DNA of 64,000 bases from a virus. The notes beneath the pieces were generated by a model. That model did not search any database. It was not told the DNA's origin and saw nothing but the letters and a program-made list of their open reading frames with translations. Positions 1 through 64,000 of the stretch are shown in pieces (the first letter of the stretch is position 1; the number at the start of each line of letters is the position of its first letter). The stretch lies in IMG/VR virus record IMGVR_UViG_3300028827_000100, positions 32,001 through 96,000 of that record; one strand, 5' to 3'. A program made the position numbers and the translations under genes.

Positions 1-82
1 GATTCTTCATGCAAAATTGTGTATGTCAGGTTGCCGGAAAAATTAAAGCCTGAAACAAAATTTGAATATGTAGTGGGGTGAC

Positions 83-445
83 ATGATGGAAAAAATAGCA
101 GTTGTAAAGAAGTGCAAGGAAAAAGACAGAAGAAATGCTGATGACGTGTGGTGTGTATACTCACACGACGAAAGCAGATTGCTTGGAAGGTACAAAACTA
201 AAAGCGAAGCAAATAAAAGACTTCAGCAGGTTGAATATTTCAAACAGAAAGGAAGGATTGAACCTGTACACAACGAGCTTGGCGACCTGTTTTATGCTCT
301 CGATTCACTTGCCACCATACTTGAAACAATAGACCTTGATGAAACAACAGTGCAAAGATACCCAAGTCAGATAGATGCGGCGACATGGCACTTGCTTGAA
401 GCGGGACGTATTCTGTACGGCATTATGCCGGAGAACGTATCTTGA
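83..445 (+). CDS. Putative head-associated protein with a small WCVxS...LGxYxTxxEAxKRLxQVEYFK-type domain
   Basis: ORF with GGGGTG SD. N-terminal EKIA followed by a short motif I recognise from phage head-associated proteins. Function unknown. Confidence 0.45.
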   Translation: MMEKIAVVKKCKEKDRRNADDVWCVYSHDESRLLGRYKTKSEANKRLQQVEYFKQKGRIEPVHNELGDLFYALDSLATILETIDLDETTVQRYPSQIDAATWHLLEAGRILYGIMPENVS

Positions 446-457
446 CGGGGGTGTGAA

Positions 458-1015
458 ATGTATGGAGTTGGACACTACAGCAATTATGAATATGAGGCAA
501 TAAGGCTTATACCCGGCGATGTTGTTCTTGCAAAGAAGCATGGGAATGTGGTGTCAGAAATTATAAGTGGATATAAAACTTCAAAATTTTCACACGTTAT
601 GCCGGTTCTCGACTCGAACAGACTTGTAAGTGCGGAGTGGCCGAGGGTTGTATTCAGAAGTATATACGACTTTTGCAACGAAGACTACAGAATAAAGATA
701 ATTAGACCGACTGTTGAATTGACACGTGAAGATGTCAGAAAGTGGTGTGCGGCTGGCGAAGAAGCTGTAAATAAAAAATATGATTTGTATTCATTCATAG
801 GTCACATACTGAATAAGGTTGGTTTTCAGAAGAACAGCATGTTCAACTGTGCGGAAGTGACGTTGAGGTGCTTCAACTCGATTAACAGATATGTAAGCAT
901 ACCTTTTGATTTTGTCAGCCCGCACACTTTTGAGGTGATGTCTTATACCAACGATTTTATTACGGTTTTCAGTGCCGATGTTATGTCGGCAAGTTTCAGA
1001 AAGATATTTGTTTAA
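458..1015 (+). CDS. Permuted papain-like NlpC/P60 hydrolase (YiiX/YebB-like)
   Basis: PGDVVL ... FSHV (His) ... KYD ... FNCAEV (Cys): the His-before-Cys order of the permuted family. Confidence 0.75.
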   Translation: MYGVGHYSNYEYEAIRLIPGDVVLAKKHGNVVSEIISGYKTSKFSHVMPVLDSNRLVSAEWPRVVFRSIYDFCNEDYRIKIIRPTVELTREDVRKWCAAGEEAVNKKYDLYSFIGHILNKVGFQKNSMFNCAEVTLRCFNSINRYVSIPFDFVSPHTFEVMSYTNDFITVFSADVMSASFRKIFV

Positions 1016-1026
1016 GGGGGTGTGGT

Positions 1027-1320
1027 ATGGACAGGTTGCTGAAATATATCCCTGCAACAATAATGATATTGAGTTCTGTTATAGGTGTTGTTATATACAT
1101 GGAAAACAACTATGCAAAAGCAGAGGATGTTCAGAGGGTGGAGCAAAGGCTCGACCAGAAAATACTTGAAGACAGATATTGGCAGATACAGAGCAGGATA
1201 TGGAGAATAGAGGACAGGCTCGAAAAGAGCAAAGACCCTGTTCTCAAAAAGGAATTGCGGGAACTTGAAGAAGAAAAAGAGATGATAAAGGGGAAACTTG
1301 ACAGGATAGGGAATGAGTGA
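1027..1320 (+). CDS. Small membrane protein, one N-terminal TM helix plus coiled coil (possible holin-like)
   Basis: Hydrophobic IPATIMILSSVIGVVIY followed by a charged heptad region. Confidence 0.5.
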   Translation: MDRLLKYIPATIMILSSVIGVVIYMENNYAKAEDVQRVEQRLDQKILEDRYWQIQSRIWRIEDRLEKSKDPVLKKELRELEEEKEMIKGKLDRIGNE

Positions 1321-1456
1321 ATGTTATTACAATCCACTCATAGCGGTAAAAATTGTAGATGGTATATGTTTCAGTTATATATCCACAATTGAGCTTTGTG
1401 ACAGATGTCCATACAAACCTATTGGAGGTGTGAATGTTCAGGGCAAAAGTCTTTAG
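1313..1456 (+). CDS. Small Cys-rich hypothetical protein, 47 aa (not in the ORF track)
   Basis: Hand translation MSECYYNPLIAVKIVDGICFSYISTIELCDRCPYKPIGGVNVQGKSL. It fills the 1321-1433 gap and overlaps both neighbours; AGGGA upstream. Confidence 0.5.
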   Translation: MSECYYNPLIAVKIVDGICFSYISTIELCDRCPYKPIGGVNVQGKSL

Positions 1457-1682
1457 GGGGCCGACAGAAGGTTTTTTATATACCGGGGATGAGCACACAA
1501 ACATTCCGCTACAGCATGGAAAAATTTTTGTTGGAAGTGTTGACAATCTTGCTGTTGGAGTTGTTGTAAGCGGCGATATAACAATAGACGATGCGGGCGT
1601 TTCAGCTTTTACACAGCAGGCCGAAGATAAAATAGGCCAGTATGCAGAAAACAACATTTTACCTTTGGTGGTGGCGTTATGA
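1434..1682 (+). CDS. Hypothetical protein, probably structural
   Basis: GGAGGTG SD; ATGA coupling to the next gene. Confidence 0.6.
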   Translation: MFRAKVFRGPTEGFLYTGDEHTNIPLQHGKIFVGSVDNLAVGVVVSGDITIDDAGVSAFTQQAEDKIGQYAENNILPLVVAL

Positions 1683-2632
1683 AATTTTTGGTTGGAGTTG
1701 ATATAGGGAATTATTCGTTTAATGTTGCAACAAAGACGATAACGTTCAGTAATCTCCCCGATCTTGTTTCGCAGGAACAGATACTTCTCGTTACCAACGT
1801 GAAGACCGGTACTGTGATTTATCAGTTCAATTCATATGATTTAGGTGGTACTTTTTCCGGTGGAGTTTTGACGTTGCGTACAGACCTTTCCGGGATGACT
1901 GATACAGACCCATTGCAGATATTTATTGAATATCCACACCCTATGAACGTGGAGAGTTTGCTTCGCAAAGGTGTGGCAGGTGGTGAACGTTCAAGATTTG
2001 ATACATCGCACGTATACAATCCAGAAACTTTCTTTCCACGCAATCATATGTTCAATATAAATACAAGAGAAATATTGAACAATACGCAACAGTATCCAAC
2101 TTTGCCGCTTGAATGGGTTGACCTGAATTGGATTACAGATTATCCAACTTCTGTAGTTGGAAACGGGAACAACAACGATTATCCGGACGGATTCAACGTT
2201 TTGTTTTATCACAATCCTACAATGACGAATGAAAGCGGATTTTATGTATATCCAAAACAGAACAGAACTCTGTATATTAAGGAAATTCACGTCATGTGCG
2301 AAGTTGCAAACAGAACAGATGTTAGCAAACCTATTGATAAAAATGGACAGGTAATGATATGGTCGCATTCTGGTTCTGAATATTGCAGAGCACGGACGAT
2401 AAGCGACCTCACCACAATAGCAGACTTTTCTTTTGTCAGGCCGTCATTGTTCAATCCGAATATGTGGACATACAAATACATAGTCAGGTCTGAACCGCCC
2501 GGCAGAATTGTAGGTGACAGCGGGGATTATTTTCAGATAAAGATGTCGGGTGATTCATTCCCGGACAACGACTACATGACAAGTTTGTATTTCTTTTTCA
2601 AGATGTGGGAACTTCACACGGACAAGGAGTAA
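1679..2632 (+). CDS. Virion structural/decoration protein
   Basis: N-terminal YSFNVATKTITF...ILLVTNV...VIYQF...LTL...DPLQIFIE domain typical of phage virion attachment modules; beta-rich C-terminus. Confidence 0.55.
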   Translation: MKFLVGVDIGNYSFNVATKTITFSNLPDLVSQEQILLVTNVKTGTVIYQFNSYDLGGTFSGGVLTLRTDLSGMTDTDPLQIFIEYPHPMNVESLLRKGVAGGERSRFDTSHVYNPETFFPRNHMFNINTREILNNTQQYPTLPLEWVDLNWITDYPTSVVGNGNNNDYPDGFNVLFYHNPTMTNESGFYVYPKQNRTLYIKEIHVMCEVANRTDVSKPIDKNGQVMIWSHSGSEYCRARTISDLTTIADFSFVRPSLFNPNMWTYKYIVRSEPPGRIVGDSGDYFQIKMSGDSFPDNDYMTSLYFFFKMWELHTDKE

Positions 2633-2643
2633 GGAGAGTACAA

Positions 2644-3609
2644 ATGATAGAGACTTCAACGTATGCTGAAATCAAGGAGATAATAATATCGAGGCATATT
2701 TACCCTGTTATAGTTGAGTATGAGAATTATGTTGTTATTATAGCGTCGGATGGAGTTGTTGATGCGAGATATAACATTCTAAAGAAATCCGCAGAGTTTG
2801 CGGATTTGATAGCAGACAACTGGAAAACGGTCAGAAGGTCTGTATTAAGTTCCGGCAACAGAGTTATAACAAACATAACAAGAGATACGAGAGAGCCTGT
2901 CTGTGGTCTTTCAGCCCAACCGCACCTCGACAAAACGATAACAAATGTCACGTTTGATTCTATTGAATTTACAACATCGCCGTTGGTGAATGAATCTTTA
3001 ACAGCGGCGGTTGCAGAAAATACATTCAGTATACCTGTTGGTTCTTCCGTAAACTTTACTGTTGGAATGAGAGTTGTTGTAGAAGAGGCTGGAAAGCAAT
3101 TGTCTATAGGTATAGTTGAAAGTATACCGGACGGTACTACTGTTAACATAGTTCCCGGAACTAAAGATGCGTATACAACATCTGCCTTGTTGAGGCAATG
3201 CGTGAAAGGCAGGCAGGTGTATGTCAATTATGGAAATTCGTTAAGTAAATTCAGGGTGACGGTGTGCACGCCTACAAGTATAACAGTTGACAACAGGGGT
3301 ATAGATTTGACTTCGGTAACACAGACAGGAAATACAATCAGATTTAACGAAGAAGAACTGAAACTTGGTTCGATAACTATGGGAGGGTTTAACGACGCTT
3401 CATATGTTCTCGATGTGGTTTCGCAGGAGTTTTATGGAGACCTGAACAGATATATAATTTTTGAGAACTGGGGAAAGAGCCTTCCACAGGTTCATGGCGA
3501 AGCGTCAGTTATTGGGGCAAATTACGGATATTTTCTTGGCAGTGCTTACGATTTCAAACAGAAAGTGCCGGAAATATCGATGAGTCTTCTTGGGGAAATC
3601 TGGAGTTAG
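2644..3609 (+). CDS. Virion structural protein (start moved to ATG 2644)
   Basis: AAGGAG SD before 2644; beta-rich; N-terminal domain resembles that of 3620..4363. Confidence 0.5.
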   Translation: MIETSTYAEIKEIIISRHIYPVIVEYENYVVIIASDGVVDARYNILKKSAEFADLIADNWKTVRRSVLSSGNRVITNITRDTREPVCGLSAQPHLDKTITNVTFDSIEFTTSPLVNESLTAAVAENTFSIPVGSSVNFTVGMRVVVEEAGKQLSIGIVESIPDGTTVNIVPGTKDAYTTSALLRQCVKGRQVYVNYGNSLSKFRVTVCTPTSITVDNRGIDLTSVTQTGNTIRFNEEELKLGSITMGGFNDASYVLDVVSQEFYGDLNRYIIFENWGKSLPQVHGEASVIGANYGYFLGSAYDFKQKVPEISMSLLGEIWS

Positions 3610-3619
3610 GAGGTAATTG

Positions 3620-4363
3620 ATGGCAGATGGAGAAATAGTATATCCAGTTGACTATACAACTTTATTGAAAAACAGGAGGCTGGCAAACGCTCCCCTGAAT
3701 TGTGTTGAATATGAAAAGACGGTTGAACTGCATGTTCCTACTGAATATGGAATATATGAAACAATACTGAAAAAGGACAGTGGGAATCAGGACTATCAGG
3801 ATTTTATCAATAACAGGAAGCAGTATTGCAACAGTCTCGAAGCAATAGCGTTGAGAGACCACAGGGTCGTGACGCACAATTTTGCAGACAGTTCGACGTG
3901 GATAAACGGAGCTGGAGACAGCACGTTTACAATCGCACCCGAAGATGGAAAAGTTTTTATAGTCACTTTCATGATGATAAGGTTTCCAAAGAAGCTGAAA
4001 CTCGAAAGCACCAACAGGTTGACATTCAAGGTGTGGCTGTCGCCCGATGGTATAAGTGCTCCAGTTCCAGTAATAAATCTTCAGTATGGTTCTTTGAAAG
4101 AATTGAGAAAGAAAAGCAACACACCAACATTTATACCCCCGGATATAGTTGAAGATATGGGGAGTGATAAAATGATAGAGATGATTTTTCACTATGCGGA
4201 CAACGATACACTGAAAGGGTCTCCAATAAGATTGCACAGCTCCCTGAATGAAAAGATAGAAATATATCTTGAAGCGCATCAGCCAGTAAAAGACATATCG
4301 GGTGGTTCGATAACGGATGACTGCATAGCAGTTGCAAACGGAAAGCAGGTAATAGAATTTTAG
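3620..4363 (+). CDS. Virion structural protein
   Basis: AGGAGG SD; N-domain resembles 2644..3609 and C-domain resembles 1679..2632. Confidence 0.5.
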   Translation: MADGEIVYPVDYTTLLKNRRLANAPLNCVEYEKTVELHVPTEYGIYETILKKDSGNQDYQDFINNRKQYCNSLEAIALRDHRVVTHNFADSSTWINGAGDSTFTIAPEDGKVFIVTFMMIRFPKKLKLESTNRLTFKVWLSPDGISAPVPVINLQYGSLKELRKKSNTPTFIPPDIVEDMGSDKMIEMIFHYADNDTLKGSPIRLHSSLNEKIEIYLEAHQPVKDISGGSITDDCIAVANGKQVIEF

Positions 4364-4372
4364 GAGGGTTGT

Positions 4373-4693
4373 ATGAGAAAGATGATAATGACCGGAGTTA
4401 GCGGTGGTCTTGAAAGACTGTCTCCGGGCGAAGAAGTGGCAATAAGGCCGAGAGAGCCATATACACTTTACAAGCTCACAAACATCGGCCACTCCGGCGA
4501 CGTCGAGATAATAACTACAAATGGAGATGTTGAAGTAAAGATGGATAAGGATGATGGTGAGGGTTCGTGGATAGGTTATCCGTTTTATTCAACAGAAAAC
4601 AGGTATTACAAAATCAGAAATGTTGACAGTGGAGATATAAACATTTCATACGAAATAGAAATATATCAGATAATAGACTACAGGACGACATAA
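4373..4693 (+). CDS. Hypothetical beta-rich protein
   Basis: AGGAGG SD, operonic. Confidence 0.55.
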   Translation: MRKMIMTGVSGGLERLSPGEEVAIRPREPYTLYKLTNIGHSGDVEIITTNGDVEVKMDKDDGEGSWIGYPFYSTENRYYKIRNVDSGDINISYEIEIYQIIDYRTT

Positions 4694-4703
4694 GGAGGTA
4701 AGG

Positions 4704-5003
4704 ATGCCACTTATTACACAGCATACGGAAACGATTACAACTGAAAAGAAAATAGTAATGACAATAGTTAATACGGAAGACAGAGCGGTTGAATATCATA
4801 TTAGAACGATAAAAAAAGATACAGCCGGCAATACCATAAGCACAAGCATGAGTGTTGTGCGGGTTGAAAGAGGTGATTTTGAAGACCTTGCGAAACAACT
4901 CCCGGTTGATGTCGATGGGAATCAATTGACAAACGCAAAGCCAATATACGACAACGTTGCAGACATATCGTACCGATGGTTGCAGGAGAGGGGATTGATA
5001 TGA
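4704..5003 (+). CDS. Hypothetical protein (possible fibre chaperone)
   Basis: AAGGAGG SD; sits in the fibre cluster. Confidence 0.5.
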   Translation: MPLITQHTETITTEKKIVMTIVNTEDRAVEYHIRTIKKDTAGNTISTSMSVVRVERGDFEDLAKQLPVDVDGNQLTNAKPIYDNVADISYRWLQERGLI

Positions 5004-5467
5004 AGTTTGTTATAAAAGCTGAAAATCATACTGTTGTTGCCACTCACAACGACAATCAGGAAATTGAAGATTTGTATCCGTTGTGTTACTTCCTTACTTT
5101 GCCGGACAGCACACCTGTGCCTGAAAACGGGATCTCCCCTTTGTTCGGCATGACTGTTGATGAAGCGAAGATAGTCAAAAAGGACGAGGTAAAGAGGGTT
5201 GCAAGAAGAAAAATACTGAAGATTATACCGGAGTGGAAGCAGGCAAACTACAACGCAAGGGCTTCCGAACTTATTGACAAGAAGGCGTCGGGTCAACAGT
5301 TGACACAGGATGAGCAAATAGAGCTTGACAGCATCAGGTCTGTTTGGGAAACCGTTAAGAATATAAGACTTGCTTCAGACTCCATAGAAATTGAAATAGA
5401 CAATCTTGTGGATATAAATGCAGTTGCAACCTATGACGTTGAAACAAATACTTTGTGGCCTGTATAG
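5000..5467 (+). CDS. Putative tail-fibre assembly/chaperone-like protein
   Basis: Start moved to ATG 5000 (ATGA overlap). PEWKQAN...W..V..IRLASD.IE..I motif; paralogous to 47602..48243. Confidence 0.55.
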   Translation: MKFVIKAENHTVVATHNDNQEIEDLYPLCYFLTLPDSTPVPENGISPLFGMTVDEAKIVKKDEVKRVARRKILKIIPEWKQANYNARASELIDKKASGQQLTQDEQIELDSIRSVWETVKNIRLASDSIEIEIDNLVDINAVATYDVETNTLWPV

Positions 5468-5476
5468 GAGGGCGAT

Positions 5477-6595
5477 ATGCCATCTGTTGGGAGTTTGACA
5501 GAACCTTTTTACAACAAAACATACAACGTCCCCGGTAGCACGATTGTGGACGAATCGAGCACTACCCTGTATCAGTTTCTTGAAGAGCTGGAAAGAACGA
5601 GGTTTGACAACAAGAACACAAACGACTACTATGATACATTTGTTGCCTCAATAAATGCTCCACGTTCAGAGTATCAGTTCAGGGATTCACTTCGCAATCT
5701 TGATAGTGTAAAAGTTGTGATAGACGGGAGTGCATCAACAGTACCTATCACCGGAAGTGTTCAAAGTGCGTCTGTCTTGAATGATGTATGGACTCTTACC
5801 ATCGGAAATGTTGCAAACGTATCTCTGGTTGCAGTTGATGACATTGTTGTTAAAGATGATTTTGTATATTATGGTATTTTGTCTGGATGCTGGAAGATAA
5901 CTTCAGTTGACACACAAAATTCGACTATTACAGTTGAGAAGTACAGCAAAAGAGATTTGAGTGGGGTTACTGGGTATACATTTAATGCCACTGTGTACCC
6001 TGTCGTATACAGGTTCAGTTCCAATTGGGCGTATATAGAGAATTGTTATATGGAATTTAGCAATATTTTATTCAGGGCCGGAACGACGTTTACAAAACTT
6101 TTGACGTATGGGTCAAAACTGAAATTCACCAACTGTGTATTTGACAATATAACTTTGACATGCCATGATACTTTTATATACGACAGTGGGTTTATGGCGT
6201 TTACACAGTATGGGGTTGAGTTTTACGATTGTAGAGTTTACAAAAACAATTATACGGATATAATTTCTTCTCACTATAGTGAGAACAATACAAATTTTAT
6301 TACAGCGGTAAATTCACACTTTAATTATTTAAGGGTTTTGTCAGATTCATTTGGGAACGGTATTGATGCGGTATCGAGTTCGTTTAATCTGTCAAGATTT
6401 TATATATATAACAATACAAACGGACTGAAACTTTCTTCTTCGTCTGTTATTGACGGTTACATTTTTGCGGGTGGGAATCAAACCGATATATATGCAGAGA
6501 ACAATTCCATGGTGAAAATTCCAATGAGTGGAGTTACCACGACTTCGCCTGCCATAGGCGTGGTTGGAAACAGGGAAGCCTTGATAACAACATAA
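5477..6595 (+). CDS. Tailspike/fibre-like protein with probable beta-helix C-terminus
   Basis: Repeating Asn/Gly/Ser-rich strands (FGNGIDAVSSS, NTNGLKLSSSS, NQTDIYAENNS). Confidence 0.55.
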   Translation: MPSVGSLTEPFYNKTYNVPGSTIVDESSTTLYQFLEELERTRFDNKNTNDYYDTFVASINAPRSEYQFRDSLRNLDSVKVVIDGSASTVPITGSVQSASVLNDVWTLTIGNVANVSLVAVDDIVVKDDFVYYGILSGCWKITSVDTQNSTITVEKYSKRDLSGVTGYTFNATVYPVVYRFSSNWAYIENCYMEFSNILFRAGTTFTKLLTYGSKLKFTNCVFDNITLTCHDTFIYDSGFMAFTQYGVEFYDCRVYKNNYTDIISSHYSENNTNFITAVNSHFNYLRVLSDSFGNGIDAVSSSFNLSRFYIYNNTNGLKLSSSSVIDGYIFAGGNQTDIYAENNSMVKIPMSGVTTTSPAIGVVGNREALITT

Positions 6596-6605
6596 GGGGT
6601 TTGGT

Positions 6606-8933
6606 ATGGCATATATTGGAAAATACAACATCAATGCAAACGTTGAATTGACTCTTGAAAATTTCAGTGGGCAGAGCCCGGATTCAACTCCACAGATCAG
6701 AATCAGCTCGATAGCAAAAAGCGGACAAAGGAGTGTTGTTTTAGACTGGTCTGATATGAGTGGGACTAATCCGTATACATATACATATATTCCGACTGTT
6801 GAAGCAAACTATCTTGCTGAATATAAAATCATTTTTTCCGGGAAGGTGTACGTATATGAAGACTCGTTTGTTGTGGAATCGTCTTTGGCCGGTTCTGAAA
6901 ACGACATAAGACATATTTATGTAGGATGGTTCAACAACGACAACAAAATATTTTACATGCCAAGAAAGCCCGATGGGTCACCGATAACAGATTCCGCTTT
7001 CGGGTCTCATGTCGTTGTCAAGGTATGGAGTGGTTCTTCTTGGATAACTTATGCCGATTACACAATAGTAAATGCAGGCTACCTTGCGGATGGTGGTGTG
7101 TGTTTTGGTATACTTTTTGGTGGTGAGTTTGTGAATAGATACGGTGGTAATCCCGGACAGACTTTGACTGTTATGGTTGAGTCAAGTGATTATGCTAACT
7201 ACCCAGTTATTCCAGTTATTTATGAAATAAAAAATGAATATAGTGAAAATGAAAAATACCTTCTCAATCTCTTGCTTGAGAAGGTAAACGGGATTTCAAA
7301 CGGAAGTTGTGAATATGCAGATGATTGGAGCAATCCATATGAAGTTGGAGTGTATTCATATGAGCACACAACTATAGACGATTCACGCAACGTTATAGCA
7401 ATGAACTACAGTCCAAAAGAGCTTGTGTGGGACAAAATAGAAAATGTCACATATTTCAGCGATCCAATAGGGCTTCCTTCGGCAAAAAAGGCAAGAAACA
7501 AATTGTGCAACATTTTGTATGATTCTATTTATGCTGTAAGGTGGTTCAGATATGGCATAATGATGCTTGTGGAATATGGTGGAATCTATAAATTGCTAAT
7601 GTCTTCTATAGGAAGTGCTGGAAAAACTTTGTCATTTATCAACGATGGGATTTTGGATTACGACATTTCAAACTTATATTCAGTTTTTTGGAATGACAGA
7701 CTTGGGAAAATGTATTTGCTGTTTAACAACAGCGGCAATGTAAGAATTATAGTGGTTGATGGAAATACTCTCATGTCGGCTGGGTATTGGGGTGAATCGC
7801 AGAATGTACCATATGAGGTAATAGATACCACCATACAGATTGCAGACTATACTTCTTATATATTTACACCACTTACAGGGGTGGCACGAAGTGCATTTGC
7901 AGTTGATTCAAGTGAGAATTTTGCCATAGTTGACTACAGCGGCGGCAAGGTTGATATATACAACTTGAGAACGAGCAATTCAACTCCACTGTATACCATA
8001 AATGAATTTTATGCGTCTGTGTCATTTGATGAGAATGACAGAATGTATCTTGGTTCATCTGTAGCTAATGGGTATCAGTCAAATTATCCTGTTGTTGACA
8101 TTTACGACAAAGCAATAAACGGAACGGTTGTAAGTCAGATAGTACAGTATACGGAGGGGCAGGATACATCATGGGATGTTATATGTCTTGAGGTGCGTGG
8201 TGGTGTATGCAAGTATTATGAAAGTGACTATGGCTATCTTTACACGTCTGTTGACAGAGGTTTCAGGAGAATACCTACTTTGAGTGATATAGATTCCAAA
8301 ACATCAAAGATGCAGTTTGACGCAAACAACTATATACTTTCTTCCAATCAAACGGGCGATGGAGTTGTGGGTTCTATAGTTGTTAGCATAAATGTTAAAC
8401 TCAATACTGGCGGTGTTCCGATTCCCGATGTTACGGTAACTGTAAAAAATTCAGATGGAAGCGTTGACCTTACAAGGGTTGTGACGGATACAAATGGTGT
8501 TGCAACTGTTGGTCTTGATGCCGGCGATTATCAGGTAGTATTGTCTAAAGCTGGATATGTATTTACTGTACCTGAAACAATAACTGTTGATGTAAATAAC
8601 AACTCTTTTGATTTATATGGTGATGAGCTTGTTATAAGTGTTCCAACTGCTGTTGATGCATGCACTGTATATGAATTTGGGTATACACAGGACGATCAGA
8701 CACCATTGCCGGAACTTGAAGGTATAGCAAAGATAGTATCGTTGCCGTATGATTACAACGGCAAACTCCACACGGGCAAACAGATGCGTGGTGAGTACGA
8801 CAGCAGTCAGGGTATTATATACTGGCAGATTGTGTATGGTGCTACTGTGGATTTCAGGATTCCAGACCTTGGTGTAAATGTTAGAAGGGTCATACCTTCT
8901 GTTGCTCAAGCAAGGTTGAGTGAGATAACGTAA
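6606..8933 (+). CDS. Large virion protein: Ig-like N-terminus, possible beta-propeller, carboxypeptidase-regulatory-like (prealbumin-fold) domain
   Basis: PIPDVTVTVKN...VTDTNGVATVGLDAGDYQVVLSKAGY motif; FAVDSSEN and SFDENDRMYLG propeller-like blades. Confidence 0.55.
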   Translation: MAYIGKYNINANVELTLENFSGQSPDSTPQIRISSIAKSGQRSVVLDWSDMSGTNPYTYTYIPTVEANYLAEYKIIFSGKVYVYEDSFVVESSLAGSENDIRHIYVGWFNNDNKIFYMPRKPDGSPITDSAFGSHVVVKVWSGSSWITYADYTIVNAGYLADGGVCFGILFGGEFVNRYGGNPGQTLTVMVESSDYANYPVIPVIYEIKNEYSENEKYLLNLLLEKVNGISNGSCEYADDWSNPYEVGVYSYEHTTIDDSRNVIAMNYSPKELVWDKIENVTYFSDPIGLPSAKKARNKLCNILYDSIYAVRWFRYGIMMLVEYGGIYKLLMSSIGSAGKTLSFINDGILDYDISNLYSVFWNDRLGKMYLLFNNSGNVRIIVVDGNTLMSAGYWGESQNVPYEVIDTTIQIADYTSYIFTPLTGVARSAFAVDSSENFAIVDYSGGKVDIYNLRTSNSTPLYTINEFYASVSFDENDRMYLGSSVANGYQSNYPVVDIYDKAINGTVVSQIVQYTEGQDTSWDVICLEVRGGVCKYYESDYGYLYTSVDRGFRRIPTLSDIDSKTSKMQFDANNYILSSNQTGDGVVGSIVVSINVKLNTGGVPIPDVTVTVKNSDGSVDLTRVVTDTNGVATVGLDAGDYQVVLSKAGYVFTVPETITVDVNNNSFDLYGDELVISVPTAVDACTVYEFGYTQDDQTPLPELEGIAKIVSLPYDYNGKLHTGKQMRGEYDSSQGIIYWQIVYGATVDFRIPDLGVNVRRVIPSVAQARLSEIT

Positions 8934-8948
8934 AGGGGGTGATGTTAG

Positions 8949-9347
8949 GTGGTGTTGTCAAAGTCTGAAATTATAGAGTTACTTGGTGGCAGGTACCTTT
9001 CGTTTATAGAGTGGCTGAACACGTCAACAGAGCCGGACGTTATTGCTGTCAGGGATTACTGGAATGCGAATGTAAGTTTTGACAGTGATAATCAAATAGT
9101 TTCTGAACTTGCGCAGGTAGTAAAGGATAAGTTTGGAGTTGATTTGTACGAAGAAGGAAAGTTGATATATGTGAAGAAAAACAAATACAGGGTGTCTGTA
9201 GGCAATGTTGAAAATATAACAGAGCTGATAAAGAAAGCGGCGATATATTCAACGGAGAGTGTTGGGTATGCAGGAAGGGATGATGAATATTATTACGTTG
9301 ATACGTATGGAGAGATAAACAGCAATTTGTTTGAACTTGTTGTTTAA
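8949..9347 (+). CDS. Hypothetical protein
   Basis: GTG start with GGGGGTG SD. Confidence 0.55.
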   Translation: MVLSKSEIIELLGGRYLSFIEWLNTSTEPDVIAVRDYWNANVSFDSDNQIVSELAQVVKDKFGVDLYEEGKLIYVKKNKYRVSVGNVENITELIKKAAIYSTESVGYAGRDDEYYYVDTYGEINSNLFELVV

Positions 9348-9371
9348 AAAAAGGAGTGGGAAAGGAGGCAG

Positions 9372-10196
9372 GTGATGGCAAAGGTTAGAAAAATTAAAAA
9401 GGTTTCGGGTCGGAAAAACAGGATTGGGAAAAAGGTTGACAGGAAGAAGGTCTACAGCCACAGAAACAGGGAGCAGAATCTTCCGGTTGTTTCGGATGTA
9501 TCAGAATTTTCCTTTCTTGATGACGGTCAGCACAGTTGTAGAATTTGCAGAACTCCAGCCGTGAGATTTTTCGTTGTTGAATGCATGGCAAGGGGTTTAT
9601 CTCTTTACAAAACGAGAGAACTTCTCAAAAAACATTTTAATTTTGGAATCACTCCAGCAACGATACGTGAGCATATTGAAAAGCATGATACACAGTACAC
9701 AAAGTGGTTCGGAATGGTTCAGTACAAATTTCCGACCGAAGAAGAAAGAAAGAGATACGAAGCGGCGTTTTTGAGTAGAGTGTCCATTGTAACAGAAATG
9801 TGGGACAAATACATGGTGATTTCAAAACTTTTTAGCATGGTGGTTGGTGATGCAAATAAGATAAATGAAAACGCCGTATTCAATGTTGATGATGTGGCAA
9901 AACTTTCCAACGTAATGAAGTCGTATCTGGAATCAATACTGAAACTCCAGAAGGAAAGGGATATATATGTAGAGGTTGCGAAGGTTGTGCTGTTTACAAT
10001 GGCTAACAACCTCGTTGACAGGTTGTCATCACTTGTAATGGATTTGCCGCAGGAAAGAAGGGATGCGATAGGCAAGGCAATTACGGAAGAGGTAAGGGCG
10101 GCGTTAGACCATGCAAAAAATCTTGGCAGGGAAAAAATAGAGAAGCTCATGGAGAAGGTGCAGGATGAATACAACAGGCTTGTCAAAAAGACATGA
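9372..10196 (+). CDS. terS: Probable terminase small subunit
   Basis: Directly upstream of TerL; basic N-terminus, CxxC...HxxxH flanking an HTH-like segment, helical C-terminus. Confidence 0.6.
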   Translation: MMAKVRKIKKVSGRKNRIGKKVDRKKVYSHRNREQNLPVVSDVSEFSFLDDGQHSCRICRTPAVRFFVVECMARGLSLYKTRELLKKHFNFGITPATIREHIEKHDTQYTKWFGMVQYKFPTEEERKRYEAAFLSRVSIVTEMWDKYMVISKLFSMVVGDANKINENAVFNVDDVAKLSNVMKSYLESILKLQKERDIYVEVAKVVLFTMANNLVDRLSSLVMDLPQERRDAIGKAITEEVRAALDHAKNLGREKIEKLMEKVQDEYNRLVKKT

Positions 10197-12087
10197 TAAT
10201 ATCCTGAAGATGAAACCTGTTGGCATTGACAGTTTTTGCCGTTCCATTTCACACAACAGTAAAATTGTTATTGAACTTCCGTCAGATACTCCGGTTGAAG
10301 CGGACGACGACCTGTTTCTGGAAGGGCTTGCTGTCAAGGTCGCCGGAGAAAAAGAAAAGAAAGTTGTAAGTGAAGAATATGGGAATATTATAGATTATGC
10401 GGTTAGAGCACTTGGTTTGAGAACGATATACAAGTATAAGCGGCAATATCAGGTGTTGAGAGACTTTTTCATGTTGCGATGTCCCGTCTGCAACGGAAAA
10501 GAAATGGATGTATGGAATATGACTGAAGAAGAAATTGAGAGAGAAGTGCTCATGCGACTTGACATGAAGTCTGAAAAACTTGTCTGTGACGGGTGCGGGC
10601 ACACCGTTGACAGGATGAAGTACAGAGACCTTGTTCTGTGTGTTGGCATGAGAAGCGGAAAAACTGTTACAGCGGCGATAATTGCCGCATATATATTTTA
10701 TCTGATTTTTGTTGTACCAAAACTTGACAGAAGGTTTCAGCTCATACCAGACCAGAGCTTGAGGGTGTCCATGGTAAGTACATCTTCGTCACAGACTGAA
10801 AAGACGGTTTGGTCTGCATTTACTTCATTGCTTGAGAACGCAATAGACGAAGATATAAAAAGAATTGTCAGGAACAATTCCAACTATGTTGAGATAGATA
10901 CGAATACAAAAGAGTGGAAAGTTGAAAACATAGAGTTTATGTCACTACACTCAAACTCCGGTTCACTTGCAGGTGGTACTGGCATACTTGCCGTGCTTGA
11001 GGAGTTTTCGAGATTTAACCTTGGCACTTCAAAGAGGAGTGCGGATGAAGTGAGAAACGTTTTGGACAGATCGCTTGCAACAACGAGGTCGGTTGCCAAA
11101 ACGTATCTCGAAGACCTCTTTACATTAATGGTAGTCATAAGTTCACCCTACTATGTTGTCGACGATCCTACAATGATGCTGTTTTATGATGTGGGCGAAT
11201 CGGGCGTTATCAATGTGAAATATGGCAGGCATATCAAAGGTGAACTGCTTGCATACCATTATCCAACTTGGGAATTTAATCCATTTATAGACAGAGGGGC
11301 ATCTTTCATAGAGAGGGCGTATTCTCTGGATGCGGCGGCGGCAGAAAGGGACTATGGGGCCAATCCTGTATCGTCGGCTGGTGGATTGTTTGAAAATGTT
11401 GAAAGCATTTACGAGAAAATTTTTCTGGATACAGACGACGGAATTATTTTTAATGTATATCCAAAACGAGAAGGAGACCTTGTAGCATTAACGGCTAAAG
11501 TTGAAAGCATAAAGAATTGTTTTGCCAAAGAGTATTATGTTCACATAGACCTTGGCTTGAATCACGACCTTCTGACTATGGTGTTTGCGAGGCCTGAAGA
11601 TGGGAATGTTTATGTTGACGGCATGCTTGTTATAAAGTCTGAACACAACATAGAGGCATACATTGATACACCGATTGAAATAATAGAAAGTATTAAAGAC
11701 AGGGTGAAAATAAATTATGTATCTTACGACAGATGGCAATCTGTTCCCGGCATACAGCGTTTGAAAAGGATGATGATTCCGGCTGGACTTTTCAGTGTCC
11801 GTGATGATGCGATAGTCACCTTGAAGTTTATGATGATGGCCGGAAAGGTTTACATACTTGACAACGACAAAAATGCAACGACAATTTTGAAACACGAAAT
11901 GAGAAGCGTGAGAAGGGTTAATGGAAAGTTAACTCATACAGATTTGCTTGTGTCTGTTTCCGGTGCTGTGAAGAACGCATTTACAGGTGTTACAAAGAAA
12001 ATGTATACCAAGGGCAGGAATGTCGTTTCCCATGTTACAGATTACAAAAACTTCATGCCGAGAACTGCAAAAATAGGCAGGCTTTAG
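10165..12087 (+). CDS. terL: Terminase large subunit
   Basis: Walker A GMRSGKT, Walker B AVLEEF, VVISSP motif, RuvC-like YVHIDLG and SYDRWQS; CPVC/CDGC insert. Confidence 0.9.
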   Translation: MNTTGLSKRHDNILKMKPVGIDSFCRSISHNSKIVIELPSDTPVEADDDLFLEGLAVKVAGEKEKKVVSEEYGNIIDYAVRALGLRTIYKYKRQYQVLRDFFMLRCPVCNGKEMDVWNMTEEEIEREVLMRLDMKSEKLVCDGCGHTVDRMKYRDLVLCVGMRSGKTVTAAIIAAYIFYLIFVVPKLDRRFQLIPDQSLRVSMVSTSSSQTEKTVWSAFTSLLENAIDEDIKRIVRNNSNYVEIDTNTKEWKVENIEFMSLHSNSGSLAGGTGILAVLEEFSRFNLGTSKRSADEVRNVLDRSLATTRSVAKTYLEDLFTLMVVISSPYYVVDDPTMMLFYDVGESGVINVKYGRHIKGELLAYHYPTWEFNPFIDRGASFIERAYSLDAAAAERDYGANPVSSAGGLFENVESIYEKIFLDTDDGIIFNVYPKREGDLVALTAKVESIKNCFAKEYYVHIDLGLNHDLLTMVFARPEDGNVYVDGMLVIKSEHNIEAYIDTPIEIIESIKDRVKINYVSYDRWQSVPGIQRLKRMMIPAGLFSVRDDAIVTLKFMMMAGKVYILDNDKNATTILKHEMRSVRRVNGKLTHTDLLVSVSGAVKNAFTGVTKKMYTKGRNVVSHVTDYKNFMPRTAKIGRL

Positions 12088-12096
12088 GGGGTGTAG

Positions 12097-13944
12097 ATGC
12101 CAACTAAAAAGACAACCGGAAAAACAAAAAAGAAGACAGCGTCGTATAACGATGTGATTCCAAGAATAATTGGTGGTGCTGGTAGTGATGGTGGAATGAA
12201 GAAGAAAGCCAATCCAACTGTTGGAGGGCCGGGAACGGTTGGTGGCATTTCCGGTGGAATAGAGTCCGGCATGTCTTTTACAAGACCTGTCAGGTATGAG
12301 CCGGAGTTTGCTTCACCTGAAAGATGGTCTTTTCCAAAAAACATCAAAAAGATAAATGACTACTTCAGAATATTTTACAAGTTCGATCCGCTCGTTGGTG
12401 CTGTGATAGATATATACACAGAAATGCCATTGTCGGATTATGAGATAAGCGGCGACGGGGTTGACGGTGAAATCAAGGAAAGACTTGAAGAAATGTTTGA
12501 AGTGATTAATTTTCTGTCCTTGATGAAAAATATAGGGACAGAGTTTCTTGTTGTAGGTGAGGCGATACCACATCTCTTTTACAATAAAGACCTTGGATAT
12601 TGGGATGGGTATAGTCTTCACAGGCAGGAAGATATTGAAGTGGTGGATACTCACTTAATGGGTATAGAGCCGGTTCTTATTCTTCGACCGGACAAGGAAG
12701 AGGTTGCAAAGCTGAAAAAAATAAAAACGGCATATGAAAAATTCGGAATTGAGCAGGGTGAAACAAATCTTTACATGGAAGAGCTTTTGACAAAAAAGGA
12801 AGTTGCACTTGAAAACCTGAATGTGACGTTTATACCAAGAAGATTGCACGAGTATGAATTGCGTGGAACGAGTATATTGACGAGATTGTGGAGGGCGTTC
12901 ATGTACGAAGACGCTCTTGCAAATGCGAGTATACAGACCGCATACAGGCACGCATCTCCTGTCAAGGTTGTTAAAATGGGAGACCTTGCGAGCGGATACA
13001 TACCCACGGAAGAACAGATTAATGAATTGACAAGAGTTCTTGCGATGAGTGAGACAGACCCGCAGGCATGGGTTTTTGCTCCCCCCGGAACAACATTTGA
13101 AGCATGGGGTACAAATGACAGGATAACAGGGTTGAAATCTGATTATGAGATTATAGAAAATATGAAGTTGACAGCCCTTGGTGTAAGCAGAGATTTTATT
13201 ACGGGGGCGGCGAATTATGCATCGGCACAGGCCGGATTGCAGGTTTTGCTTTCAAGATTGCTTGCATTTAGAACTTTGATAGAACAGGCGTTTGTTTATC
13301 CAAAATTCATTTTTCCGATTGTTAAGGTGAACAAGTGGATTAGAAGGTCTGCCGCCGATTATGAACACAACGTGAGAACTACAAAAAATACGAATTATGT
13401 TATGCCGAAAATAGTGTGGAGCAAGAAGTTGAAAGTTACAGTTGATGCTGAACTGCTTGAGGCGTATTCAAGTCTTGTAAGAGATTTTGACGTTAAGTTG
13501 AGTGAGAGAACTCTTACCGAAGTAGTTGGTATTAACTGGTCAGATGAACAGAGGCGAATTATGGAAGAGAAAATGATAAAGAGTATTATGGAAAAAGGAG
13601 AGATGGAAGAAGGCGAAACGCCTGTTGGCGGTCTACCGGGTGGAGGAGGCAGAGGATTTGGTGGCTTTACCGGAGAGCCGAAAGCCCTTGGTGAGGGCGG
13701 TGGCCCTGAAGGTGGTGTTGAAGAAATTGCGCCAGAACCGAATCTGGAAGAAAGTCCCGGCGAAGTCAGAATGCACGCTTCCGCAAAAAGACAGCTTGGA
13801 GATGTATTTCTTTCCGGTGTTTACAAACCTAACGGTAGAGCAATGCGTGTTCTTGAAGACATATCTGTTGACGAACTCAAGGACAAGATAGGAAAATTGT
13901 ACAGGAACGGGAAGAAGGGTAAGGTAAAAAAAAATAAAAGGTAA
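12097..13944 (+). CDS. Portal protein
   Basis: Follows TerL; YKFDPLVGAVIDIYTEMP, GTSIL, ALGVSRDFITG..NYASA pattern of HK97-type portals; Gly/Glu-rich tail. Confidence 0.85.
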   Translation: MPTKKTTGKTKKKTASYNDVIPRIIGGAGSDGGMKKKANPTVGGPGTVGGISGGIESGMSFTRPVRYEPEFASPERWSFPKNIKKINDYFRIFYKFDPLVGAVIDIYTEMPLSDYEISGDGVDGEIKERLEEMFEVINFLSLMKNIGTEFLVVGEAIPHLFYNKDLGYWDGYSLHRQEDIEVVDTHLMGIEPVLILRPDKEEVAKLKKIKTAYEKFGIEQGETNLYMEELLTKKEVALENLNVTFIPRRLHEYELRGTSILTRLWRAFMYEDALANASIQTAYRHASPVKVVKMGDLASGYIPTEEQINELTRVLAMSETDPQAWVFAPPGTTFEAWGTNDRITGLKSDYEIIENMKLTALGVSRDFITGAANYASAQAGLQVLLSRLLAFRTLIEQAFVYPKFIFPIVKVNKWIRRSAADYEHNVRTTKNTNYVMPKIVWSKKLKVTVDAELLEAYSSLVRDFDVKLSERTLTEVVGINWSDEQRRIMEEKMIKSIMEKGEMEEGETPVGGLPGGGGRGFGGFTGEPKALGEGGGPEGGVEEIAPEPNLEESPGEVRMHASAKRQLGDVFLSGVYKPNGRAMRVLEDISVDELKDKIGKLYRNGKKGKVKKNKR

Positions 13945-13956
13945 AGGAGGCAGGAA

Positions 13957-14322
13957 ATGGAAAAGGTGAATCCTTTTAAGGAGAGGCAGACGGTAGATGA
14001 ATCAAGGGCGAATATTCTCTATGGCAAACTGTCAGTGGCCTTTATGAAAAAGCCCGGTGGTTTGTTGTTTAAACTGTTTGACCTTGGAACATTGTCTTTT
14101 CAGGAAGACAACAGGCTCAAGGTGTACAAGGACAGGGTCGGTGATTCTGTGAGAAAGTTTTTGGCAAATATAAAAATTGGCAATGACCCGGTAAAGTGTT
14201 ATGAGGCATTGAGGTATGAATTGTTCAAGACGGCAAGGCTTGGTATAGGGGATGACAGCAAACACAATCTCTTTTGTGAGGCGGTTGACGAAATATTAAT
14301 GTCGATAGAAGAAGAGTTTTAA
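13957..14322 (+). CDS. Hypothetical protein (head module)
   Basis: AAGGAGG SD. Confidence 0.6.
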   Translation: MEKVNPFKERQTVDESRANILYGKLSVAFMKKPGGLLFKLFDLGTLSFQEDNRLKVYKDRVGDSVRKFLANIKIGNDPVKCYEALRYELFKTARLGIGDDSKHNLFCEAVDEILMSIEEEF

Positions 14323-14331
14323 GGAGGCCGT

Positions 14332-14478
14332 ATGTTTAAAAAAAATCAGAAGGTTACAGATATAAAAAGGGTTGGGGAAGCTGAAGTTGATAAGAGAATA
14401 TCAGAACTTGAAAAAAAGATAAGAAAGGTGATGAGAAACGGCAAAGCTCCACGAGACGTTAAAGTGGTGAAAAAATAA
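14332..14478 (+). CDS. Small basic hypothetical protein, 48 aa (not in the ORF track)
   Basis: AAGGAGG SD, then MFKKNQKVTDIKRVGEAEVDKRISELEKKIRKVMRNGKAPRDVKVVKK. Confidence 0.7.
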   Translation: MFKKNQKVTDIKRVGEAEVDKRISELEKKIRKVMRNGKAPRDVKVVKK

Positions 14479-14552
14479 CTTGTGGCGTTTTTTCTTCTTT
14501 ATTCTTTACGAGGGGGAAAGTGCGCCTTTTTTCATTTTTATGGAGGAGTGTC

Positions 14553-15272
14553 ATGCTGATTAAAACTGCAAAAGTCACAATAATTTCTGCAAGCAGGGAT
14601 ATGAGAAGCGGGGCGTTTTCATTCATGAAACGGATTGCAAACACGCCAGCCTCTTTTACAGAGGCAAAGTTTGCAGAACTTCTCGATGTGGTACACAAGC
14701 CGTATAATATATCCAACAATCCAGACGACTATATGTTTCTTGTTGCGAGAGCTTTGACGGCAGATGTACCAAACGAGAACAAAGACGCTTTCGGAGAGTA
14801 TGAGTTGTTGTCTGTCAAGGAAGCTGGAGTGTTCACATACGAGACGTTCAGGATGACACCCCTTCTTGAAGAACATGACGATTCGGACATACCCACAGTT
14901 GCAGGTGGTTTCAATATTGATGCTTATTATGACGATACTAACAGTGATGATAAATTTGTCGCTTTGCTTATAGCACTTGACACTTCAAAGAAACCTCATA
15001 TAGCGTCCAAAATTCTCAATGGTGACAAAGTGGATTTTTCAATGGGTTGTATCTGCATGAGAACAAGGTGCTCAAAGTGTGGCAATATTGCATATGATGA
15101 GAAAGATTTTTGTAATCATGTAAAAAACAAGTTTGCCTTTGGAAAGGACGTTTTTGAGTGGTGCGAAGATGTAACATACAGAGAACTTTCCCATGTTGCA
15201 GAGCCAGCCGATCCTAATGCAAGCAGTATACAGGCTTGTTATAACGATGGCGGCAAAATAATATGTAAATGA
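14553..15272 (+). CDS. Prohead (maturation) protease with Zn-finger insert
   Basis: GGAGGAG SD before ATG 14553; NENKDAF, EEH, FSMGC, CSKCG...CNH and ELSHVAEPAD motifs of HK97/herpes-fold phage proteases. Confidence 0.75.
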   Translation: MLIKTAKVTIISASRDMRSGAFSFMKRIANTPASFTEAKFAELLDVVHKPYNISNNPDDYMFLVARALTADVPNENKDAFGEYELLSVKEAGVFTYETFRMTPLLEEHDDSDIPTVAGGFNIDAYYDDTNSDDKFVALLIALDTSKKPHIASKILNGDKVDFSMGCICMRTRCSKCGNIAYDEKDFCNHVKNKFAFGKDVFEWCEDVTYRELSHVAEPADPNASSIQACYNDGGKIICK

Positions 15273-15286
15273 CAAGGGGGATAAAA

Positions 15287-16885
15287 ATGGAAAAAGAGCT
15301 TCTGTGGAAGATAGCATCCGCAAACAACAGACTTGCAGTTTTGAAGTTTGCAAGGGCCATCGTGTATGCAGACAGGAATGAAAAGGAAATAGACGAAACG
15401 CTCGTAAAGAAGATTGCAGATTCAGTTGACGCCGATGACATGGAAAAGTATGTGGATGAGTTTGTTTGCAAGGTTGCTGGAATCGGTGATGGCGATTGCA
15501 ACATGGCATCGGTTGAAATTGCAGATGATATGATACGAGAGGCTGTTAAAGGTATAAAGGAAGTGGAATCATTTTATCTTGGTGAATGGAGAACTTATCC
15601 GGTATTTACAATTGAGAGCATGAGAAGGGCATACGTAAACAACAGAGTTGTTGTTGCCAGCAATGAAGAAGAAATGCTCGACAGGTCTTTCAGGATAATT
15701 TCAAACATACTTGATGACGAAGAGGAGGCTTACAATCTCGTTAAGGCTGGAATTGGAGAGTTTTTGGCTGGTAGCAAAAAGAAGAAGGCTTTGAATGTTT
15801 CAAAGGGTGATGTTGTATGTTTGAATGAAAATCCCGATGTGTGTGGAAAGGTTGTGGACGGCCCCCTCAAGTTCAGGGGGAATATGTATATAATCAGGGA
15901 CAACTCCGGTAAAGAGTTGTCTCTTTATCCGAATGAATTTCATCTGAAGTCTATAGGTGTGGCCGCAAGTGTCAATCCATATCTCAATCTCAAAAAGGTT
16001 GTTGCGGATGCTAAAACTATATACGTTTCAGACAACGAAATAGCAGAGGTTGATGAAGGTGGCAGTGTTGTTGTAAGGGACAAACAGTCGGGCGAACAGA
16101 AGAGAGAAGAAAAATATGAGTCTGCACAGGAAGCTGTTAATCAGGTTACACAGAGCGGGTTTAAGCCTGTTTCTTACTACACCGGGAGTAAGCCTGATAT
16201 AGAGGTGTCAATAATACGTGCAAATAAGGCAGTCATATACGATTTGCGAAACGGGGATAAAAAGAGAAAAATACCTGTTTTTGCAAACAACGAATTTGAC
16301 CTCATACAGGCCATATATGACGAGACGGAAAAGTTGTGCAATTGTGGACTCAAGGCTTACAGGGTTATTGAAGCCGCTGTTAAAAAGTGGTCTGCTGAAA
16401 ATGGAGAGTCGGATGGATATGATCCATTACAGGACACAATAGACCCGATAACCGCCAATCAGGACGTTGTTCTTGATACCGCATGGATGATTTATGATGC
16501 CGGAAAGGAAGTGACGCCTAAAAACATTTTTGCTAAGGTTAAAGATTTTATAGGTATGAGTGACAGCGATTACAATTCTGAAATAGCAGAATCGATAAAA
16601 ATAGTTCTTGCGGATAATGGCTGGCAATCCCTGAAGCAGAAAGAGAAACAGGAGCAGAATGTTGAAAAGGTTGCTGCCGGATGGGAAAAGTTGCCGAAGG
16701 GGTGGACGGAAGAGTCTCTTAAAAAATTCTGGAACTCGTTGACTGGAAACGTGAAACACAAAACGAAAAAGTGTATAAGGAAGTTTGAAGGTATAGTTGA
16801 TGATCCCGGAGCTTTTTGTGCTTCCTTGAGAGATAGGGTAGAGGGGACTACAAAATGGAGGGGAAGTTCAACAGAAAACTCATAG
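15287..16885 (+). CDS. Multi-domain head-associated (probable internal/core) protein
   Basis: Lies between protease and scaffold. Small modules include an SH3/KOW-like KGDVV...GKVV and a C-terminal KKCIRKFEGIVDDPGAFCASL. Confidence 0.5.
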   Translation: MEKELLWKIASANNRLAVLKFARAIVYADRNEKEIDETLVKKIADSVDADDMEKYVDEFVCKVAGIGDGDCNMASVEIADDMIREAVKGIKEVESFYLGEWRTYPVFTIESMRRAYVNNRVVVASNEEEMLDRSFRIISNILDDEEEAYNLVKAGIGEFLAGSKKKKALNVSKGDVVCLNENPDVCGKVVDGPLKFRGNMYIIRDNSGKELSLYPNEFHLKSIGVAASVNPYLNLKKVVADAKTIYVSDNEIAEVDEGGSVVVRDKQSGEQKREEKYESAQEAVNQVTQSGFKPVSYYTGSKPDIEVSIIRANKAVIYDLRNGDKKRKIPVFANNEFDLIQAIYDETEKLCNCGLKAYRVIEAAVKKWSAENGESDGYDPLQDTIDPITANQDVVLDTAWMIYDAGKEVTPKNIFAKVKDFIGMSDSDYNSEIAESIKIVLADNGWQSLKQKEKQEQNVEKVAAGWEKLPKGWTEESLKKFWNSLTGNVKHKTKKCIRKFEGIVDDPGAFCASLRDRVEGTTKWRGSSTENS

Positions 16886-16896
16886 GAGGAGAAACT

Positions 16897-17103
16897 ATGC
16901 CTAACAATTCCAAAGAGGTGGCAGATTTTATAGCAAGACTTGGAATGATGATAGCGGCGGGTACTGATTTGTCAACTTTGCAGTACCATACGTTGCAGGC
17001 TGTTAATCAGATGAACATGACTGGTATAGAAAAAATGCTTTTTATAAGCATGGTAAACAAGACACTCAAAAGCATGGGTGTCAGCGGAGAAATAAAGGTA
17101 TAG
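16897..17103 (+). CDS. Small hypothetical protein
   Basis: AGGAGGAG SD before ATG 16897. Confidence 0.6.
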   Translation: MPNNSKEVADFIARLGMMIAAGTDLSTLQYHTLQAVNQMNMTGIEKMLFISMVNKTLKSMGVSGEIKV

Positions 17104-17206
17104 CAGGTTGTAAAGGCTGTTTGGTGCAAGGTGTGGTGAGTGGTATTTGGAGTAAGGGAAGTGGCAAAAGGCGACGGGTAATATATCAAAATCAAGGAGG
17201 AGTTGC

Positions 17207-18175
17207 ATGGATAGGCGACAGAAGATTAAAAGACTTGCAAGAATGTTGAGAATGCGTGCCGAAGCCAAAAGGAAGGGTGTGGCAGCATCTCCTGCAAGAA
17301 GAAAGGCTGCTCTGAAAAATGCAATTGCGAGAAAGAGAAAGTCGGTTGCAGGAAAAGCTCCGGCCATTACCGGTAGCAAAAAACTTGCGGTTCTGAAGAA
17401 GATAAACGAGCTGAAGAAGGAACTCCGCAAACGCAAACTTGCAAGAGCTGGCTCCACTTCCGCATTGAGTAAACGCAGGTTGAGAAAGCCGTCAGCACGT
17501 TCTCGTATTCTTTCCACGAACTTGAGGTCGAGGCTTCGCAGGAGAAGGGCTATAGAGGAGTCCAACAGCATCCTTGAGAGGGCAGATGACAACATCAACG
17601 AGGACACGATGAATAAGAATTATGGTATGCCCGCTCCGAAGCCAACGTTTGTTACGGGGCCACAGTTGAAGAAGCTCAAGGATGAACAGCTGAAGGATGC
17701 GCCTCCCACCCTTTTGGCAGAAGATGTCAGAGAATCTTTTAAGAGGGCAATTAAGATTGCTTACAAGAAGTTTGCAAAAAATCTTGAAGCAATCGGTCAT
17801 CCCCTCAAGGCATCTCTTTGGGAACACTTTGCCAACACTGGCAGGTTGAATCCCTCTGTCATAACGGCGGCTATTGACTCGGCATTTGAGGAGGCTGGAG
17901 ACGAGTTTCTCGAAATTCTCTTCAAGAGAGCGGAAGAAATTGCAGACTATTCACCCGAAACGATTGCTGAAATGGAAAGAGAGATTGAGTTGACGTGTCA
18001 GGTTACACCTACTGTTGAGCCGCCTGAAGAAGAGGAGGAGTTTGAAGAAGAAGAGAAAGAGGCTGAAGAAGTTGAGGAGAGACTCGTTGAAGGAAGTCTC
18101 AAAATACCAAGGAGTGCTACCAGCAAGAAAGCATCACTGCTTTCTATGGCAGTTCCATCTTACAACATCGAATAG
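17207..18175 (+). CDS. Putative scaffolding/core protein
   Basis: Upstream of decoration and capsid genes; very basic N-terminal part, helical middle, poly-Glu C-terminus. Confidence 0.55.
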   Translation: MDRRQKIKRLARMLRMRAEAKRKGVAASPARRKAALKNAIARKRKSVAGKAPAITGSKKLAVLKKINELKKELRKRKLARAGSTSALSKRRLRKPSARSRILSTNLRSRLRRRRAIEESNSILERADDNINEDTMNKNYGMPAPKPTFVTGPQLKKLKDEQLKDAPPTLLAEDVRESFKRAIKIAYKKFAKNLEAIGHPLKASLWEHFANTGRLNPSVITAAIDSAFEEAGDEFLEILFKRAEEIADYSPETIAEMEREIELTCQVTPTVEPPEEEEEFEEEEKEAEEVEERLVEGSLKIPRSATSKKASLLSMAVPSYNIE

Positions 18176-18187
18176 GAGGATGTCACG

Positions 18188-18874
18188 ATGATAGACCTTA
18201 CAAGAAGCGTTTTTACTGTCAACCTTGGCATCCGTGACGTTGATCCGAACGCTCAAATTCTTCAGGGGCAGATAGTGGCCCTTGATACGGAAGGAAGGAT
18301 TACGCTTGCGGATGGAGTTGATGCTTATGGAGTTGCGAAATGGAACAAGGCGGATACTTTCTATTCACCTGTTGTGGATGAGTCCATACAGTTGAATGGA
18401 ACGACCCCTTCCAACCTTGACCATGCAAATATCAAGTCTGGTTCTGTCCGTGTTACAAGCTCGGATGGCTCTACTGTCTATGCCGAAACTACGGACTACA
18501 CGGTTAACTACACCAATGGTCAGATAACAAGGGTTGGTGCGGGAAATATCCCGGATGGAGCAACGGTTCTCGTCACTTACTCGTATCAGATGACGGAGTA
18601 CGAGTTGAAGGTTATTCGTGGTACGAATTACCAGAACGCAACGGACGACACACTCGGTAGTGGTAAGATGACTGTAGCACAGGATTTCTTTGAAATCTAC
18701 ACCGACCAGTACGACACTTCGCAGGGTTATACACCGGGTGATGTTTTGTATGTGGGTTCAGGTGCTACTGCCGGGCTTTTTACCACCGACAATGCCAGTG
18801 GTAAGGCTTACGGCATAGTGGTAAAAGCTCCTTCGGCATCCGATCCGTTGCTTGGAGTGCAAGTAGGAAGGTAG
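18188..18874 (+). CDS. Head decoration/cement protein with inserted beta domain
   Basis: Immediately before the capsid gene; YTPGDVLYV...G.FT...YGIVVKAP pattern; insert YAETTDYTVNYTNGQIT. Confidence 0.65.
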   Translation: MIDLTRSVFTVNLGIRDVDPNAQILQGQIVALDTEGRITLADGVDAYGVAKWNKADTFYSPVVDESIQLNGTTPSNLDHANIKSGSVRVTSSDGSTVYAETTDYTVNYTNGQITRVGAGNIPDGATVLVTYSYQMTEYELKVIRGTNYQNATDDTLGSGKMTVAQDFFEIYTDQYDTSQGYTPGDVLYVGSGATAGLFTTDNASGKAYGIVVKAPSASDPLLGVQVGR

Positions 18875-18887
18875 GAGGTAAGAGAAT

Positions 18888-20051
18888 ATGAGAAATCCAT
18901 ATAAGAAGGCTAATAATGGCAAGGGAGTCAAGAGGACTGTTGGAGCTATAAAGAAGAGAAGAAGCGTTCCAAAGATTGCTTCAAGACTGGCAAGAAAAGA
19001 TTTGCGTACAAGGATGCTGGACGACAACAGGAACATCAATCCCATGTTGAGTACCGGCGAGAGAATGTTCAACAAGGAGGGTTCTCTCAACGCATATGAC
19101 AAGAGAGATGCTATTGCGATGATACACAGGCTGTTGAACGATACCCACCTTGGCAAGGTTCGTTCTGCATCCTATAGAAAGGAATCGGATTTGAAGCCTG
19201 AAGAAAGAAGGGAGATTCTCATTCAGGCATTTAAGTCCGATGATGGAATCAGAAAGTTGGGCGAGGAGTTGCTTGCTCCGATTAAGAACGTGCTCGACTA
19301 TGAAGGTTGGGCCAGAAAGATTCTCCGAATCAAGGAGATTGGTCAGGGTGAAATCCACAGGATTTCAAAAGACATTTATGTGGTCGCCTTCATCGTTGGG
19401 CAGGATGGTCAGAGTGTAAGTTCGCAGGCCTTCGGTTCTTACATCTACCCTTCAGAGTTCAAGGTTACGGCCTTTCCTGAAGTTGACATTCAGGACATCT
19501 ACCAGATGAATTTTGATGTTCTTGAACGTCAGCAGGATTTGGCGAAGCAGATGATTATGCTGAAGGAAGACAAGGCCCTCGTTTCTGCTCTCGATCAGGC
19601 GTCTACCGCAGTCAATGATGTTGTGTATTTCTCCACGTTCAACATTGGTACTTTCGAGGACATAAGGTATCAGGTTGAGCGTCACAGGTTGATAGTTGAC
19701 AAGTTCATCGTCAACAGGCAGGAGATAAACAACCTCATCAAGAATATGCACAACTATGTTGACATTGTGACGGAGCGTGAGCTGATACTCATGGGCTATA
19801 TCGGAAACGTGCTCGGTACACAGATTATCACTACTGCCGGAACGGGTGTTCAGGAAGTTGTTCCTGCTGGTAGCGTGTACGTTGTCACACAGGGTTCGTT
19901 CCTTGGTGAGATGGGAATCAGGCTCGACCTCCAGAGCGAACAGTACAACAAGTTCAATCAGCAGGAGACGAAGAAGGGTTGGATGTTCCTTGAGATAATC
20001 GATCAGGCTATCGCAAATCCAAGGTCGGTTGCAAAAGGCGTCCGCATATAG
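18888..20051 (+). CDS. Major capsid protein (HK97 fold)
   Basis: Synteny, 387 aa, biased high-expression-like codons (ATC/TTC/AAC/CGT), C-terminal AIANPRSVAKG, followed by a terminator. Confidence 0.85.
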   Translation: MRNPYKKANNGKGVKRTVGAIKKRRSVPKIASRLARKDLRTRMLDDNRNINPMLSTGERMFNKEGSLNAYDKRDAIAMIHRLLNDTHLGKVRSASYRKESDLKPEERREILIQAFKSDDGIRKLGEELLAPIKNVLDYEGWARKILRIKEIGQGEIHRISKDIYVVAFIVGQDGQSVSSQAFGSYIYPSEFKVTAFPEVDIQDIYQMNFDVLERQQDLAKQMIMLKEDKALVSALDQASTAVNDVVYFSTFNIGTFEDIRYQVERHRLIVDKFIVNRQEINNLIKNMHNYVDIVTERELILMGYIGNVLGTQIITTAGTGVQEVVPAGSVYVVTQGSFLGEMGIRLDLQSEQYNKFNQQETKKGWMFLEIIDQAIANPRSVAKGVRI

Positions 20052-20060
20052 CCTGCATGT

Positions 20061-20093
20061 GGCGGGGTACTGTATTGTACCCCGCCTATTTTT
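20061..20093 (+). terminator. Rho-independent terminator after the capsid gene
   Basis: GGCGGGGTAC-TGTATT-GTACCCCGCC followed by TATTTTT. Confidence 0.85.
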
Positions 20094-20113
20094 AATGGCA
20101 CGGGGGTGAGCAA

Positions 20114-20521
20114 GTGGTAAACAGGGTTTCATACAAGGAAACTGTAGGTGCTGGAGCAACAAAAACAATTGTTATTCCACCTGAAAATATAGAATTGAGG
20201 GATTTTACGTTTTTATCCTACCCTAATATTGCAATGACCGGGAATATAGATTTTGGTATTTATGATGAAATAGACGGGGTGATGTGGCACACGCTGAAAA
20301 GCGTGACTTTCACGAATGAAAAAAAGATTGCATTTTTCTCTCCGGAAGTTGATGGGAATTTTCCAAGAATGTTTCCTGCTACAAGGAAGGGGAACTTTGC
20401 AGGTTCAGACCTTGTAGTTGACGATAGATTCAGGCTTGCATGTCAGGTTGTAAATGGCGGGGCGGGAGATATAGAGATTGTTCTTCACTTCATGAAAATT
20501 TACAGTGATGCAGATTATTAA
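20114..20521 (+). CDS. Hypothetical beta-rich protein
   Basis: GTG start, GGGGGTG SD. Confidence 0.55.
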   Translation: MVNRVSYKETVGAGATKTIVIPPENIELRDFTFLSYPNIAMTGNIDFGIYDEIDGVMWHTLKSVTFTNEKKIAFFSPEVDGNFPRMFPATRKGNFAGSDLVVDDRFRLACQVVNGGAGDIEIVLHFMKIYSDADY

Positions 20522-20538
20522 GGTGAAAGGAGGATGTA

Positions 20539-20769
20539 ATGGCAGAAAAGAAGAAATCTTATGTTGCAGACATTGAGGTTGTTCTCGATGCTGCCGAAAC
20601 AATATGTAAGCATATTGACAAAGCCGCTTCGAGAATTGAAAAACTGAAGAAGGTAGACCCTGTAGTTAAGCGCAACATACTGGAGCTGAAAAAGAGGTTG
20701 TATACGAAGTATCAGGTGCATTCAGTTGTCTCTGTTATAAGAGAGACTTTAGAAGCGATAAGAGATTAA
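20539..20769 (+). CDS. Small helical hypothetical protein
   Basis: AGGAGG SD. Confidence 0.6.
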   Translation: MAEKKKSYVADIEVVLDAAETICKHIDKAASRIEKLKKVDPVVKRNILELKKRLYTKYQVHSVVSVIRETLEAIRD

Positions 20770-20799
20770 TCGCTTCCTTACCCCTCTCTCGTACCGCTC

Positions 20800-20833
20800 G
20801 GTGGGGTCTAAAAGACCCCACCACCTTTTTTTT
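20800..20833 (+). terminator. Rho-independent terminator
   Basis: GGTGGGGTCT-AAA-AGACCCCACC, then ACC and T8. Confidence 0.85.
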
Positions 20834-20883
20834 AGGGGAATGCCTGTTTTTAACGGGTAAAAGGAAAAAGGACGGAGGTTAAG

Positions 20884-21561
20884 GTGATGGACACGACAAG
20901 TTTCAGGGAAAGGGCAAGGATTAACATCGATCAGTATTTTAATCAGCAGGATTCTGTAATAGTTGTTAACAGAACGGAGCCGCTTGGAATTGTTTCAATT
21001 GCTTTGGGGGAAAAGGGCGATATGTCTTACACCCTTTTGAAGACAAGTGATCCAGTTGTGATAACGGATTATGTTCCGAAAAAACACGTTGTTGAGTCTG
21101 CAAATTTCAGAAGTATGGTACAGAGGGGTATAATAGAATTAATGACGCTTGACGAGTATGAAAAGTGGCTGGACGCAAATCCGGGCAGGGTTGAACAGAT
21201 AAGGAAGGAAATGAATATTTTAACGTCCCGTGCCACAATTTCAGATGAGACACCGGCTTCTCTTGAAGAAACGAGTGAGGCGGTGGACGAAAGCAACGCC
21301 AATATAAGCCCACGCATAATTCAGTTGATGCATGGTCTTGCGGCGGGAGATGAAAGGTCTCCTTCAGAAGAATCGGTTATTCAGGAATTGCAAAGCATGA
21401 ATATGTCACAGGAAGAAAAAGCATATGTTCTTACTCATGCTGTCGGGAAAGTGAAAAATTGGATAGTGGGAATTATATATGGCGAGGCCGCTGAAAGCAA
21501 AGAAGATGGTGAAGTGAAGAAAAAGAAAATAAAGAAGATAAAGAAGGTGAGAAGAAGTTAA
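20884..21561 (+). CDS. Hypothetical protein (neck operon)
   Basis: GGAGG SD; Lys-rich C-terminus. Confidence 0.6.
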   Translation: MMDTTSFRERARINIDQYFNQQDSVIVVNRTEPLGIVSIALGEKGDMSYTLLKTSDPVVITDYVPKKHVVESANFRSMVQRGIIELMTLDEYEKWLDANPGRVEQIRKEMNILTSRATISDETPASLEETSEAVDESNANISPRIIQLMHGLAAGDERSPSEESVIQELQSMNMSQEEKAYVLTHAVGKVKNWIVGIIYGEAAESKEDGEVKKKKIKKIKKVRRS

Positions 21562-21582
21562 AAGAGATTTGGGGGTGATTTA

Positions 21583-22422
21583 ATGATAGATGTTGGCTGT
21601 CCGAAGTTTGATATATTGAGAAACAATACCAACCTTGCAGGTATGCAGATGGGTTTTGTCAATTCTGAAACGAGATTGACGGTACAGGTTCTTGATGACA
21701 ACGGACAGCCGCATCAGCCCCCGGCTGGTGTTGAGCTGAAACTGTTTAATCAGGACGGGGGTGAGATAGAGACGAGTGGGCCTCCACAATATGATTCCAA
21801 CGGTCAATACTACTATTATGATTATACGCCTGAATTTGTTGGAACAACTTTGTTCAGATGGAAAAACAACGACAACAGTGACTACGGACTTCAAATGTTG
21901 TTGTCGATAGATGCGAAGATACAGTATTTTATGTTTTTGCTGAAAGGCATAATAGATAAATCCATGAAGGACAGTACGAAAACATATGGGTATACGGACG
22001 CTGATTTGTTTATGTACATAGTCAATGGTATAGCATACTTCAATGTTATACCGCCGCCGACCGCTTTTTACATTTCAAATATTCCCAATTATTTACAGGG
22101 GATAATAATAGATATTGCAACTTTGTTTGCCGTTCAGGCGCAAAGTATGTATGCAATAGACACGGACGTTATTTACAACGATCAGGGTATAAGCCTTACC
22201 ATAGACCATTTTAACAAACTTGGCTCTGTGTATAACAATTTGTATACAAGGGTTACTGAAAACGCAAAGAAAATAAAATGGACTATGATGAGGTCAAGAG
22301 CACTTGTTGCTTATAATCCACAAAGGTCGAGAGGTTTCATGTTTTCACAGATAGTAACGTCAGGATTCCCATTTATGGGAATTTATGGTGGTGTTGACGG
22401 CTCGATAATATTCAGGGGTTGA
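21583..22422 (+). CDS. Putative head-tail adaptor (neck) protein
   Basis: Ig-like N-terminus plus helical YTDADLFMYI...FNVIPP...YNDQGISL; position after the capsid gene. Confidence 0.6.
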   Translation: MIDVGCPKFDILRNNTNLAGMQMGFVNSETRLTVQVLDDNGQPHQPPAGVELKLFNQDGGEIETSGPPQYDSNGQYYYYDYTPEFVGTTLFRWKNNDNSDYGLQMLLSIDAKIQYFMFLLKGIIDKSMKDSTKTYGYTDADLFMYIVNGIAYFNVIPPPTAFYISNIPNYLQGIIIDIATLFAVQAQSMYAIDTDVIYNDQGISLTIDHFNKLGSVYNNLYTRVTENAKKIKWTMMRSRALVAYNPQRSRGFMFSQIVTSGFPFMGIYGGVDGSIIFRG

Positions 22423-22423
22423 T

Positions 22424-23320
22424 ATGGGACACAGACCTTTCAGAAACATAGACCCGTGCCCGTCTGAATCTACAAGTTGGTGGAGTGGGAAAGATACCCC
22501 ATCGATAAGAGACAGATTTTTGTCTTTTAATTCGTTTGACAAAATAAGAGGGATGCAGGAAGAGCTTTTAAATGCCGGTGGCAAAAAGTGCCATGTATGG
22601 TTTAGAGTTTATACGCATGGAAGCTGTACCTGTGTTGAAGAGGATGGGCAGGCAAAATCAAATCACCCTGTTTGTTATGGAACAGGTTTTATAGGTGGAT
22701 ATGAAAAGTATGGGTATGATACCTTTGTCGTTTACAGGAAAGATTCAAATACATTGAGGGTTGTAGGTGATGGTGTTGATGAGACAGTGCCGATATTGAG
22801 CAATCAGGTTGAGTTTGACTGGATTCAGGCAAAGGACGAATACGGTGGAGACGTTGAATACAAGCTGGAAGGTAAAAGGAGCAGGGCAACTGTTGAGTTT
22901 TCATCTAACGGAGTTGACTGGAGCGGAACGTTGACATTTCCAGTTCAGACAGGACAGTTTAAGGTCAGGATTACTTCCATAGATGGTTTTCTTGAGTCGT
23001 TGCGCTTCAGGGTCAAAAAGGTCGATGATGTTTTCATAAGGTTGTCGGAAAATCCTCCAAGAAGACTTGAACAATTGTTGCGGGAAGGTTTAATTCAGGA
23101 GCCTTTTGACATTAGGGCATGGACAATATCGAGAGATTTTATAATTACGAGTGGAGATATAATAGAGTGGATTGAGGGTGTGTGGACGGGAGAGAGATAC
23201 ATAGCCACAACATTAACACAGTCTCAATTTGTTTTGGATGCTGAACAGTCCTCATTTCTTACACAAATTCTCGGAATGAGAAAGATAAGGAGTGTTGAAC
23301 AATTGTACAGGGTGTGGTGA
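22424..23320 (+). CDS. Putative head closure/neck protein
   Basis: CTC...VCYGTGFIGGY motif typical of myovirus neck proteins. Confidence 0.6.
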   Translation: MGHRPFRNIDPCPSESTSWWSGKDTPSIRDRFLSFNSFDKIRGMQEELLNAGGKKCHVWFRVYTHGSCTCVEEDGQAKSNHPVCYGTGFIGGYEKYGYDTFVVYRKDSNTLRVVGDGVDETVPILSNQVEFDWIQAKDEYGGDVEYKLEGKRSRATVEFSSNGVDWSGTLTFPVQTGQFKVRITSIDGFLESLRFRVKKVDDVFIRLSENPPRRLEQLLREGLIQEPFDIRAWTISRDFIITSGDIIEWIEGVWTGERYIATTLTQSQFVLDAEQSSFLTQILGMRKIRSVEQLYRVW

Positions 23321-23321
23321 A

Positions 23322-24197
23322 ATGTTCAAGTATGAAAGATTTATAGATGTTGCAGATGCAATAATAAAAAAAGATTTTGAGTATTGGTTTAACAATCTTG
23401 CCGCAGAAGATGTAACATTTGCTTATGAGTACATAAATCAGTATGACGATGGAAATTTTAAAATATCAAATATATTTGCTTCACAACAGGCAACATTGCC
23501 GTATGTGACATTTGAATTGAGAGACCTTTCGGAAAGCGTTGTGGATTTTAGCGGGAATATGCTTGGCAGAGTGGGTATAGTCGAATTTGATTTTGAAGGC
23601 CCCGTTTACAATCTTGACGGAGCCGTGTGGGCATTTACAAGTAAAAGGTATGGCAGGAAGTACGTGGTTGACTTTCCATCTGTTCTGTTTGATGATCCGA
23701 CAAGTGTTCCGCTTTCACATTTTACATCTGTTATATTGCCGCAGTTACCTGCTAATGCAATGTTGTTTGAGAACGGTGATACTGTAAAAATAATATTCGT
23801 GAATGATGTAATAACGGTTGAGTCTGATTTCCTTGGAGTTGTGGCGGGTGAATATGAGGGAGTGTGGCGTTCGTACAGACACAGAATTTACAATGCCAAT
23901 TTGCTCGTAAATATAGGTGCGGAGTCATACAAGACGAGAGAACAGCTTGAAGATATTGTATTGATATACTTCAAAAGGGTCAGGGATGAGAAAAGATCGC
24001 TTGGCTCTATTGAAGACATGGTTGTTGTAAACCTGTCTTCAGAGTTTAATATAACTGGAAGGAATGAAATATCTTTTGGGGCATCGGATATGTTAAGCCT
24101 TCTGTATTCTTCTTCCGTAAGCGGGAAAGTTATTATAGAAGGAACGGATATAGAAGGAGTTGAGTTGAAAAAGGTAACTGGTATAACACCACTGTAA
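23322..24197 (+). CDS. Putative tail completion/terminator protein
   Basis: Immediately before the sheath gene; LPYVTF...NIGAESYKTREQL pattern; start moved to ATG 23322. Confidence 0.55.
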   Translation: MFKYERFIDVADAIIKKDFEYWFNNLAAEDVTFAYEYINQYDDGNFKISNIFASQQATLPYVTFELRDLSESVVDFSGNMLGRVGIVEFDFEGPVYNLDGAVWAFTSKRYGRKYVVDFPSVLFDDPTSVPLSHFTSVILPQLPANAMLFENGDTVKIIFVNDVITVESDFLGVVAGEYEGVWRSYRHRIYNANLLVNIGAESYKTREQLEDIVLIYFKRVRDEKRSLGSIEDMVVVNLSSEFNITGRNEISFGASDMLSLLYSSSVSGKVIIEGTDIEGVELKKVTGITPL

Positions 24198-24209
24198 GGA
24201 GGTAAGAAA

Positions 24210-26222
24210 ATGCCATATGTAAAACCTGGAGTTTATATTCGACAGAAATATGTACCTACAAGTTCCACACCCGGCGTTTTTCTGATTCCGTGCATAATAG
24301 GAAAAGGTCTTGAAGACAAGAGGGTGTGGGGTGAAGAAATAGTGCGTGGTCAGATAAGGGAAACGATAACAGTCGATCCCAACACTGGAGCATTTACAAT
24401 ATCCGGTGGGCAGAGTGACCAGTTGAATCAGCACACCACCCTGATAAGAGATGGTGTTGACCTTGGGCATGATGCTGTTACATGGACGAGTGCTACAGGC
24501 GGTAATGTGAAGATGGAATATGTAATTGCCGGTTCAGTATATGAAATTGTCTATCTTGCCATTGATACAACATCGGACAAGCTGAACAACAATGCTAACA
24601 GGGTACATTTTGTGGCTTCAACGCCGGACGGTTCTTCTCAATATGAGAGAGGAGTTGACTATTCATGGTCTGAAAGTACACCGGATGAAATAGACTGGAG
24701 TATATTGCAGGAAGCAAAAATAATCGGCAATGCTGAAACTTACGACTTGTCTGCAAATGACACTGTGAAAATTTCCGTGGATGGCAAAACACCTATTGAG
24801 GTTACAATAGTTGGTGCAACTCAATCCGCAGTAACGGCGGCTGAAGTTGCGACAGCGATAAATGGAGCGGCACAGACGGCATGGGGGAGTGCTTACTCAA
24901 ATATAGCTGTTGACAATGCCGGGACGATAGAATTGCACAGTGTGCAAAAGGGGTTGAATGGCAGAATTAATCTGTACGTTCCTTCTGCAAACGATGCAAC
25001 ACAGATAATTTTCAATGTTACCGCTCCATCTTACGCAACCGGAACTGGTCAGATGCCAGCACTTGGTGAATCTTACTATGTGAGGTATGATTATGACAGG
25101 GATGATGTTGAATATAACAACATGACACTCTATTACAGTTATTCTGATGCTCTTGATGCCCTTGGCCCAATGAAGCCCGGAAATGATTTGCTGATAGCTG
25201 TTGAAAGTGCGTTTCAGAATGGTGCACCGATAGTTGGCGTCATACAGGTGAAGGATGCAGACGGAGACGGTCTGTATATGGATTCGGACTGGTTCACTGC
25301 AATAGACGAGCTTGACAATGCAAGGGAGGTTACAGACGTTGTTCTTCTGTCTCACGATCAGGAAGTTAAGGCGTATCTTGTCAGGAAGATAGAGGACAGG
25401 GCTTCACAGCTTGTGGGGCATCATATGGCTGGATGGTTTGGGATGCCAGCAAACAGCAACATTGGAAACATAGATACTCCCGATACTGCCATATATGTTT
25501 CGCAAAAAACCTTGCAGGTATCAGCACAGAGTCAGGGTAGGGGCAGGTATATCAATGTATTTGTTCTTACAACCGGCGATTATGATTTTTCTGGTATAAA
25601 CAAGGAGATAGTAGATACTGATTCGAGAGTGACATTTACAGTTACACTTGGGACTGAATATGTTGCCGCCGCACTTGCAGGGTTGCAGGCAAGTTTCAAT
25701 CCGATAAGTGAATCGCTGTTAAGGCGTTCAATAGTCGGGTTTGACACAAGCAATATAATAGAGCATGATACAAAAGCGTCGTATGCTACTGCAAATGGGG
25801 TGTTTGTTTTGCAGAACATCGGTGGAAGGCTTGTTGTGTTTGACCCTGTTACAACTGATACGGGTGGTGACGAAGTTTTTTCAGAGCCGAGCGTAAGAGT
25901 CCAGAAGGACTATCTTGCTGGAAGAATAAAAAACAGGCTTGACCAGTACGTTGTCAGTGTTGTGCCGGACAATCTTGACGATTTTCTTTTTGAAATAAAG
26001 TATCACATAGCAATAGAGATAAATGCCGCTATTGTTGGGAGGGCCATAGCACCGTATACAGACGACAACAACGTTGCAAGGCCACTTGACCTCGTTAGCG
26101 ACATAAAGGTTTACAAATTTCCTACCTCAAATACCGAATACGGGTTTGTGTACTGGTTTCAGCCGAGATGGGTTTCCAAGAAGATTTTTGGTGAGTATGT
26201 CGTTGCACAACCTTTAATGTAA
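24210..26222 (+). CDS. Contractile tail sheath protein
   Basis: N-terminal PYVKPGVYI, AFQNGA, VAAALAG; 670 aa; precedes the tube gene. Confidence 0.9.
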   Translation: MPYVKPGVYIRQKYVPTSSTPGVFLIPCIIGKGLEDKRVWGEEIVRGQIRETITVDPNTGAFTISGGQSDQLNQHTTLIRDGVDLGHDAVTWTSATGGNVKMEYVIAGSVYEIVYLAIDTTSDKLNNNANRVHFVASTPDGSSQYERGVDYSWSESTPDEIDWSILQEAKIIGNAETYDLSANDTVKISVDGKTPIEVTIVGATQSAVTAAEVATAINGAAQTAWGSAYSNIAVDNAGTIELHSVQKGLNGRINLYVPSANDATQIIFNVTAPSYATGTGQMPALGESYYVRYDYDRDDVEYNNMTLYYSYSDALDALGPMKPGNDLLIAVESAFQNGAPIVGVIQVKDADGDGLYMDSDWFTAIDELDNAREVTDVVLLSHDQEVKAYLVRKIEDRASQLVGHHMAGWFGMPANSNIGNIDTPDTAIYVSQKTLQVSAQSQGRGRYINVFVLTTGDYDFSGINKEIVDTDSRVTFTVTLGTEYVAAALAGLQASFNPISESLLRRSIVGFDTSNIIEHDTKASYATANGVFVLQNIGGRLVVFDPVTTDTGGDEVFSEPSVRVQKDYLAGRIKNRLDQYVVSVVPDNLDDFLFEIKYHIAIEINAAIVGRAIAPYTDDNNVARPLDLVSDIKVYKFPTSNTEYGFVYWFQPRWVSKKIFGEYVVAQPLM

Positions 26223-26247
26223 AAAATGAAACTGGAGGTATTGTACT

Positions 26248-26700
26248 ATGGCTAAAATACCAAACACTAAAGTAAGAACAGGACATGCTGTTGCTATCAG
26301 GGTGCGTGGTGTTACGATAGGGTTTATAACTTCGTGGGCATACAATCTCAACAGGGACATATCGGCTGTTTACGAACTCAATCCGCAGACGAGTGGAGAG
26401 CCCGTGGAGAATGTTCCCGGCAACGTGACCAATTTGACAATATCAGTCCAACGTGCCGACCTGTATATATCAAAGATGGAAGAAGCATTTGGCGGTCAGG
26501 ACATATCAATGCTTTCAGACCAAAGCATTCCGTTTGAAGTGTATGAAGTATGGAACAATCCAGACGGGACGAGAGAAATGTATGTGTACACTGATTGCTG
26601 GTTTAGCAGGATAGGCAGGCGTATAGAATCAACAGGTGACAGGGTTGTTAGGGCTGATGCTGAAATCACTTATGTGAGAAGGGTAAAAGTAAGCAGTTAG
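26248..26700 (+). CDS. Tail tube protein
   Basis: 150 aa after the sheath; IG.I.S..Y......VYE...VPG and YTDCWF motifs. Confidence 0.85.
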   Translation: MAKIPNTKVRTGHAVAIRVRGVTIGFITSWAYNLNRDISAVYELNPQTSGEPVENVPGNVTNLTISVQRADLYISKMEEAFGGQDISMLSDQSIPFEVYEVWNNPDGTREMYVYTDCWFSRIGRRIESTGDRVVRADAEITYVRRVKVSS

Positions 26701-26713
26701 TGGAGGTATTTAG

Positions 26714-27355
26714 ATGAATAAAATTGCCTATATCAAATACAGGGTGGCTAAAATAAGAAATGCTGATGACGAAGAAAACAAGTCAGAACTTGTAATAGAT
26801 TTTCTTGTTGATGTTATGGGTTCAGACGACCTTGAAGAGGCAAAAAATCAGCTCGAAGCATTACAGGAAACAAACATCATATACGAAGAAGAGGCGCAGG
26901 AAGTCCTTGATAAAATTAAGGATATACATGAAGAGGTTGCTGAAGAAATAGCAGAAGAAGATACTGGATTTGAATTTGAGCCGCCGGAAGCAGGTGGTGA
27001 AGAAGGCCCAGAAAATCAGACACCGGAAGAAGAAATATTCATACCCAAAATAGAACTTTCTGCAAGTGTGAAAAGAAATGTTGAATACATAAATGCTGAA
27101 TTGTTTGATGGCGACGGCATTGTTGAGTATCTTATCAAGGGTGGGGGTAGACCCATGAGGTTGAGGCCGATGAATATAACGGATCAGACATGGAGTCATT
27201 TTCTGGACTGGATGAAACAGGAAGGTTTTGAAACAATAGAGGAGTTTAAGAGTGCTGTCGTCAGCAATCCAGAACTGCTTGACAGGGCAATGGCTAAAAT
27301 AAAGGAAATAAAAAGGAGGGTTATGGCTGATACGGAGTTGGCATATGGTGTTTAA
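26714..27355 (+). CDS. Acidic hypothetical protein between tube and chaperone
   Basis: GGAGG SD; Glu-rich central linker. Confidence 0.6.
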   Translation: MNKIAYIKYRVAKIRNADDEENKSELVIDFLVDVMGSDDLEEAKNQLEALQETNIIYEEEAQEVLDKIKDIHEEVAEEIAEEDTGFEFEPPEAGGEEGPENQTPEEEIFIPKIELSASVKRNVEYINAELFDGDGIVEYLIKGGGRPMRLRPMNITDQTWSHFLDWMKQEGFETIEEFKSAVVSNPELLDRAMAKIKEIKRRVMADTELAYGV

Positions 27356-27376
27356 AAAGGTGAAAGGGGTGAAGGT

Positions 27377-27823
27377 ATGAGAAATGATATTATTGATTCG
27401 ATTAAAAAAACATTTTGGGAGGGTTCGGAATCAAAGGAGGTCGTGCTTGCCGGAAAAACTTGGACGCTAAAATCCCTGAACAATTCAGAACAGGTATTCA
27501 GGGACAGATTTATTCCCGCCTCTGCAACAGCGTCTTTCTTGTCAGCAAGGAAGGCTCCTACCGTTGCATTAGCAATTTCTCACATTGACGGAGTACCAGT
27601 TGAAGAAGTGTTTGGTGACAGCGATGAAACAAAAGACGAAGTGGTAACCGAATTATTGAAGACAACCGGACTTGCAAAAGAAAAAAGATTTATTATTGCA
27701 GAGAGAGTTCTTGAGTTTTTGAATGAGTTGCCGCCAGAAGTTGTGGATACCCTGTACGGAGAGTATGTTGAGATAGAAAACAACAGGCGCAAAGCACTTG
27801 ATGAGATATTGAAAAAAAAATAG
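27377..27823 (+). CDS. Tail assembly chaperone (G-like)
   Basis: Between tube and tape measure; LAISHIDG...L...P..VVD.LY.EY pattern; ends in an A9 run. Confidence 0.75.
   Translation: MRNDIIDSIKKTFWEGSESKEVVLAGKTWTLKSLNNSEQVFRDRFIPASATASFLSARKAPTVALAISHIDGVPVEEVFGDSDETKDEVVTELLKTTGLAKEKRFIIAERVLEFLNELPPEVVDTLYGEYVEIENNRRKALDEILKKK
27811..27823 (+). other. Programmed -1 frameshift site G AAA AAA AAA TAG
   Basis: The -1 frame opens after TGA 27802-27804 and runs without a stop to 28188. Confidence 0.75.
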
Positions 27824-28188
27824 ATGATACGGACGAAATTGAAGATGTAAAGACGAGAGTATTGCTTGAACTTGGATTGACACCAAACGATCCTCGTGTG
27901 GCTGAATTTACGGATGTTCACTGGTTCATATATTATCGTGCAATAATGAAGCGTGAGCATGAAAGATTTAATATGCTTAAAGAACTCATTGTTGGTTTGC
28001 TTGGGTTAAAAATACCGGCGACCGATTCCGTTTTACCTTTGTCGTATTTTATTGCACCTGAATTTTTCAGGTCTTTGATGGAAGAAGAAAGAGTAATATA
28101 TGAAAGTGACGTTGTAGATATGGATGACAGTGAAAGAATGCAGGTTCTTGACGAACTTGATAAACAACTTGAAGAGAAAGGGATTTAA
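27820..28188 (+). CDS. Frameshift extension of the tail assembly chaperone (T-like segment)
   Basis: Open -1 frame IDDTDEIEDVKTRVLLELGLTP...; no convincing SD/ATG of its own. Confidence 0.7.
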   Translation: MDDTDEIEDVKTRVLLELGLTPNDPRVAEFTDVHWFIYYRAIMKREHERFNMLKELIVGLLGLKIPATDSVLPLSYFIAPEFFRSLMEEERVIYESDVVDMDDSERMQVLDELDKQLEEKGI

Positions 28189-28190
28189 AG

Positions 28191-30257
28191 ATGCCGGAAG
28201 AAGGTGGTCAGATAATAGGTGGTTCAAAATATGGTTCGCCACAGGAACAGGCACAGGAGAGCAGGGAATATCAGGAAGCTGTAAAGTTTGCAAGGGAATT
28301 TGCTGAACAGAGGCGTTCGTTTGAAGAACTGTCGAGCAACCTTGGAAATCTTGCAAATACAATGAGGGAGTTTGTTGCTGAATACAGAGATGCAAGTAAA
28401 AATCTCGACGATACAATAAAGAGCACTGCAAGGAATCTTGATGAGGCTGTAAAGAATGTAAAAGACAGTATAGCCAAGAGTGCGGAAGAGTTTGCGCATG
28501 GACTTATTGCGCCAGCAGAAGAAGCCAGAAGACAGGCTGGGGTTCTTGGTGGCGTCATAGACAAAATAAGAGAAGGGATAGAAGGATTACCCTTTGGCAA
28601 GGCTGTTGTGATGGCGGGTCTTGTTGCAACGAGCGCAGGGCTGATAAGACTTGCTATAGAGTCAAATGCCCAAAAAGCCCTTGCATCGATAAGGCAGTTT
28701 ACAAGCGGCGTTGACATGGAGACGGAGGGCTTGAAGGAGGGGATTTCTTCTGTTGCGGATGAATGGAATGAAGATTGGTCTGTAATATCTGAATATTTCG
28801 GGAAAATAGGAACTGCATTAAGGGTTAATTTTAAGGAGTATGGCACGGCGTATCTTGAAGCATTTACTGATGAGATATTTTCTCTTTCTGTATCTACAGG
28901 TCTTGCAAGAGATGAGATAATATCTGATTTTGAGGATATAAGCAAATATGCTTGGGATGCGGCAGACTCTTTTGGTGGAATAGCAACATCGGCAGAAATT
29001 TTATACACAGTAGGAAAAACAAGTGCTATGGGAATAGAGATGTTCAAGGGGACTTTGATGTCGGCCCTTGAACCGATGAAAATGTATGCCCTCACACAGG
29101 AAAATATAGTTGAGGGTGCATTAAGAATGAGGGGTCTTGAAGAAATATTCGGAGGTATGGAGGGCGGTATTGCAGGATTTCAGGGGGTTATGAAGAACAT
29201 AACCTCTATTGAATCAATGATAACATCAAGTCCGGGATGGATGATGCTGTTAACCGGAAATATTCCTGAAACAGGTGGAACGAGAGAATTATGGGGTGCC
29301 ATGACTGAAGCCGCAAATGCTCTTAAAGGAGAAGGTGGCGGCGGCATATTTATAAAATACATAGACAAATTGAGTGAATATGCGGCATCACAGGCAGATT
29401 TAAATTTGATGCTGTTTGAACAGTTTGGTGGCAACATAGAGGCAATTGAAATGATAAATACAATGTTTAAGGATTTGGACAGATTGCGGAGTGTTCTTGC
29501 CGGTGTTGACAACTCAAACAAATTGTTGAGTGAGTCATTGACGACAGATAAATTCAGGGAAGCGCTGGTACAGGCTGGTCTTGAGAAAAGAAAAATAGAT
29601 GAAGCCGTAACTCTCTACAAAGAGATGATGGAGAATCAGAAAAAACTGTTTGAAAATCTCCAGAATCCACTTGAGAGATTGCGTAACATAGCAGAAAACA
29701 AACTGAAAGAAATACTCGATGCTATAGGCCAACTTTCAGGTGGAACTATAAATTTACTTACGAGCCTTGTTACCGGGTTGCAGACGCTTATTGCGACAGT
29801 TGCTATAGGACTTGACAAGTTTGGAATAACAGAGGATGTGTTTGAGAAGGTTACAGGAGTTGGTATTAAAAATGCTGAAAGATTCTTTTCAGCAGTTGCG
29901 GCAAGATTCGGATATTCGGTAGACCAATTCACATCGGGTCTTGAAGAAGTTGCGAACCTGCCGGAAAAAATAGGTGGTGCGGCAGGCAAGATAGCGGGAA
30001 ACATACTTGAATCTCTTGGGGTTGCTCCTGTAGTTATAAGAGGTGAAAAGGATATAGATTTGATAGAAAGGCTCGTGAAAAAGCAGGTTGCGAGGAGGGA
30101 GGCAAAAGACCTCGTTATACCCTCTGCATACTCTTACGATGTTGAAAGTACAACATTTACATACAAGCCACATGCTATAGATATAAATTTGAGACTAACA
30201 CCAAAGACAATTGAATATTTAAACTACATTAACGAGGTAAATCATGGCGGACGTTAA
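28191..30257 (+). CDS. Tape measure protein
   Basis: Follows the chaperone; Ala/Gly/Glu-rich helical sequence with hydrophobic stretches; 688 aa. Confidence 0.75.
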   Translation: MPEEGGQIIGGSKYGSPQEQAQESREYQEAVKFAREFAEQRRSFEELSSNLGNLANTMREFVAEYRDASKNLDDTIKSTARNLDEAVKNVKDSIAKSAEEFAHGLIAPAEEARRQAGVLGGVIDKIREGIEGLPFGKAVVMAGLVATSAGLIRLAIESNAQKALASIRQFTSGVDMETEGLKEGISSVADEWNEDWSVISEYFGKIGTALRVNFKEYGTAYLEAFTDEIFSLSVSTGLARDEIISDFEDISKYAWDAADSFGGIATSAEILYTVGKTSAMGIEMFKGTLMSALEPMKMYALTQENIVEGALRMRGLEEIFGGMEGGIAGFQGVMKNITSIESMITSSPGWMMLLTGNIPETGGTRELWGAMTEAANALKGEGGGGIFIKYIDKLSEYAASQADLNLMLFEQFGGNIEAIEMINTMFKDLDRLRSVLAGVDNSNKLLSESLTTDKFREALVQAGLEKRKIDEAVTLYKEMMENQKKLFENLQNPLERLRNIAENKLKEILDAIGQLSGGTINLLTSLVTGLQTLIATVAIGLDKFGITEDVFEKVTGVGIKNAERFFSAVAARFGYSVDQFTSGLEEVANLPEKIGGAAGKIAGNILESLGVAPVVIRGEKDIDLIERLVKKQVARREAKDLVIPSAYSYDVESTTFTYKPHAIDINLRLTPKTIEYLNYINEVNHGGR

Positions 30258-30945
30258 TTACACTGGCAATTGGCGAATAGGTAAGGTGTATAAAAACGAA
30301 AGCGGAGAGGTAGTGTCAAAAGAAAATATAGATGTTTATATAAATCCGGTGAGTGTTGTGCCTGAACTTGTACAGAGAGTAAATTATACGGATACGGTTG
30401 GTGGTACAGCAATATCTGCATGGTCATATGACCCACTTGCTAATTACAGTGGGTATAGCAGGTTTTCTTTCAGGATTGCAGGTGTTGCAATATCATATAC
30501 TGTCAGAGGGAATGTGGTAAATACAAGCCCAAGTCATCAAACGGTAATGGCTTCGGCGATAGCAAACAATTTCAACATCACGATAGGTAACAGGAATGAG
30601 CTTGAAGCATCACGTGCAAATGAAGATGCGAAGGCCGGAGTTTTTAAGGATATAAAGAGAAACGCCATAGACCTGTTTACATTTTTCAACGCAAAATTTG
30701 TTGATGTTATAGATGGTGAGACAGTTTATGCTGAATGGGAAATAGACATTTCGACACCGTTAATGAGCCCGGTTGATTTTGACAACAGAAAGGAATACTT
30801 GAGTGTCGTTGGCATTGTGACAACGCCATTCACTCTCAACGAAGATGCTGGACGTCCATATATGCCAACATGGAGTGTTGGGTTTACAGTCTTTGATGAG
30901 GATGTTGAGAGTGTCATGAATCATATAAAATCGTTTTCGAGGTAA
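30244..30945 (+). CDS. Putative tail tube initiator/baseplate protein
   Basis: YINP...YTDTVGG and F.L.EDA.RPY...W.V.F motifs; position after tape measure. Confidence 0.6.
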   Translation: MADVNYTGNWRIGKVYKNESGEVVSKENIDVYINPVSVVPELVQRVNYTDTVGGTAISAWSYDPLANYSGYSRFSFRIAGVAISYTVRGNVVNTSPSHQTVMASAIANNFNITIGNRNELEASRANEDAKAGVFKDIKRNAIDLFTFFNAKFVDVIDGETVYAEWEIDISTPLMSPVDFDNRKEYLSVVGIVTTPFTLNEDAGRPYMPTWSVGFTVFDEDVESVMNHIKSFSR

Positions 30946-30949
30946 TTGT

Positions 30950-32557
30950 ATGTACAGACAATCTTATTCGTACAAATTGCTGATAAATGGTATTGAGATA
31001 CCGCACAACATGATTAGTGATTTTGATATTTCATACAACGTTGTTCCAGAGTTGTCAATATGTAATATAGGGTTGATAGATTCAAAAAAAGAACTGGTAT
31101 ATAATCCTAATAGGGTTTCAAAGAGCAATTTAACAAGGCTTATTGAAAATGCCGCCCTGAAAAGAGGTGTAAGGCTTGAATACATGAAGCCTTATTTCAA
31201 GGATAACGACGTTGTTACTCTTTTCATAAAAGTTGGTAACGAATGGCATTGGGGTTTCTTTGGATATGTCAGTTCTGTCTCGCTGGGGATAGGTGTTGCA
31301 GGTGAAGCTCCGATAACATTACATGCAGAAAGTTCACTGAAACCGTTTAGATACAATTACATATCTTTTAATTCATTGCTTGTACCGTCTGAATTGAAAG
31401 AAAAAGATTTGGAGGGCTTGTATACAGCATACTATTCCCCTTTTGACGGGATTGATACACACGGAAAAGATATTTACGAACAGGTTAAATTTATTTTTGA
31501 CAACAGCAGATACAGGGCGAGTGAAGTAGTTGTCGGTGATGGGTCGTTTTCTGATATGACAGAGATTGTTATAGGTAGCCCTGAAGACATGATAGGCATT
31601 TTTGATTCTTTTAAGAGTATTACAAGAATTGGGAGTGATGCAGACCTTGAACAGTATATAAGTTCCGTTATTAAATCAGAAGGATGGGGAACTGAAACAT
31701 TATATCCGCAAAGACAGATATACATGATAAAGATAGATACAGACAAAAGCAAAACATGGAAAACATTGACCGCAAACGTTGAGTTTAGTGCTCCATCGCT
31801 GTCGCAACCTGCAATAAATAACAAACTTGATTATTTGCATCAATGCGTATCCAATTGGACTTATATCGTTTATACACTTCAAAACGGGGACGTTGTTATA
31901 GAGCCGTTGTTGTTTGGAACAATTGCAGGTTATACTGTACTTGATTCAAAGAGGGTTGGCAGTAATTCTACATATACTTTTAATGGTACATCTATTGCCA
32001 CCGCTTCGATGACGACAATAGATGTTATTTCCGGGATTGAAAATACAGAACTTACACAAGTTCCAAAAAGAACGAAGTTGTTGCCGGACGAAGCCATAAG
32101 ATTGTATGGGTTGAGGTTCACACGTCCTGATGTATGGCGTGGAAAAATATCCCCATCGATAGCCGACATATACAACCTGTATCTTCTGAACAGGGCATGG
32201 ATAAATGCAAAGACGGCTTCTGTTTCTGCAATGTATGAGGGTAATGACAATTATATAAACAGGCCAGTGCTCGTTGAACCGTTTGATGCTGTTTTTCTGA
32301 ATAAATCCATGAGGTTGAGCTGGAGTGGTGGAACAGGGGTTCTTGCTAATTACAATCTTGATTTTGGCATGGTGTACGATCCTGAAGAAAAAACATATTT
32401 GCCTGAATACAGAATTGGAGATAGCAGAGCGATTTCAAACCTCGGTTTTATTTTTGGGATTGTAGACGAAATAGAAAAAAATAAAAATTTGCAAAGTGTA
32501 GGTGGCAGGGAAATGAATGAGATGATTTCATCTGTGTTAGAGGAGACTGCAACATGA
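30950..32557 (+). CDS. Baseplate hub protein
   Basis: LLINGIEI, FFGYVSSV, NGDVVIEP, YGLR motifs; precedes the spike gene. Confidence 0.65.
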   Translation: MYRQSYSYKLLINGIEIPHNMISDFDISYNVVPELSICNIGLIDSKKELVYNPNRVSKSNLTRLIENAALKRGVRLEYMKPYFKDNDVVTLFIKVGNEWHWGFFGYVSSVSLGIGVAGEAPITLHAESSLKPFRYNYISFNSLLVPSELKEKDLEGLYTAYYSPFDGIDTHGKDIYEQVKFIFDNSRYRASEVVVGDGSFSDMTEIVIGSPEDMIGIFDSFKSITRIGSDADLEQYISSVIKSEGWGTETLYPQRQIYMIKIDTDKSKTWKTLTANVEFSAPSLSQPAINNKLDYLHQCVSNWTYIVYTLQNGDVVIEPLLFGTIAGYTVLDSKRVGSNSTYTFNGTSIATASMTTIDVISGIENTELTQVPKRTKLLPDEAIRLYGLRFTRPDVWRGKISPSIADIYNLYLLNRAWINAKTASVSAMYEGNDNYINRPVLVEPFDAVFLNKSMRLSWSGGTGVLANYNLDFGMVYDPEEKTYLPEYRIGDSRAISNLGFIFGIVDEIEKNKNLQSVGGREMNEMISSVLEETAT

Positions 32558-33816
32558 AAGAGTGGTCGCTTGCTGATATACCAAGAGGCATAGATAAATC
32601 GAGAATATTTACCGGGGTTGTAAGCAATGTAAATTCTGCATCCATGTTGATGGATGTCGAGATAGTTGAAATTCAAATGAGGGTTAGAGATATTGCCATA
32701 CCCCCGTTGTACATATCAAACAGTCAGAAGTCCGGGGTGGTGGCAGTACCAAGAGTTGGCGATTCCGTCCTTCTTGCACTGAAACAGTCGGAATGGGTTG
32801 TCATAGGTTACAACATTGCGAAATACAGGGATGATACGAATACTGTAAGAACTGCATGGCAGGATATAGTAGACAAAAGCGGGAATGGGATACCGGCTTT
32901 TGAATTGACGGAAGGAGACTTTGGCATTTTCGTTCACGAGAACGACAAGGCTGTGGATATGCTCCTGTTAAAAGATGGGAAGTTTATTTTGAGTTCTGGT
33001 CTTGCGTACATGGTGGTCGATCAACAGGATTCAAGTTTCAGGTATATGTTTGACTATATGTCAAAGACTGTTGCTGGAGGGATTGCAACTCTTGAATGCG
33101 GATTCCCCTCCATTGACAACAACGGAAAGAAAAAGTATATTGTGTATGACCACTTTTTCGGATACAGAAGTGCAAATGAGGATTTTGAAATAGGTTATGT
33201 GAACGACAACGGCATTCCTGCAAAAACTAAATCGGGTGGCAATGTAAGAGCAAGAATAAAAGTTGGGAATGCGGTTATCACTATTGGAGATGACAATTCA
33301 ATAGAAATTAAAACTACATCAAAAGTTTTCATAGATTCGTCTGAAGCAAATGTAGATGTTGGTACTGTCAGGGTGAAAGGGCAGAAAATGAAAATTGAAG
33401 AGAATGAGATAGATATTAATGCTGAAGACGTGAGCCTTGATACAAATGCAGTGTCTATAAATGCAGACAACATTGATATTGAAGCGAAAAGTGCTTCATT
33501 GAATATAGATTCTCTAAAGGTAGATTCCAACGAAGTAAAGGTGGAGTCTGATTCTGTGGAAATTAGCGGAAGTAAGACAAAGTTGACATCAAACAGTATG
33601 GAGATTGACAGCGGGAATATGAGCATGGATGTTCAGAGCATGAATGTCAATGCACAGTCTGCATCCATAGGTGGTGATGTCCCGCTTGTTTTGAGTACAA
33701 TCTTGTCTATTCTGGAATCGCACACGCACCCTTATTCGGATGGGGTTACAGGCCCATCACCATCACTTGCAGATGCATCTTTTACATATGCTACCAAAAT
33801 TGTAAAAGGAAGCTGA
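32554..33816 (+). CDS. Baseplate central spike (gpV/gp5-like)
   Basis: OB-fold-like N-terminus (G.V..VN...PRVGDSVLL), beta-helix repeats, apex HTH (His-x-His). Confidence 0.8.
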   Translation: MKEWSLADIPRGIDKSRIFTGVVSNVNSASMLMDVEIVEIQMRVRDIAIPPLYISNSQKSGVVAVPRVGDSVLLALKQSEWVVIGYNIAKYRDDTNTVRTAWQDIVDKSGNGIPAFELTEGDFGIFVHENDKAVDMLLLKDGKFILSSGLAYMVVDQQDSSFRYMFDYMSKTVAGGIATLECGFPSIDNNGKKKYIVYDHFFGYRSANEDFEIGYVNDNGIPAKTKSGGNVRARIKVGNAVITIGDDNSIEIKTTSKVFIDSSEANVDVGTVRVKGQKMKIEENEIDINAEDVSLDTNAVSINADNIDIEAKSASLNIDSLKVDSNEVKVESDSVEISGSKTKLTSNSMEIDSGNMSMDVQSMNVNAQSASIGGDVPLVLSTILSILESHTHPYSDGVTGPSPSLADASFTYATKIVKGS

Positions 33817-33817
33817 T

Positions 33818-35311
33818 ATGGCTATAGGTGATAAGGACTATCTTCGTAAGCAACTTGGCTTTTATGATTGGGATGATGTTGCACAGTGTGCGTGCGAACT
33901 TGTTAAAAGATACGGAGTTGCAGATGTAAGAAATATTCTCGAAAAACTGAAAAGCCTTTCTGAAATAAATGCTGATTTGCAGGAATACATAAGTGATGTG
34001 ATAGCAAGGATTGACAGTATCATATCACTTGCAGACAGCATATTGAATTTGAATCCTCTTGAAAGATTGATATATAGAGAATTGTCAAAACTGAAAGTGT
34101 GCCCGCTTGTGGACAATCTTATATATGACATTCTCGGTGATATAAATATACTCAAAAATATACAGCTTGGGGAGTGGTTTGGGAACAGGGCCGGAGCCAT
34201 TATAGGTGCTTTGAACACCACAAATCAGGTTTTAAGTGAATCACAGGAGAAACTTTTAAGATTTGCAGAGCTTATAAAAGTGATGGATGCCTGTTCTACG
34301 GAATCCATACCTGAAAGCAAAAACTATGAAGATGTTTTGCTTGGACATCATGTTGTAGTGCCACCGAACATAGAAAAGAGTGAAGAACATTATGACATAC
34401 CCCCGATGGGTACGGTGGCGAACGTTAACGGGGAAACGTGGTATGCCTTCGAGAAGGACGGTTTTGTAAAAGTAGCAAGAAAGATAAATAGTGTGTGGCA
34501 ATCTCCGGTAGATGTCACTGAAGGATATTATCCCAAAATATTTTTTGATGGCACGAGGGTGAATATATACTTTTCAAAGAATTATAAAATTGGTCTTGTG
34601 TCAATGTTACCGCACGAATTGAGTCTTATAGAAGTGCCGTTTTCTCTTTGGGATTGCTCAAAGATAACATTCAGTTTGGTAGAGAAAAATGAAAGTATTT
34701 ACATTTGCGGTTTCAACAGTGAATATGGAAGGCTTTTTAGAGAGCCTTCAACATCACATTTTCAAATACAGCAATTCAAAGATGGACTCCGTGGGTTTGT
34801 GCCAGTGCCGGAATCATTCAGGGTTTTAACGGACAGACTGCAATGGCAGGGAGTGACGGTTGACACCAATTATTTTGATGTTTCCTATAGGGTGTATGAA
34901 GATGGAAATATGCTTGCTGAATTAACATCTACTGAATATATATATGAGGCATCTTCCGGTACTGATTATTGGGTTACAGCGGTATATACGAACAAAGCAA
35001 CTGGAGTTGTTACAGAGGGCTATCCGTCTAACAGAGACAGGCTTACTGGGGTTATAAGAGTAAGAAAGCAGGAAGATGTTTCATACAGTCAGCAAATTAT
35101 TGAAAGACACGATTGGTATAAATACTTTTATGATGTTGTATATGTCAATGATGATGTAAACTCGCACGGTTATGTTGAAACGGAAAATTTCAAGACAGTG
35201 AAGTATTCTCCTTATATTGCGGATTCAACATTGGACAATTATTCTGGAAATACATTTGCCATTTCTGCGAAATATGAAGAAAACAAAAGATGGCCGTCAC
35301 AACTAAATTAG
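33818..35311 (+). CDS. Baseplate/tail-associated protein with FnIII-like C-terminal domain
   Basis: Helical N-terminus; LQW...YRVYEDG...YWVTAVY...EG.PSN FnIII-like pattern. Confidence 0.5.
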   Translation: MAIGDKDYLRKQLGFYDWDDVAQCACELVKRYGVADVRNILEKLKSLSEINADLQEYISDVIARIDSIISLADSILNLNPLERLIYRELSKLKVCPLVDNLIYDILGDINILKNIQLGEWFGNRAGAIIGALNTTNQVLSESQEKLLRFAELIKVMDACSTESIPESKNYEDVLLGHHVVVPPNIEKSEEHYDIPPMGTVANVNGETWYAFEKDGFVKVARKINSVWQSPVDVTEGYYPKIFFDGTRVNIYFSKNYKIGLVSMLPHELSLIEVPFSLWDCSKITFSLVEKNESIYICGFNSEYGRLFREPSTSHFQIQQFKDGLRGFVPVPESFRVLTDRLQWQGVTVDTNYFDVSYRVYEDGNMLAELTSTEYIYEASSGTDYWVTAVYTNKATGVVTEGYPSNRDRLTGVIRVRKQEDVSYSQQIIERHDWYKYFYDVVYVNDDVNSHGYVETENFKTVKYSPYIADSTLDNYSGNTFAISAKYEENKRWPSQLN

Positions 35312-35322
35312 AGGAGGATAAA

Positions 35323-38300
35323 ATGTTTCAGCTTGTAGACACCATTCCTTTCAGAATAAAAGGCGAGGTTCTTGTAGAAGTTGAGAGAAACGGCATTCTT
35401 GTTGATACAAGAAAACAAAACAACCTGTGGCTTGACCGTGGAACAAGAGATATAATTCTTGGTAATGAGCCTTCAAAGATTTTTGTAAGTGATTCAACGG
35501 TACAACCGCAGTATACGGATACAGAAGTTCCGGCTGGAACACAAAATGCTTTTGGTAATGCAACAAGGACATATCAGCAATCAGTGAATGGTGTTGTTGT
35601 GAACAGGCACGAGTTTTATACGCAAATAGCACCTCCAACATCCGGGACGAGAACTATAAATACTATAGGTTTAACACGTGGTGGAAGCGGTGTTGAAAAC
35701 ACACTTGCTTTTGCATACCTTGTGCTGACAGCGCCAATTGTACAGACTACACTTGATACACTCCACATATATTACTATGTATATATTTTACAGCCGAATA
35801 TACAGGGAATAGGACATAGCGGGTGGAATGATTTTGCAGAATCATTTTTCGGATATAAAAATTACAGTTTGTATGTAAGCAGACAGCTTTTTTATGGTGC
35901 ACCGAAGAACGACATGAAATGGGACGGTTATGCTTTTTCCCAAACTGATTCGAGATATATATATAACACTGAAGTTATAGATGAGAACAAGTACAAGGTA
36001 TATTTTCTTACAAATTTTGGTTCATCGTCAGATTTGTCTTCTTACGTTGGTCACTTGGCGGCATTTTCTGTTGTGAGAAGCTCTTATTACTACCTTGTTA
36101 AAAATATAATAGAGGATGGATATGTTGGCAGGTTTTGGCCTAAAAGGAATACATCCACAGAGCCATTTTTCGATTCGGGATCTTCACAGCTTCCGCAGGG
36201 GTGGAGTAAGGGTGCTGAAATAAGAGCTACAAATCCATTCGCACCGGAGTATCTTGGTATTTTTTACAAGGTGAATATAGTTACAACCGGAGATGTCGGC
36301 GCATCTGAATATTATGTGGATGTTCTTGCCCCTTATTATCCGTCTACTGGATGGGGGCATATGATGCTGTTTGATTTTGTAAACAAGGGAGGGTCTTCTT
36401 ACGTTATAAGAAGTGGAATTATAAGCAAGCTCGGAAGGGATTTTATTATTACATCGTACATAAATAACACAACCGGGGAATACTACACAACAATTAGTGA
36501 TTTGAATGGTGGCGGTTATGTTGATATAATTGGTGATGATACAGCGAGCTGTAAGATATGGATACATGGTGGTGGGACTTCCGATTTGTTTTTCTATGAC
36601 CAGAAAAACAGGGATAAGTTTTTCAAAGTAACATTTAACGACCCTGTTAATGTATTTGACAATTCGCTAACAGAATATACGTCTGCAAGAGACATCTTTC
36701 ATGCAGAGGGGGATTCTTCAAAAATATACCTGTGGCATCATCACGACGGAGTTGTTGGCGTGTTTGATGTTGCTACCGGGGTTATTTCAGATACGTGGAT
36801 AGACCGCACGTCTTTTTTGCTTGATTACACAACTGTTGGTGATGACATGATATGGGAATGGGGTTTGTATGATTCTGTTAACAGTAGAATACTTATAGGT
36901 GTCAACAAGTCCGTTTTTGTTTATCCTGTAGATGGTGTGACGGAGTTGAATGGTTTTACCGGAGTGGCCGATTTCAACTCTACTACAATAAAAAATTGGT
37001 CTGCCATAATTGTGAAAGACGGAACTCTTGCCCACAATGCTGGAAATCTTGAATTTGGACTTTCACATGGTAAGCCTGTTTCTGGAACAAACAATGGTCT
37101 CGGAACTTTGATGTTGCAGAGAGTTTCACCGGGGGCTTTCGATGTTGTTGTAAAAATATCCAGTTTTTCACCTACTGATTCAAATCAGAGAATGGGAATG
37201 ATAGTATGTGGTTCACATGACAATATAGATACGCAAAAAAGAATAGAAAGAGGGGGAGGCAATATCATAGAGGCTTATACGGACGACGTCCTTGACAGTG
37301 GTGGAAGCGCAAGTTATTCCAAGACAGACGTATGGTTTAGGATAGAAAGGGATGCCTCGAATAACGTTAGTGTATATTATGCTGACCCGTCTGTAGGCAC
37401 GTGGAATCAACTTGGTGTTACAACGGTTATGTCGGGAGAGGTGTATGTTGGTTTAACTGGGCACACAAGAGATAATGGGGCAACTTCTCTTATACAGGCT
37501 ACCGTGTCTGATTTTTATTTTAATACGGGAACGGTTGACAAGAGGCAACAGTCTGTATATATTGACAACACCATACTTGCGGCTACAGCACAAAGCGGTA
37601 TTGTAAAACTTTACAATGGGATATATCATATTATAACAGATGTTGGTGTCGTTGCTGTGAATGCAAATTCTTTTGACAAGGTAAAAGATTACAAGTTATA
37701 CAGAAACACAGACAGCAATGGAAAATATGGATACTTCATAGAAAACTATTACAATGGAAAATATTTTGGTGTTGCCAAGGTGTCGTTGCTCTATCAGAAT
37801 TATTCAAACAAGTGGGATTACGATTCAAGATTTGCCAACACTTATGAAGTTCAATTGTATGAACCGCTTGTTGATGAGTATATGTGGGTTGGTGGATTTG
37901 AAAGTTACAAGCAGGTATTGACTATGATAGGTTTAAACCTGATAAAAAATTATCAGAGTTCTACTCCACATTCGTATGCCGATGGGCAATTGCGGTTTGA
38001 ATACGTTGGTGGTTCGTGGGTATTGACTGATTCTGATAATGCATCTCCCACGCCAAAGGTTACTCATTCTGCATGGGAAGCACTACCTTCTGGAAGCGAA
38101 GAAATTAGGTTTCTTGACGGCCCTACACCGGGGCAGTCTCATGTTGATGGTGATATGTATACTTCGTGGTGTGTTTCCAAGGGGTTGATAAAAGACAATC
38201 AGGAGTATATAACAAATATAGGCATGGGAGTTTATTTTTCGGATGCACAGAGAGCTAACGAAACATATACGAATATTGGAACTGTTGTTGATATGGAAAG

Positions 38301-39204
38301 TAAATTAAACAATCCAGCTACATGGCTTATAGCTGATTTTGATTATGATTACGATATAAGAATCAGAAATGCAGATGGAACGCCGTCATGCTACTATAAC
38401 GTTGTATCCATGTGCAATGTAAGTTCTGTAAGCAGTAATTCAGAGTTCAGTTCTGATACGGCAGATTTGTATTTTGCATATAATTTTTACAAAAGATTGT
38501 ATGTGAAGTTTGTTACTGGAGCAAATGCAGGAGTTGAGCCTAAACAGATATTGGAGTATGATGGATACAACAAAAAAATTATTACTGATACATGGCCCAA
38601 TGCAATATCTATAGGTGACAAGTTTGATATAGTGGATGAAGGTTCTGCTACAAAGGTTGCAACGCTTGCACAGAATATAGTCCCTACTATGACAGGGTAT
38701 ACGACCCCTGAAGGTGTTGCGAGTGCAAGTAGCGACAGGGCAAACGGCGAGGCTTGGAGGGCTTTCGGGAGTGGTGATTGGATAACAGCCGACGGGGATG
38801 TTACAGGCTGGATTGAATATGAATTTACACAGCACCGTGTAATAAGAAAATATGCTATAACAGCCCCAAGTGACTTTACCCTGTCGCCGAAGTCGTGGAC
38901 ATTTGAGGGATGGGATGGAAATTCGTGGCAAGTTCTTGATACACAGAGTAATATTGTTTTTTCAGCCGGGGAAAGAAAGGTATTTATAGTGAATACGGCA
39001 CTTGACAAATTTTCTTATCTTAAATTCAGGTTGAATATAACGGCGAATAACGGAAATGCAAACAACCTTTCAGTAACGCTTTTTGAGATGATGAGCGCAA
39101 ATGAGTTTTCGGTTGATGATGTGAATGGGCAGTTGTTTTTTGACGATATGAACACCGGAAGAAATCTCTTGGCTGAATACATATATGTTTTGAGGTCGTG
39201 GTAA
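35323..39204 (+). CDS. Large tail/baseplate receptor-binding protein with ConA-like and discoidin (F5/8C-like) domains
   Basis: GAGGAGG SD before ATG 35323; VWFRIER...VYVGL (ConA-like); ASAS...AWRAFG...WIEYEF...PKSWTFEG.DG..W.VLD...Y..FRLNI (discoidin-like). Confidence 0.65.
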   Translation: MFQLVDTIPFRIKGEVLVEVERNGILVDTRKQNNLWLDRGTRDIILGNEPSKIFVSDSTVQPQYTDTEVPAGTQNAFGNATRTYQQSVNGVVVNRHEFYTQIAPPTSGTRTINTIGLTRGGSGVENTLAFAYLVLTAPIVQTTLDTLHIYYYVYILQPNIQGIGHSGWNDFAESFFGYKNYSLYVSRQLFYGAPKNDMKWDGYAFSQTDSRYIYNTEVIDENKYKVYFLTNFGSSSDLSSYVGHLAAFSVVRSSYYYLVKNIIEDGYVGRFWPKRNTSTEPFFDSGSSQLPQGWSKGAEIRATNPFAPEYLGIFYKVNIVTTGDVGASEYYVDVLAPYYPSTGWGHMMLFDFVNKGGSSYVIRSGIISKLGRDFIITSYINNTTGEYYTTISDLNGGGYVDIIGDDTASCKIWIHGGGTSDLFFYDQKNRDKFFKVTFNDPVNVFDNSLTEYTSARDIFHAEGDSSKIYLWHHHDGVVGVFDVATGVISDTWIDRTSFLLDYTTVGDDMIWEWGLYDSVNSRILIGVNKSVFVYPVDGVTELNGFTGVADFNSTTIKNWSAIIVKDGTLAHNAGNLEFGLSHGKPVSGTNNGLGTLMLQRVSPGAFDVVVKISSFSPTDSNQRMGMIVCGSHDNIDTQKRIERGGGNIIEAYTDDVLDSGGSASYSKTDVWFRIERDASNNVSVYYADPSVGTWNQLGVTTVMSGEVYVGLTGHTRDNGATSLIQATVSDFYFNTGTVDKRQQSVYIDNTILAATAQSGIVKLYNGIYHIITDVGVVAVNANSFDKVKDYKLYRNTDSNGKYGYFIENYYNGKYFGVAKVSLLYQNYSNKWDYDSRFANTYEVQLYEPLVDEYMWVGGFESYKQVLTMIGLNLIKNYQSSTPHSYADGQLRFEYVGGSWVLTDSDNASPTPKVTHSAWEALPSGSEEIRFLDGPTPGQSHVDGDMYTSWCVSKGLIKDNQEYITNIGMGVYFSDAQRANETYTNIGTVVDMESKLNNPATWLIADFDYDYDIRIRNADGTPSCYYNVVSMCNVSSVSSNSEFSSDTADLYFAYNFYKRLYVKFVTGANAGVEPKQILEYDGYNKKIITDTWPNAISIGDKFDIVDEGSATKVATLAQNIVPTMTGYTTPEGVASASSDRANGEAWRAFGSGDWITADGDVTGWIEYEFTQHRVIRKYAITAPSDFTLSPKSWTFEGWDGNSWQVLDTQSNIVFSAGERKVFIVNTALDKFSYLKFRLNITANNGNANNLSVTLFEMMSANEFSVDDVNGQLFFDDMNTGRNLLAEYIYVLRSW

Positions 39205-39807
39205 ATGGCTATATATCAGAAGAGAATATCTTGTGCAAATTTTACAAAAGATATTGGCGATAGCAGTTCAAATCAGCAAGCACTTTTCTGGATAGCAAAT
39301 AAGGGTACAAGCTGGTTTTTAACTGCAAGATTGCTGTACAAAGAAGATATAAGTGAAGAAGAAAAGTTGAGAGAGATTCAACTGTTAAATCTTGGAAGTG
39401 GAACGTATGGCGGGATTTTTGTTTTTGGAAGCAGGTACAGCAATTGGAATATTGTATATTCTTTCAACAATGAAATAAACATAATAAGATATAATCAGGA
39501 TTTGACAAAAATTTTATTTTTTAATTCGGTAACCTATGGTACGTATCCGATTGTTTTTCATCTTGAGAGTGTTGATAATTACATGATAACATTTTTTGAT
39601 GCCGGGGCATATAAAGCCGTGTTTACAGGCGACTGGTTGAATTTTAGCAGGGCAGTTTCACTTTTTGACATTGAGTCCATATGGGATATGTACAAAATGT
39701 ATGGAACAGAAGTGACATTAAGAGACCATATAGAGGTTATGGACTATGCGAAAGAAAATTCATACGGGTATCAGGATGGATACCTGTCGCATCCTTATTC
39801 TTTTTAG
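39205..39807 (+). CDS. Hypothetical baseplate-region protein
   Basis: Abuts the upstream stop; beta-rich. Confidence 0.55.
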   Translation: MAIYQKRISCANFTKDIGDSSSNQQALFWIANKGTSWFLTARLLYKEDISEEEKLREIQLLNLGSGTYGGIFVFGSRYSNWNIVYSFNNEINIIRYNQDLTKILFFNSVTYGTYPIVFHLESVDNYMITFFDAGAYKAVFTGDWLNFSRAVSLFDIESIWDMYKMYGTEVTLRDHIEVMDYAKENSYGYQDGYLSHPYSF

Positions 39808-39818
39808 GGAGGATGTAT

Positions 39819-40187
39819 ATGGAAACGTTCAAGGTGGCTAATGGCGATATTGTTATAAATGAAAATCACAGGGTTGAAACCGTAAATGGGAGTGACAAGC
39901 TCAATCAGACCATAATGGAAATGCTGTCCATAGATACTATGGAAAATGGTTTTGGTGCTGGTTTGTCTGTTGGGGTGGAAACAACATCTGTTTCATCTCT
40001 CATAAGGGCGGCTGTAAAAAGATGGAAAACATTGCAGGACAATTCCATTTTGGCAAGGGATAGCAACGAAAAGATAGGTGGAATCAAAAGTCTAAAGGTA
40101 ATAAACAGGGGTACAGACATTGTATTCGACCTTGTTGTAAGTGATGGGAGAGGGAACGCAATAAATGTGGAGGTTGTGAAACAATGA
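39819..40187 (+). CDS. Baseplate wedge/sheath initiator (gp25-like)
   Basis: GGAGG SD before ATG 39819; NGDIVI...V.G..KL.Q...GFG pattern; precedes baseplate J. Confidence 0.7.
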   Translation: METFKVANGDIVINENHRVETVNGSDKLNQTIMEMLSIDTMENGFGAGLSVGVETTSVSSLIRAAVKRWKTLQDNSILARDSNEKIGGIKSLKVINRGTDIVFDLVVSDGRGNAINVEVVKQ

Positions 40188-41554
40188 GCACGGATAGAGA
40201 AGGATGGAAGAAGATATTACAAAATGCAATAACACAGGTTAATCCAGACATAGATGTTGAATTTGGCCCTGTGTATGATGCTGTAATAAGACCCCTTGCA
40301 TCCATTCTTGAAGTTATAGATGCAAGAGTTGACTATATTAAAAATATAGTCGATATAAACAAGTGGCCGGAGTGGACTTCTGAAGACCTCGATCAGTACG
40401 CAAGTAATTTTGGAAGGATAAGAAGGCAGGGGACAAAGGCAAACGGGACTGTGGTATTTTATGCGATAGCAAAACCTCAGGCTAATATAGAAATACCAAA
40501 AGATTTTGCAGTTGAAACGGCAGACGGAACGAAGTTTATCACAACAGACAGCATGACTGTGGACATTGCAGATGTAGAGAACTATAAAAATGCTGATACC
40601 GGCAGGTACGAGTTTGAAGTTCCTGTTGAGTCGGTTGAGTATGGTTCAGCAAACAATGTTGCATCGGGTACGATAGTCAGGCTTGGTGGTTCTATAGCTG
40701 GTATAGCCGGCTGTGTAAACAGGTATGCAATGAAGGGCGGATATGATGAACAGACGAACGAAGAACTTGTAGAAGATATAAAACTTGTTATACAGGGAGG
40801 GCTTGGCAATTTAACAGCGAGTGCGATAAAGTTGTCAGTGTTTGATGCTTTTCCACAGGTGGTTGATATAGTTGTGGAAAGAAACAATCCTGTCATAGAC
40901 GGCACCATAGATGTTTATTATATAGGTGACACTATAAGTTCAAGACAGTTTACAACGTACTGGTATGGTTTTGACATATATCTTGACAGAGGGCCGGTGG
41001 ACAGTATTGTGTCTGTAACTTCTGGCTTAACAACATTTGTTGAAGATGTTGATTTTAAATTTATACAGGATAAACAGTCTGCTTTTGCAAGAACATCAAA
41101 AGCTAAAGACAGGATTGTATGGCTTGATGGCGGTAATAAACCGTCATATGGTTCACAGGTTACTGTTGAATACAGATACAACAGTCTTTCAGCTGAAATT
41201 GAGGAGTGGCAGTCAAACGCATACAATACTTTAATATCGGATAACATTATTTACCGTCGTGCCATTCCTGTGGATATAAAAATTGACGTGAAGGTTGTTT
41301 TGTATCGTGGCTACGGCGATTCTGTTCTATCGGATGTAAAGATGCAAATAAAATCATTTATAGACAACAAGAAAATAGGTGACAGTGTTGAAGTTGCGGA
41401 CATAATAAGTTTTATTAAGAAAAATGTTCCGGGTGTTAACAACATTACAGTTAACACTCTGGCACTTGTTGACGGAGATGGTGTAGAGGATTTAGTACCT
41501 AACAAGATGGAATATTTTGTCATTGACAATAACAACATTACAGTCAGGAGGTAA
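40184..41554 (+). CDS. Baseplate J-like wedge protein
   Basis: FG..RR.GTKA.G.V.F, G...NV..G.I, GG.DE...E, IG..V and VPGV motifs. Confidence 0.85.
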   Translation: MSTDREGWKKILQNAITQVNPDIDVEFGPVYDAVIRPLASILEVIDARVDYIKNIVDINKWPEWTSEDLDQYASNFGRIRRQGTKANGTVVFYAIAKPQANIEIPKDFAVETADGTKFITTDSMTVDIADVENYKNADTGRYEFEVPVESVEYGSANNVASGTIVRLGGSIAGIAGCVNRYAMKGGYDEQTNEELVEDIKLVIQGGLGNLTASAIKLSVFDAFPQVVDIVVERNNPVIDGTIDVYYIGDTISSRQFTTYWYGFDIYLDRGPVDSIVSVTSGLTTFVEDVDFKFIQDKQSAFARTSKAKDRIVWLDGGNKPSYGSQVTVEYRYNSLSAEIEEWQSNAYNTLISDNIIYRRAIPVDIKIDVKVVLYRGYGDSVLSDVKMQIKSFIDNKKIGDSVEVADIISFIKKNVPGVNNITVNTLALVDGDGVEDLVPNKMEYFVIDNNNITVRR

Positions 41555-41560
41555 AAGGAT

Positions 41561-42214
41561 ATGCCTACTTTTGAACAGATTCCGCTTGCCGGGAATCAGG
41601 ATGCACAAAATGTTTTTAGAATTACCATTGGGGATTTCCCATGCTCTGATTTGCCACGTATTACTGCATGGGACGATTATAACATGAATACGGTGAGTGC
41701 GGAGTCTCTTGCTGGTACACCTGCAAATGGAAATGTGAGTTCCATATGTGCTATTGACACGACGCTGTCAAGTTCCGGCACGGATTGGGCGACTGGTCTT
41801 GCACAAAATCCGGGTGGGCAGACCGCAAACAGGTTAAAAGGGAACGATTCATATATAACACTTGGGAATGTAGCACCGGGAGTTGGCGATACCAGAACTT
41901 TTCAGCTTGCAGTTGGAGTTGCCGCAGATTTTACACCGGGCACTACTGGGCATGAAATTGTTATAGGCGTGACTGTATATTATACTGGGAGTGCTCCATC
42001 TGTTACGCTTGAATACAATTCTTCCAATAGCGAGACAACGCCAAATTGGGTTGGCCTGAATATGCAATCGAAGGGGGTGTCTACTCCGCCAGCATATCCG
42101 AATACCGTTTTTGCTACAGGCCCGGATTCTACAACTACAAGCATAGACCCTGTTACCAAGCCTGATACCGGAGAGAAGTTTGCAGAGGAATACTGGGTAC
42201 AGACGGCGGCATAA
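41561..42214 (+). CDS. Tail/baseplate structural protein
   Basis: Thr/Gly/Pro-rich, beta-rich; operonic. Confidence 0.5.
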   Translation: MPTFEQIPLAGNQDAQNVFRITIGDFPCSDLPRITAWDDYNMNTVSAESLAGTPANGNVSSICAIDTTLSSSGTDWATGLAQNPGGQTANRLKGNDSYITLGNVAPGVGDTRTFQLAVGVAADFTPGTTGHEIVIGVTVYYTGSAPSVTLEYNSSNSETTPNWVGLNMQSKGVSTPPAYPNTVFATGPDSTTTSIDPVTKPDTGEKFAEEYWVQTAA

Positions 42215-42216
42215 CT

Positions 42217-42585
42217 ATGATGAAATTCGCAAAGTTTTTTGTCGGTGATAACGTATATACTGAATGGGATGACATCCCGGATGATGCACTGATTGAAAAA
42301 GTTGAAATTGATTTTCTCGGTCTTGGAGCCACTTTTGAAACCTTGCCTATTTTCAGACTTGAAGGTTGTAGCATGTATATGTTTCAGAAGTATGGCAAGG
42401 TTGCAATTGGTGGAAATGGTGTAAGGTACAATACGTTTTCCGGTTTTCAGATAGGAGGGAAAAGAGAAGGTGTTGGCTGGGTAGTTATGGATGCTCATTT
42501 TGATGAGAAGGTTGTAAGAGTGAGTATTGTGCCTGAAGTAACAACTATTTCGATAAAGAAGGGTTTGGATTATGTCACAAAGTGA
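42217..42585 (+). CDS. Hypothetical protein
   Basis: Operonic ORF. Confidence 0.55.
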   Translation: MMKFAKFFVGDNVYTEWDDIPDDALIEKVEIDFLGLGATFETLPIFRLEGCSMYMFQKYGKVAIGGNGVRYNTFSGFQIGGKREGVGWVVMDAHFDEKVVRVSIVPEVTTISIKKGLDYVTK

Positions 42586-43480
42586 CAGTTATGCATCACT
42601 GTCTTTCACGGTTAGAGGCCACGTAAAGAAATACACAAGGTTTGCATATTGGGTTGAAGAAGTTGCAAAGTCGTGGAGTGGGGTGAATTATTCAGTTGAA
42701 GGCGTGCTGAAAAGATATTTTAGGGTGAGTTCTGAAATCATGGCCGCAAGTAACAGTTGGGTAAAAGCCTCGTCAACCGTTGAAGGGGTTGGTGCGTCAT
42801 ATATAAATCACAGAGCAGATGTTGTTGACAATCCTCTCCCATTTTGGTTTTCTGTGGGCAAGGACGTTGAAGACAGAGGAGACAGTTATTCTTTTGTCAA
42901 TACAATTGTGCAAACGTTTTCGGATACTTATTCCCTGCTTGGTACGGTTGTACAGGCTCCTCTCTATTTATATTTTAAAAATTCTTCTCTGGTTGAAGTC
43001 TGGCAGTCGTTGTATGTTGGTGCAAGTTTGAATGTTGAAGAAATAGCAAACCTGTATTTTTCGCAGGAGGTAAACGTGCAAACTTCAATTGACGCATATT
43101 TCATGCACAAGGGTGAAGTTGAGAATTTTAGTAATTTGTGGAGTGGGATTACAACAACAGTGAATCCGTCAATAAGATTTGACCCGCTACCGGGAACATA
43201 CGATGAGCCGCAGGAGGTCAGTGTTATTGCGGATGATGTCCCGGTTTCGATAACATATACTCTTGATGGTAGTGAGCCGGATTTATCATCTCCTGAATAC
43301 AAGCAGTCTATACAGATTAACAGAAGTAAAACAATAAGAGTCATGGCTGTGTTTAGTGGTGGATATACGATTTATTTGAAAGGTGACTATGTAATAGAGA
43401 ATGAATATGGAAAGGTGTTGTATCAGGAGCCCTCTGTTTACGTTTCTGTTCTGGAGGATTCACTATGGAAAAAATCATAG
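42572..43480 (+). CDS. Fibre-like protein: 14 x 14-aa repeats plus chitobiase/beta-hexosaminidase C-terminal-like (Fn3-associated) domain
   Basis: Strict 14-aa periodicity; PLPGTY...ITYTLDGSEP...Y...I.I....TIRVMAV motif. Confidence 0.65.
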   Translation: MSQSDSYASLSFTVRGHVKKYTRFAYWVEEVAKSWSGVNYSVEGVLKRYFRVSSEIMAASNSWVKASSTVEGVGASYINHRADVVDNPLPFWFSVGKDVEDRGDSYSFVNTIVQTFSDTYSLLGTVVQAPLYLYFKNSSLVEVWQSLYVGASLNVEEIANLYFSQEVNVQTSIDAYFMHKGEVENFSNLWSGITTTVNPSIRFDPLPGTYDEPQEVSVIADDVPVSITYTLDGSEPDLSSPEYKQSIQINRSKTIRVMAVFSGGYTIYLKGDYVIENEYGKVLYQEPSVYVSVLEDSLWKKS

Positions 43481-44520
43481 TATATGATGAGCTTCAGGCA
43501 CAAATACCAAAAGGGGACTTCTACCTCGTTGGAACAATTCCATACAGGGGTAAAAAGAACTCATATGAATTTAATATAGATACTCTTTTACCCTATTCGC
43601 CTGTGTATATTGATTTTAACGGCGAGAGATACAACTTGCAGACGGATGCATCTGGCATAGTACAACTTGTTCTTTTTCTCAAATCGGGTGTGAATACACT
43701 CAAGTGGAGGTTGGCTGGGAAAGAGTGGAATGTTGTCGAGATAAGCACAAGTAATATAGGCGCTATCCACGAGGGTATAGGGGATGCTGTAAATGATATT
43801 CTCGCAGACTTGAGCGAGTATTGGGACAATGCATGTATTTCTACAGCTTTAGACCTGTCTCATTTTCATGCTATTTCTGGCATTGATGTCTTAACAAAAG
43901 AAAGACTTGAAGAAGCAATGCAGGCTTTATACTATTTTGTTGATAGAAAAATGGGGCCGTATGTTCTTGGTGGAGCAATGCAGAGTATACCCCCGATTAT
44001 ATACAGCGTTGGTTCTTTTGTCCCGAATAGAAACCTCGTTAAGGACAAACTGTTTTCTGATATAGAAAGTAACTATATACTTGAACCTTCAAATGGGGTT
44101 TTGGAAGTAGTTACTGGTGGCCTGTATGACAAAGCATTGAAGTATACAGGTTCTGGGAATGTTGAGATATATGTAGCACTCCATTCGTATGGAGGGGAAT
44201 ATGGGAACTGGTTGTTTTCGTTTTATGCCAAGTCGAATATAACACCGGATATAAGAATAGCTCTTTCGGTTGACGGGTCGTTGTGGTATTATAGTGATTA
44301 TATGACTCTTTCAGATGAATTTGAAAAATACACCCTGTTTATAAAGAACAGTGAAAATCCGAAATATGCGAAGATAGAAATAGGGCAGATGTTTTTGTCC
44401 AACAACTGGATAGAATTTTCGTATATGCATATAGGCAGAGACAGATGGTCGAGAACTTTACCGGCAACAGTTGGGTCTGGCGGTGACAAAAAACACTTGG
44501 CAATATTGTCATGTATATAA
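43465..44520 (+). CDS. Putative baseplate wedge protein with CBM-like domain
   Basis: NLV.D..F...FSFYAKS...LSDEFEKY carbohydrate-binding-module-like pattern. Confidence 0.45.
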   Translation: MEKIIVYDELQAQIPKGDFYLVGTIPYRGKKNSYEFNIDTLLPYSPVYIDFNGERYNLQTDASGIVQLVLFLKSGVNTLKWRLAGKEWNVVEISTSNIGAIHEGIGDAVNDILADLSEYWDNACISTALDLSHFHAISGIDVLTKERLEEAMQALYYFVDRKMGPYVLGGAMQSIPPIIYSVGSFVPNRNLVKDKLFSDIESNYILEPSNGVLEVVTGGLYDKALKYTGSGNVEIYVALHSYGGEYGNWLFSFYAKSNITPDIRIALSVDGSLWYYSDYMTLSDEFEKYTLFIKNSENPKYAKIEIGQMFLSNNWIEFSYMHIGRDRWSRTLPATVGSGGDKKHLAILSCI

Positions 44521-44532
44521 GGAGCGGGTGGA

Positions 44533-45480
44533 ATGGGAGAAAGTTCTTTTTCGATTTCGCAGACGACATATGTAAAAGAAAATGTGAACGAAGCATTCAG
44601 AAATGCAATGGATATGATAATTCCTGTTAACGTTTCGGTTTCATATGGTAGAGCAGTTGGGAATTTTTACGGCGTATACGATTCGACATTGTCAAATTGT
44701 ACTTTTGTTGGTATGAAATATGACGCTTCTCGTGAGATTGTTGTATTAACAGATGACGTTTTAAAAATAGATGCTCAACTTGAGTATGTAAGTTCGCAGG
44801 TTGCAAGAATACCAACTGTGGCAACGCAGGAAATAGGTATACTCAAGAAAGACAACCTTATAATACCGCAAAGTGAATGGGAATGGAACGGGCCTACAAC
44901 GATAAAATTGCTTTCATCCACTTTTGATGAAAATTCAGATTACAGATTTACGTATGAACAGAAAAAAGAAGTGAGCACGCCAATGCTGGACGTTGGCGTT
45001 TTGCCTTCTGAATATGACATGGTTTTTGACGCTTACAACTATTTGTTTGTAAACATGATTGCGGAGTCTGAAGTAGAAATGTCGCAAGTTGTATTTTTTG
45101 ATTCTGGAATGAGAGCATCCATAGACAATCCGGCCATAGAAGGTAGCGGTTCTTTGCGTGACGTTTCCGGAAATACCTATTTTAGTTGGTCGTATGTTGA
45201 CCGGCAAACAATAGAAATAGACGAGAGGGAATTTAAACCTGATGCGGTGTATGTTTTTACATATAAGACTAAATTCAGGTATGTATCTTATGACGGTATA
45301 GAATACTATGCGAGGTATGGAAGGTCTTACAATTCCATGTCTTCGTGGAACAAGATACAGCGTGGTGAAACTTTACCTCTTGAAAAATTTTACCAGTTCA
45401 GGTTGCAGGTAAGAGCACCAATTGTCAAGGAACAGTTGAGAATAAGAAGTATAGGAGTCAAGAAAATAAAACCTTTTTAG
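44533..45480 (+). CDS. Baseplate/tail structural protein
   Basis: Two similar W....TI......F.....Y.FTY segments; C-terminal YQFRL. Confidence 0.5.
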   Translation: MGESSFSISQTTYVKENVNEAFRNAMDMIIPVNVSVSYGRAVGNFYGVYDSTLSNCTFVGMKYDASREIVVLTDDVLKIDAQLEYVSSQVARIPTVATQEIGILKKDNLIIPQSEWEWNGPTTIKLLSSTFDENSDYRFTYEQKKEVSTPMLDVGVLPSEYDMVFDAYNYLFVNMIAESEVEMSQVVFFDSGMRASIDNPAIEGSGSLRDVSGNTYFSWSYVDRQTIEIDEREFKPDAVYVFTYKTKFRYVSYDGIEYYARYGRSYNSMSSWNKIQRGETLPLEKFYQFRLQVRAPIVKEQLRIRSIGVKKIKPF

Positions 45481-45492
45481 CAGGAGGCAAAG

Positions 45493-47589
45493 ATGCAGAG
45501 GATAATACTCAAGCCTGGTCAGGAAGTATTTGTCGATCATCTGAACTACATCGAAGAAACAAAAATAGAGAATATAAGAAATATAGTCACTAAATTTGGT
45601 ACTGCCGGGCCGATAAAAGGTCTTGTTGTTTCGCCTGATACGAATGATGCAACAAAAGTTTCTGTCACTGCTGGATATGGCTATACTTATGGTGGAGAGT
45701 ATTTTGAGCTCTTAAATGATATCACAGGAATAACTGTATCAAATGCTATTGGTGCAAAGACATATATTGCCGCAAAGATAGCAGAGAATGAGGGGTTTTT
45801 AGTGCCAGACCATGTAAGTGGTGAAGTTAATGCTACAATGATTTCTCACGAATATAGTATAGAGGCACTTTCTGAAAGTGAGTGGTTGAATCTGTCGGAC
45901 AAATCCATGTATATGCTACTTGCTATAGTTCATGGAAGTGGTGGTCTTGTAAGAGCTACAGACATTCAGAGAAATTCTGTACAGCCGGTTTCCATTATGT
46001 TTGTGGAAAGCCAGCCGGTTGCTCTTACAGGGGTTGAAGTAGTTGCTGTTTCTACAAATACCCCTTCCGGGGTTTCGAGTTTGAAGTTTGATTATGTAAA
46101 TTATGAATTTAGTTGGAAGGCTCCATCAGATACAAGTTATGGTTCGCCTGTGAGTATTGGCGCAGATGGTATTTATACTGTTTATGATTCTACTGCAACT
46201 CTTTTTATAAAAATAAATATTGAAGTTGTGAGACTTCCAGTACAGGATGTTGAAGAAAATTTAAACATTGTAGATTTGTTTGCTGATTATGATTTGTCCA
46301 TAGGTACGTCTAATGATATTTTGCATCGCTCAATGGCTGGTAGTGGCTTGTTATCACCACGCAATCCACATGGTCAAACATTGGATGATTTTGATCCGGG
46401 GGTAAATCAAAATCTTATAACACACAGGTCAAAGGAGCATACTGCATCCATCATAGGAACGCCCGGAAGTTCTACTTGTGTACCGATTATATCATCTTCA
46501 AATACTTTGACGGTTGGTGCTATTGTTTCAGGCGAATATGTTGTGAGCGGTGGCATATTGATAAGTGCTGTTTATTCACCCCTTGTTGTTTTTTCTGTAG
46601 GGGATTCGGTTGGCACTTATAATATTTATATAGATTCGTCTGGCAGACTTGAAAAAACATCGTCTGTGGTTGGGGAACAGTATTTTAATGTATGTACGGT
46701 TGATTGGGATGGTGTACAGTTGACAAATGTTGTAGATAAAAGAAAATGGGGGACGATAAGGCCGGACAGAGTAAGTGTTGAAGATGATGAAAATAGGGAA
46801 AAAGAGTTAAATGAAGTCTCTTACAGTTTATCAGACACGCTATCAAAAATAAGAAAATCTCTTGGGAATATACTTAATGGGTCATGGACTAAAACTCCAG
46901 CTACAAATTTGGACAGTATTGATTCAAGCATTAATTCGCTAAATAGTGATATGACGGATGCGAAAAATGATATAGCAAATCTTCAAACTGATGTTTCAGT
47001 TTTAGATGGTGAAGTTACAGGTTTGCAATCAGATGTTGGTGCTATTAGTTCTGATGTTTCTTCGTTGCAATCGGATGTAGTAAATTTGCAGGAACATGCG
47101 AATAAGGACTTTAATGATACTGGGCCAAGTGATGAGCTTCACGGAGTGTATATGGGGCATGGTGGTGGTATAAATGCTGATAAAATAGACGATTGGGAAT
47201 TGAGTGATATTCTTGCAGGTGCTACAAATTTAATAGTTTTTGCTCCAGAAGTAGATATGCAGGTTAATTTTTACAGTAGCACACCTGTAGAGGTTGACTG
47301 TAGCGGATATGTTGATGTTAACAACAGTGTATATGCCTATTGTCTTGTATTTGTGCAGGATAGTGACGGATGGGAGAGAAAGACATATGTTGCTCCAACT
47401 TCGGGCGGGCCTTGGAGCCTCGTTAGACATTCAACTGGTGCACAAAATTCGGCAAGTGGGAGAGGTGCTGGGCCGAATACAAATGTATTTTTTGCACCAT
47501 TGTCAAATGGAAAATTTTATATAAAAACTATTGGCGATCTTTTTTGGGGTGGTGAACCTAAATTGTATCTTCTTGGACATATGATATAG
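45493..47589 (+). CDS. Tail fibre protein with heptad coiled-coil segment
   Basis: GL.V......VSVTAG.GY attachment motif, NPHG, LQSDV heptad repeats, NADKID, then a C-terminal domain. Confidence 0.7.
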   Translation: MQRIILKPGQEVFVDHLNYIEETKIENIRNIVTKFGTAGPIKGLVVSPDTNDATKVSVTAGYGYTYGGEYFELLNDITGITVSNAIGAKTYIAAKIAENEGFLVPDHVSGEVNATMISHEYSIEALSESEWLNLSDKSMYMLLAIVHGSGGLVRATDIQRNSVQPVSIMFVESQPVALTGVEVVAVSTNTPSGVSSLKFDYVNYEFSWKAPSDTSYGSPVSIGADGIYTVYDSTATLFIKINIEVVRLPVQDVEENLNIVDLFADYDLSIGTSNDILHRSMAGSGLLSPRNPHGQTLDDFDPGVNQNLITHRSKEHTASIIGTPGSSTCVPIISSSNTLTVGAIVSGEYVVSGGILISAVYSPLVVFSVGDSVGTYNIYIDSSGRLEKTSSVVGEQYFNVCTVDWDGVQLTNVVDKRKWGTIRPDRVSVEDDENREKELNEVSYSLSDTLSKIRKSLGNILNGSWTKTPATNLDSIDSSINSLNSDMTDAKNDIANLQTDVSVLDGEVTGLQSDVGAISSDVSSLQSDVVNLQEHANKDFNDTGPSDELHGVYMGHGGGINADKIDDWELSDILAGATNLIVFAPEVDMQVNFYSSTPVEVDCSGYVDVNNSVYAYCLVFVQDSDGWERKTYVAPTSGGPWSLVRHSTGAQNSASGRGAGPNTNVFFAPLSNGKFYIKTIGDLFWGGEPKLYLLGHMI

Positions 47590-47601
47590 AAGGAGGTTTT
47601 T

Positions 47602-48243
47602 ATGTACGCTATAGTGAAAGATGATATTGTTGTTACTACTATTAGTGATGCCAGCATCAAGTATTATCGTTCACCTGAAAAAAGAAATACATTTGTGCTT
47701 ATACCGGATGAGTTGTTGTCTGTTGATATAGAACGTTTGCGGTATGATGGTGGTGAAATAATTGATGTTGGTACAAGTGCTCGCAAGTTTTTTGTTGACA
47801 AACGTGGTGTGAAACATATTTCAGATTCTACTGATGATGAAAGGCAAGTTTTGTATTGCAGGTTCGATGATGAACTTGTTTGTGAGGATGGTAAATGGAG
47901 AGTGCTAAAAGATGAGGAGAAACTTAATAGAATCAGGTCTAAAATGATAGAGGCCGTAAAAACTGAAGCTGGTATCAGAATAATGAATGTGATGCCATTG
48001 TGGAAGCAGATAAATATGCTAAAGGAAATAATTGATATTATGGTGGAGGCAATGCTTAATAAAAAAGTTCTTTCCAAGGAAAGTTTAAAGAAAATTGAAG
48101 ACATATCCAGTTTGTGGGATTCTGCTGTTGTCAAAAATAGGCTGGCATCGAATTTAATTGAAGATAAAATAAAAGAAGAAAAAGAATTGGACAACATCTA
48201 TAAGCTGAATTTTAAAGATGATGAGTTGTGGGAGGGAAAATAG
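47602..48243 (+). CDS. Putative tail-fibre assembly/chaperone-like protein
   Basis: Follows the fibre gene; PLWKQIN...LW...RLASN.IE..I motif. Confidence 0.6.
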   Translation: MYAIVKDDIVVTTISDASIKYYRSPEKRNTFVLIPDELLSVDIERLRYDGGEIIDVGTSARKFFVDKRGVKHISDSTDDERQVLYCRFDDELVCEDGKWRVLKDEEKLNRIRSKMIEAVKTEAGIRIMNVMPLWKQINMLKEIIDIMVEAMLNKKVLSKESLKKIEDISSLWDSAVVKNRLASNLIEDKIKEEKELDNIYKLNFKDDELWEGK

Positions 48244-48446
48244 TGCAAATGCAAAAATATAAATTGCGTTCTGAAAGGCGAAAAAGCAACAGTAATCCCG
48301 CAACATACAAGTATTGTCATTCCTGCAAGAACTTCTTTACTCTAAATGGGAAGAAATTAAATTTCTGGAATGTTAAGGCAGTCGGTTCGTGCAATTATAC
48401 CAGATTTATTTGTGATGATTGTGTGAGAGATATATTTTCCATATAG
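48228..48446 (+). CDS. Small Zn-ribbon protein (start uncertain, possibly 48248)
   Basis: CHSC...CDDC. Confidence 0.5.
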   Translation: MGGKIVQMQKYKLRSERRKSNSNPATYKYCHSCKNFFTLNGKKLNFWNVKAVGSCNYTRFICDDCVRDIFSI

Positions 48447-48535
48447 GGATTATAATAGAATTTAATAACCTTATTAATAAACTATACTTATTATATTATA
48501 TAATAATCTAATTACATATTAACCTTCCTGATAGT

Positions 48536-48574
48536 GTATAATACATATGCCGGGGGAAGTGTGTCTACCCGGCA
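48536..48574 (+). promoter_or_regulatory. Conserved 33-bp element, copy A (TATAAT plus GC-rich leader hairpin)
   Basis: GTATAATACATATGCCGGGGGAAGTGTGTCTAC after a ~90-bp AT-rich tract; TGCCGGG/CCCGGCA stem ends next to the SD. Confidence 0.7.
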
Positions 48575-48586
48575 GAAGGGAGGTAT

Positions 48587-49075
48587 ATGAATATGAAGGA
48601 GAGGGGGAAATATATCACCGCTGATGTGGTGGTATTTTCAGGCGACACCTCAGTGAGGGGTGCGTTTGAAGTGCGTCACGCATTTGAATCATTAGGTTGT
48701 GTCGCTGTTAAAATAGAGACGGTGCAGGACAATATCAATGTTAATCTCGTAGCACCTTACGACATTAAGGAGAGGCTTTATAAATATTATCCTGAGTTTT
48801 ATGTTGACACCACATGGGCGATTCTCAATGTTGACAGGAATCGCCTTTCAAAACTCCCCTCAAGGATAATACACAAGCCCGTCCCCCTAAAGGTTGTAGT
48901 AAAGGGGCTTGTGTATCACCGTAAAATCAAAATATTCTTCATTCCTTCCCTTACATCACAAATACAAATAAAAGGTAAGGGGAAAAGCACGCCTAAAAAA
49001 TCTTCCAAAAAATCTTCCTCTATTGTGTTTTTCAAGCCGTTGAAAATTAAATTCAAAAGAAGGAGGAGCGCATGA
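48587..49075 (+). CDS. Hypothetical protein with basic C-terminus
   Basis: GGGAGG SD; first gene after element A. Confidence 0.65.
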   Translation: MNMKERGKYITADVVVFSGDTSVRGAFEVRHAFESLGCVAVKIETVQDNINVNLVAPYDIKERLYKYYPEFYVDTTWAILNVDRNRLSKLPSRIIHKPVPLKVVVKGLVYHRKIKIFFIPSLTSQIQIKGKGKSTPKKSSKKSSSIVFFKPLKIKFKRRRSA

Positions 49076-49992
49076 ATAAGACTCTCAACAAATGGGTAGA
49101 GGGCGTACTCATGCCGTCAACCATTCTCTCCATCGGTATTACTATGGACGGTAAGCTCGTGTGGGTTGATGGCGACACGATTGTAGGGGAAGTTGATGAC
49201 AATCCGACTGTATATGGCCGCTATCAGGGGTGGGAAGAATGGAGAAAAAAGCCCTGCTACGAGACGGCATACAAACTTGCTTGCTCTATTGAAGAAAAGA
49301 AGATGCGCAGGGCTACAAAGCCTGTCAAGAAAATAGTGCATCTTCCCATGCAGGAATATAAAGAGCTTGTAAAGCAGATGGGCAATCTCATGAAGAGAAT
49401 AAATATATATGAAGCACTCTATGCGAAGAAAGCAAAGACGGAATACCCGGAAATGATGACGCTTGTTAATGCGGTTAAGGTCAGCAATGTTCAGTGTGGG
49501 AATGATGAGAAATATGATTGTTTTACCTGTACCGTGAAGAGAAGGAACAATTGTTGGAAGTTGGCAAAAAAGTTACAACACAAGCAAAACGTAATAAATG
49601 GGTTGCCGTATACAAGAAATCAACTTGCAGATTTGAGAATATCGGATCTGTGGATACTTGCATCTCATCTCAAGGTAGAGGTTGCCCTGAAGGGCAAGTC
49701 GTATCTTGTAGCGGCGATACACGACAAGCAGAAAGAACTTGGGCTGATAAAGGATGAATATAAAGGAATAAGGGAAGTTGCGAATAGAAAGAAAAAGGAA
49801 GGTGCTTCGATAAAGGACGTTGTTGCTGAATCTCTCAAGGTTGTAAAGAATCAATTGAAGAAAGAGAAAAGAAAAAAGAGGGTTGCGGACATCACCAAAA
49901 AGATTGAGGTTGTTGATATTAAAAACGTGATGACAAAAGAGGAGCTTGCTTCAAAGCTCTCTAAAAAATTTAACGTTAAAATAGGAGGGTAA
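49072..49992 (+). CDS. Basic protein with Cys cluster and Rho-N/HEH-like motif
   Basis: C-x7-CxxC-x7-C; QLADLRISDLWILASHLKV...KSYLVAAI. Confidence 0.5.
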   Translation: MNKTLNKWVEGVLMPSTILSIGITMDGKLVWVDGDTIVGEVDDNPTVYGRYQGWEEWRKKPCYETAYKLACSIEEKKMRRATKPVKKIVHLPMQEYKELVKQMGNLMKRINIYEALYAKKAKTEYPEMMTLVNAVKVSNVQCGNDEKYDCFTCTVKRRNNCWKLAKKLQHKQNVINGLPYTRNQLADLRISDLWILASHLKVEVALKGKSYLVAAIHDKQKELGLIKDEYKGIREVANRKKKEGASIKDVVAESLKVVKNQLKKEKRKKRVADITKKIEVVDIKNVMTKEELASKLSKKFNVKIGG

Positions 49993-49993
49993 C

Positions 49994-50386
49994 ATGACAG
50001 CAACAGTAGATGTAAATACGGCAAAGGTCTTACTTGCATACATGAACGGAATAGTGCGTCTTAACAACGCACTTTTGCAGTGTGTTGACAGGGAGCTCAA
50101 TATACCATTGATAATGATACCAGCCACTACCGCAGTAAGAAGTTTGTATGCAAGTATGGTCAAGTGTGAGAGTGGATATAGATGTAATGCTTGCATGGAC
50201 AGGAATGAGTGTATGCGTTCGATACTCATTAAGATAGACAAGGCGCTCAAGAAGGCTTCCCTTGGAAAGATTGGCATTGACAAAGCACTTGAATTTGAAA
50301 CTAACGTGGATGAGTTGCCTTTGTACGATGGGTACAGAGAGGCGGTGCATCTTGTTAGACAGGTAATAGTGGAGATGGGTACATGA
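49994..50386 (+). CDS. Hypothetical protein with Cys cluster
   Basis: C-x5-CxxC-x5-C; AGGAGG SD. Confidence 0.6.
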   Translation: MTATVDVNTAKVLLAYMNGIVRLNNALLQCVDRELNIPLIMIPATTAVRSLYASMVKCESGYRCNACMDRNECMRSILIKIDKALKKASLGKIGIDKALEFETNVDELPLYDGYREAVHLVRQVIVEMGT

Positions 50387-50387
50387 T

Positions 50388-51218
50388 ATGAGATGTGATA
50401 TATTAGTTGTTGATGGTAATAACATAGCGTATAGAGAATATGCATCAAAGCCCCCGCTATCATACGGGGGCTTTCCTACGTCTGCTATATATGGATTTCT
50501 GCTCCAACTTGCAGGAGCAATCAAAACATGCCATCCAAAATATATAATAGTTGCATGGGATAGCAGGGAGAGCAAGCGGAAAGAGATATACCCTGCATAC
50601 AAGGCCAACAGGAAGAAAGACGATCCCAATATAAAAAACTACTATAAACAAGTTGAAGTCCTGCAAAAAGAAATCATGTCTGCCATAAGTGGTAGAACAA
50701 TACAGTCAATTTCATTTAATGGGTATGAGGCAGACGACATCATAGCGAGTGTGGTTGAGACTAATAATGAATCTGTAGTAATTCTTTCAAATGATTCTGA
50801 TTTGAGACAATTGCTTGCCTATCACAACGTGGCTATATACGATGGTAAGAAATTTCACACAAAGAAAACTTTTATTGACAAGTATGGATTTGAGCCGGAT
50901 ATGTATCCTGCATACAAGGCTATAGTCGGGGATAGTTCTGACAACATTAAAGGTGTTAAGGGGATGGGTAAAGTTGCCGCAAAAAAAATCATTAATGAGA
51001 GTGAATATTATGAGGATGTTAGAAAGCATATCGTATCTCTAAAAGGGGCTGAAGCCATTGATGCTTTTGACAAAGCAATGGAGTTGATATATCTCCCATT
51101 GCATGGTGAAATACTCGATGTTGAATTAATACCATACAGGATGAGTGTTGATGGGATTGTAGATGTATCTTACAGATATGGTCTTACCAAGATAACACCA
51201 AAGAAATTCAAAGTATAA
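50388..51218 (+). CDS. 5'-3' exonuclease / flap endonuclease (PolI N-terminal-like)
   Basis: VVDGNN..YR, AWD, YKANR, EADDIIA, SNDSDL.QL and GDSSDNIKGVKGMG motifs. Confidence 0.92.
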   Translation: MRCDILVVDGNNIAYREYASKPPLSYGGFPTSAIYGFLLQLAGAIKTCHPKYIIVAWDSRESKRKEIYPAYKANRKKDDPNIKNYYKQVEVLQKEIMSAISGRTIQSISFNGYEADDIIASVVETNNESVVILSNDSDLRQLLAYHNVAIYDGKKFHTKKTFIDKYGFEPDMYPAYKAIVGDSSDNIKGVKGMGKVAAKKIINESEYYEDVRKHIVSLKGAEAIDAFDKAMELIYLPLHGEILDVELIPYRMSVDGIVDVSYRYGLTKITPKKFKV

Positions 51219-51231
51219 AAGGGGGTATGGT

Positions 51232-51756
51232 ATGAGAGAGAATGGAGAAAGTTTGCCGGAATACATGCATGTAATAAATGACGGCATGACATTTACTACC
51301 GCAGTTGATTGCGCCATAGACGTTTTCAAGCACAAAATACTCCAGTATGGGAGAAACTATAATTATGTTGATATAAAAAAGAACAAGAGATATTATGGGA
51401 ATTTTAAAAATCTTGTGTCGAGATTGTGCATGATAGTACATGATGCTAATCCAAATGTAAGGCTGGGCAAATTGCAATATGTGAAATTATTACTTGATTA
51501 CTACACAAGCATTTTTGATTTTTCCTGTGACAGGGGGAGAATATTCAACATAAATCAGATACACACACCATTTGCCCTTGATATATTTCAGCAATGGTGT
51601 GTGGAAAATTACATTACAATGGATAGATATATAGAAATGGTATTTGTTGGAGATGAAGAAAGAGATGCCAATATGGAATATAGCAGAGAAGTTGAGAGAA
51701 CGATGAAAAAGATGTTCAGGAGAATGAAATCGGGCGGTTATGAATTGATTTTTTGA
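51232..51756 (+). CDS. Hypothetical protein upstream of the helicase
   Basis: GGGGG SD; operonic. Confidence 0.6.
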   Translation: MRENGESLPEYMHVINDGMTFTTAVDCAIDVFKHKILQYGRNYNYVDIKKNKRYYGNFKNLVSRLCMIVHDANPNVRLGKLQYVKLLLDYYTSIFDFSCDRGRIFNINQIHTPFALDIFQQWCVENYITMDRYIEMVFVGDEERDANMEYSREVERTMKKMFRRMKSGGYELIF

Positions 51757-51768
51757 TGGGAGAGTGGG

Positions 51769-53172
51769 ATGGCAAAAATAGACATTACACTTCAGGAAGT
51801 GGGCTTTTCTGCATATCTTCTCGACAGCATTATCTCTTTATTGATATGGGATACGGATTTTTTGAAGCGATGCAGGAACATAATACCGATAGAGATTTTT
51901 GAGGGTAGCAGGAAAGACATTGTCACCATATGTTACAACTATCTTGATGAGTATGGAGAGGCTCCAGAGAATTATATACTTGATGTAACAGAGGAGTACC
52001 TCGCAAAAAGAAAGAACAGAAGAAAAGTTGTATTGAAATATCTCAATAATGTAATGCAAGTTGAGCCTAAAAAAGAATATGTATTGAGTAAACTGGGTTC
52101 TTTTGTAAAGAAGGAAATCTGTAGCAGAGCAATAGAATCCGCAAAAGAGCTTGTTGATAAGGGGAAAGATACGGAGGCTCAAAAGTTAATTCTCTCGAAA
52201 TTCAGAGAGGCAAATCTCATTACCGCAGAAAATGTTGTTGACATTCTTGCGGAAGGTTTTACAATAAGCAGGTATAGTGATGATGAAATAAATTTTAAAA
52301 CTTTCATAGACCCATACGATTCCGAAGTTGGGGGGTTTTACAGGGGTGAGACAGTTCTTGTCTTTGGCGATTCTAATGTTGGAAAATCGTGGGCAATGGT
52401 TCACTTTGCTAAAGTTGCTTTGTTGCAGGGAAAGAAGGTTTTGTATTATACACTGGAAACTCCGGCAAGAGTAATTCAAAAAAGATTTGCTATGGCGATT
52501 ACCGGAACAAAAATATATATGAATCCTGAACAGGAAGAAAAAGAAATAATTGTAGGTGGTAAAAAGAAAAAGGCTGAAAGATTTTCGGAAGAAAAGTTTG
52601 TTTCTGTTTTGGATTTTTTGAGGGCACGACGTGGCAAGTTGTGGTTGATGAATCCGCATCACCTGAAATTTTCTGATATAGTTGCTCAAGTTGACAATCT
52701 TGAAGTTACATATAACACAATACCGGATGTTGTGATAATCGACAGTCCAGACCAAATGATGCACGAATCCAAATATAAAGAGTATCGACATAATGAACTG
52801 GAATTGTACAAGAGTTTGCTTGCTTTCAATCAGGAAAGAGATACAACTTTGATTATTACAACACAGGCTGGTAGACAGGCAGGGAAGAAACAGATAGTGA
52901 GGGGGCATGACATAGCAGAAGGTTATGGGAAATTCAGGGTGGTGGATACGGTTTTTACCCTCATGCAAACACCGGAAGAATATAAACGTGGTATAGTTAG
53001 GATGTTGCATGAAAAGAGCAGAGGGGAATCAAAGTATATGATGATGGAAATAACTCAGGCTCTTGATATTGGACAGTTTTGTTTGACTGCAAAAAGAATA
53101 AAAATGTCTGATATTGGTAAGGGTGAGGCTAAAAAGATATTGAAAAAGATTGCAAGGGGTAGTTCTAAATGA
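51769..53172 (+). CDS. DnaB-like replicative helicase
   Basis: Walker A GDSNVGKS, YYTLE, VIID, TTQ..R and KSR motifs. Confidence 0.85.
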   Translation: MAKIDITLQEVGFSAYLLDSIISLLIWDTDFLKRCRNIIPIEIFEGSRKDIVTICYNYLDEYGEAPENYILDVTEEYLAKRKNRRKVVLKYLNNVMQVEPKKEYVLSKLGSFVKKEICSRAIESAKELVDKGKDTEAQKLILSKFREANLITAENVVDILAEGFTISRYSDDEINFKTFIDPYDSEVGGFYRGETVLVFGDSNVGKSWAMVHFAKVALLQGKKVLYYTLETPARVIQKRFAMAITGTKIYMNPEQEEKEIIVGGKKKKAERFSEEKFVSVLDFLRARRGKLWLMNPHHLKFSDIVAQVDNLEVTYNTIPDVVIIDSPDQMMHESKYKEYRHNELELYKSLLAFNQERDTTLIITTQAGRQAGKKQIVRGHDIAEGYGKFRVVDTVFTLMQTPEEYKRGIVRMLHEKSRGESKYMMMEITQALDIGQFCLTAKRIKMSDIGKGEAKKILKKIARGSSK

Positions 53173-54674
53173 GAGATGACAAACCTATTTATGGGTATGA
53201 AATAAAGAAATATAGGAATGAGCTTACAGAAGATGTATTGCATAAAATCATAATGAGTGTTGCGCCAGAAGGATTCAAGTTTTATGTCAAACCGTTTTAC
53301 CATCAATATCTGTCGATAGCCTTTTGTCTTCAATTTGACAGTGCCGGGCTTTACCTTGGCATGGGTACTGGTAAGACAAAGACGGTTATAGAGTTGTTAA
53401 GGATTATGGGAATACGCAACAGAATATTGTTTATTACTGTTTCAAGTGCTGTGTATCAGATTGAGGATCAGTTCAAACAACATGCCGGCAACGAATATAA
53501 TACAATTGTGATAGACAGCAGTATAAAGGATAATGAGTGTGAAGAAATTATTGAGTGTAATGACTATGATGTATTCATAACTTATTATGAAAGAATTGTC
53601 CCGTATGGTGGAAATAGCGATAACGATTATATCAATCCAATTTTCGACAGAGATTGGAACGCTCTTATTATAGATGAAAGCAGAAAAATAATGAATCCTA
53701 AAAGCAAGAAAACTAAAGCTGTATTAAATCTTTCATTGCGCTCAAAACACAGGTTTGCTCTTGCAGGTATGCCGGTGGCAAAAAATCTGTATGAGATATT
53801 TACACAGCAATTTGCAATTGACCATGGATTGATGTTTGGGGATTCATATAACAATTTTATGAATACTTACTTTGTAAAGCACAAAACGTGGGGCGGATAT
53901 AACATATTTCTACCGAGGGCTGGTTCGGAAGAAAAGATACATAAAAAAATGTATACTATGGCGGTAAGGTTCAGGCAGGAAGAGATAGAGGATATGCCGG
54001 AAAAAATGTATCAAACAAGGTATATAACTCTTGACGGAGACCAGAAGAGGCATTATGAAGATTTAAGAGTTAATGCACAGGGAATAATTGTGGAGAGTAA
54101 GAACAAATATTTTGTTGTTAAGTCAATACTAACAAAGTTTCATCAAATATGCGGAGGGTATTTAAAACATGACGGTGGCATAAAAGAATTTAAAACAAAT
54201 GTAAAGTTGCAAGCCCTTCTCGACATTCTTGACGAAGCACCTGATGAGAAGTTTCTTGTTTTTTGCTCTTATCAGGCAGAGCAAAAAGGTATCGTGAAAT
54301 TCTTGAAGAAGAACAAAATTAAAGTAGGGTGTATAATACACGATACAGACAAGAAGGAAATATTCAATATACAAAAGGAATTTAACGAGGGTGACAAAAT
54401 AAGAGTTCTTGTTTGCAGTTACTATATTGCTGGCAGGGCTCTTGATCTTTATGGTGCATCTAACGTTGTAATGTATTCAATGAATTTCGACTATGAAATA
54501 ATGATGCAGGCCGAAGACAGAGTTAGAAGGCCGCAACAAAAAAAGAAAGTCGTGAAGTATATAAGACTTGTTTGTAGAAACACGGTTGATGAGAAATTAC
54601 TTGAAAGTGCTGAAGCTGACAAGAACTTTGTGGATAGGGTGGTAGAGGGCAAGAACATACTTGACTATATATAG
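53169..54674 (+). CDS. SNF2-like superfamily 2 helicase
   Basis: GMGTGKT, IIDES, LAGMP, K...L..IL, QAEDRVRRPQQ, TVDE. Confidence 0.85.
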   Translation: MRDDKPIYGYEIKKYRNELTEDVLHKIIMSVAPEGFKFYVKPFYHQYLSIAFCLQFDSAGLYLGMGTGKTKTVIELLRIMGIRNRILFITVSSAVYQIEDQFKQHAGNEYNTIVIDSSIKDNECEEIIECNDYDVFITYYERIVPYGGNSDNDYINPIFDRDWNALIIDESRKIMNPKSKKTKAVLNLSLRSKHRFALAGMPVAKNLYEIFTQQFAIDHGLMFGDSYNNFMNTYFVKHKTWGGYNIFLPRAGSEEKIHKKMYTMAVRFRQEEIEDMPEKMYQTRYITLDGDQKRHYEDLRVNAQGIIVESKNKYFVVKSILTKFHQICGGYLKHDGGIKEFKTNVKLQALLDILDEAPDEKFLVFCSYQAEQKGIVKFLKKNKIKVGCIIHDTDKKEIFNIQKEFNEGDKIRVLVCSYYIAGRALDLYGASNVVMYSMNFDYEIMMQAEDRVRRPQQKKKVVKYIRLVCRNTVDEKLLESAEADKNFVDRVVEGKNILDYI

Positions 54675-54682
54675 GGGGAGGT

Positions 54683-55483
54683 ATGGAGCTGAATAAAAAA
54701 TTAAGGAGTAAAATAGAGAAATATATTTATTATGAGGATGAAAATGTTTTATTGTTGCACGGGAACTCATTTGAGATATTACCCATGTTTGATAATATTG
54801 TTTTTGAACTTGTGTTGACGGATCCACCTTATGATTTTGGGAATAGAATTTTGGGTGGTGGCTTCTATAAGTCCGGTGTGAAAGGTGGCAGAAAATATTT
54901 AAAGAAGCTAAAAAAATTGAATAGTGTCAAATTTAATCCAAAATTATTTCTGGATATGTTCAAGTATAGGCAAGGCGTCTTTTTCTGCAATAAAAAACTG
55001 TTACCAGAATATATTAAACATGTCTTGAAAAGAAAGATGTCGTATGATATACATTTTATGTGGAAGGAAAATCCAATACCAGCAAAGAGCAATCATTTTA
55101 TGAGTGATGTTGAATATATCGTTTTTATAAAATTTAAAAAGGCGTATTTCAATCAACATAATAGTATTGAGGATTATAAGAAGGTATTTAGAACTGTTAG
55201 TAAGGCAAACAATCTTCATCCGGCGGAAAAGCCAGTGGCCGTAATGGAGAAATATGTTAGAGTGTTATGTCCAGAGGGTGAAATTGTATTCGACCCATTT
55301 ATTGGTTCTGGCGCTACTGCAATTGCGTCTGTATGCAATGGAAGGAAGTGTATAGGAATAGAGAAAGATAAGAAATATCTCGATATAACAATACAAAGAC
55401 TTCAAACAGTCACAAACAGTTTTCTGTCTATTGGGAAAAGTAAAAAAGGGTGGAGGCCAACCAAAAGCATGTTTGGAGCATAA
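54683..55483 (+). CDS. Orphan N6-adenine/N4-cytosine DNA methyltransferase (beta class)
   Basis: TDPPY (motif IV) precedes HPAEKP and FDPFIGSG (motif I). Confidence 0.9.
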   Translation: MELNKKLRSKIEKYIYYEDENVLLLHGNSFEILPMFDNIVFELVLTDPPYDFGNRILGGGFYKSGVKGGRKYLKKLKKLNSVKFNPKLFLDMFKYRQGVFFCNKKLLPEYIKHVLKRKMSYDIHFMWKENPIPAKSNHFMSDVEYIVFIKFKKAYFNQHNSIEDYKKVFRTVSKANNLHPAEKPVAVMEKYVRVLCPEGEIVFDPFIGSGATAIASVCNGRKCIGIEKDKKYLDITIQRLQTVTNSFLSIGKSKKGWRPTKSMFGA

Positions 55484-55484
55484 A

Positions 55485-56453
55485 ATGTTTGACCTTGTTT
55501 CTTATATAGAGTCAATAGGTGTGGATTACAAGCCAAGCGGTACTAATATTATGAAAAATCACATTGGTATCAATTGCATGTTTTGTGGTGACGATCCTAC
55601 CTATCATTTGAATGTAAAAGTGGATGGGACTCATGCCCTGTGTTTTAGGTGTGGTAAGAGGCTATTTGGGCCGTATGCAATACTTAAAATATTTGAGGGG
55701 GATATAACAAGATACAGGTATGCGGAAATAATACAGGAATATCCGTTTGACGGGGAAGTGGATGAACGTAACTATGATGATTCTGACGGTGAAATAATAA
55801 CACGCCGCAGGATATTTAGGACTGTATGGAATGATTTTAAATCCTTCACTTTCAATAGTAAGAAGGAAAGAAAGTTTTTGAAATATTTGAAGGGGAGGCA
55901 TATAAGGAAAGACACAATCAAGAGTCTCGATATTAGATGGGCTGATAATGGAATATATAAGAACAGGGTCATTATACCCATAAGGCATCATGATGATGGA
56001 GAGGTTGTCAATTTTGTTGCAAGGTCTATATTCAAACAGGTTGAGCCAAAGTATAGGAATTGTCCTAATGATATTTGTGTATATACGGCTGGGAAGGTTT
56101 TGTTCGGGCTGTATGAATCAGGAGACTTAATAAAAAATAAGAATATGCTCGTAGTATGCGAGGGCGTGTTTGATTCTATCAGATTAATTCAGGAAGGTGT
56201 GCCGTCTGTGGCTATTCTGAAAAAAGTAATAGCTGACGGTCAAATGGAAATTCTTTCTGGATTGGACAGGGGGATAAAAGTCATTCTCATGCTCGACAGT
56301 GAAGTTGATGAAACCGACAGGGATAAGATAGCAATATCATTATCAGAACTTTTTCATACGGTGATAAATGCAAAGTTGTCCGAGGGCGATCCGGCTGAAA
56401 TGAGTGTTGATGATATTAAAGCATTGTTGTTGAAGCTAAAAAAATGGAGGTGA
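55485..56453 (+). CDS. DNA primase (Zn finger plus TOPRIM)
   Basis: CMFC...H...CFRCG, RVIIP, PKY.N, VCEGVFD, LMLDSE, GDP; start moved to ATG 55485. Confidence 0.85.
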   Translation: MFDLVSYIESIGVDYKPSGTNIMKNHIGINCMFCGDDPTYHLNVKVDGTHALCFRCGKRLFGPYAILKIFEGDITRYRYAEIIQEYPFDGEVDERNYDDSDGEIITRRRIFRTVWNDFKSFTFNSKKERKFLKYLKGRHIRKDTIKSLDIRWADNGIYKNRVIIPIRHHDDGEVVNFVARSIFKQVEPKYRNCPNDICVYTAGKVLFGLYESGDLIKNKNMLVVCEGVFDSIRLIQEGVPSVAILKKVIADGQMEILSGLDRGIKVILMLDSEVDETDRDKIAISLSELFHTVINAKLSEGDPAEMSVDDIKALLLKLKKWR

Positions 56454-56531
56454 GTTGTGAAACAAAAAAACTCTCTTTTTGACGTTTGATAAGCAATAAG
56501 TATTTTTTATACAATTTAAAGAATTTTTAAA

Positions 56532-56560
56532 TTGACAGTGTTGCTTGAATGTTGTAAAAT
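56532..56560 (+). promoter_or_regulatory. Near-consensus sigma70 promoter
   Basis: TTGACA-17 bp-TAAAAT with an A/T-rich upstream element. Confidence 0.85.
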
Positions 56561-56590
56561 ATAAGCAAGAAAAAAGAAAGGAGGATGTAT

Positions 56591-56911
56591 ATGAAGATTA
56601 AGAAGATTGCAAAGAAGACCGCAAAGAAGAAGGATGCAAAGAAGAAGGATGCAAAGAAGAAGGACGCAAAGAAGGTCGCAAAGAAGGTCGCAAAGAAGGT
56701 CGCAAAGAGGGAGACCTACGCCTCCCTTTTCAGGGAGGGGACGCTTTCACACAGCGTTGCCCTCCTCCTTGATAAGGGGGAAAAGAAGGCGAAAATTGTC
56801 GCCTTCATAAGGAGGAAGAGAGGGTGCGACACACCCGTCGCTTCACACCACTTCCGGGGAATATTGTCGTCCATTCGCAGGAAGGGGGTTACTGTGGAAA
56901 TGCCACAGTAA
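56591..56911 (+). CDS. Histone H1-like, Lys/Ala-repeat basic DNA-binding protein
   Basis: AKKT, AKKKD x3 and AKKV x3, then a small basic helical domain. AGGAGG SD favours ATG 56591. Confidence 0.7.
   Translation: MKIKKIAKKTAKKKDAKKKDAKKKDAKKVAKKVAKKVAKRETYASLFREGTLSHSVALLLDKGEKKAKIVAFIRRKRGCDTPVASHHFRGILSSIRRKGVTVEMPQ
56609..56710 (+). repeat. Coding tandem repeats: GCAAAGAAGAAGGAY x3 (15 bp) and GCAAAGAAGGTC x3 (12 bp)
   Basis: Read directly from the sequence. Confidence 0.9.
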
Positions 56912-56933
56912 TCCCCCTCCTCAATCCACCCGC

Positions 56934-56960
56934 AAGCCCCGCTTCGGCGGGGCTTTTTTA
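56934..56960 (+). terminator. Rho-independent terminator with UUCG tetraloop
   Basis: AAGCCCCGC-TTCG-GCGGGGCTT-TTTTA. Confidence 0.92.
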
Positions 56961-56997
56961 TTGCGCAAAACTAAACTAACTTTTAGGAGGTAAAAAA

Positions 56998-57261
56998 ATG
57001 GCTTGTAGACCGTCGTTTAACATATGGTTTTTAATGCGGCACCTGTGGTGGTGGAAGCAAAATGCTTTCTCAATAACATGGTGGAAAACTGCAATCACAT
57101 CAGGGTATCTCTGGAAAGATTCTGTTAGCTGTTATATTTACCGCTGGATAATATGCCCGCTGAAGGGCCATCAAGACCCTGTGTTGCTTGATGAAGAATC
57201 ATTGTGTGACGGCGAAGCAAAAGTTTTTTGTTTTGCTTGTCAAAAGTATTTAGATTCCTGA
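56998..57261 (+). CDS. Trp/Cys-rich small hypothetical protein
   Basis: AGGAGG SD; C..KGH...CFAC. Confidence 0.6.
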   Translation: MACRPSFNIWFLMRHLWWWKQNAFSITWWKTAITSGYLWKDSVSCYIYRWIICPLKGHQDPVLLDEESLCDGEAKVFCFACQKYLDS

Positions 57262-57273
57262 ATAAAAGGAGAA

Positions 57274-57471
57274 TTGCAAATAATGAAACTTCTGTATTTA
57301 GAGATAGATAATTGCACAAAATGCCCTCATTTTGCTCATGAGTCGTTTTCTGATTGTTCGCATAAGGCGGGCTATTTTTGTTCTCTTTCAGGCAAACGAA
57401 TTGCGAATGAGGATGATTACAAGTTGGGCATGTCGATTCCGAACTGGTGTGAATTGCCAGACAAAGATTAA
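57274..57471 (+). CDS. Small Cys-rich hypothetical protein (start may be ATG 57283)
   Basis: CTKCPH...FC...IPNWCEL. Confidence 0.6.
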   Translation: MQIMKLLYLEIDNCTKCPHFAHESFSDCSHKAGYFCSLSGKRIANEDDYKLGMSIPNWCELPDKD

Positions 57472-57486
57472 AGGAGGTAAAAAACA

Positions 57487-58584
57487 ATGAAATGTGGAGA
57501 ACTGCAAAAAATTCTTAAAAAGGTTAAAGTTGTGATGTCAGAGCAATCTTTGTCAAAACCTCGCATATCTTTCGATGGAAAGAGGTTGATAGCGTGTAAT
57601 GGAACTGTATATATTTCGTTACCTTTTGAGGGTGATATATCATCTTGTATTGTAGATTATAAAACTATATCGTCTATAATTAATGGCATATCACAGGTAA
57701 AGAAAATCAAGATGTACACCAAATCTGAAATGCTGATTATAAAAGCCGGTATGTCAACTTTCAAAATACCACTTGTTACTGGCGAAGAAATTGCTACTTT
57801 CAATGCTATGGTTGACAGTATCAAGAAAAAGAAAACAGAGAAGACAATTATGATGACAGGCAGTGCATGGTCTTTACTTGATAAAATGCTCCCATATTCA
57901 GTTCCGAAATTTGGGACAATGTATCCGTCTGGCGTTTATGTTTACAAAGGAAATTTCATTACACACAATGGTGTAGTTGGAATGATTGCAGGAGCGGATG
58001 TATCAAAATCTGAAAGATTTTTTATACCGCATATTTTTTGCAAAGCAGTAATGGGCGCGTATGAAGATGAGGGTGTGCCAAGTGCAAAAATTGGCATAGG
58101 TGATGATGTGATGAGTTTTAAAAAATCGGATATAGTTATTTTGAGCACTCTTGTGAAAGATTTGAACATAAGCACGTTTGAATTGATAGGCGATATTGTA
58201 AAACATGCAAAGAAAATTTCAAAGAATGGAAAGAATGCCATACAGATAAATGATAAATTTAAAAGGGAAGTGGGCTATATGGATTTGGTTCTTGCGCAGG
58301 AAAGTTCGGAATATGACCGGGTTGGCACAGTTAGTATCGAAAATGGGAAAGCTGTTTTTACTGTTGATAGTGCTCAATGCAACTATCATGGCGTGTTGAA
58401 AGTCGAAAACAAATCAGCAAAGTGGGATGCTAAATTTCATGTATCTTTGGCATTGCCACTCATAAATGATTGCAACAGGGTTACGCTCGTTAAATATGAA
58501 AAGATAAATGTTTTATATTTAAACAATGAATCTTTTGATATTGTGGTTGCGACTATCAAAGACAGGGAAGGTGAAAAAGAATGA
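57487..58584 (+). CDS. Beta sliding clamp-like protein (divergent DnaN)
   Basis: 365 aa, close to bacterial DnaN length; DnaN-like alpha/beta pattern (LIACNG, LIIKAG.STF.I); directly upstream of dnaE. Confidence 0.65.
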   Translation: MKCGELQKILKKVKVVMSEQSLSKPRISFDGKRLIACNGTVYISLPFEGDISSCIVDYKTISSIINGISQVKKIKMYTKSEMLIIKAGMSTFKIPLVTGEEIATFNAMVDSIKKKKTEKTIMMTGSAWSLLDKMLPYSVPKFGTMYPSGVYVYKGNFITHNGVVGMIAGADVSKSERFFIPHIFCKAVMGAYEDEGVPSAKIGIGDDVMSFKKSDIVILSTLVKDLNISTFELIGDIVKHAKKISKNGKNAIQINDKFKREVGYMDLVLAQESSEYDRVGTVSIENGKAVFTVDSAQCNYHGVLKVENKSAKWDAKFHVSLALPLINDCNRVTLVKYEKINVLYLNNESFDIVVATIKDREGEKE

Positions 58585-61500
58585 TACACCTCCATGTACA
58601 TTCAGATTACAGTCTGCTTGATGGGTTGTGTAAAATAGACTCTCTTTTCGAGAAAGCAAAAGAGGCTGAACACGAGGCGATTGCAATAACAGACCACGGC
58701 AATCTTGATTGCTATGTTAAAGCCTTGAAAGCATCTCAAAAATACGGGGTTAAATATATACCTGCTGTTGAGATGTATCTTGCAAACAACGTTCATAAAG
58801 TTGAGCCGAAAGAAAAATACAGGCATTTATGCCTGTACGCCCTTAACATGGATGGGTTGTCAGAGCTGTTCAGAATACTTGGGTATGCAAATCAGAAGTT
58901 TGTAAGAAAGCCTATTGTGGATATTGATACTTTAACAAAAGATTTTGACCTTACAAACATTGCCGTGAGCACGGCGTGTTTGTATGGTATATTGTCGTAT
59001 AACAACTGTGAAGAACAGATAGAAAAACTCATTGATGCCACAGACAATCTGTTTATTGAAATAATGCCGCACAACATTGATGAACAGGTACAAATGAACG
59101 AAAGGGCTGTTTTTGTAGCGGAAGACTACAACCTTCCGCTAATAGCAACTAATGATGTTCATTATATAGAAGCAGAGCACGTGAACAGTCACGATGTTTT
59201 GCTTGCAATAAACACAAACAGAAAAGTAAATGACAAGGACAGGTTCAGGTTCAAGATACGTTCATTATATTACTGTACTGAAGATGAGATGCTGAAGATG
59301 TTTAGAAAACAAAAATCAGTCAGGATTGCAACTGCTGTTAAAGCCATTGATAATACCAATCGCCTGTGTGAACTTGTTGATTTTAAATCTTTTGGTGGAT
59401 ATGGTGTAGAGTTAAATGTTTCAGGGTATAAGAGAAAGAATTTTATGCGTCTGATAGAGATGAGATTCAGAAACATTCTCAAGAAAATTCCTGCGCACAA
59501 AAAAGAGATTTACAGGGAAAGACTAAAAAAGGAGCTTGATTTGATTGTAAGAAAAAAATTTGATACGTATTTTTACGTTGTTTATGACATTATAAAATAT
59601 GCAAGAAACAATGGAATTTATGTGGGATGCGGTCGTGGAAGCGTTGGCGGGTCACTACTTGCATATGTACTTGGAATAACAACGGTTGACCCTATTAAAT
59701 TTGGCCTGTCCTTTGAAAGGTTTATTGCAGAAGACAGAATAGATTTGCCGGATATAGATATGGATTTTGAAGATAGAAAGAGAGATATTGTTATACAGTA
59801 TATATCTGAAAAATATGGAAGGGATGGGACGTGTAACATTTCAACATTCGGTCAGTTGAAACCGAAAGGTGTTATAAGGGATGTGGCAAGAATACATGAC
59901 GTTTCACGCAAAGACATAGACATGGTTTCAAAAAATCTTATCAAGGTTTCAGATGACGACAACGTTGAAAAACTTGCAGAGGAGAATGAAGTTGTTGCAG
60001 ATTTTTTCATGAAATACCCGGAGCTACTTGAACATTCAAAGAATCTCGAAAACGTCATTCGCAATTCCGGTGTTCATGCCGCTGGGATAGTTGTGTGCGA
60101 ACAGGACATAAATGAAACGGGGAGGGGGTATCTTGTAAAGAGAAACAATAAGTATGTGTTAAACTGGGATAAAGATGATGCAGAGTATATGGGCTTTATC
60201 AAATATGATATTCTTGGCCTTAATACTTTAACGGTTATTTCTGAATGTATAAGGCTTATAGAGGAGAGGCATGGTGAATTTGTAGACGTATACAGTTTGC
60301 CCCTGAATGACAGGAAAACTCTCTCTCTTTTTGAGAAGGGTGATACTACTGGAGTATTCCAGTTTTCATCGGGTGGAATGAAACAGCTTTTAAAGAATTT
60401 TGGCATAGATAAGTTTCACGACCTATGCGTTATCAATGCGTTATACAGGCCCGGTACTCTTGGCGGGGGTATTCACGAAAAATATATTTCAGTAAAACGT
60501 GGTGAGGATGAACCTAATTTTTATGGCTCTGAAGCATACAGAAGGGTAACAAAGAATACTTATGGATTCATTATTTATCAGGAACAGTTACTAAAAGTTT
60601 TTACCGAATTTGGATTTACATATTCGGAAGCAGATAAGATAAGAAAGATATGCTCTAAAAAGAAGGGTAAAAGTGAAATAGTTAAATACAAGAAAAGGTT
60701 TGTAGAGTATGCAGTAAAAAATGCTGGTATGAAAAAGAGTGATGCATCGGACTTATTTGATACTCTCGAAAATTTTGCCGAATATGCGTTTAACCTTGCC
60801 CATGCAACGGAATATGCAATGATAGGATACTGGACTGCATATTTAAAATGTCATTATTACGATGAGTATATGCAGTCTCTTTTGACATATGGCAGTGAAC
60901 ACAACAGGCAGGAATATATAGATGAATTAATGAGCAGGGGATACAAATTTAGAAATGTGAATATAAACAGGTCAAGTGCTATAGATTGGGTTGTTTTGGA
61001 TGGAGAAGTTTATCTTCCCTTTATTTCAATCCTTGGAATAGGGGAAAAGGCCGCCCGTGTTCTTGAGCAAGCGAGAAATCTGCATGGAGAAATCAGTACG
61101 CCGGAACAACTCTTTCAGGTTGTCCCGGACAGAAAAGCGGTAAATAAAAGGATTGTGAATTTGCTTATTGATGCAGGTGCTTTTGATGACAATTCTAAAA
61201 TAAAAAAGGAAATGCTCAAAGTAAAAATAACATTTGCAGAAGAAGTGCTTGATTTATACAGGAGATGGTTGTCTTCGAACAATGCGGGTCTTGTTAAGGT
61301 GCAAAAGAAACTCAAAGATGGGAAGAAAGTGATAGTTAATTTTGTAGAGGACGATTTGAATGAGAATGTTTTTGTGAATGTCAAACACGATACTTATGCC
61401 TCTATTGCAGAAGGTGATTTGTATTATGCCGGTTTTTCTGGTAAAAACATGCTTGGCATTGCTACAACAGAACAAATGCGCAAGCTCGAACTTGATTCTA

Positions 61501-62102
61501 CCGGAGCGAATATACAGGTTATATCAGGAATTGAAGATGCAAGTGTGGTCAGAAGAAAGATTAAGAAATGTTCAAGGTGTCAATTGAGAAGTGAGTGTAG
61601 AGAGCCTGTGGCAGGTGAATACAACAGTAATATTCTGCTTGTGGGGGAGGCTCCGGGGAGAGATGAGGACAGGTATGGAAAGCCGTTTGTCGGGAAAGCC
61701 GGACAATTGCTGTTTAAAGTTCTTGGGAAATATGGTGTAGAAAGGTCAGATGTGAGCATAATAAATACGGTTAAGTGTTGGCCGTCAAAAACAAAAACGC
61801 CAGACAGTGAACACGTGAAAGCATGTAAAAGCCACTTTGTAAGGGAAATAAAACATATAGAGCCGGTTATAATTTTATCTCTTGGCTCTATCGCATCAAA
61901 AGTTTTAAGTGACAACGATTCATTCAAGATAACTGAAAACGCTGGCACTTGTGAATATAATGACAAGATAGGGGCATGGGTTATGTATTGTCTTCACCCT
62001 TCCCATGTATTGAGGGGATATGAAAAGGACAGGGTAAAGTTGTTTACAGAGACTATAAGGTCTTTTGTTGAGAAAATAATATTTTTAAATGGAGGCGAAT
62101 AA
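58581..62102 (+). CDS. dnaE: DNA polymerase III alpha subunit fused to a C-terminal family-4 uracil-DNA glycosylase
   Basis: PHP HLHVHSDYSLLDG, TDHG, TNDVHY; GRGS, PDIDMDF, HAAG, KYDILG, FNLAHA. From ~61545: CSRC, GEAPG, PFVG, NTVKC...C, LHPS. Confidence 0.92.
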   Translation: MIHLHVHSDYSLLDGLCKIDSLFEKAKEAEHEAIAITDHGNLDCYVKALKASQKYGVKYIPAVEMYLANNVHKVEPKEKYRHLCLYALNMDGLSELFRILGYANQKFVRKPIVDIDTLTKDFDLTNIAVSTACLYGILSYNNCEEQIEKLIDATDNLFIEIMPHNIDEQVQMNERAVFVAEDYNLPLIATNDVHYIEAEHVNSHDVLLAINTNRKVNDKDRFRFKIRSLYYCTEDEMLKMFRKQKSVRIATAVKAIDNTNRLCELVDFKSFGGYGVELNVSGYKRKNFMRLIEMRFRNILKKIPAHKKEIYRERLKKELDLIVRKKFDTYFYVVYDIIKYARNNGIYVGCGRGSVGGSLLAYVLGITTVDPIKFGLSFERFIAEDRIDLPDIDMDFEDRKRDIVIQYISEKYGRDGTCNISTFGQLKPKGVIRDVARIHDVSRKDIDMVSKNLIKVSDDDNVEKLAEENEVVADFFMKYPELLEHSKNLENVIRNSGVHAAGIVVCEQDINETGRGYLVKRNNKYVLNWDKDDAEYMGFIKYDILGLNTLTVISECIRLIEERHGEFVDVYSLPLNDRKTLSLFEKGDTTGVFQFSSGGMKQLLKNFGIDKFHDLCVINALYRPGTLGGGIHEKYISVKRGEDEPNFYGSEAYRRVTKNTYGFIIYQEQLLKVFTEFGFTYSEADKIRKICSKKKGKSEIVKYKKRFVEYAVKNAGMKKSDASDLFDTLENFAEYAFNLAHATEYAMIGYWTAYLKCHYYDEYMQSLLTYGSEHNRQEYIDELMSRGYKFRNVNINRSSAIDWVVLDGEVYLPFISILGIGEKAARVLEQARNLHGEISTPEQLFQVVPDRKAVNKRIVNLLIDAGAFDDNSKIKKEMLKVKITFAEEVLDLYRRWLSSNNAGLVKVQKKLKDGKKVIVNFVEDDLNENVFVNVKHDTYASIAEGDLYYAGFSGKNMLGIATTEQMRKLELDSTGANIQVISGIEDASVVRRKIKKCSRCQLRSECREPVAGEYNSNILLVGEAPGRDEDRYGKPFVGKAGQLLFKVLGKYGVERSDVSIINTVKCWPSKTKTPDSEHVKACKSHFVREIKHIEPVIILSLGSIASKVLSDNDSFKITENAGTCEYNDKIGAWVMYCLHPSHVLRGYEKDRVKLFTETIRSFVEKIIFLNGGE

Positions 62103-63049
62103 TGTTTCATACTAAATACAGACCAAAAAATCTCCTTCAGTTTTATGGTAATGAAGAAGTTGTATCGGCAATAAAATTGATGCTGAAAGACGAAATCAAG
62201 CCGTATGCTTTTCTTATCACGGGTGAAAAGGGGACTGGGAAAACAACACTTGCAAGAATAATAGCAAAGAAACTTGGTGCAAGTGATTTAAGTTTGACGG
62301 AATTAAACTCTGCCGATATGAGAGGTATAGATACTTCAAGAGAAATAATAAATACATCTGCATATTCAACTTTTTTCGGCGATGTCAGGGTATATATATT
62401 TGACGAAGCTCATTCACAAACAAGGGAGGCGCAGGAAGCATTATTGAAATTACTTGAGTCGCCACCACGGAGAACACACTACATTTTTTGCACAACAAAT
62501 CCAGAAAAAATGCTTGATACTCTCAAGAGGAGATGCGTTCATTATCATTTAAAACCTCTCTCTTTCGATGAAAGAAAAAGGTTGTTTGATACTGTTGCTA
62601 AAAAGGAAAAGATAGAATATGACGATGATGTAAGAGAGCTTATTGTGGAAGAATCTCTTGGCAATCCTTCAATGTTGTTGTTGTATATGTATGAGTGTAG
62701 GGGATTAACGTATGAACAGGCCAGAAGTGTTATCAGGAGTCACGTGGACGATACAGACGAAGACATTATAGAACTTTGCAGAATGTTTCTGAAACCTCAA
62801 AGGATGAAGTGGAGTAAAATCATATCTGCTATTGACGCTATTCTTGAGAGGGTTTCGGCTGAAACGTTAAGGTTGACTATGTATAGCTATTACACTACCA
62901 TGTTAAAAAAAGCGAAAACTGACGAAGACATTTTATTTTCAATAGCCATACTTGAAGAAATTGACAGCCCGGTTTACGACAATGCTAATGGGAATAGAAG
63001 GATTATATATATGCTTGCCCGTGTTTATGCCACATTGAAAGGTCTATAA
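62102..63049 (+). CDS. Clamp loader AAA+ ATPase (DnaX gamma/tau-like)
   Basis: KYRP, GEKGTGKTT, DEAH, ALLK.LE.PP, TTNPEK, RRC. Confidence 0.88.
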   Translation: MFHTKYRPKNLLQFYGNEEVVSAIKLMLKDEIKPYAFLITGEKGTGKTTLARIIAKKLGASDLSLTELNSADMRGIDTSREIINTSAYSTFFGDVRVYIFDEAHSQTREAQEALLKLLESPPRRTHYIFCTTNPEKMLDTLKRRCVHYHLKPLSFDERKRLFDTVAKKEKIEYDDDVRELIVEESLGNPSMLLLYMYECRGLTYEQARSVIRSHVDDTDEDIIELCRMFLKPQRMKWSKIISAIDAILERVSAETLRLTMYSYYTTMLKKAKTDEDILFSIAILEEIDSPVYDNANGNRRIIYMLARVYATLKGL

Positions 63050-63118
63050 GTAAAATTTATATCAGTATTAGTAATAGACTTATAATATAAAAAAATTAAT
63101 AAGTGTAATCAGTATATA

Positions 63119-63151
63119 GTATAATATATATGCCGGGGGTAGTGTGTCCAC
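63119..63151 (+). promoter_or_regulatory. Conserved 33-bp element, copy B
   Basis: GTATAATATATATGCCGGGGGTAGTGTGTCCAC after a ~70-bp AT-rich tract; 30/33 identical to copy A. Confidence 0.7.
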
Positions 63152-63194
63152 ACACCCATTTTTACACACACTTTTTCACACTCAAGGAGGTAGT

Positions 63195-63722
63195 ATGAAA
63201 AAAGCAAAGGTAAAGGCAAAGGTAAAGGCAAAGACTGCGGAGGGGGTTGATTCTACTCTCAAGAAAAGACTCTCATTCGATGAGAGTAACATGGAAACTC
63301 ATATCATGCAACAAGCGGCATGGTATGAGTTTTATGGAGAGATGTGGGCAGAGGCGGTTCGCAACGTGTCTTCTCTTCAAATCAAGCTCGAAGCCCTTTA
63401 TGCTGAACTTGATGCAGAAATAAGGGCGAAGGCAGACAGGGCCGGAGAGAAGATAACAGAAGCAAAGATAGCCGCTTCCATCAAATCGGACAAGCGATAT
63501 ATTCGGGCGAAAGAGGAGCTTGTCGAAGCAGAGTTTGAGGCTAACCGATGTTATATTATAAGGCAGGCTTTCCAGCAAAAGAAAGATATGCTTGACGTTC
63601 TTATGCGGAAAGCCATCAAGGATATGTTTGCGGATGTCAGTACGACAGGCCTTGTCGATAAAACATCCGCTAATCTCATACGGAACAAAATGAAGAAATC
63701 CAAAAAGAAAGGGGGTGAGTAA
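63195..63722 (+). CDS. UvsY-like recombination mediator (coiled-coil)
   Basis: AAGGAGG SD before ATG 63195; KITEAKIAASIKSDKRY...AFQQKKDML pattern; precedes the SSB-like gene. Confidence 0.6.
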   Translation: MKKAKVKAKVKAKTAEGVDSTLKKRLSFDESNMETHIMQQAAWYEFYGEMWAEAVRNVSSLQIKLEALYAELDAEIRAKADRAGEKITEAKIAASIKSDKRYIRAKEELVEAEFEANRCYIIRQAFQQKKDMLDVLMRKAIKDMFADVSTTGLVDKTSANLIRNKMKKSKKKGGE

Positions 63723-64000
63723 GTGAAAAAGTTAAAGAAGTTCAAAAAGCCAAGCGGGAAGAAGAAATCCCTGAAGGCAGGCAGGAAATTCAAGTTTGCC
63801 ACTGCCGATGCTATTAAGAAAAGAATAGAGAATATCGGCAAGGGGCGGTGGGCAACGTATCTGTCGGATACATATGACAGGTACAAAATCAAACAGGGAG
63901 ACAATTTCATTAGATTGCTCCCTTTGATTTTGCCTGAAGATGTCGAAGGCGATTTTGCCTATGACATTTATGTCCACAGCCGTCTCGGTGCAAACAGCGA
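63723..64000 (+). CDS. gp32-like single-stranded DNA-binding protein (5' part, truncated by the window end)
   Basis: GTG start after GGGGGTG; hand translation ...KIKQGDNFIRLLP...FAYDIYVHSRLG, matching the GxNxIRxLP...VH pattern of phage SSBs. Confidence 0.65.
   Translation, partial: MKKLKKFKKPSGKKKSLKAGRKFKFATADAIKKRIENIGKGRWATYLSDTYDRYKIKQGDNFIRLLPLILPEDVEGDFAYDIYVHSRLGANS

What the first reader, a model, noticed from the sequence alone, without database searches (positions are those of the whole stretch)
58581..62102. Replicative Pol III alpha with a built-in family-4 [4Fe-4S] uracil-DNA glycosylase
Seen: one uninterrupted 1173-aa ORF. The DnaE core is followed, after a shortened region where the OB-fold and tau-binding domains normally sit, by ~185 aa with family-4 UDG motifs: CSRC plus two downstream Cys (Fe-S ligands), GEAPG (61644-61658), PFVG, the uracil-binding Asn and HPS (61995). 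Known: cellular DnaE lacks this domain; UDG is linked to replication in poxvirus (D4 processivity subunit), and UDG-like domains occur on SPO1-type family-A polymerases. Inference: a family-C replicase that removes or senses uracil at the fork, or uses UDG for processivity. Family-4 UDGs are common in thermophiles, where cytosine deamination is fast. I cannot confirm that this fusion is undescribed.
Basis: partly seen in the sequence, partly recalled or inferred. Interest (0 to 1): 0.85.

Follow-up and report, generated by a model that had tools for sequence, protein, structure and literature searches.

The report
Phage DnaE polymerase with intact UDG tail
An uncultured 106-kb phage's main DNA-copying enzyme (a bacterial-type DnaE) really does end in a complete-looking iron-sulfur uracil-removing domain, but this polymerase-glycosylase fusion was noted in print in 2014 and is common in phages and phage-plasmids, so this is a well-preserved new member of a known kind whose function is still untested.

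Summary
[quoted passage not shown] The four Fe-S cysteines, GEAPG, PFVG, the Asn and HPS are all present.

The gene is translationally coupled to a beta-clamp gene upstream and a clamp-loader gene downstream, inside a phage Pol III-type replisome module.

The fusion is not new. Timinskas et al. 2014 (PMC3919608) described a DnaE with OB and C-terminal domains replaced by a PF03167 UDG domain. About 980 plasmid records carry such a tail under 'dnaE' (Klebsiella, Escherichia, Acinetobacter, Yersinia, Salmonella). 44 of the best 80 IMG/VR UDG4 loci have it, and so do about 70 metagenomic clusters. This scan has reported it before on at least 10 other genomes.

What sets this copy apart is that its UDG is intact. 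The two phage-plasmid tails I examined (A. baumannii, Y. pestis) are catalytically degenerate.

Most likely it is an active, polymerase-tethered glycosylase that excises uracil during replication. Which strand it works on is unknown. The idea that the UDG supplies processivity is unnecessary here, because the phage has its own clamp and loader.

Class: new member of a known kind; moderate-to-low interest.

The parts
58581..62102 (+). DnaE-UDG gene, 1173 aa (P0001)
   Evidence: Open frame; five Pfam domains; AF2 model mean pLDDT 86.9
58587..59060 (+). PHP domain (res 3-160). All nine metal ligands are present: H5 H7 D14 H39 E64 H82 C133 D192 H194. Candidate intrinsic 3'-5' proofreader.
   Evidence: Pfam 9e-27. 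The ligands are invariant or at least 90% conserved in 32 fusions. No DnaQ-type exonuclease in the genome.
59466..60722 (+). Pol III alpha palm/thumb and fingers (res 296-714), with catalytic Asp D391, D393, D543
   Evidence: Pfam 9.4e-76 and 2.2e-42; the Asp residues are invariant; Z 45-46 to 4iqj and 2hnh
60942..61199 (+). (HhH)2 / beta-binding-region domain (res 788-873)
   Evidence: Pfam HHH_6 1e-10
61200..61535 (+). Linker (res 874-985). Low-confidence small barrel with strand-strand-strand-helix-strand-strand order, OB-like.
   Evidence: pLDDT about 50-65; strands at 905-962. The linker-only model has pLDDT 50, and its structural neighbours are mostly OB folds at Z 5-8. No sequence-level support.
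61536..62099 (+). Family-4 UDG domain (res 986-1173): C997, C1000, C1066, C1082; GEAPG 1022-1026; PFVG 1035-1038; N1062; HPS 1139-1141
57487..58584 (+). Beta sliding clamp homologue (365 aa); its stop overlaps the DnaE start (ATGA)
   Evidence: phrog_947 processivity factor 6.6e-8; Atlas structural match TM 0.80 to a bacterial beta-clamp cluster; sequence
62102..63049 (+). Clamp-loader AAA+ subunit (315 aa); its start overlaps the DnaE stop (TAATG)
   Evidence: Pfam DNA_pol3_delta2 4.5e-20; phrog_5846 1.1e-59; sequence
51769..53172 (+). DnaB-like replicative helicase
   Evidence: phrog_19 1.1e-41; Pfam
55431..56453 (+). DnaG-type primase
   Evidence: phrog_47 8.6e-37; Pfam DNAG_N
50388..51218 (+). 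FEN-type 5'-3' exonuclease. Removes primers; a possible flap nuclease after uracil excision.
   Evidence: Pfam 5_3_exonuc_N 3e-34; phrog_107

Best explanation
This is the replicative polymerase of an uncultured 106-kb tailed phage. It combines a DnaE-type Pol III alpha core, a PHP domain that probably proofreads, an (HhH)2 domain, a reduced OB-like linker, and a catalytically competent family-4 [4Fe-4S] uracil-DNA glycosylase. The UDG sits where cellular DnaE1 has its tau-binding C-terminal domain. The enzyme is held on DNA by the phage's own beta clamp, which a minimal clamp loader puts on. Because the UDG is covalently tethered, uracil excision happens at the fork, either on the single-stranded template ahead of the active site (deaminated C) or on freshly made duplex (misincorporated dUMP). 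The resulting abasic sites would be handled by host AP endonucleases together with the phage FEN and recombination proteins. Shown: the architecture, the intact motifs, the fold, the operon context and the recurrence. Inferred: glycosylase activity, Fe-S loading, which strand is scanned, and what happens downstream.
For: The domain architecture and UDG4 identity are established. All Fe-S and catalytic positions are present. In 70 DnaE-UDG cluster representatives only 31-46% identical overall, they are kept: C997 68/70, C1000 69, C1066 69, C1082 70, E1023 68, N1062 68, H1139 69, P1140 70. All 70 fused UDGs fall on one side of a branch (SH-aLRT 92), away from stand-alone and PolA-type UDGs, which points to an old, maintained fusion. 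This is the only UDG in the genome. The genome has no dUTPase, ThyA, ThyX or dCMP deaminase, so the phage copies DNA from the host dNTP pool with no dUTP control of its own. dUTPase is also absent from 19 of 20 related DnaE-UDG viral records. The clamp and loader genes are translationally coupled to the polymerase. FEN, SSB-like, UvsX-like and SbcCD genes lie nearby. The PHP metal ligands are all conserved and the genome has no DnaQ.
Against: There is no biochemical evidence for any DnaE-UDG. The conservation count is biased, because the 70 relatives were picked as best matches to an intact query. Degenerate tails exist in other lineages: A. baumannii has TDCPN and SPA, and Y. pestis has LDNAN and NPN with the Cys lost. 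The fold is therefore retained even without chemistry, so it must have some non-catalytic value. The genome has no AP endonuclease of the ExoIII or EndoIV type and no ATP-dependent ligase, so the repair steps after excision depend on the host. Excising U from a single-stranded template would create a blocking, breakable abasic site. The dUTPase contrast (1/20 against 5/20) is not significant. The NCBIfam UDG4 scores are below the curated whole-protein cut-offs.
Confidence: 0.65

Rival explanations
1. The UDG fold serves mainly as a non-catalytic module: a DNA-binding or partner-binding replacement for the OB and tau-binding domains. Its intact motifs would then be a retained ancestral state rather than the selected function.
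For: The phage-plasmid DnaE tails of A. baumannii and Y. pestis keep the fold but have lost motif A, the Asn, the His and some or all of the Cys, and about 980 plasmid records keep such tails. UDG-PolA of N4-like phages is likewise inactive (PMC10201439). A processivity role for polymerase-fused UDG domains has been proposed (PMC3201878).
Against: In this lineage every catalytic and Fe-S residue is held at 93-100% across relatives that are only about a third identical overall. The phage has its own clamp and loader, coupled to the polymerase gene, so no extra processivity factor is needed.
Confidence: 0.2
2. The UDG domain polices base composition or counters a host defence. For example, it might reject dU in a genome with modified thymidine, as proposed for SPO1-type UDG-PolA, or cope with dUTP flooding caused by host dCTP-deaminase defence.
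For: UDG-PolA occurs in phages with 5hmU or dU DNA, and a 'second editing mode' has been proposed for it (PMC10201439). This phage carries other counter-defence genes according to earlier notes on the same genome.
Against: The 106-kb genome has no thymidylate-synthase-like hydroxymethylase, dUTPase or dCMP deaminase. No modification genes were seen in the replication module.
Confidence: 0.08
3. The fusion is an assembly or gene-calling artefact that joins a DnaE gene to a separate UDG gene.
For: Some viral loci do have a separate small UDG ORF downstream of a DnaE fragment (3 of 80). Read support here is thin and may come from the source sample.
Against: The frame is uninterrupted. The same one-ORF architecture appears in 44 IMG/VR loci, 70 metagenomic clusters and finished plasmids. 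Contigs spanning 61255-61670 show no indel.
Confidence: 0.02

Closest known systems
'DnaEX' variant of Pol III alpha with OB and CTD replaced by a PF03167 UDG domain (Timinskas et al. 2014, NAR 42:1393, PMC3919608). Examples: Y. pestis pMT1-type WP_002221186.1 and A. baumannii phage-plasmid WP_001024529.1.
   Same: The domain order is the same: PHP, Pol3, fingers, (HhH)2, C-terminal UDG fold. The replicon size is similar, about 100-113 kb. FEN and recombinase genes lie nearby.
   Different: In the two plasmid tails I examined, motif A, the Asn, the His and the Cys ligands are replaced. Here all are intact. This phage also encodes its own clamp, loader, DnaB and DnaG.
DnaE-UDG of uncultured phages
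   Same: Same architecture with an intact UDG4. They are 31-46% identical to this protein, and many have clamp-loader or FEN genes nearby.
   Different: Linker length ranges from 13 to 222 aa. Long-linker forms keep a recognisable OB-like block, and many carry inteins. This copy has a 118-aa linker by the estimate (core end about residue 868 to UDG start at 986) and no intein.
UDG-PolA fusions (SPO1, SP-15, N4-like, PaBG/'Lupandier' phages)
   Same: A family-4 UDG domain is fused to the phage replicative polymerase, with both active-looking and dead versions (PMC10201439; PMC7412058).
   Different: The polymerase is family A rather than family C, the UDG is N-terminal rather than C-terminal, and these UDGs fall on a separate branch of the UDG tree.
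Methanobacterium virus PhiF1 ORF58/ORF57 (MK994522)
   Same: A viral DnaE carries a UDG-superfamily domain with HPS and the Cys ligands.
   Different: The UDG is at the N-terminus, before PHP, which is an independent arrangement. Motif A reads GLNPG, with no Glu, as in family 5. The gene is annotated as two overlapping ORFs.
Stand-alone family-4 UDGs (T. thermophilus 1ui0, T. maritima TM0511 1l9g/1vk2, S. tokodaii 4zbx)
   Same: Same fold (Z 26-28, rmsd 1.4-2.0 A), same motifs and same Cys spacing; 31-35% identity.
   Different: Those are free 190-205-aa repair enzymes. Here the domain is the C-terminal part of a replicase.
Functional analogies only: the archaeal family-B polymerase uracil read-ahead pocket; UNG2 or family-4 UDG bound to PCNA; poxvirus D4-A20 (from my own knowledge, except D4, which PMC3201878 mentions)
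   Same: Uracil recognition is physically coupled to the replisome.
   Different: There is no homology of architecture. Those couplings are either non-covalent or use a binding pocket without a glycosylase.

Membership tests
Family-C DNA polymerase, DnaE type (Pol III alpha) | PHP-Pol3-fingers-(HhH)2 core with the Pol III alpha fold | tested here: met
   Pfam; TIGR00594 715 bits, above the 434 cut-off; Z 46.5 to 4iqj and 45.2 to 2hnh over about 850 aa
Family-C DNA polymerase, DnaE type (Pol III alpha) | Catalytic acidic triad in the palm | tested here: met
   D391, D393 and D543 are invariant in 32 fusions. Their equivalence to E. coli D401/D403/D555 rests on motif context and my own knowledge.
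DnaE1 (cellular replicative subgroup) | C-terminal OB fold followed by the tau-binding CTD | tested here: not met
   No CTD is present: the UDG follows the linker directly. The OB is at best a reduced, low-confidence barrel. The equivalog models score below their cut-offs (NF004226 732 against 1002).
PHP-proofreading DnaE (as in M. tuberculosis DnaE1) | All nine PHP metal ligands present | tested here: met
   H5 H7 D14 H39 E64 H82 C133 D192 H194 are conserved. Exonuclease activity is not testable here.
UDG family 4 (UdgA) | Motif A GE(A/G)PG containing the Glu | tested here: met
   GEAPG at 1022-1026 aligns to GEGPG of 1ui0 and TM0511
UDG family 4 (UdgA) | Motif B HP(S/A), and the Asn of the N-x-x-K-C segment | tested here: met
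   H1139-P-S and N1062 are aligned and conserved 69/70 and 68/70
UDG family 4 (UdgA) | Four Cys ligands of the [4Fe-4S] cluster (C-x2-C ... C ... C) | tested here: met
   C997, C1000, C1066 and C1082 align with the Cys of 1ui0 and TM0511. Cluster loading itself is not testable.
UDG family 4 (UdgA) | Alpha/beta UDG fold | tested here: met
   Z 27.8, rmsd 1.6 A, 183 of 192 residues of 1ui0
UDG family 4 (UdgA) | Score above the curated NCBIfam cut-off | tested here: not met
   TIGR00758 scores 113.3 against 125.3, and NF040953 129.9 against 250. These cut-offs were set for stand-alone enzymes. Pfam UDG scores 95.2 against 24.3, which is met.
UDG family 4 (UdgA) | Uracil excision activity | not testable with these tools
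   Needs biochemistry
UdgX (covalent uracil-DNA binder) | Family model cut-off, and the extra loop carrying the cross-linking His | tested here: not met
   TIGR03914 scores 108.4 against 189.95. The N1062-to-C1082 segment aligns without a gap to classical family-4 enzymes. That UdgX has an insertion at this point is from my own knowledge.
UDG family 5 (UdgB) | Motif A without the polar or acidic residue (GLAPG type) | tested here: not met
   This protein has GEAPG. PhiF1 has GLNPG.
UDG-tailed DnaE ('DnaEX' of Timinskas 2014) | PF03167 domain after (HhH)2, in place of the CTD | tested here: met

The most novel reading that the evidence does not exclude
The intact UDG takes the place next to the reduced OB-like element where cellular DnaE handles the single-stranded template. 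There it would act as a read-ahead uracil checkpoint for a family-C replicase. It would bind or excise deaminated cytosine in the template before the active site reaches it and stall synthesis, so that the phage's UvsX, SbcCD and SNF2 recombination machinery restarts from the undamaged sister. This would be a bacterial-type, enzyme-based counterpart of the archaeal PolB uracil pocket.
Probability: 0.2. Interest if true: 0.65.

Novelty: new member of a known kind. Interest (0 to 1): 0.3.

Why it matters
Coupling of uracil recognition to replication is known for archaeal PolB, PCNA-bound UDGs and poxvirus D4, but nobody has tested what a glycosylase built into a Pol III-type replicase does. The phage-plasmid copies that are easiest to obtain (pMT1, pHCM2, SSU5-type, A. 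baumannii) have dead tails. Intact copies like this one, with a complete self-encoded clamp, loader and polymerase set and no inteins, are the natural material for asking whether a family-C replicase can excise or sense uracil while it synthesises. Comparing them with the dead tails would also show why the fold is kept after the chemistry is lost. As a genomic observation it adds little: the architecture is published, widespread, and has been reported repeatedly in this scan.

Tried and rejected
1. Complex prediction of the polymerase core (271-880) against the UDG domain (985-1173) gave 'no answer' (score 0.00). It says nothing either way about docking.

I used IMG/VR loci instead.

3. The search for related loci with the whole protein in genome contigs returned only cellular DnaE cores (residues 2-870, 31-35% identity; Armatimonadota, Chloroflexota, Patescibacteria). 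It gave no host clue and no fusions.

4. I first read the conserved Y-F-D/S-F-S-L motif after GAFD as a clamp-binding motif. hhalign instead aligns it colinearly with the E-L-L-G-x-Y-L-S-x-H-P-L segment that precedes the OB fold in cellular DnaE (E 0.0031, 120 columns, probability only 10%). I dropped the clamp-motif idea and name no clamp-binding peptide.

5. Sequence-level homology of this protein's own linker to OB domains was not detectable. The structural hint rests on a pLDDT-50 model with Z 5-8 matches, which is within background.

6. Sequencing runs: only four small runs of one coded sample hold the stretch, as short contigs covering part of it. There is no habitat information and no independent confirmation.

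7. The clamp candidate has no PDB sequence match at E<=1. Its assignment rests on PHROG and the Atlas structural neighbours.

8. The dUTPase contrast between DnaE-UDG viral records (1/20) and other UDG4-carrying viral records (5/20) is too small to count.

9. Literature searches for a functional study of DnaE-UDG found none. The library misses most subscription journals.

10. The UDG tree is a quick IQ-TREE search, because the careful search did not finish in time.

Full report
**Observation.** Window 58581-62102 (+) is a single open frame of 1173 aa.

- Pfam places PHP at 3-160, the Pol III alpha catalytic region at 296-546, fingers at 549-714, HHH_6 at 788-873 and a UDG-superfamily domain at 1012-1160 (E 4.7e-27).
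- NCBIfam's type-4 UDG models hit 990-1149 at 7.4e-38 and 9.4e-33. Both are below their curated whole-protein cut-offs, which were set for free-standing enzymes.
- Against PDB sequences, the last 203 residues match T. maritima TM0511 (3e-30), T. thermophilus UDG 1ui0 (1e-24) and S. tokodaii UDG (1e-22). The alignments put C997/C1000, GEAPG 1022-1026, PFVGKAG, N1062-x-x-K-C1066, C1082 and H1139-P-S on the equivalent residues without gaps in the core.

**Structure prediction.** A full-length AlphaFold2 model built on 32 relatives has mean pLDDT 86.9 and pTM 0.71.

- Residues 1-883 superpose on Taq Pol III alpha 4iqj (Z 46.5) and E. coli 2hnh (Z 45.2).
- Residues 986-1171 superpose on 1ui0 (Z 27.8, rmsd 1.6 A over 183 residues).

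**Is the fusion real?** The frame has no stop.

- Short contigs from four runs of one sample, possibly the source sample, cover 61255-61670 and 61726-61989 at 99% identity or more with no indel.
- The architecture also recurs independently. In an exhaustive profile-free search with residues 881-1173, 70 of the clusters among the best 150 contain both a DnaE core and a C-terminal UDG, 44 of them with a full-length core.
- Among the best 80 UDG4 loci in IMG/VR, 44 have DnaE and UDG in one ORF, 3 have a DnaE fragment upstream in another ORF, and 13 are UDG-PolA.

**Context.** The window is bases 32001-96000 of a 105,878-bp IMG/VR virus record rated complete. Nearly all genes are on the + strand, with positive GC skew throughout. 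The polymerase sits in a bacterial-type replisome module:

- FEN-type 5'-3' exonuclease (50388-51218)
- DnaB-like helicase (51769-53172)
- SNF2 helicase
- N6/N4 DNA methyltransferase
- DnaG primase (55431-56453)
- two small ORFs
- a 365-aa beta-clamp homologue (57487-58584)
- DnaE-UDG
- a 315-aa clamp-loader subunit (62102-63049)
- then SSB-like, UvsX-like, SbcD and SbcC genes

The clamp stop overlaps the polymerase start (ATGA), and the polymerase stop overlaps the loader start (TAATG). Each junction has a Shine-Dalgarno-like purine run just upstream.

Family searches of the whole genome find no second UDG. They also find no dUTPase (PF00692), ThyA, ThyX, dCMP deaminase, DnaQ-type exonuclease, ExoIII- or EndoIV-type AP endonuclease, or ATP-dependent ligase.

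**Anatomy of the protein.**

- All nine PHP metal ligands (H5, H7, D14, H39, E64, H82, C133, D192, H194) and the palm aspartates (D391, D393, D543) are invariant or nearly so in 32 aligned fusions. With no DnaQ in the genome, the PHP domain is the likely proofreader, as in M. tuberculosis DnaE1 (my own knowledge; the 5lew and 7pu7 structures are among the matches).
- The region between (HhH)2 and the UDG is variable in the family, from 13 to 222 aa. Long-linker relatives share a K-F-G-Y-R ... G-D-L-G-G-V-Y-G block. hhalign lines this block up colinearly with the OB region of cellular DnaE (E 0.0031, 120 columns, probability 10%), so an OB remnant is plausible there.
- This protein's linker gives no sequence signal. 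It is nonetheless predicted twice with the order strand-strand-strand-helix-strand-strand. The low-confidence linker model finds mainly OB folds (PriB, SSB, RPA, MCM N-domains, LEF-3) at Z 5-8, which is background strength. I therefore call it 'OB-like, tentative'.
- The tau-binding C-terminal domain is absent. That fits a 315-aa loader, which is too short to carry tau's polymerase-binding extension (inference).

**Is the UDG likely active?**

- Every residue that defines family 4 is present: the Glu-containing motif A, the Phe and Gly of PFVG, the Asn, motif B His-Pro, and the four cluster cysteines.
- The domain is not UdgX. The UdgX model scores below its cut-off, and the Asn-to-Cys segment aligns without a gap to classical family-4 enzymes.
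- It is not family 5 either, because motif A has the Glu.
- Across 70 fused relatives these positions are kept in 63-70 of 70: C997 68, C1000 69, C1066 69, C1082 70, E1023 68, F1036 63, N1062 68, H1139 69, P1140 70. Whole-protein identity among the same relatives is only 31-46%.
- This sample is biased towards intact tails, because it was drawn by similarity to an intact query.
- In a quick maximum-likelihood tree, all 70 fused UDGs fall on one side of a branch (SH-aLRT 92), together with 35 short proteins that mostly look like gene fragments. 46 stand-alone UDGs and the 8 other long proteins, seven of them UDG-PolA fusions and one with no polymerase domain detected, fall on the other side.

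**What is already known.**

- Timinskas et al. [quoted passage not shown]
- I confirmed the architecture by Pfam in an A. baumannii 105-kb phage-plasmid and located the UDG-like tail under the annotated dnaE of a Y. pestis IncFIB 101-kb plasmid.
- A tblastn with the A. baumannii tail finds 978 plasmid records, nearly all 100-120 kb and non-mobilizable, with the match under 'dnaE': Klebsiella 336, Escherichia 215, Acinetobacter 154, Enterobacter 91, Yersinia 63, Salmonella 49.
- In the two tails I aligned, the chemistry is gone. GEAPG becomes TDCPN or LDNAN, the Asn becomes T or G, HPS becomes SPA or NPN, and cluster cysteines are lost.
- Methanobacterium virus PhiF1 carries a UDG at the N-terminus of its DnaE, with GLNPG in motif A. 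GenBank annotates this.
- UDG-PolA fusions of SPO1, N4-like and PaBG-like phages are well described, with both active-looking and dead forms. Processivity and 'second editing mode' hypotheses have been proposed for them (PMC10201439, PMC7412058, PMC3201878).
- This scan has already reported DnaE-UDG on at least ten other genomes, both dead and intact forms, citing the same 2014 paper. My checks agree with those notes.
- I found no functional study of any DnaE-UDG in the held library.

**How it most likely works.** The polymerase, clamp and loader form a self-sufficient Pol III-type replicase, so the UDG is not needed as a processivity factor. The preserved chemistry argues for a working glycosylase that travels with the fork.

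Two sub-modes cannot be separated with the tools I had:

- It could scan the single-stranded template near the OB-like element for deaminated cytosine.
- It could remove dUMP that the polymerase has just incorporated from an uncontrolled dUTP pool.

The phage and 19 of 20 related viral records lack a trimeric dUTPase, against 15 of 20 comparators, which is not significant. After excision the phage offers only FEN and recombination functions, so AP-site incision and ligation would be the host's job.

The dead tails in phage-plasmids show that the fold also has a value independent of catalysis. This keeps a structural or DNA-binding role alive as a rival or an additional function.

A weak compositional hint (IVYWREL 0.42, roughly 58 C by the Zeldovich relation; CvP 7.8) is compatible with a moderately thermophilic host, where cytosine deamination would matter more. 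The host is unidentified.

**Verdict.** This is a new, well-preserved member of a known and widespread polymerase-glycosylase fusion, not a new kind of system. Its value is as good material for the first biochemical test of what a UDG does on a family-C replicase.

Noticed in passing
window 63723-64000, continuing to G000 95723-97203 (L004:1724-2536 and L004:2445-3203): Two overlapping + strand ORFs in different frames hit successive parts of the same family (phrog_34306, positions 12-227 and 278-367 of 388; the first also hits an SSB phrog). This looks like one SSB-like gene split by a frameshift, either real or a sequencing error.
   Followed up: no
whole genome G000 (105,878 bp): There is no dUTPase, ThyA, ThyX, dCMP deaminase, DnaQ-type exonuclease, ExoIII/EndoIV AP endonuclease or ATP-dependent ligase, despite a nearly complete self-encoded replisome.
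   Followed up: partly
whole genome G000: Predicted proteome composition (IVYWREL 0.42, CvP 7.8, median pI 5.3, 35% of ORFs with pI below 5) hints at a moderately thermophilic and/or acid-shifted proteome. The host is unknown.
   Followed up: no
G000 ends (bases 1-22 and the reverse complement of the other end): IMG/VR classes the record as having inverted terminal repeats. The perfect inverted match at the two ends is only 22 nt, and it starts with a self-complementary CCCCAGATTAATCTGGGG.
   Followed up: no
relatives P0002, P0015, P0020, P0021, P0038, P0039, P0056, P0089, P0090, P0125: Many DnaE-UDG relatives are 1400-1900 aa because of insertions in the polymerase core at several different sites. 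In P0002 and P0015 these insertions were confirmed as inteins by Pfam, and P0002's has an HNH. This copy has none.
   Followed up: partly
L001 (Methanobacterium virus PhiF1, MK994522) 6037-10831: The PhiF1 DnaE is annotated as two ORFs overlapping by 80 nt (UDG+PHP, then the rest). Its N-terminal UDG has GLNPG in place of GEAPG. This could be a frameshift, a programmed shift or a split gene.
   Followed up: no
window 53169-55483: An SNF2-family helicase and an N6/N4 DNA methyltransferase are inserted between the DnaB and DnaG genes of the replisome module.
   Followed up: no
G000 7533-7616 (L005): A single tRNA-Leu(CAA) is the only tRNA found in the phage genome.
   Followed up: no
plasmid records such as NZ_CP018257.1 (A. 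baumannii, 111 kb): In some A. baumannii phage-plasmids the UDG-like tail (52.6% identical to the WP_001024529.1 tail) is annotated as a separate 'uracil-DNA glycosylase family protein' rather than as part of dnaE. This could be a split gene or an annotation difference.
   Followed up: no
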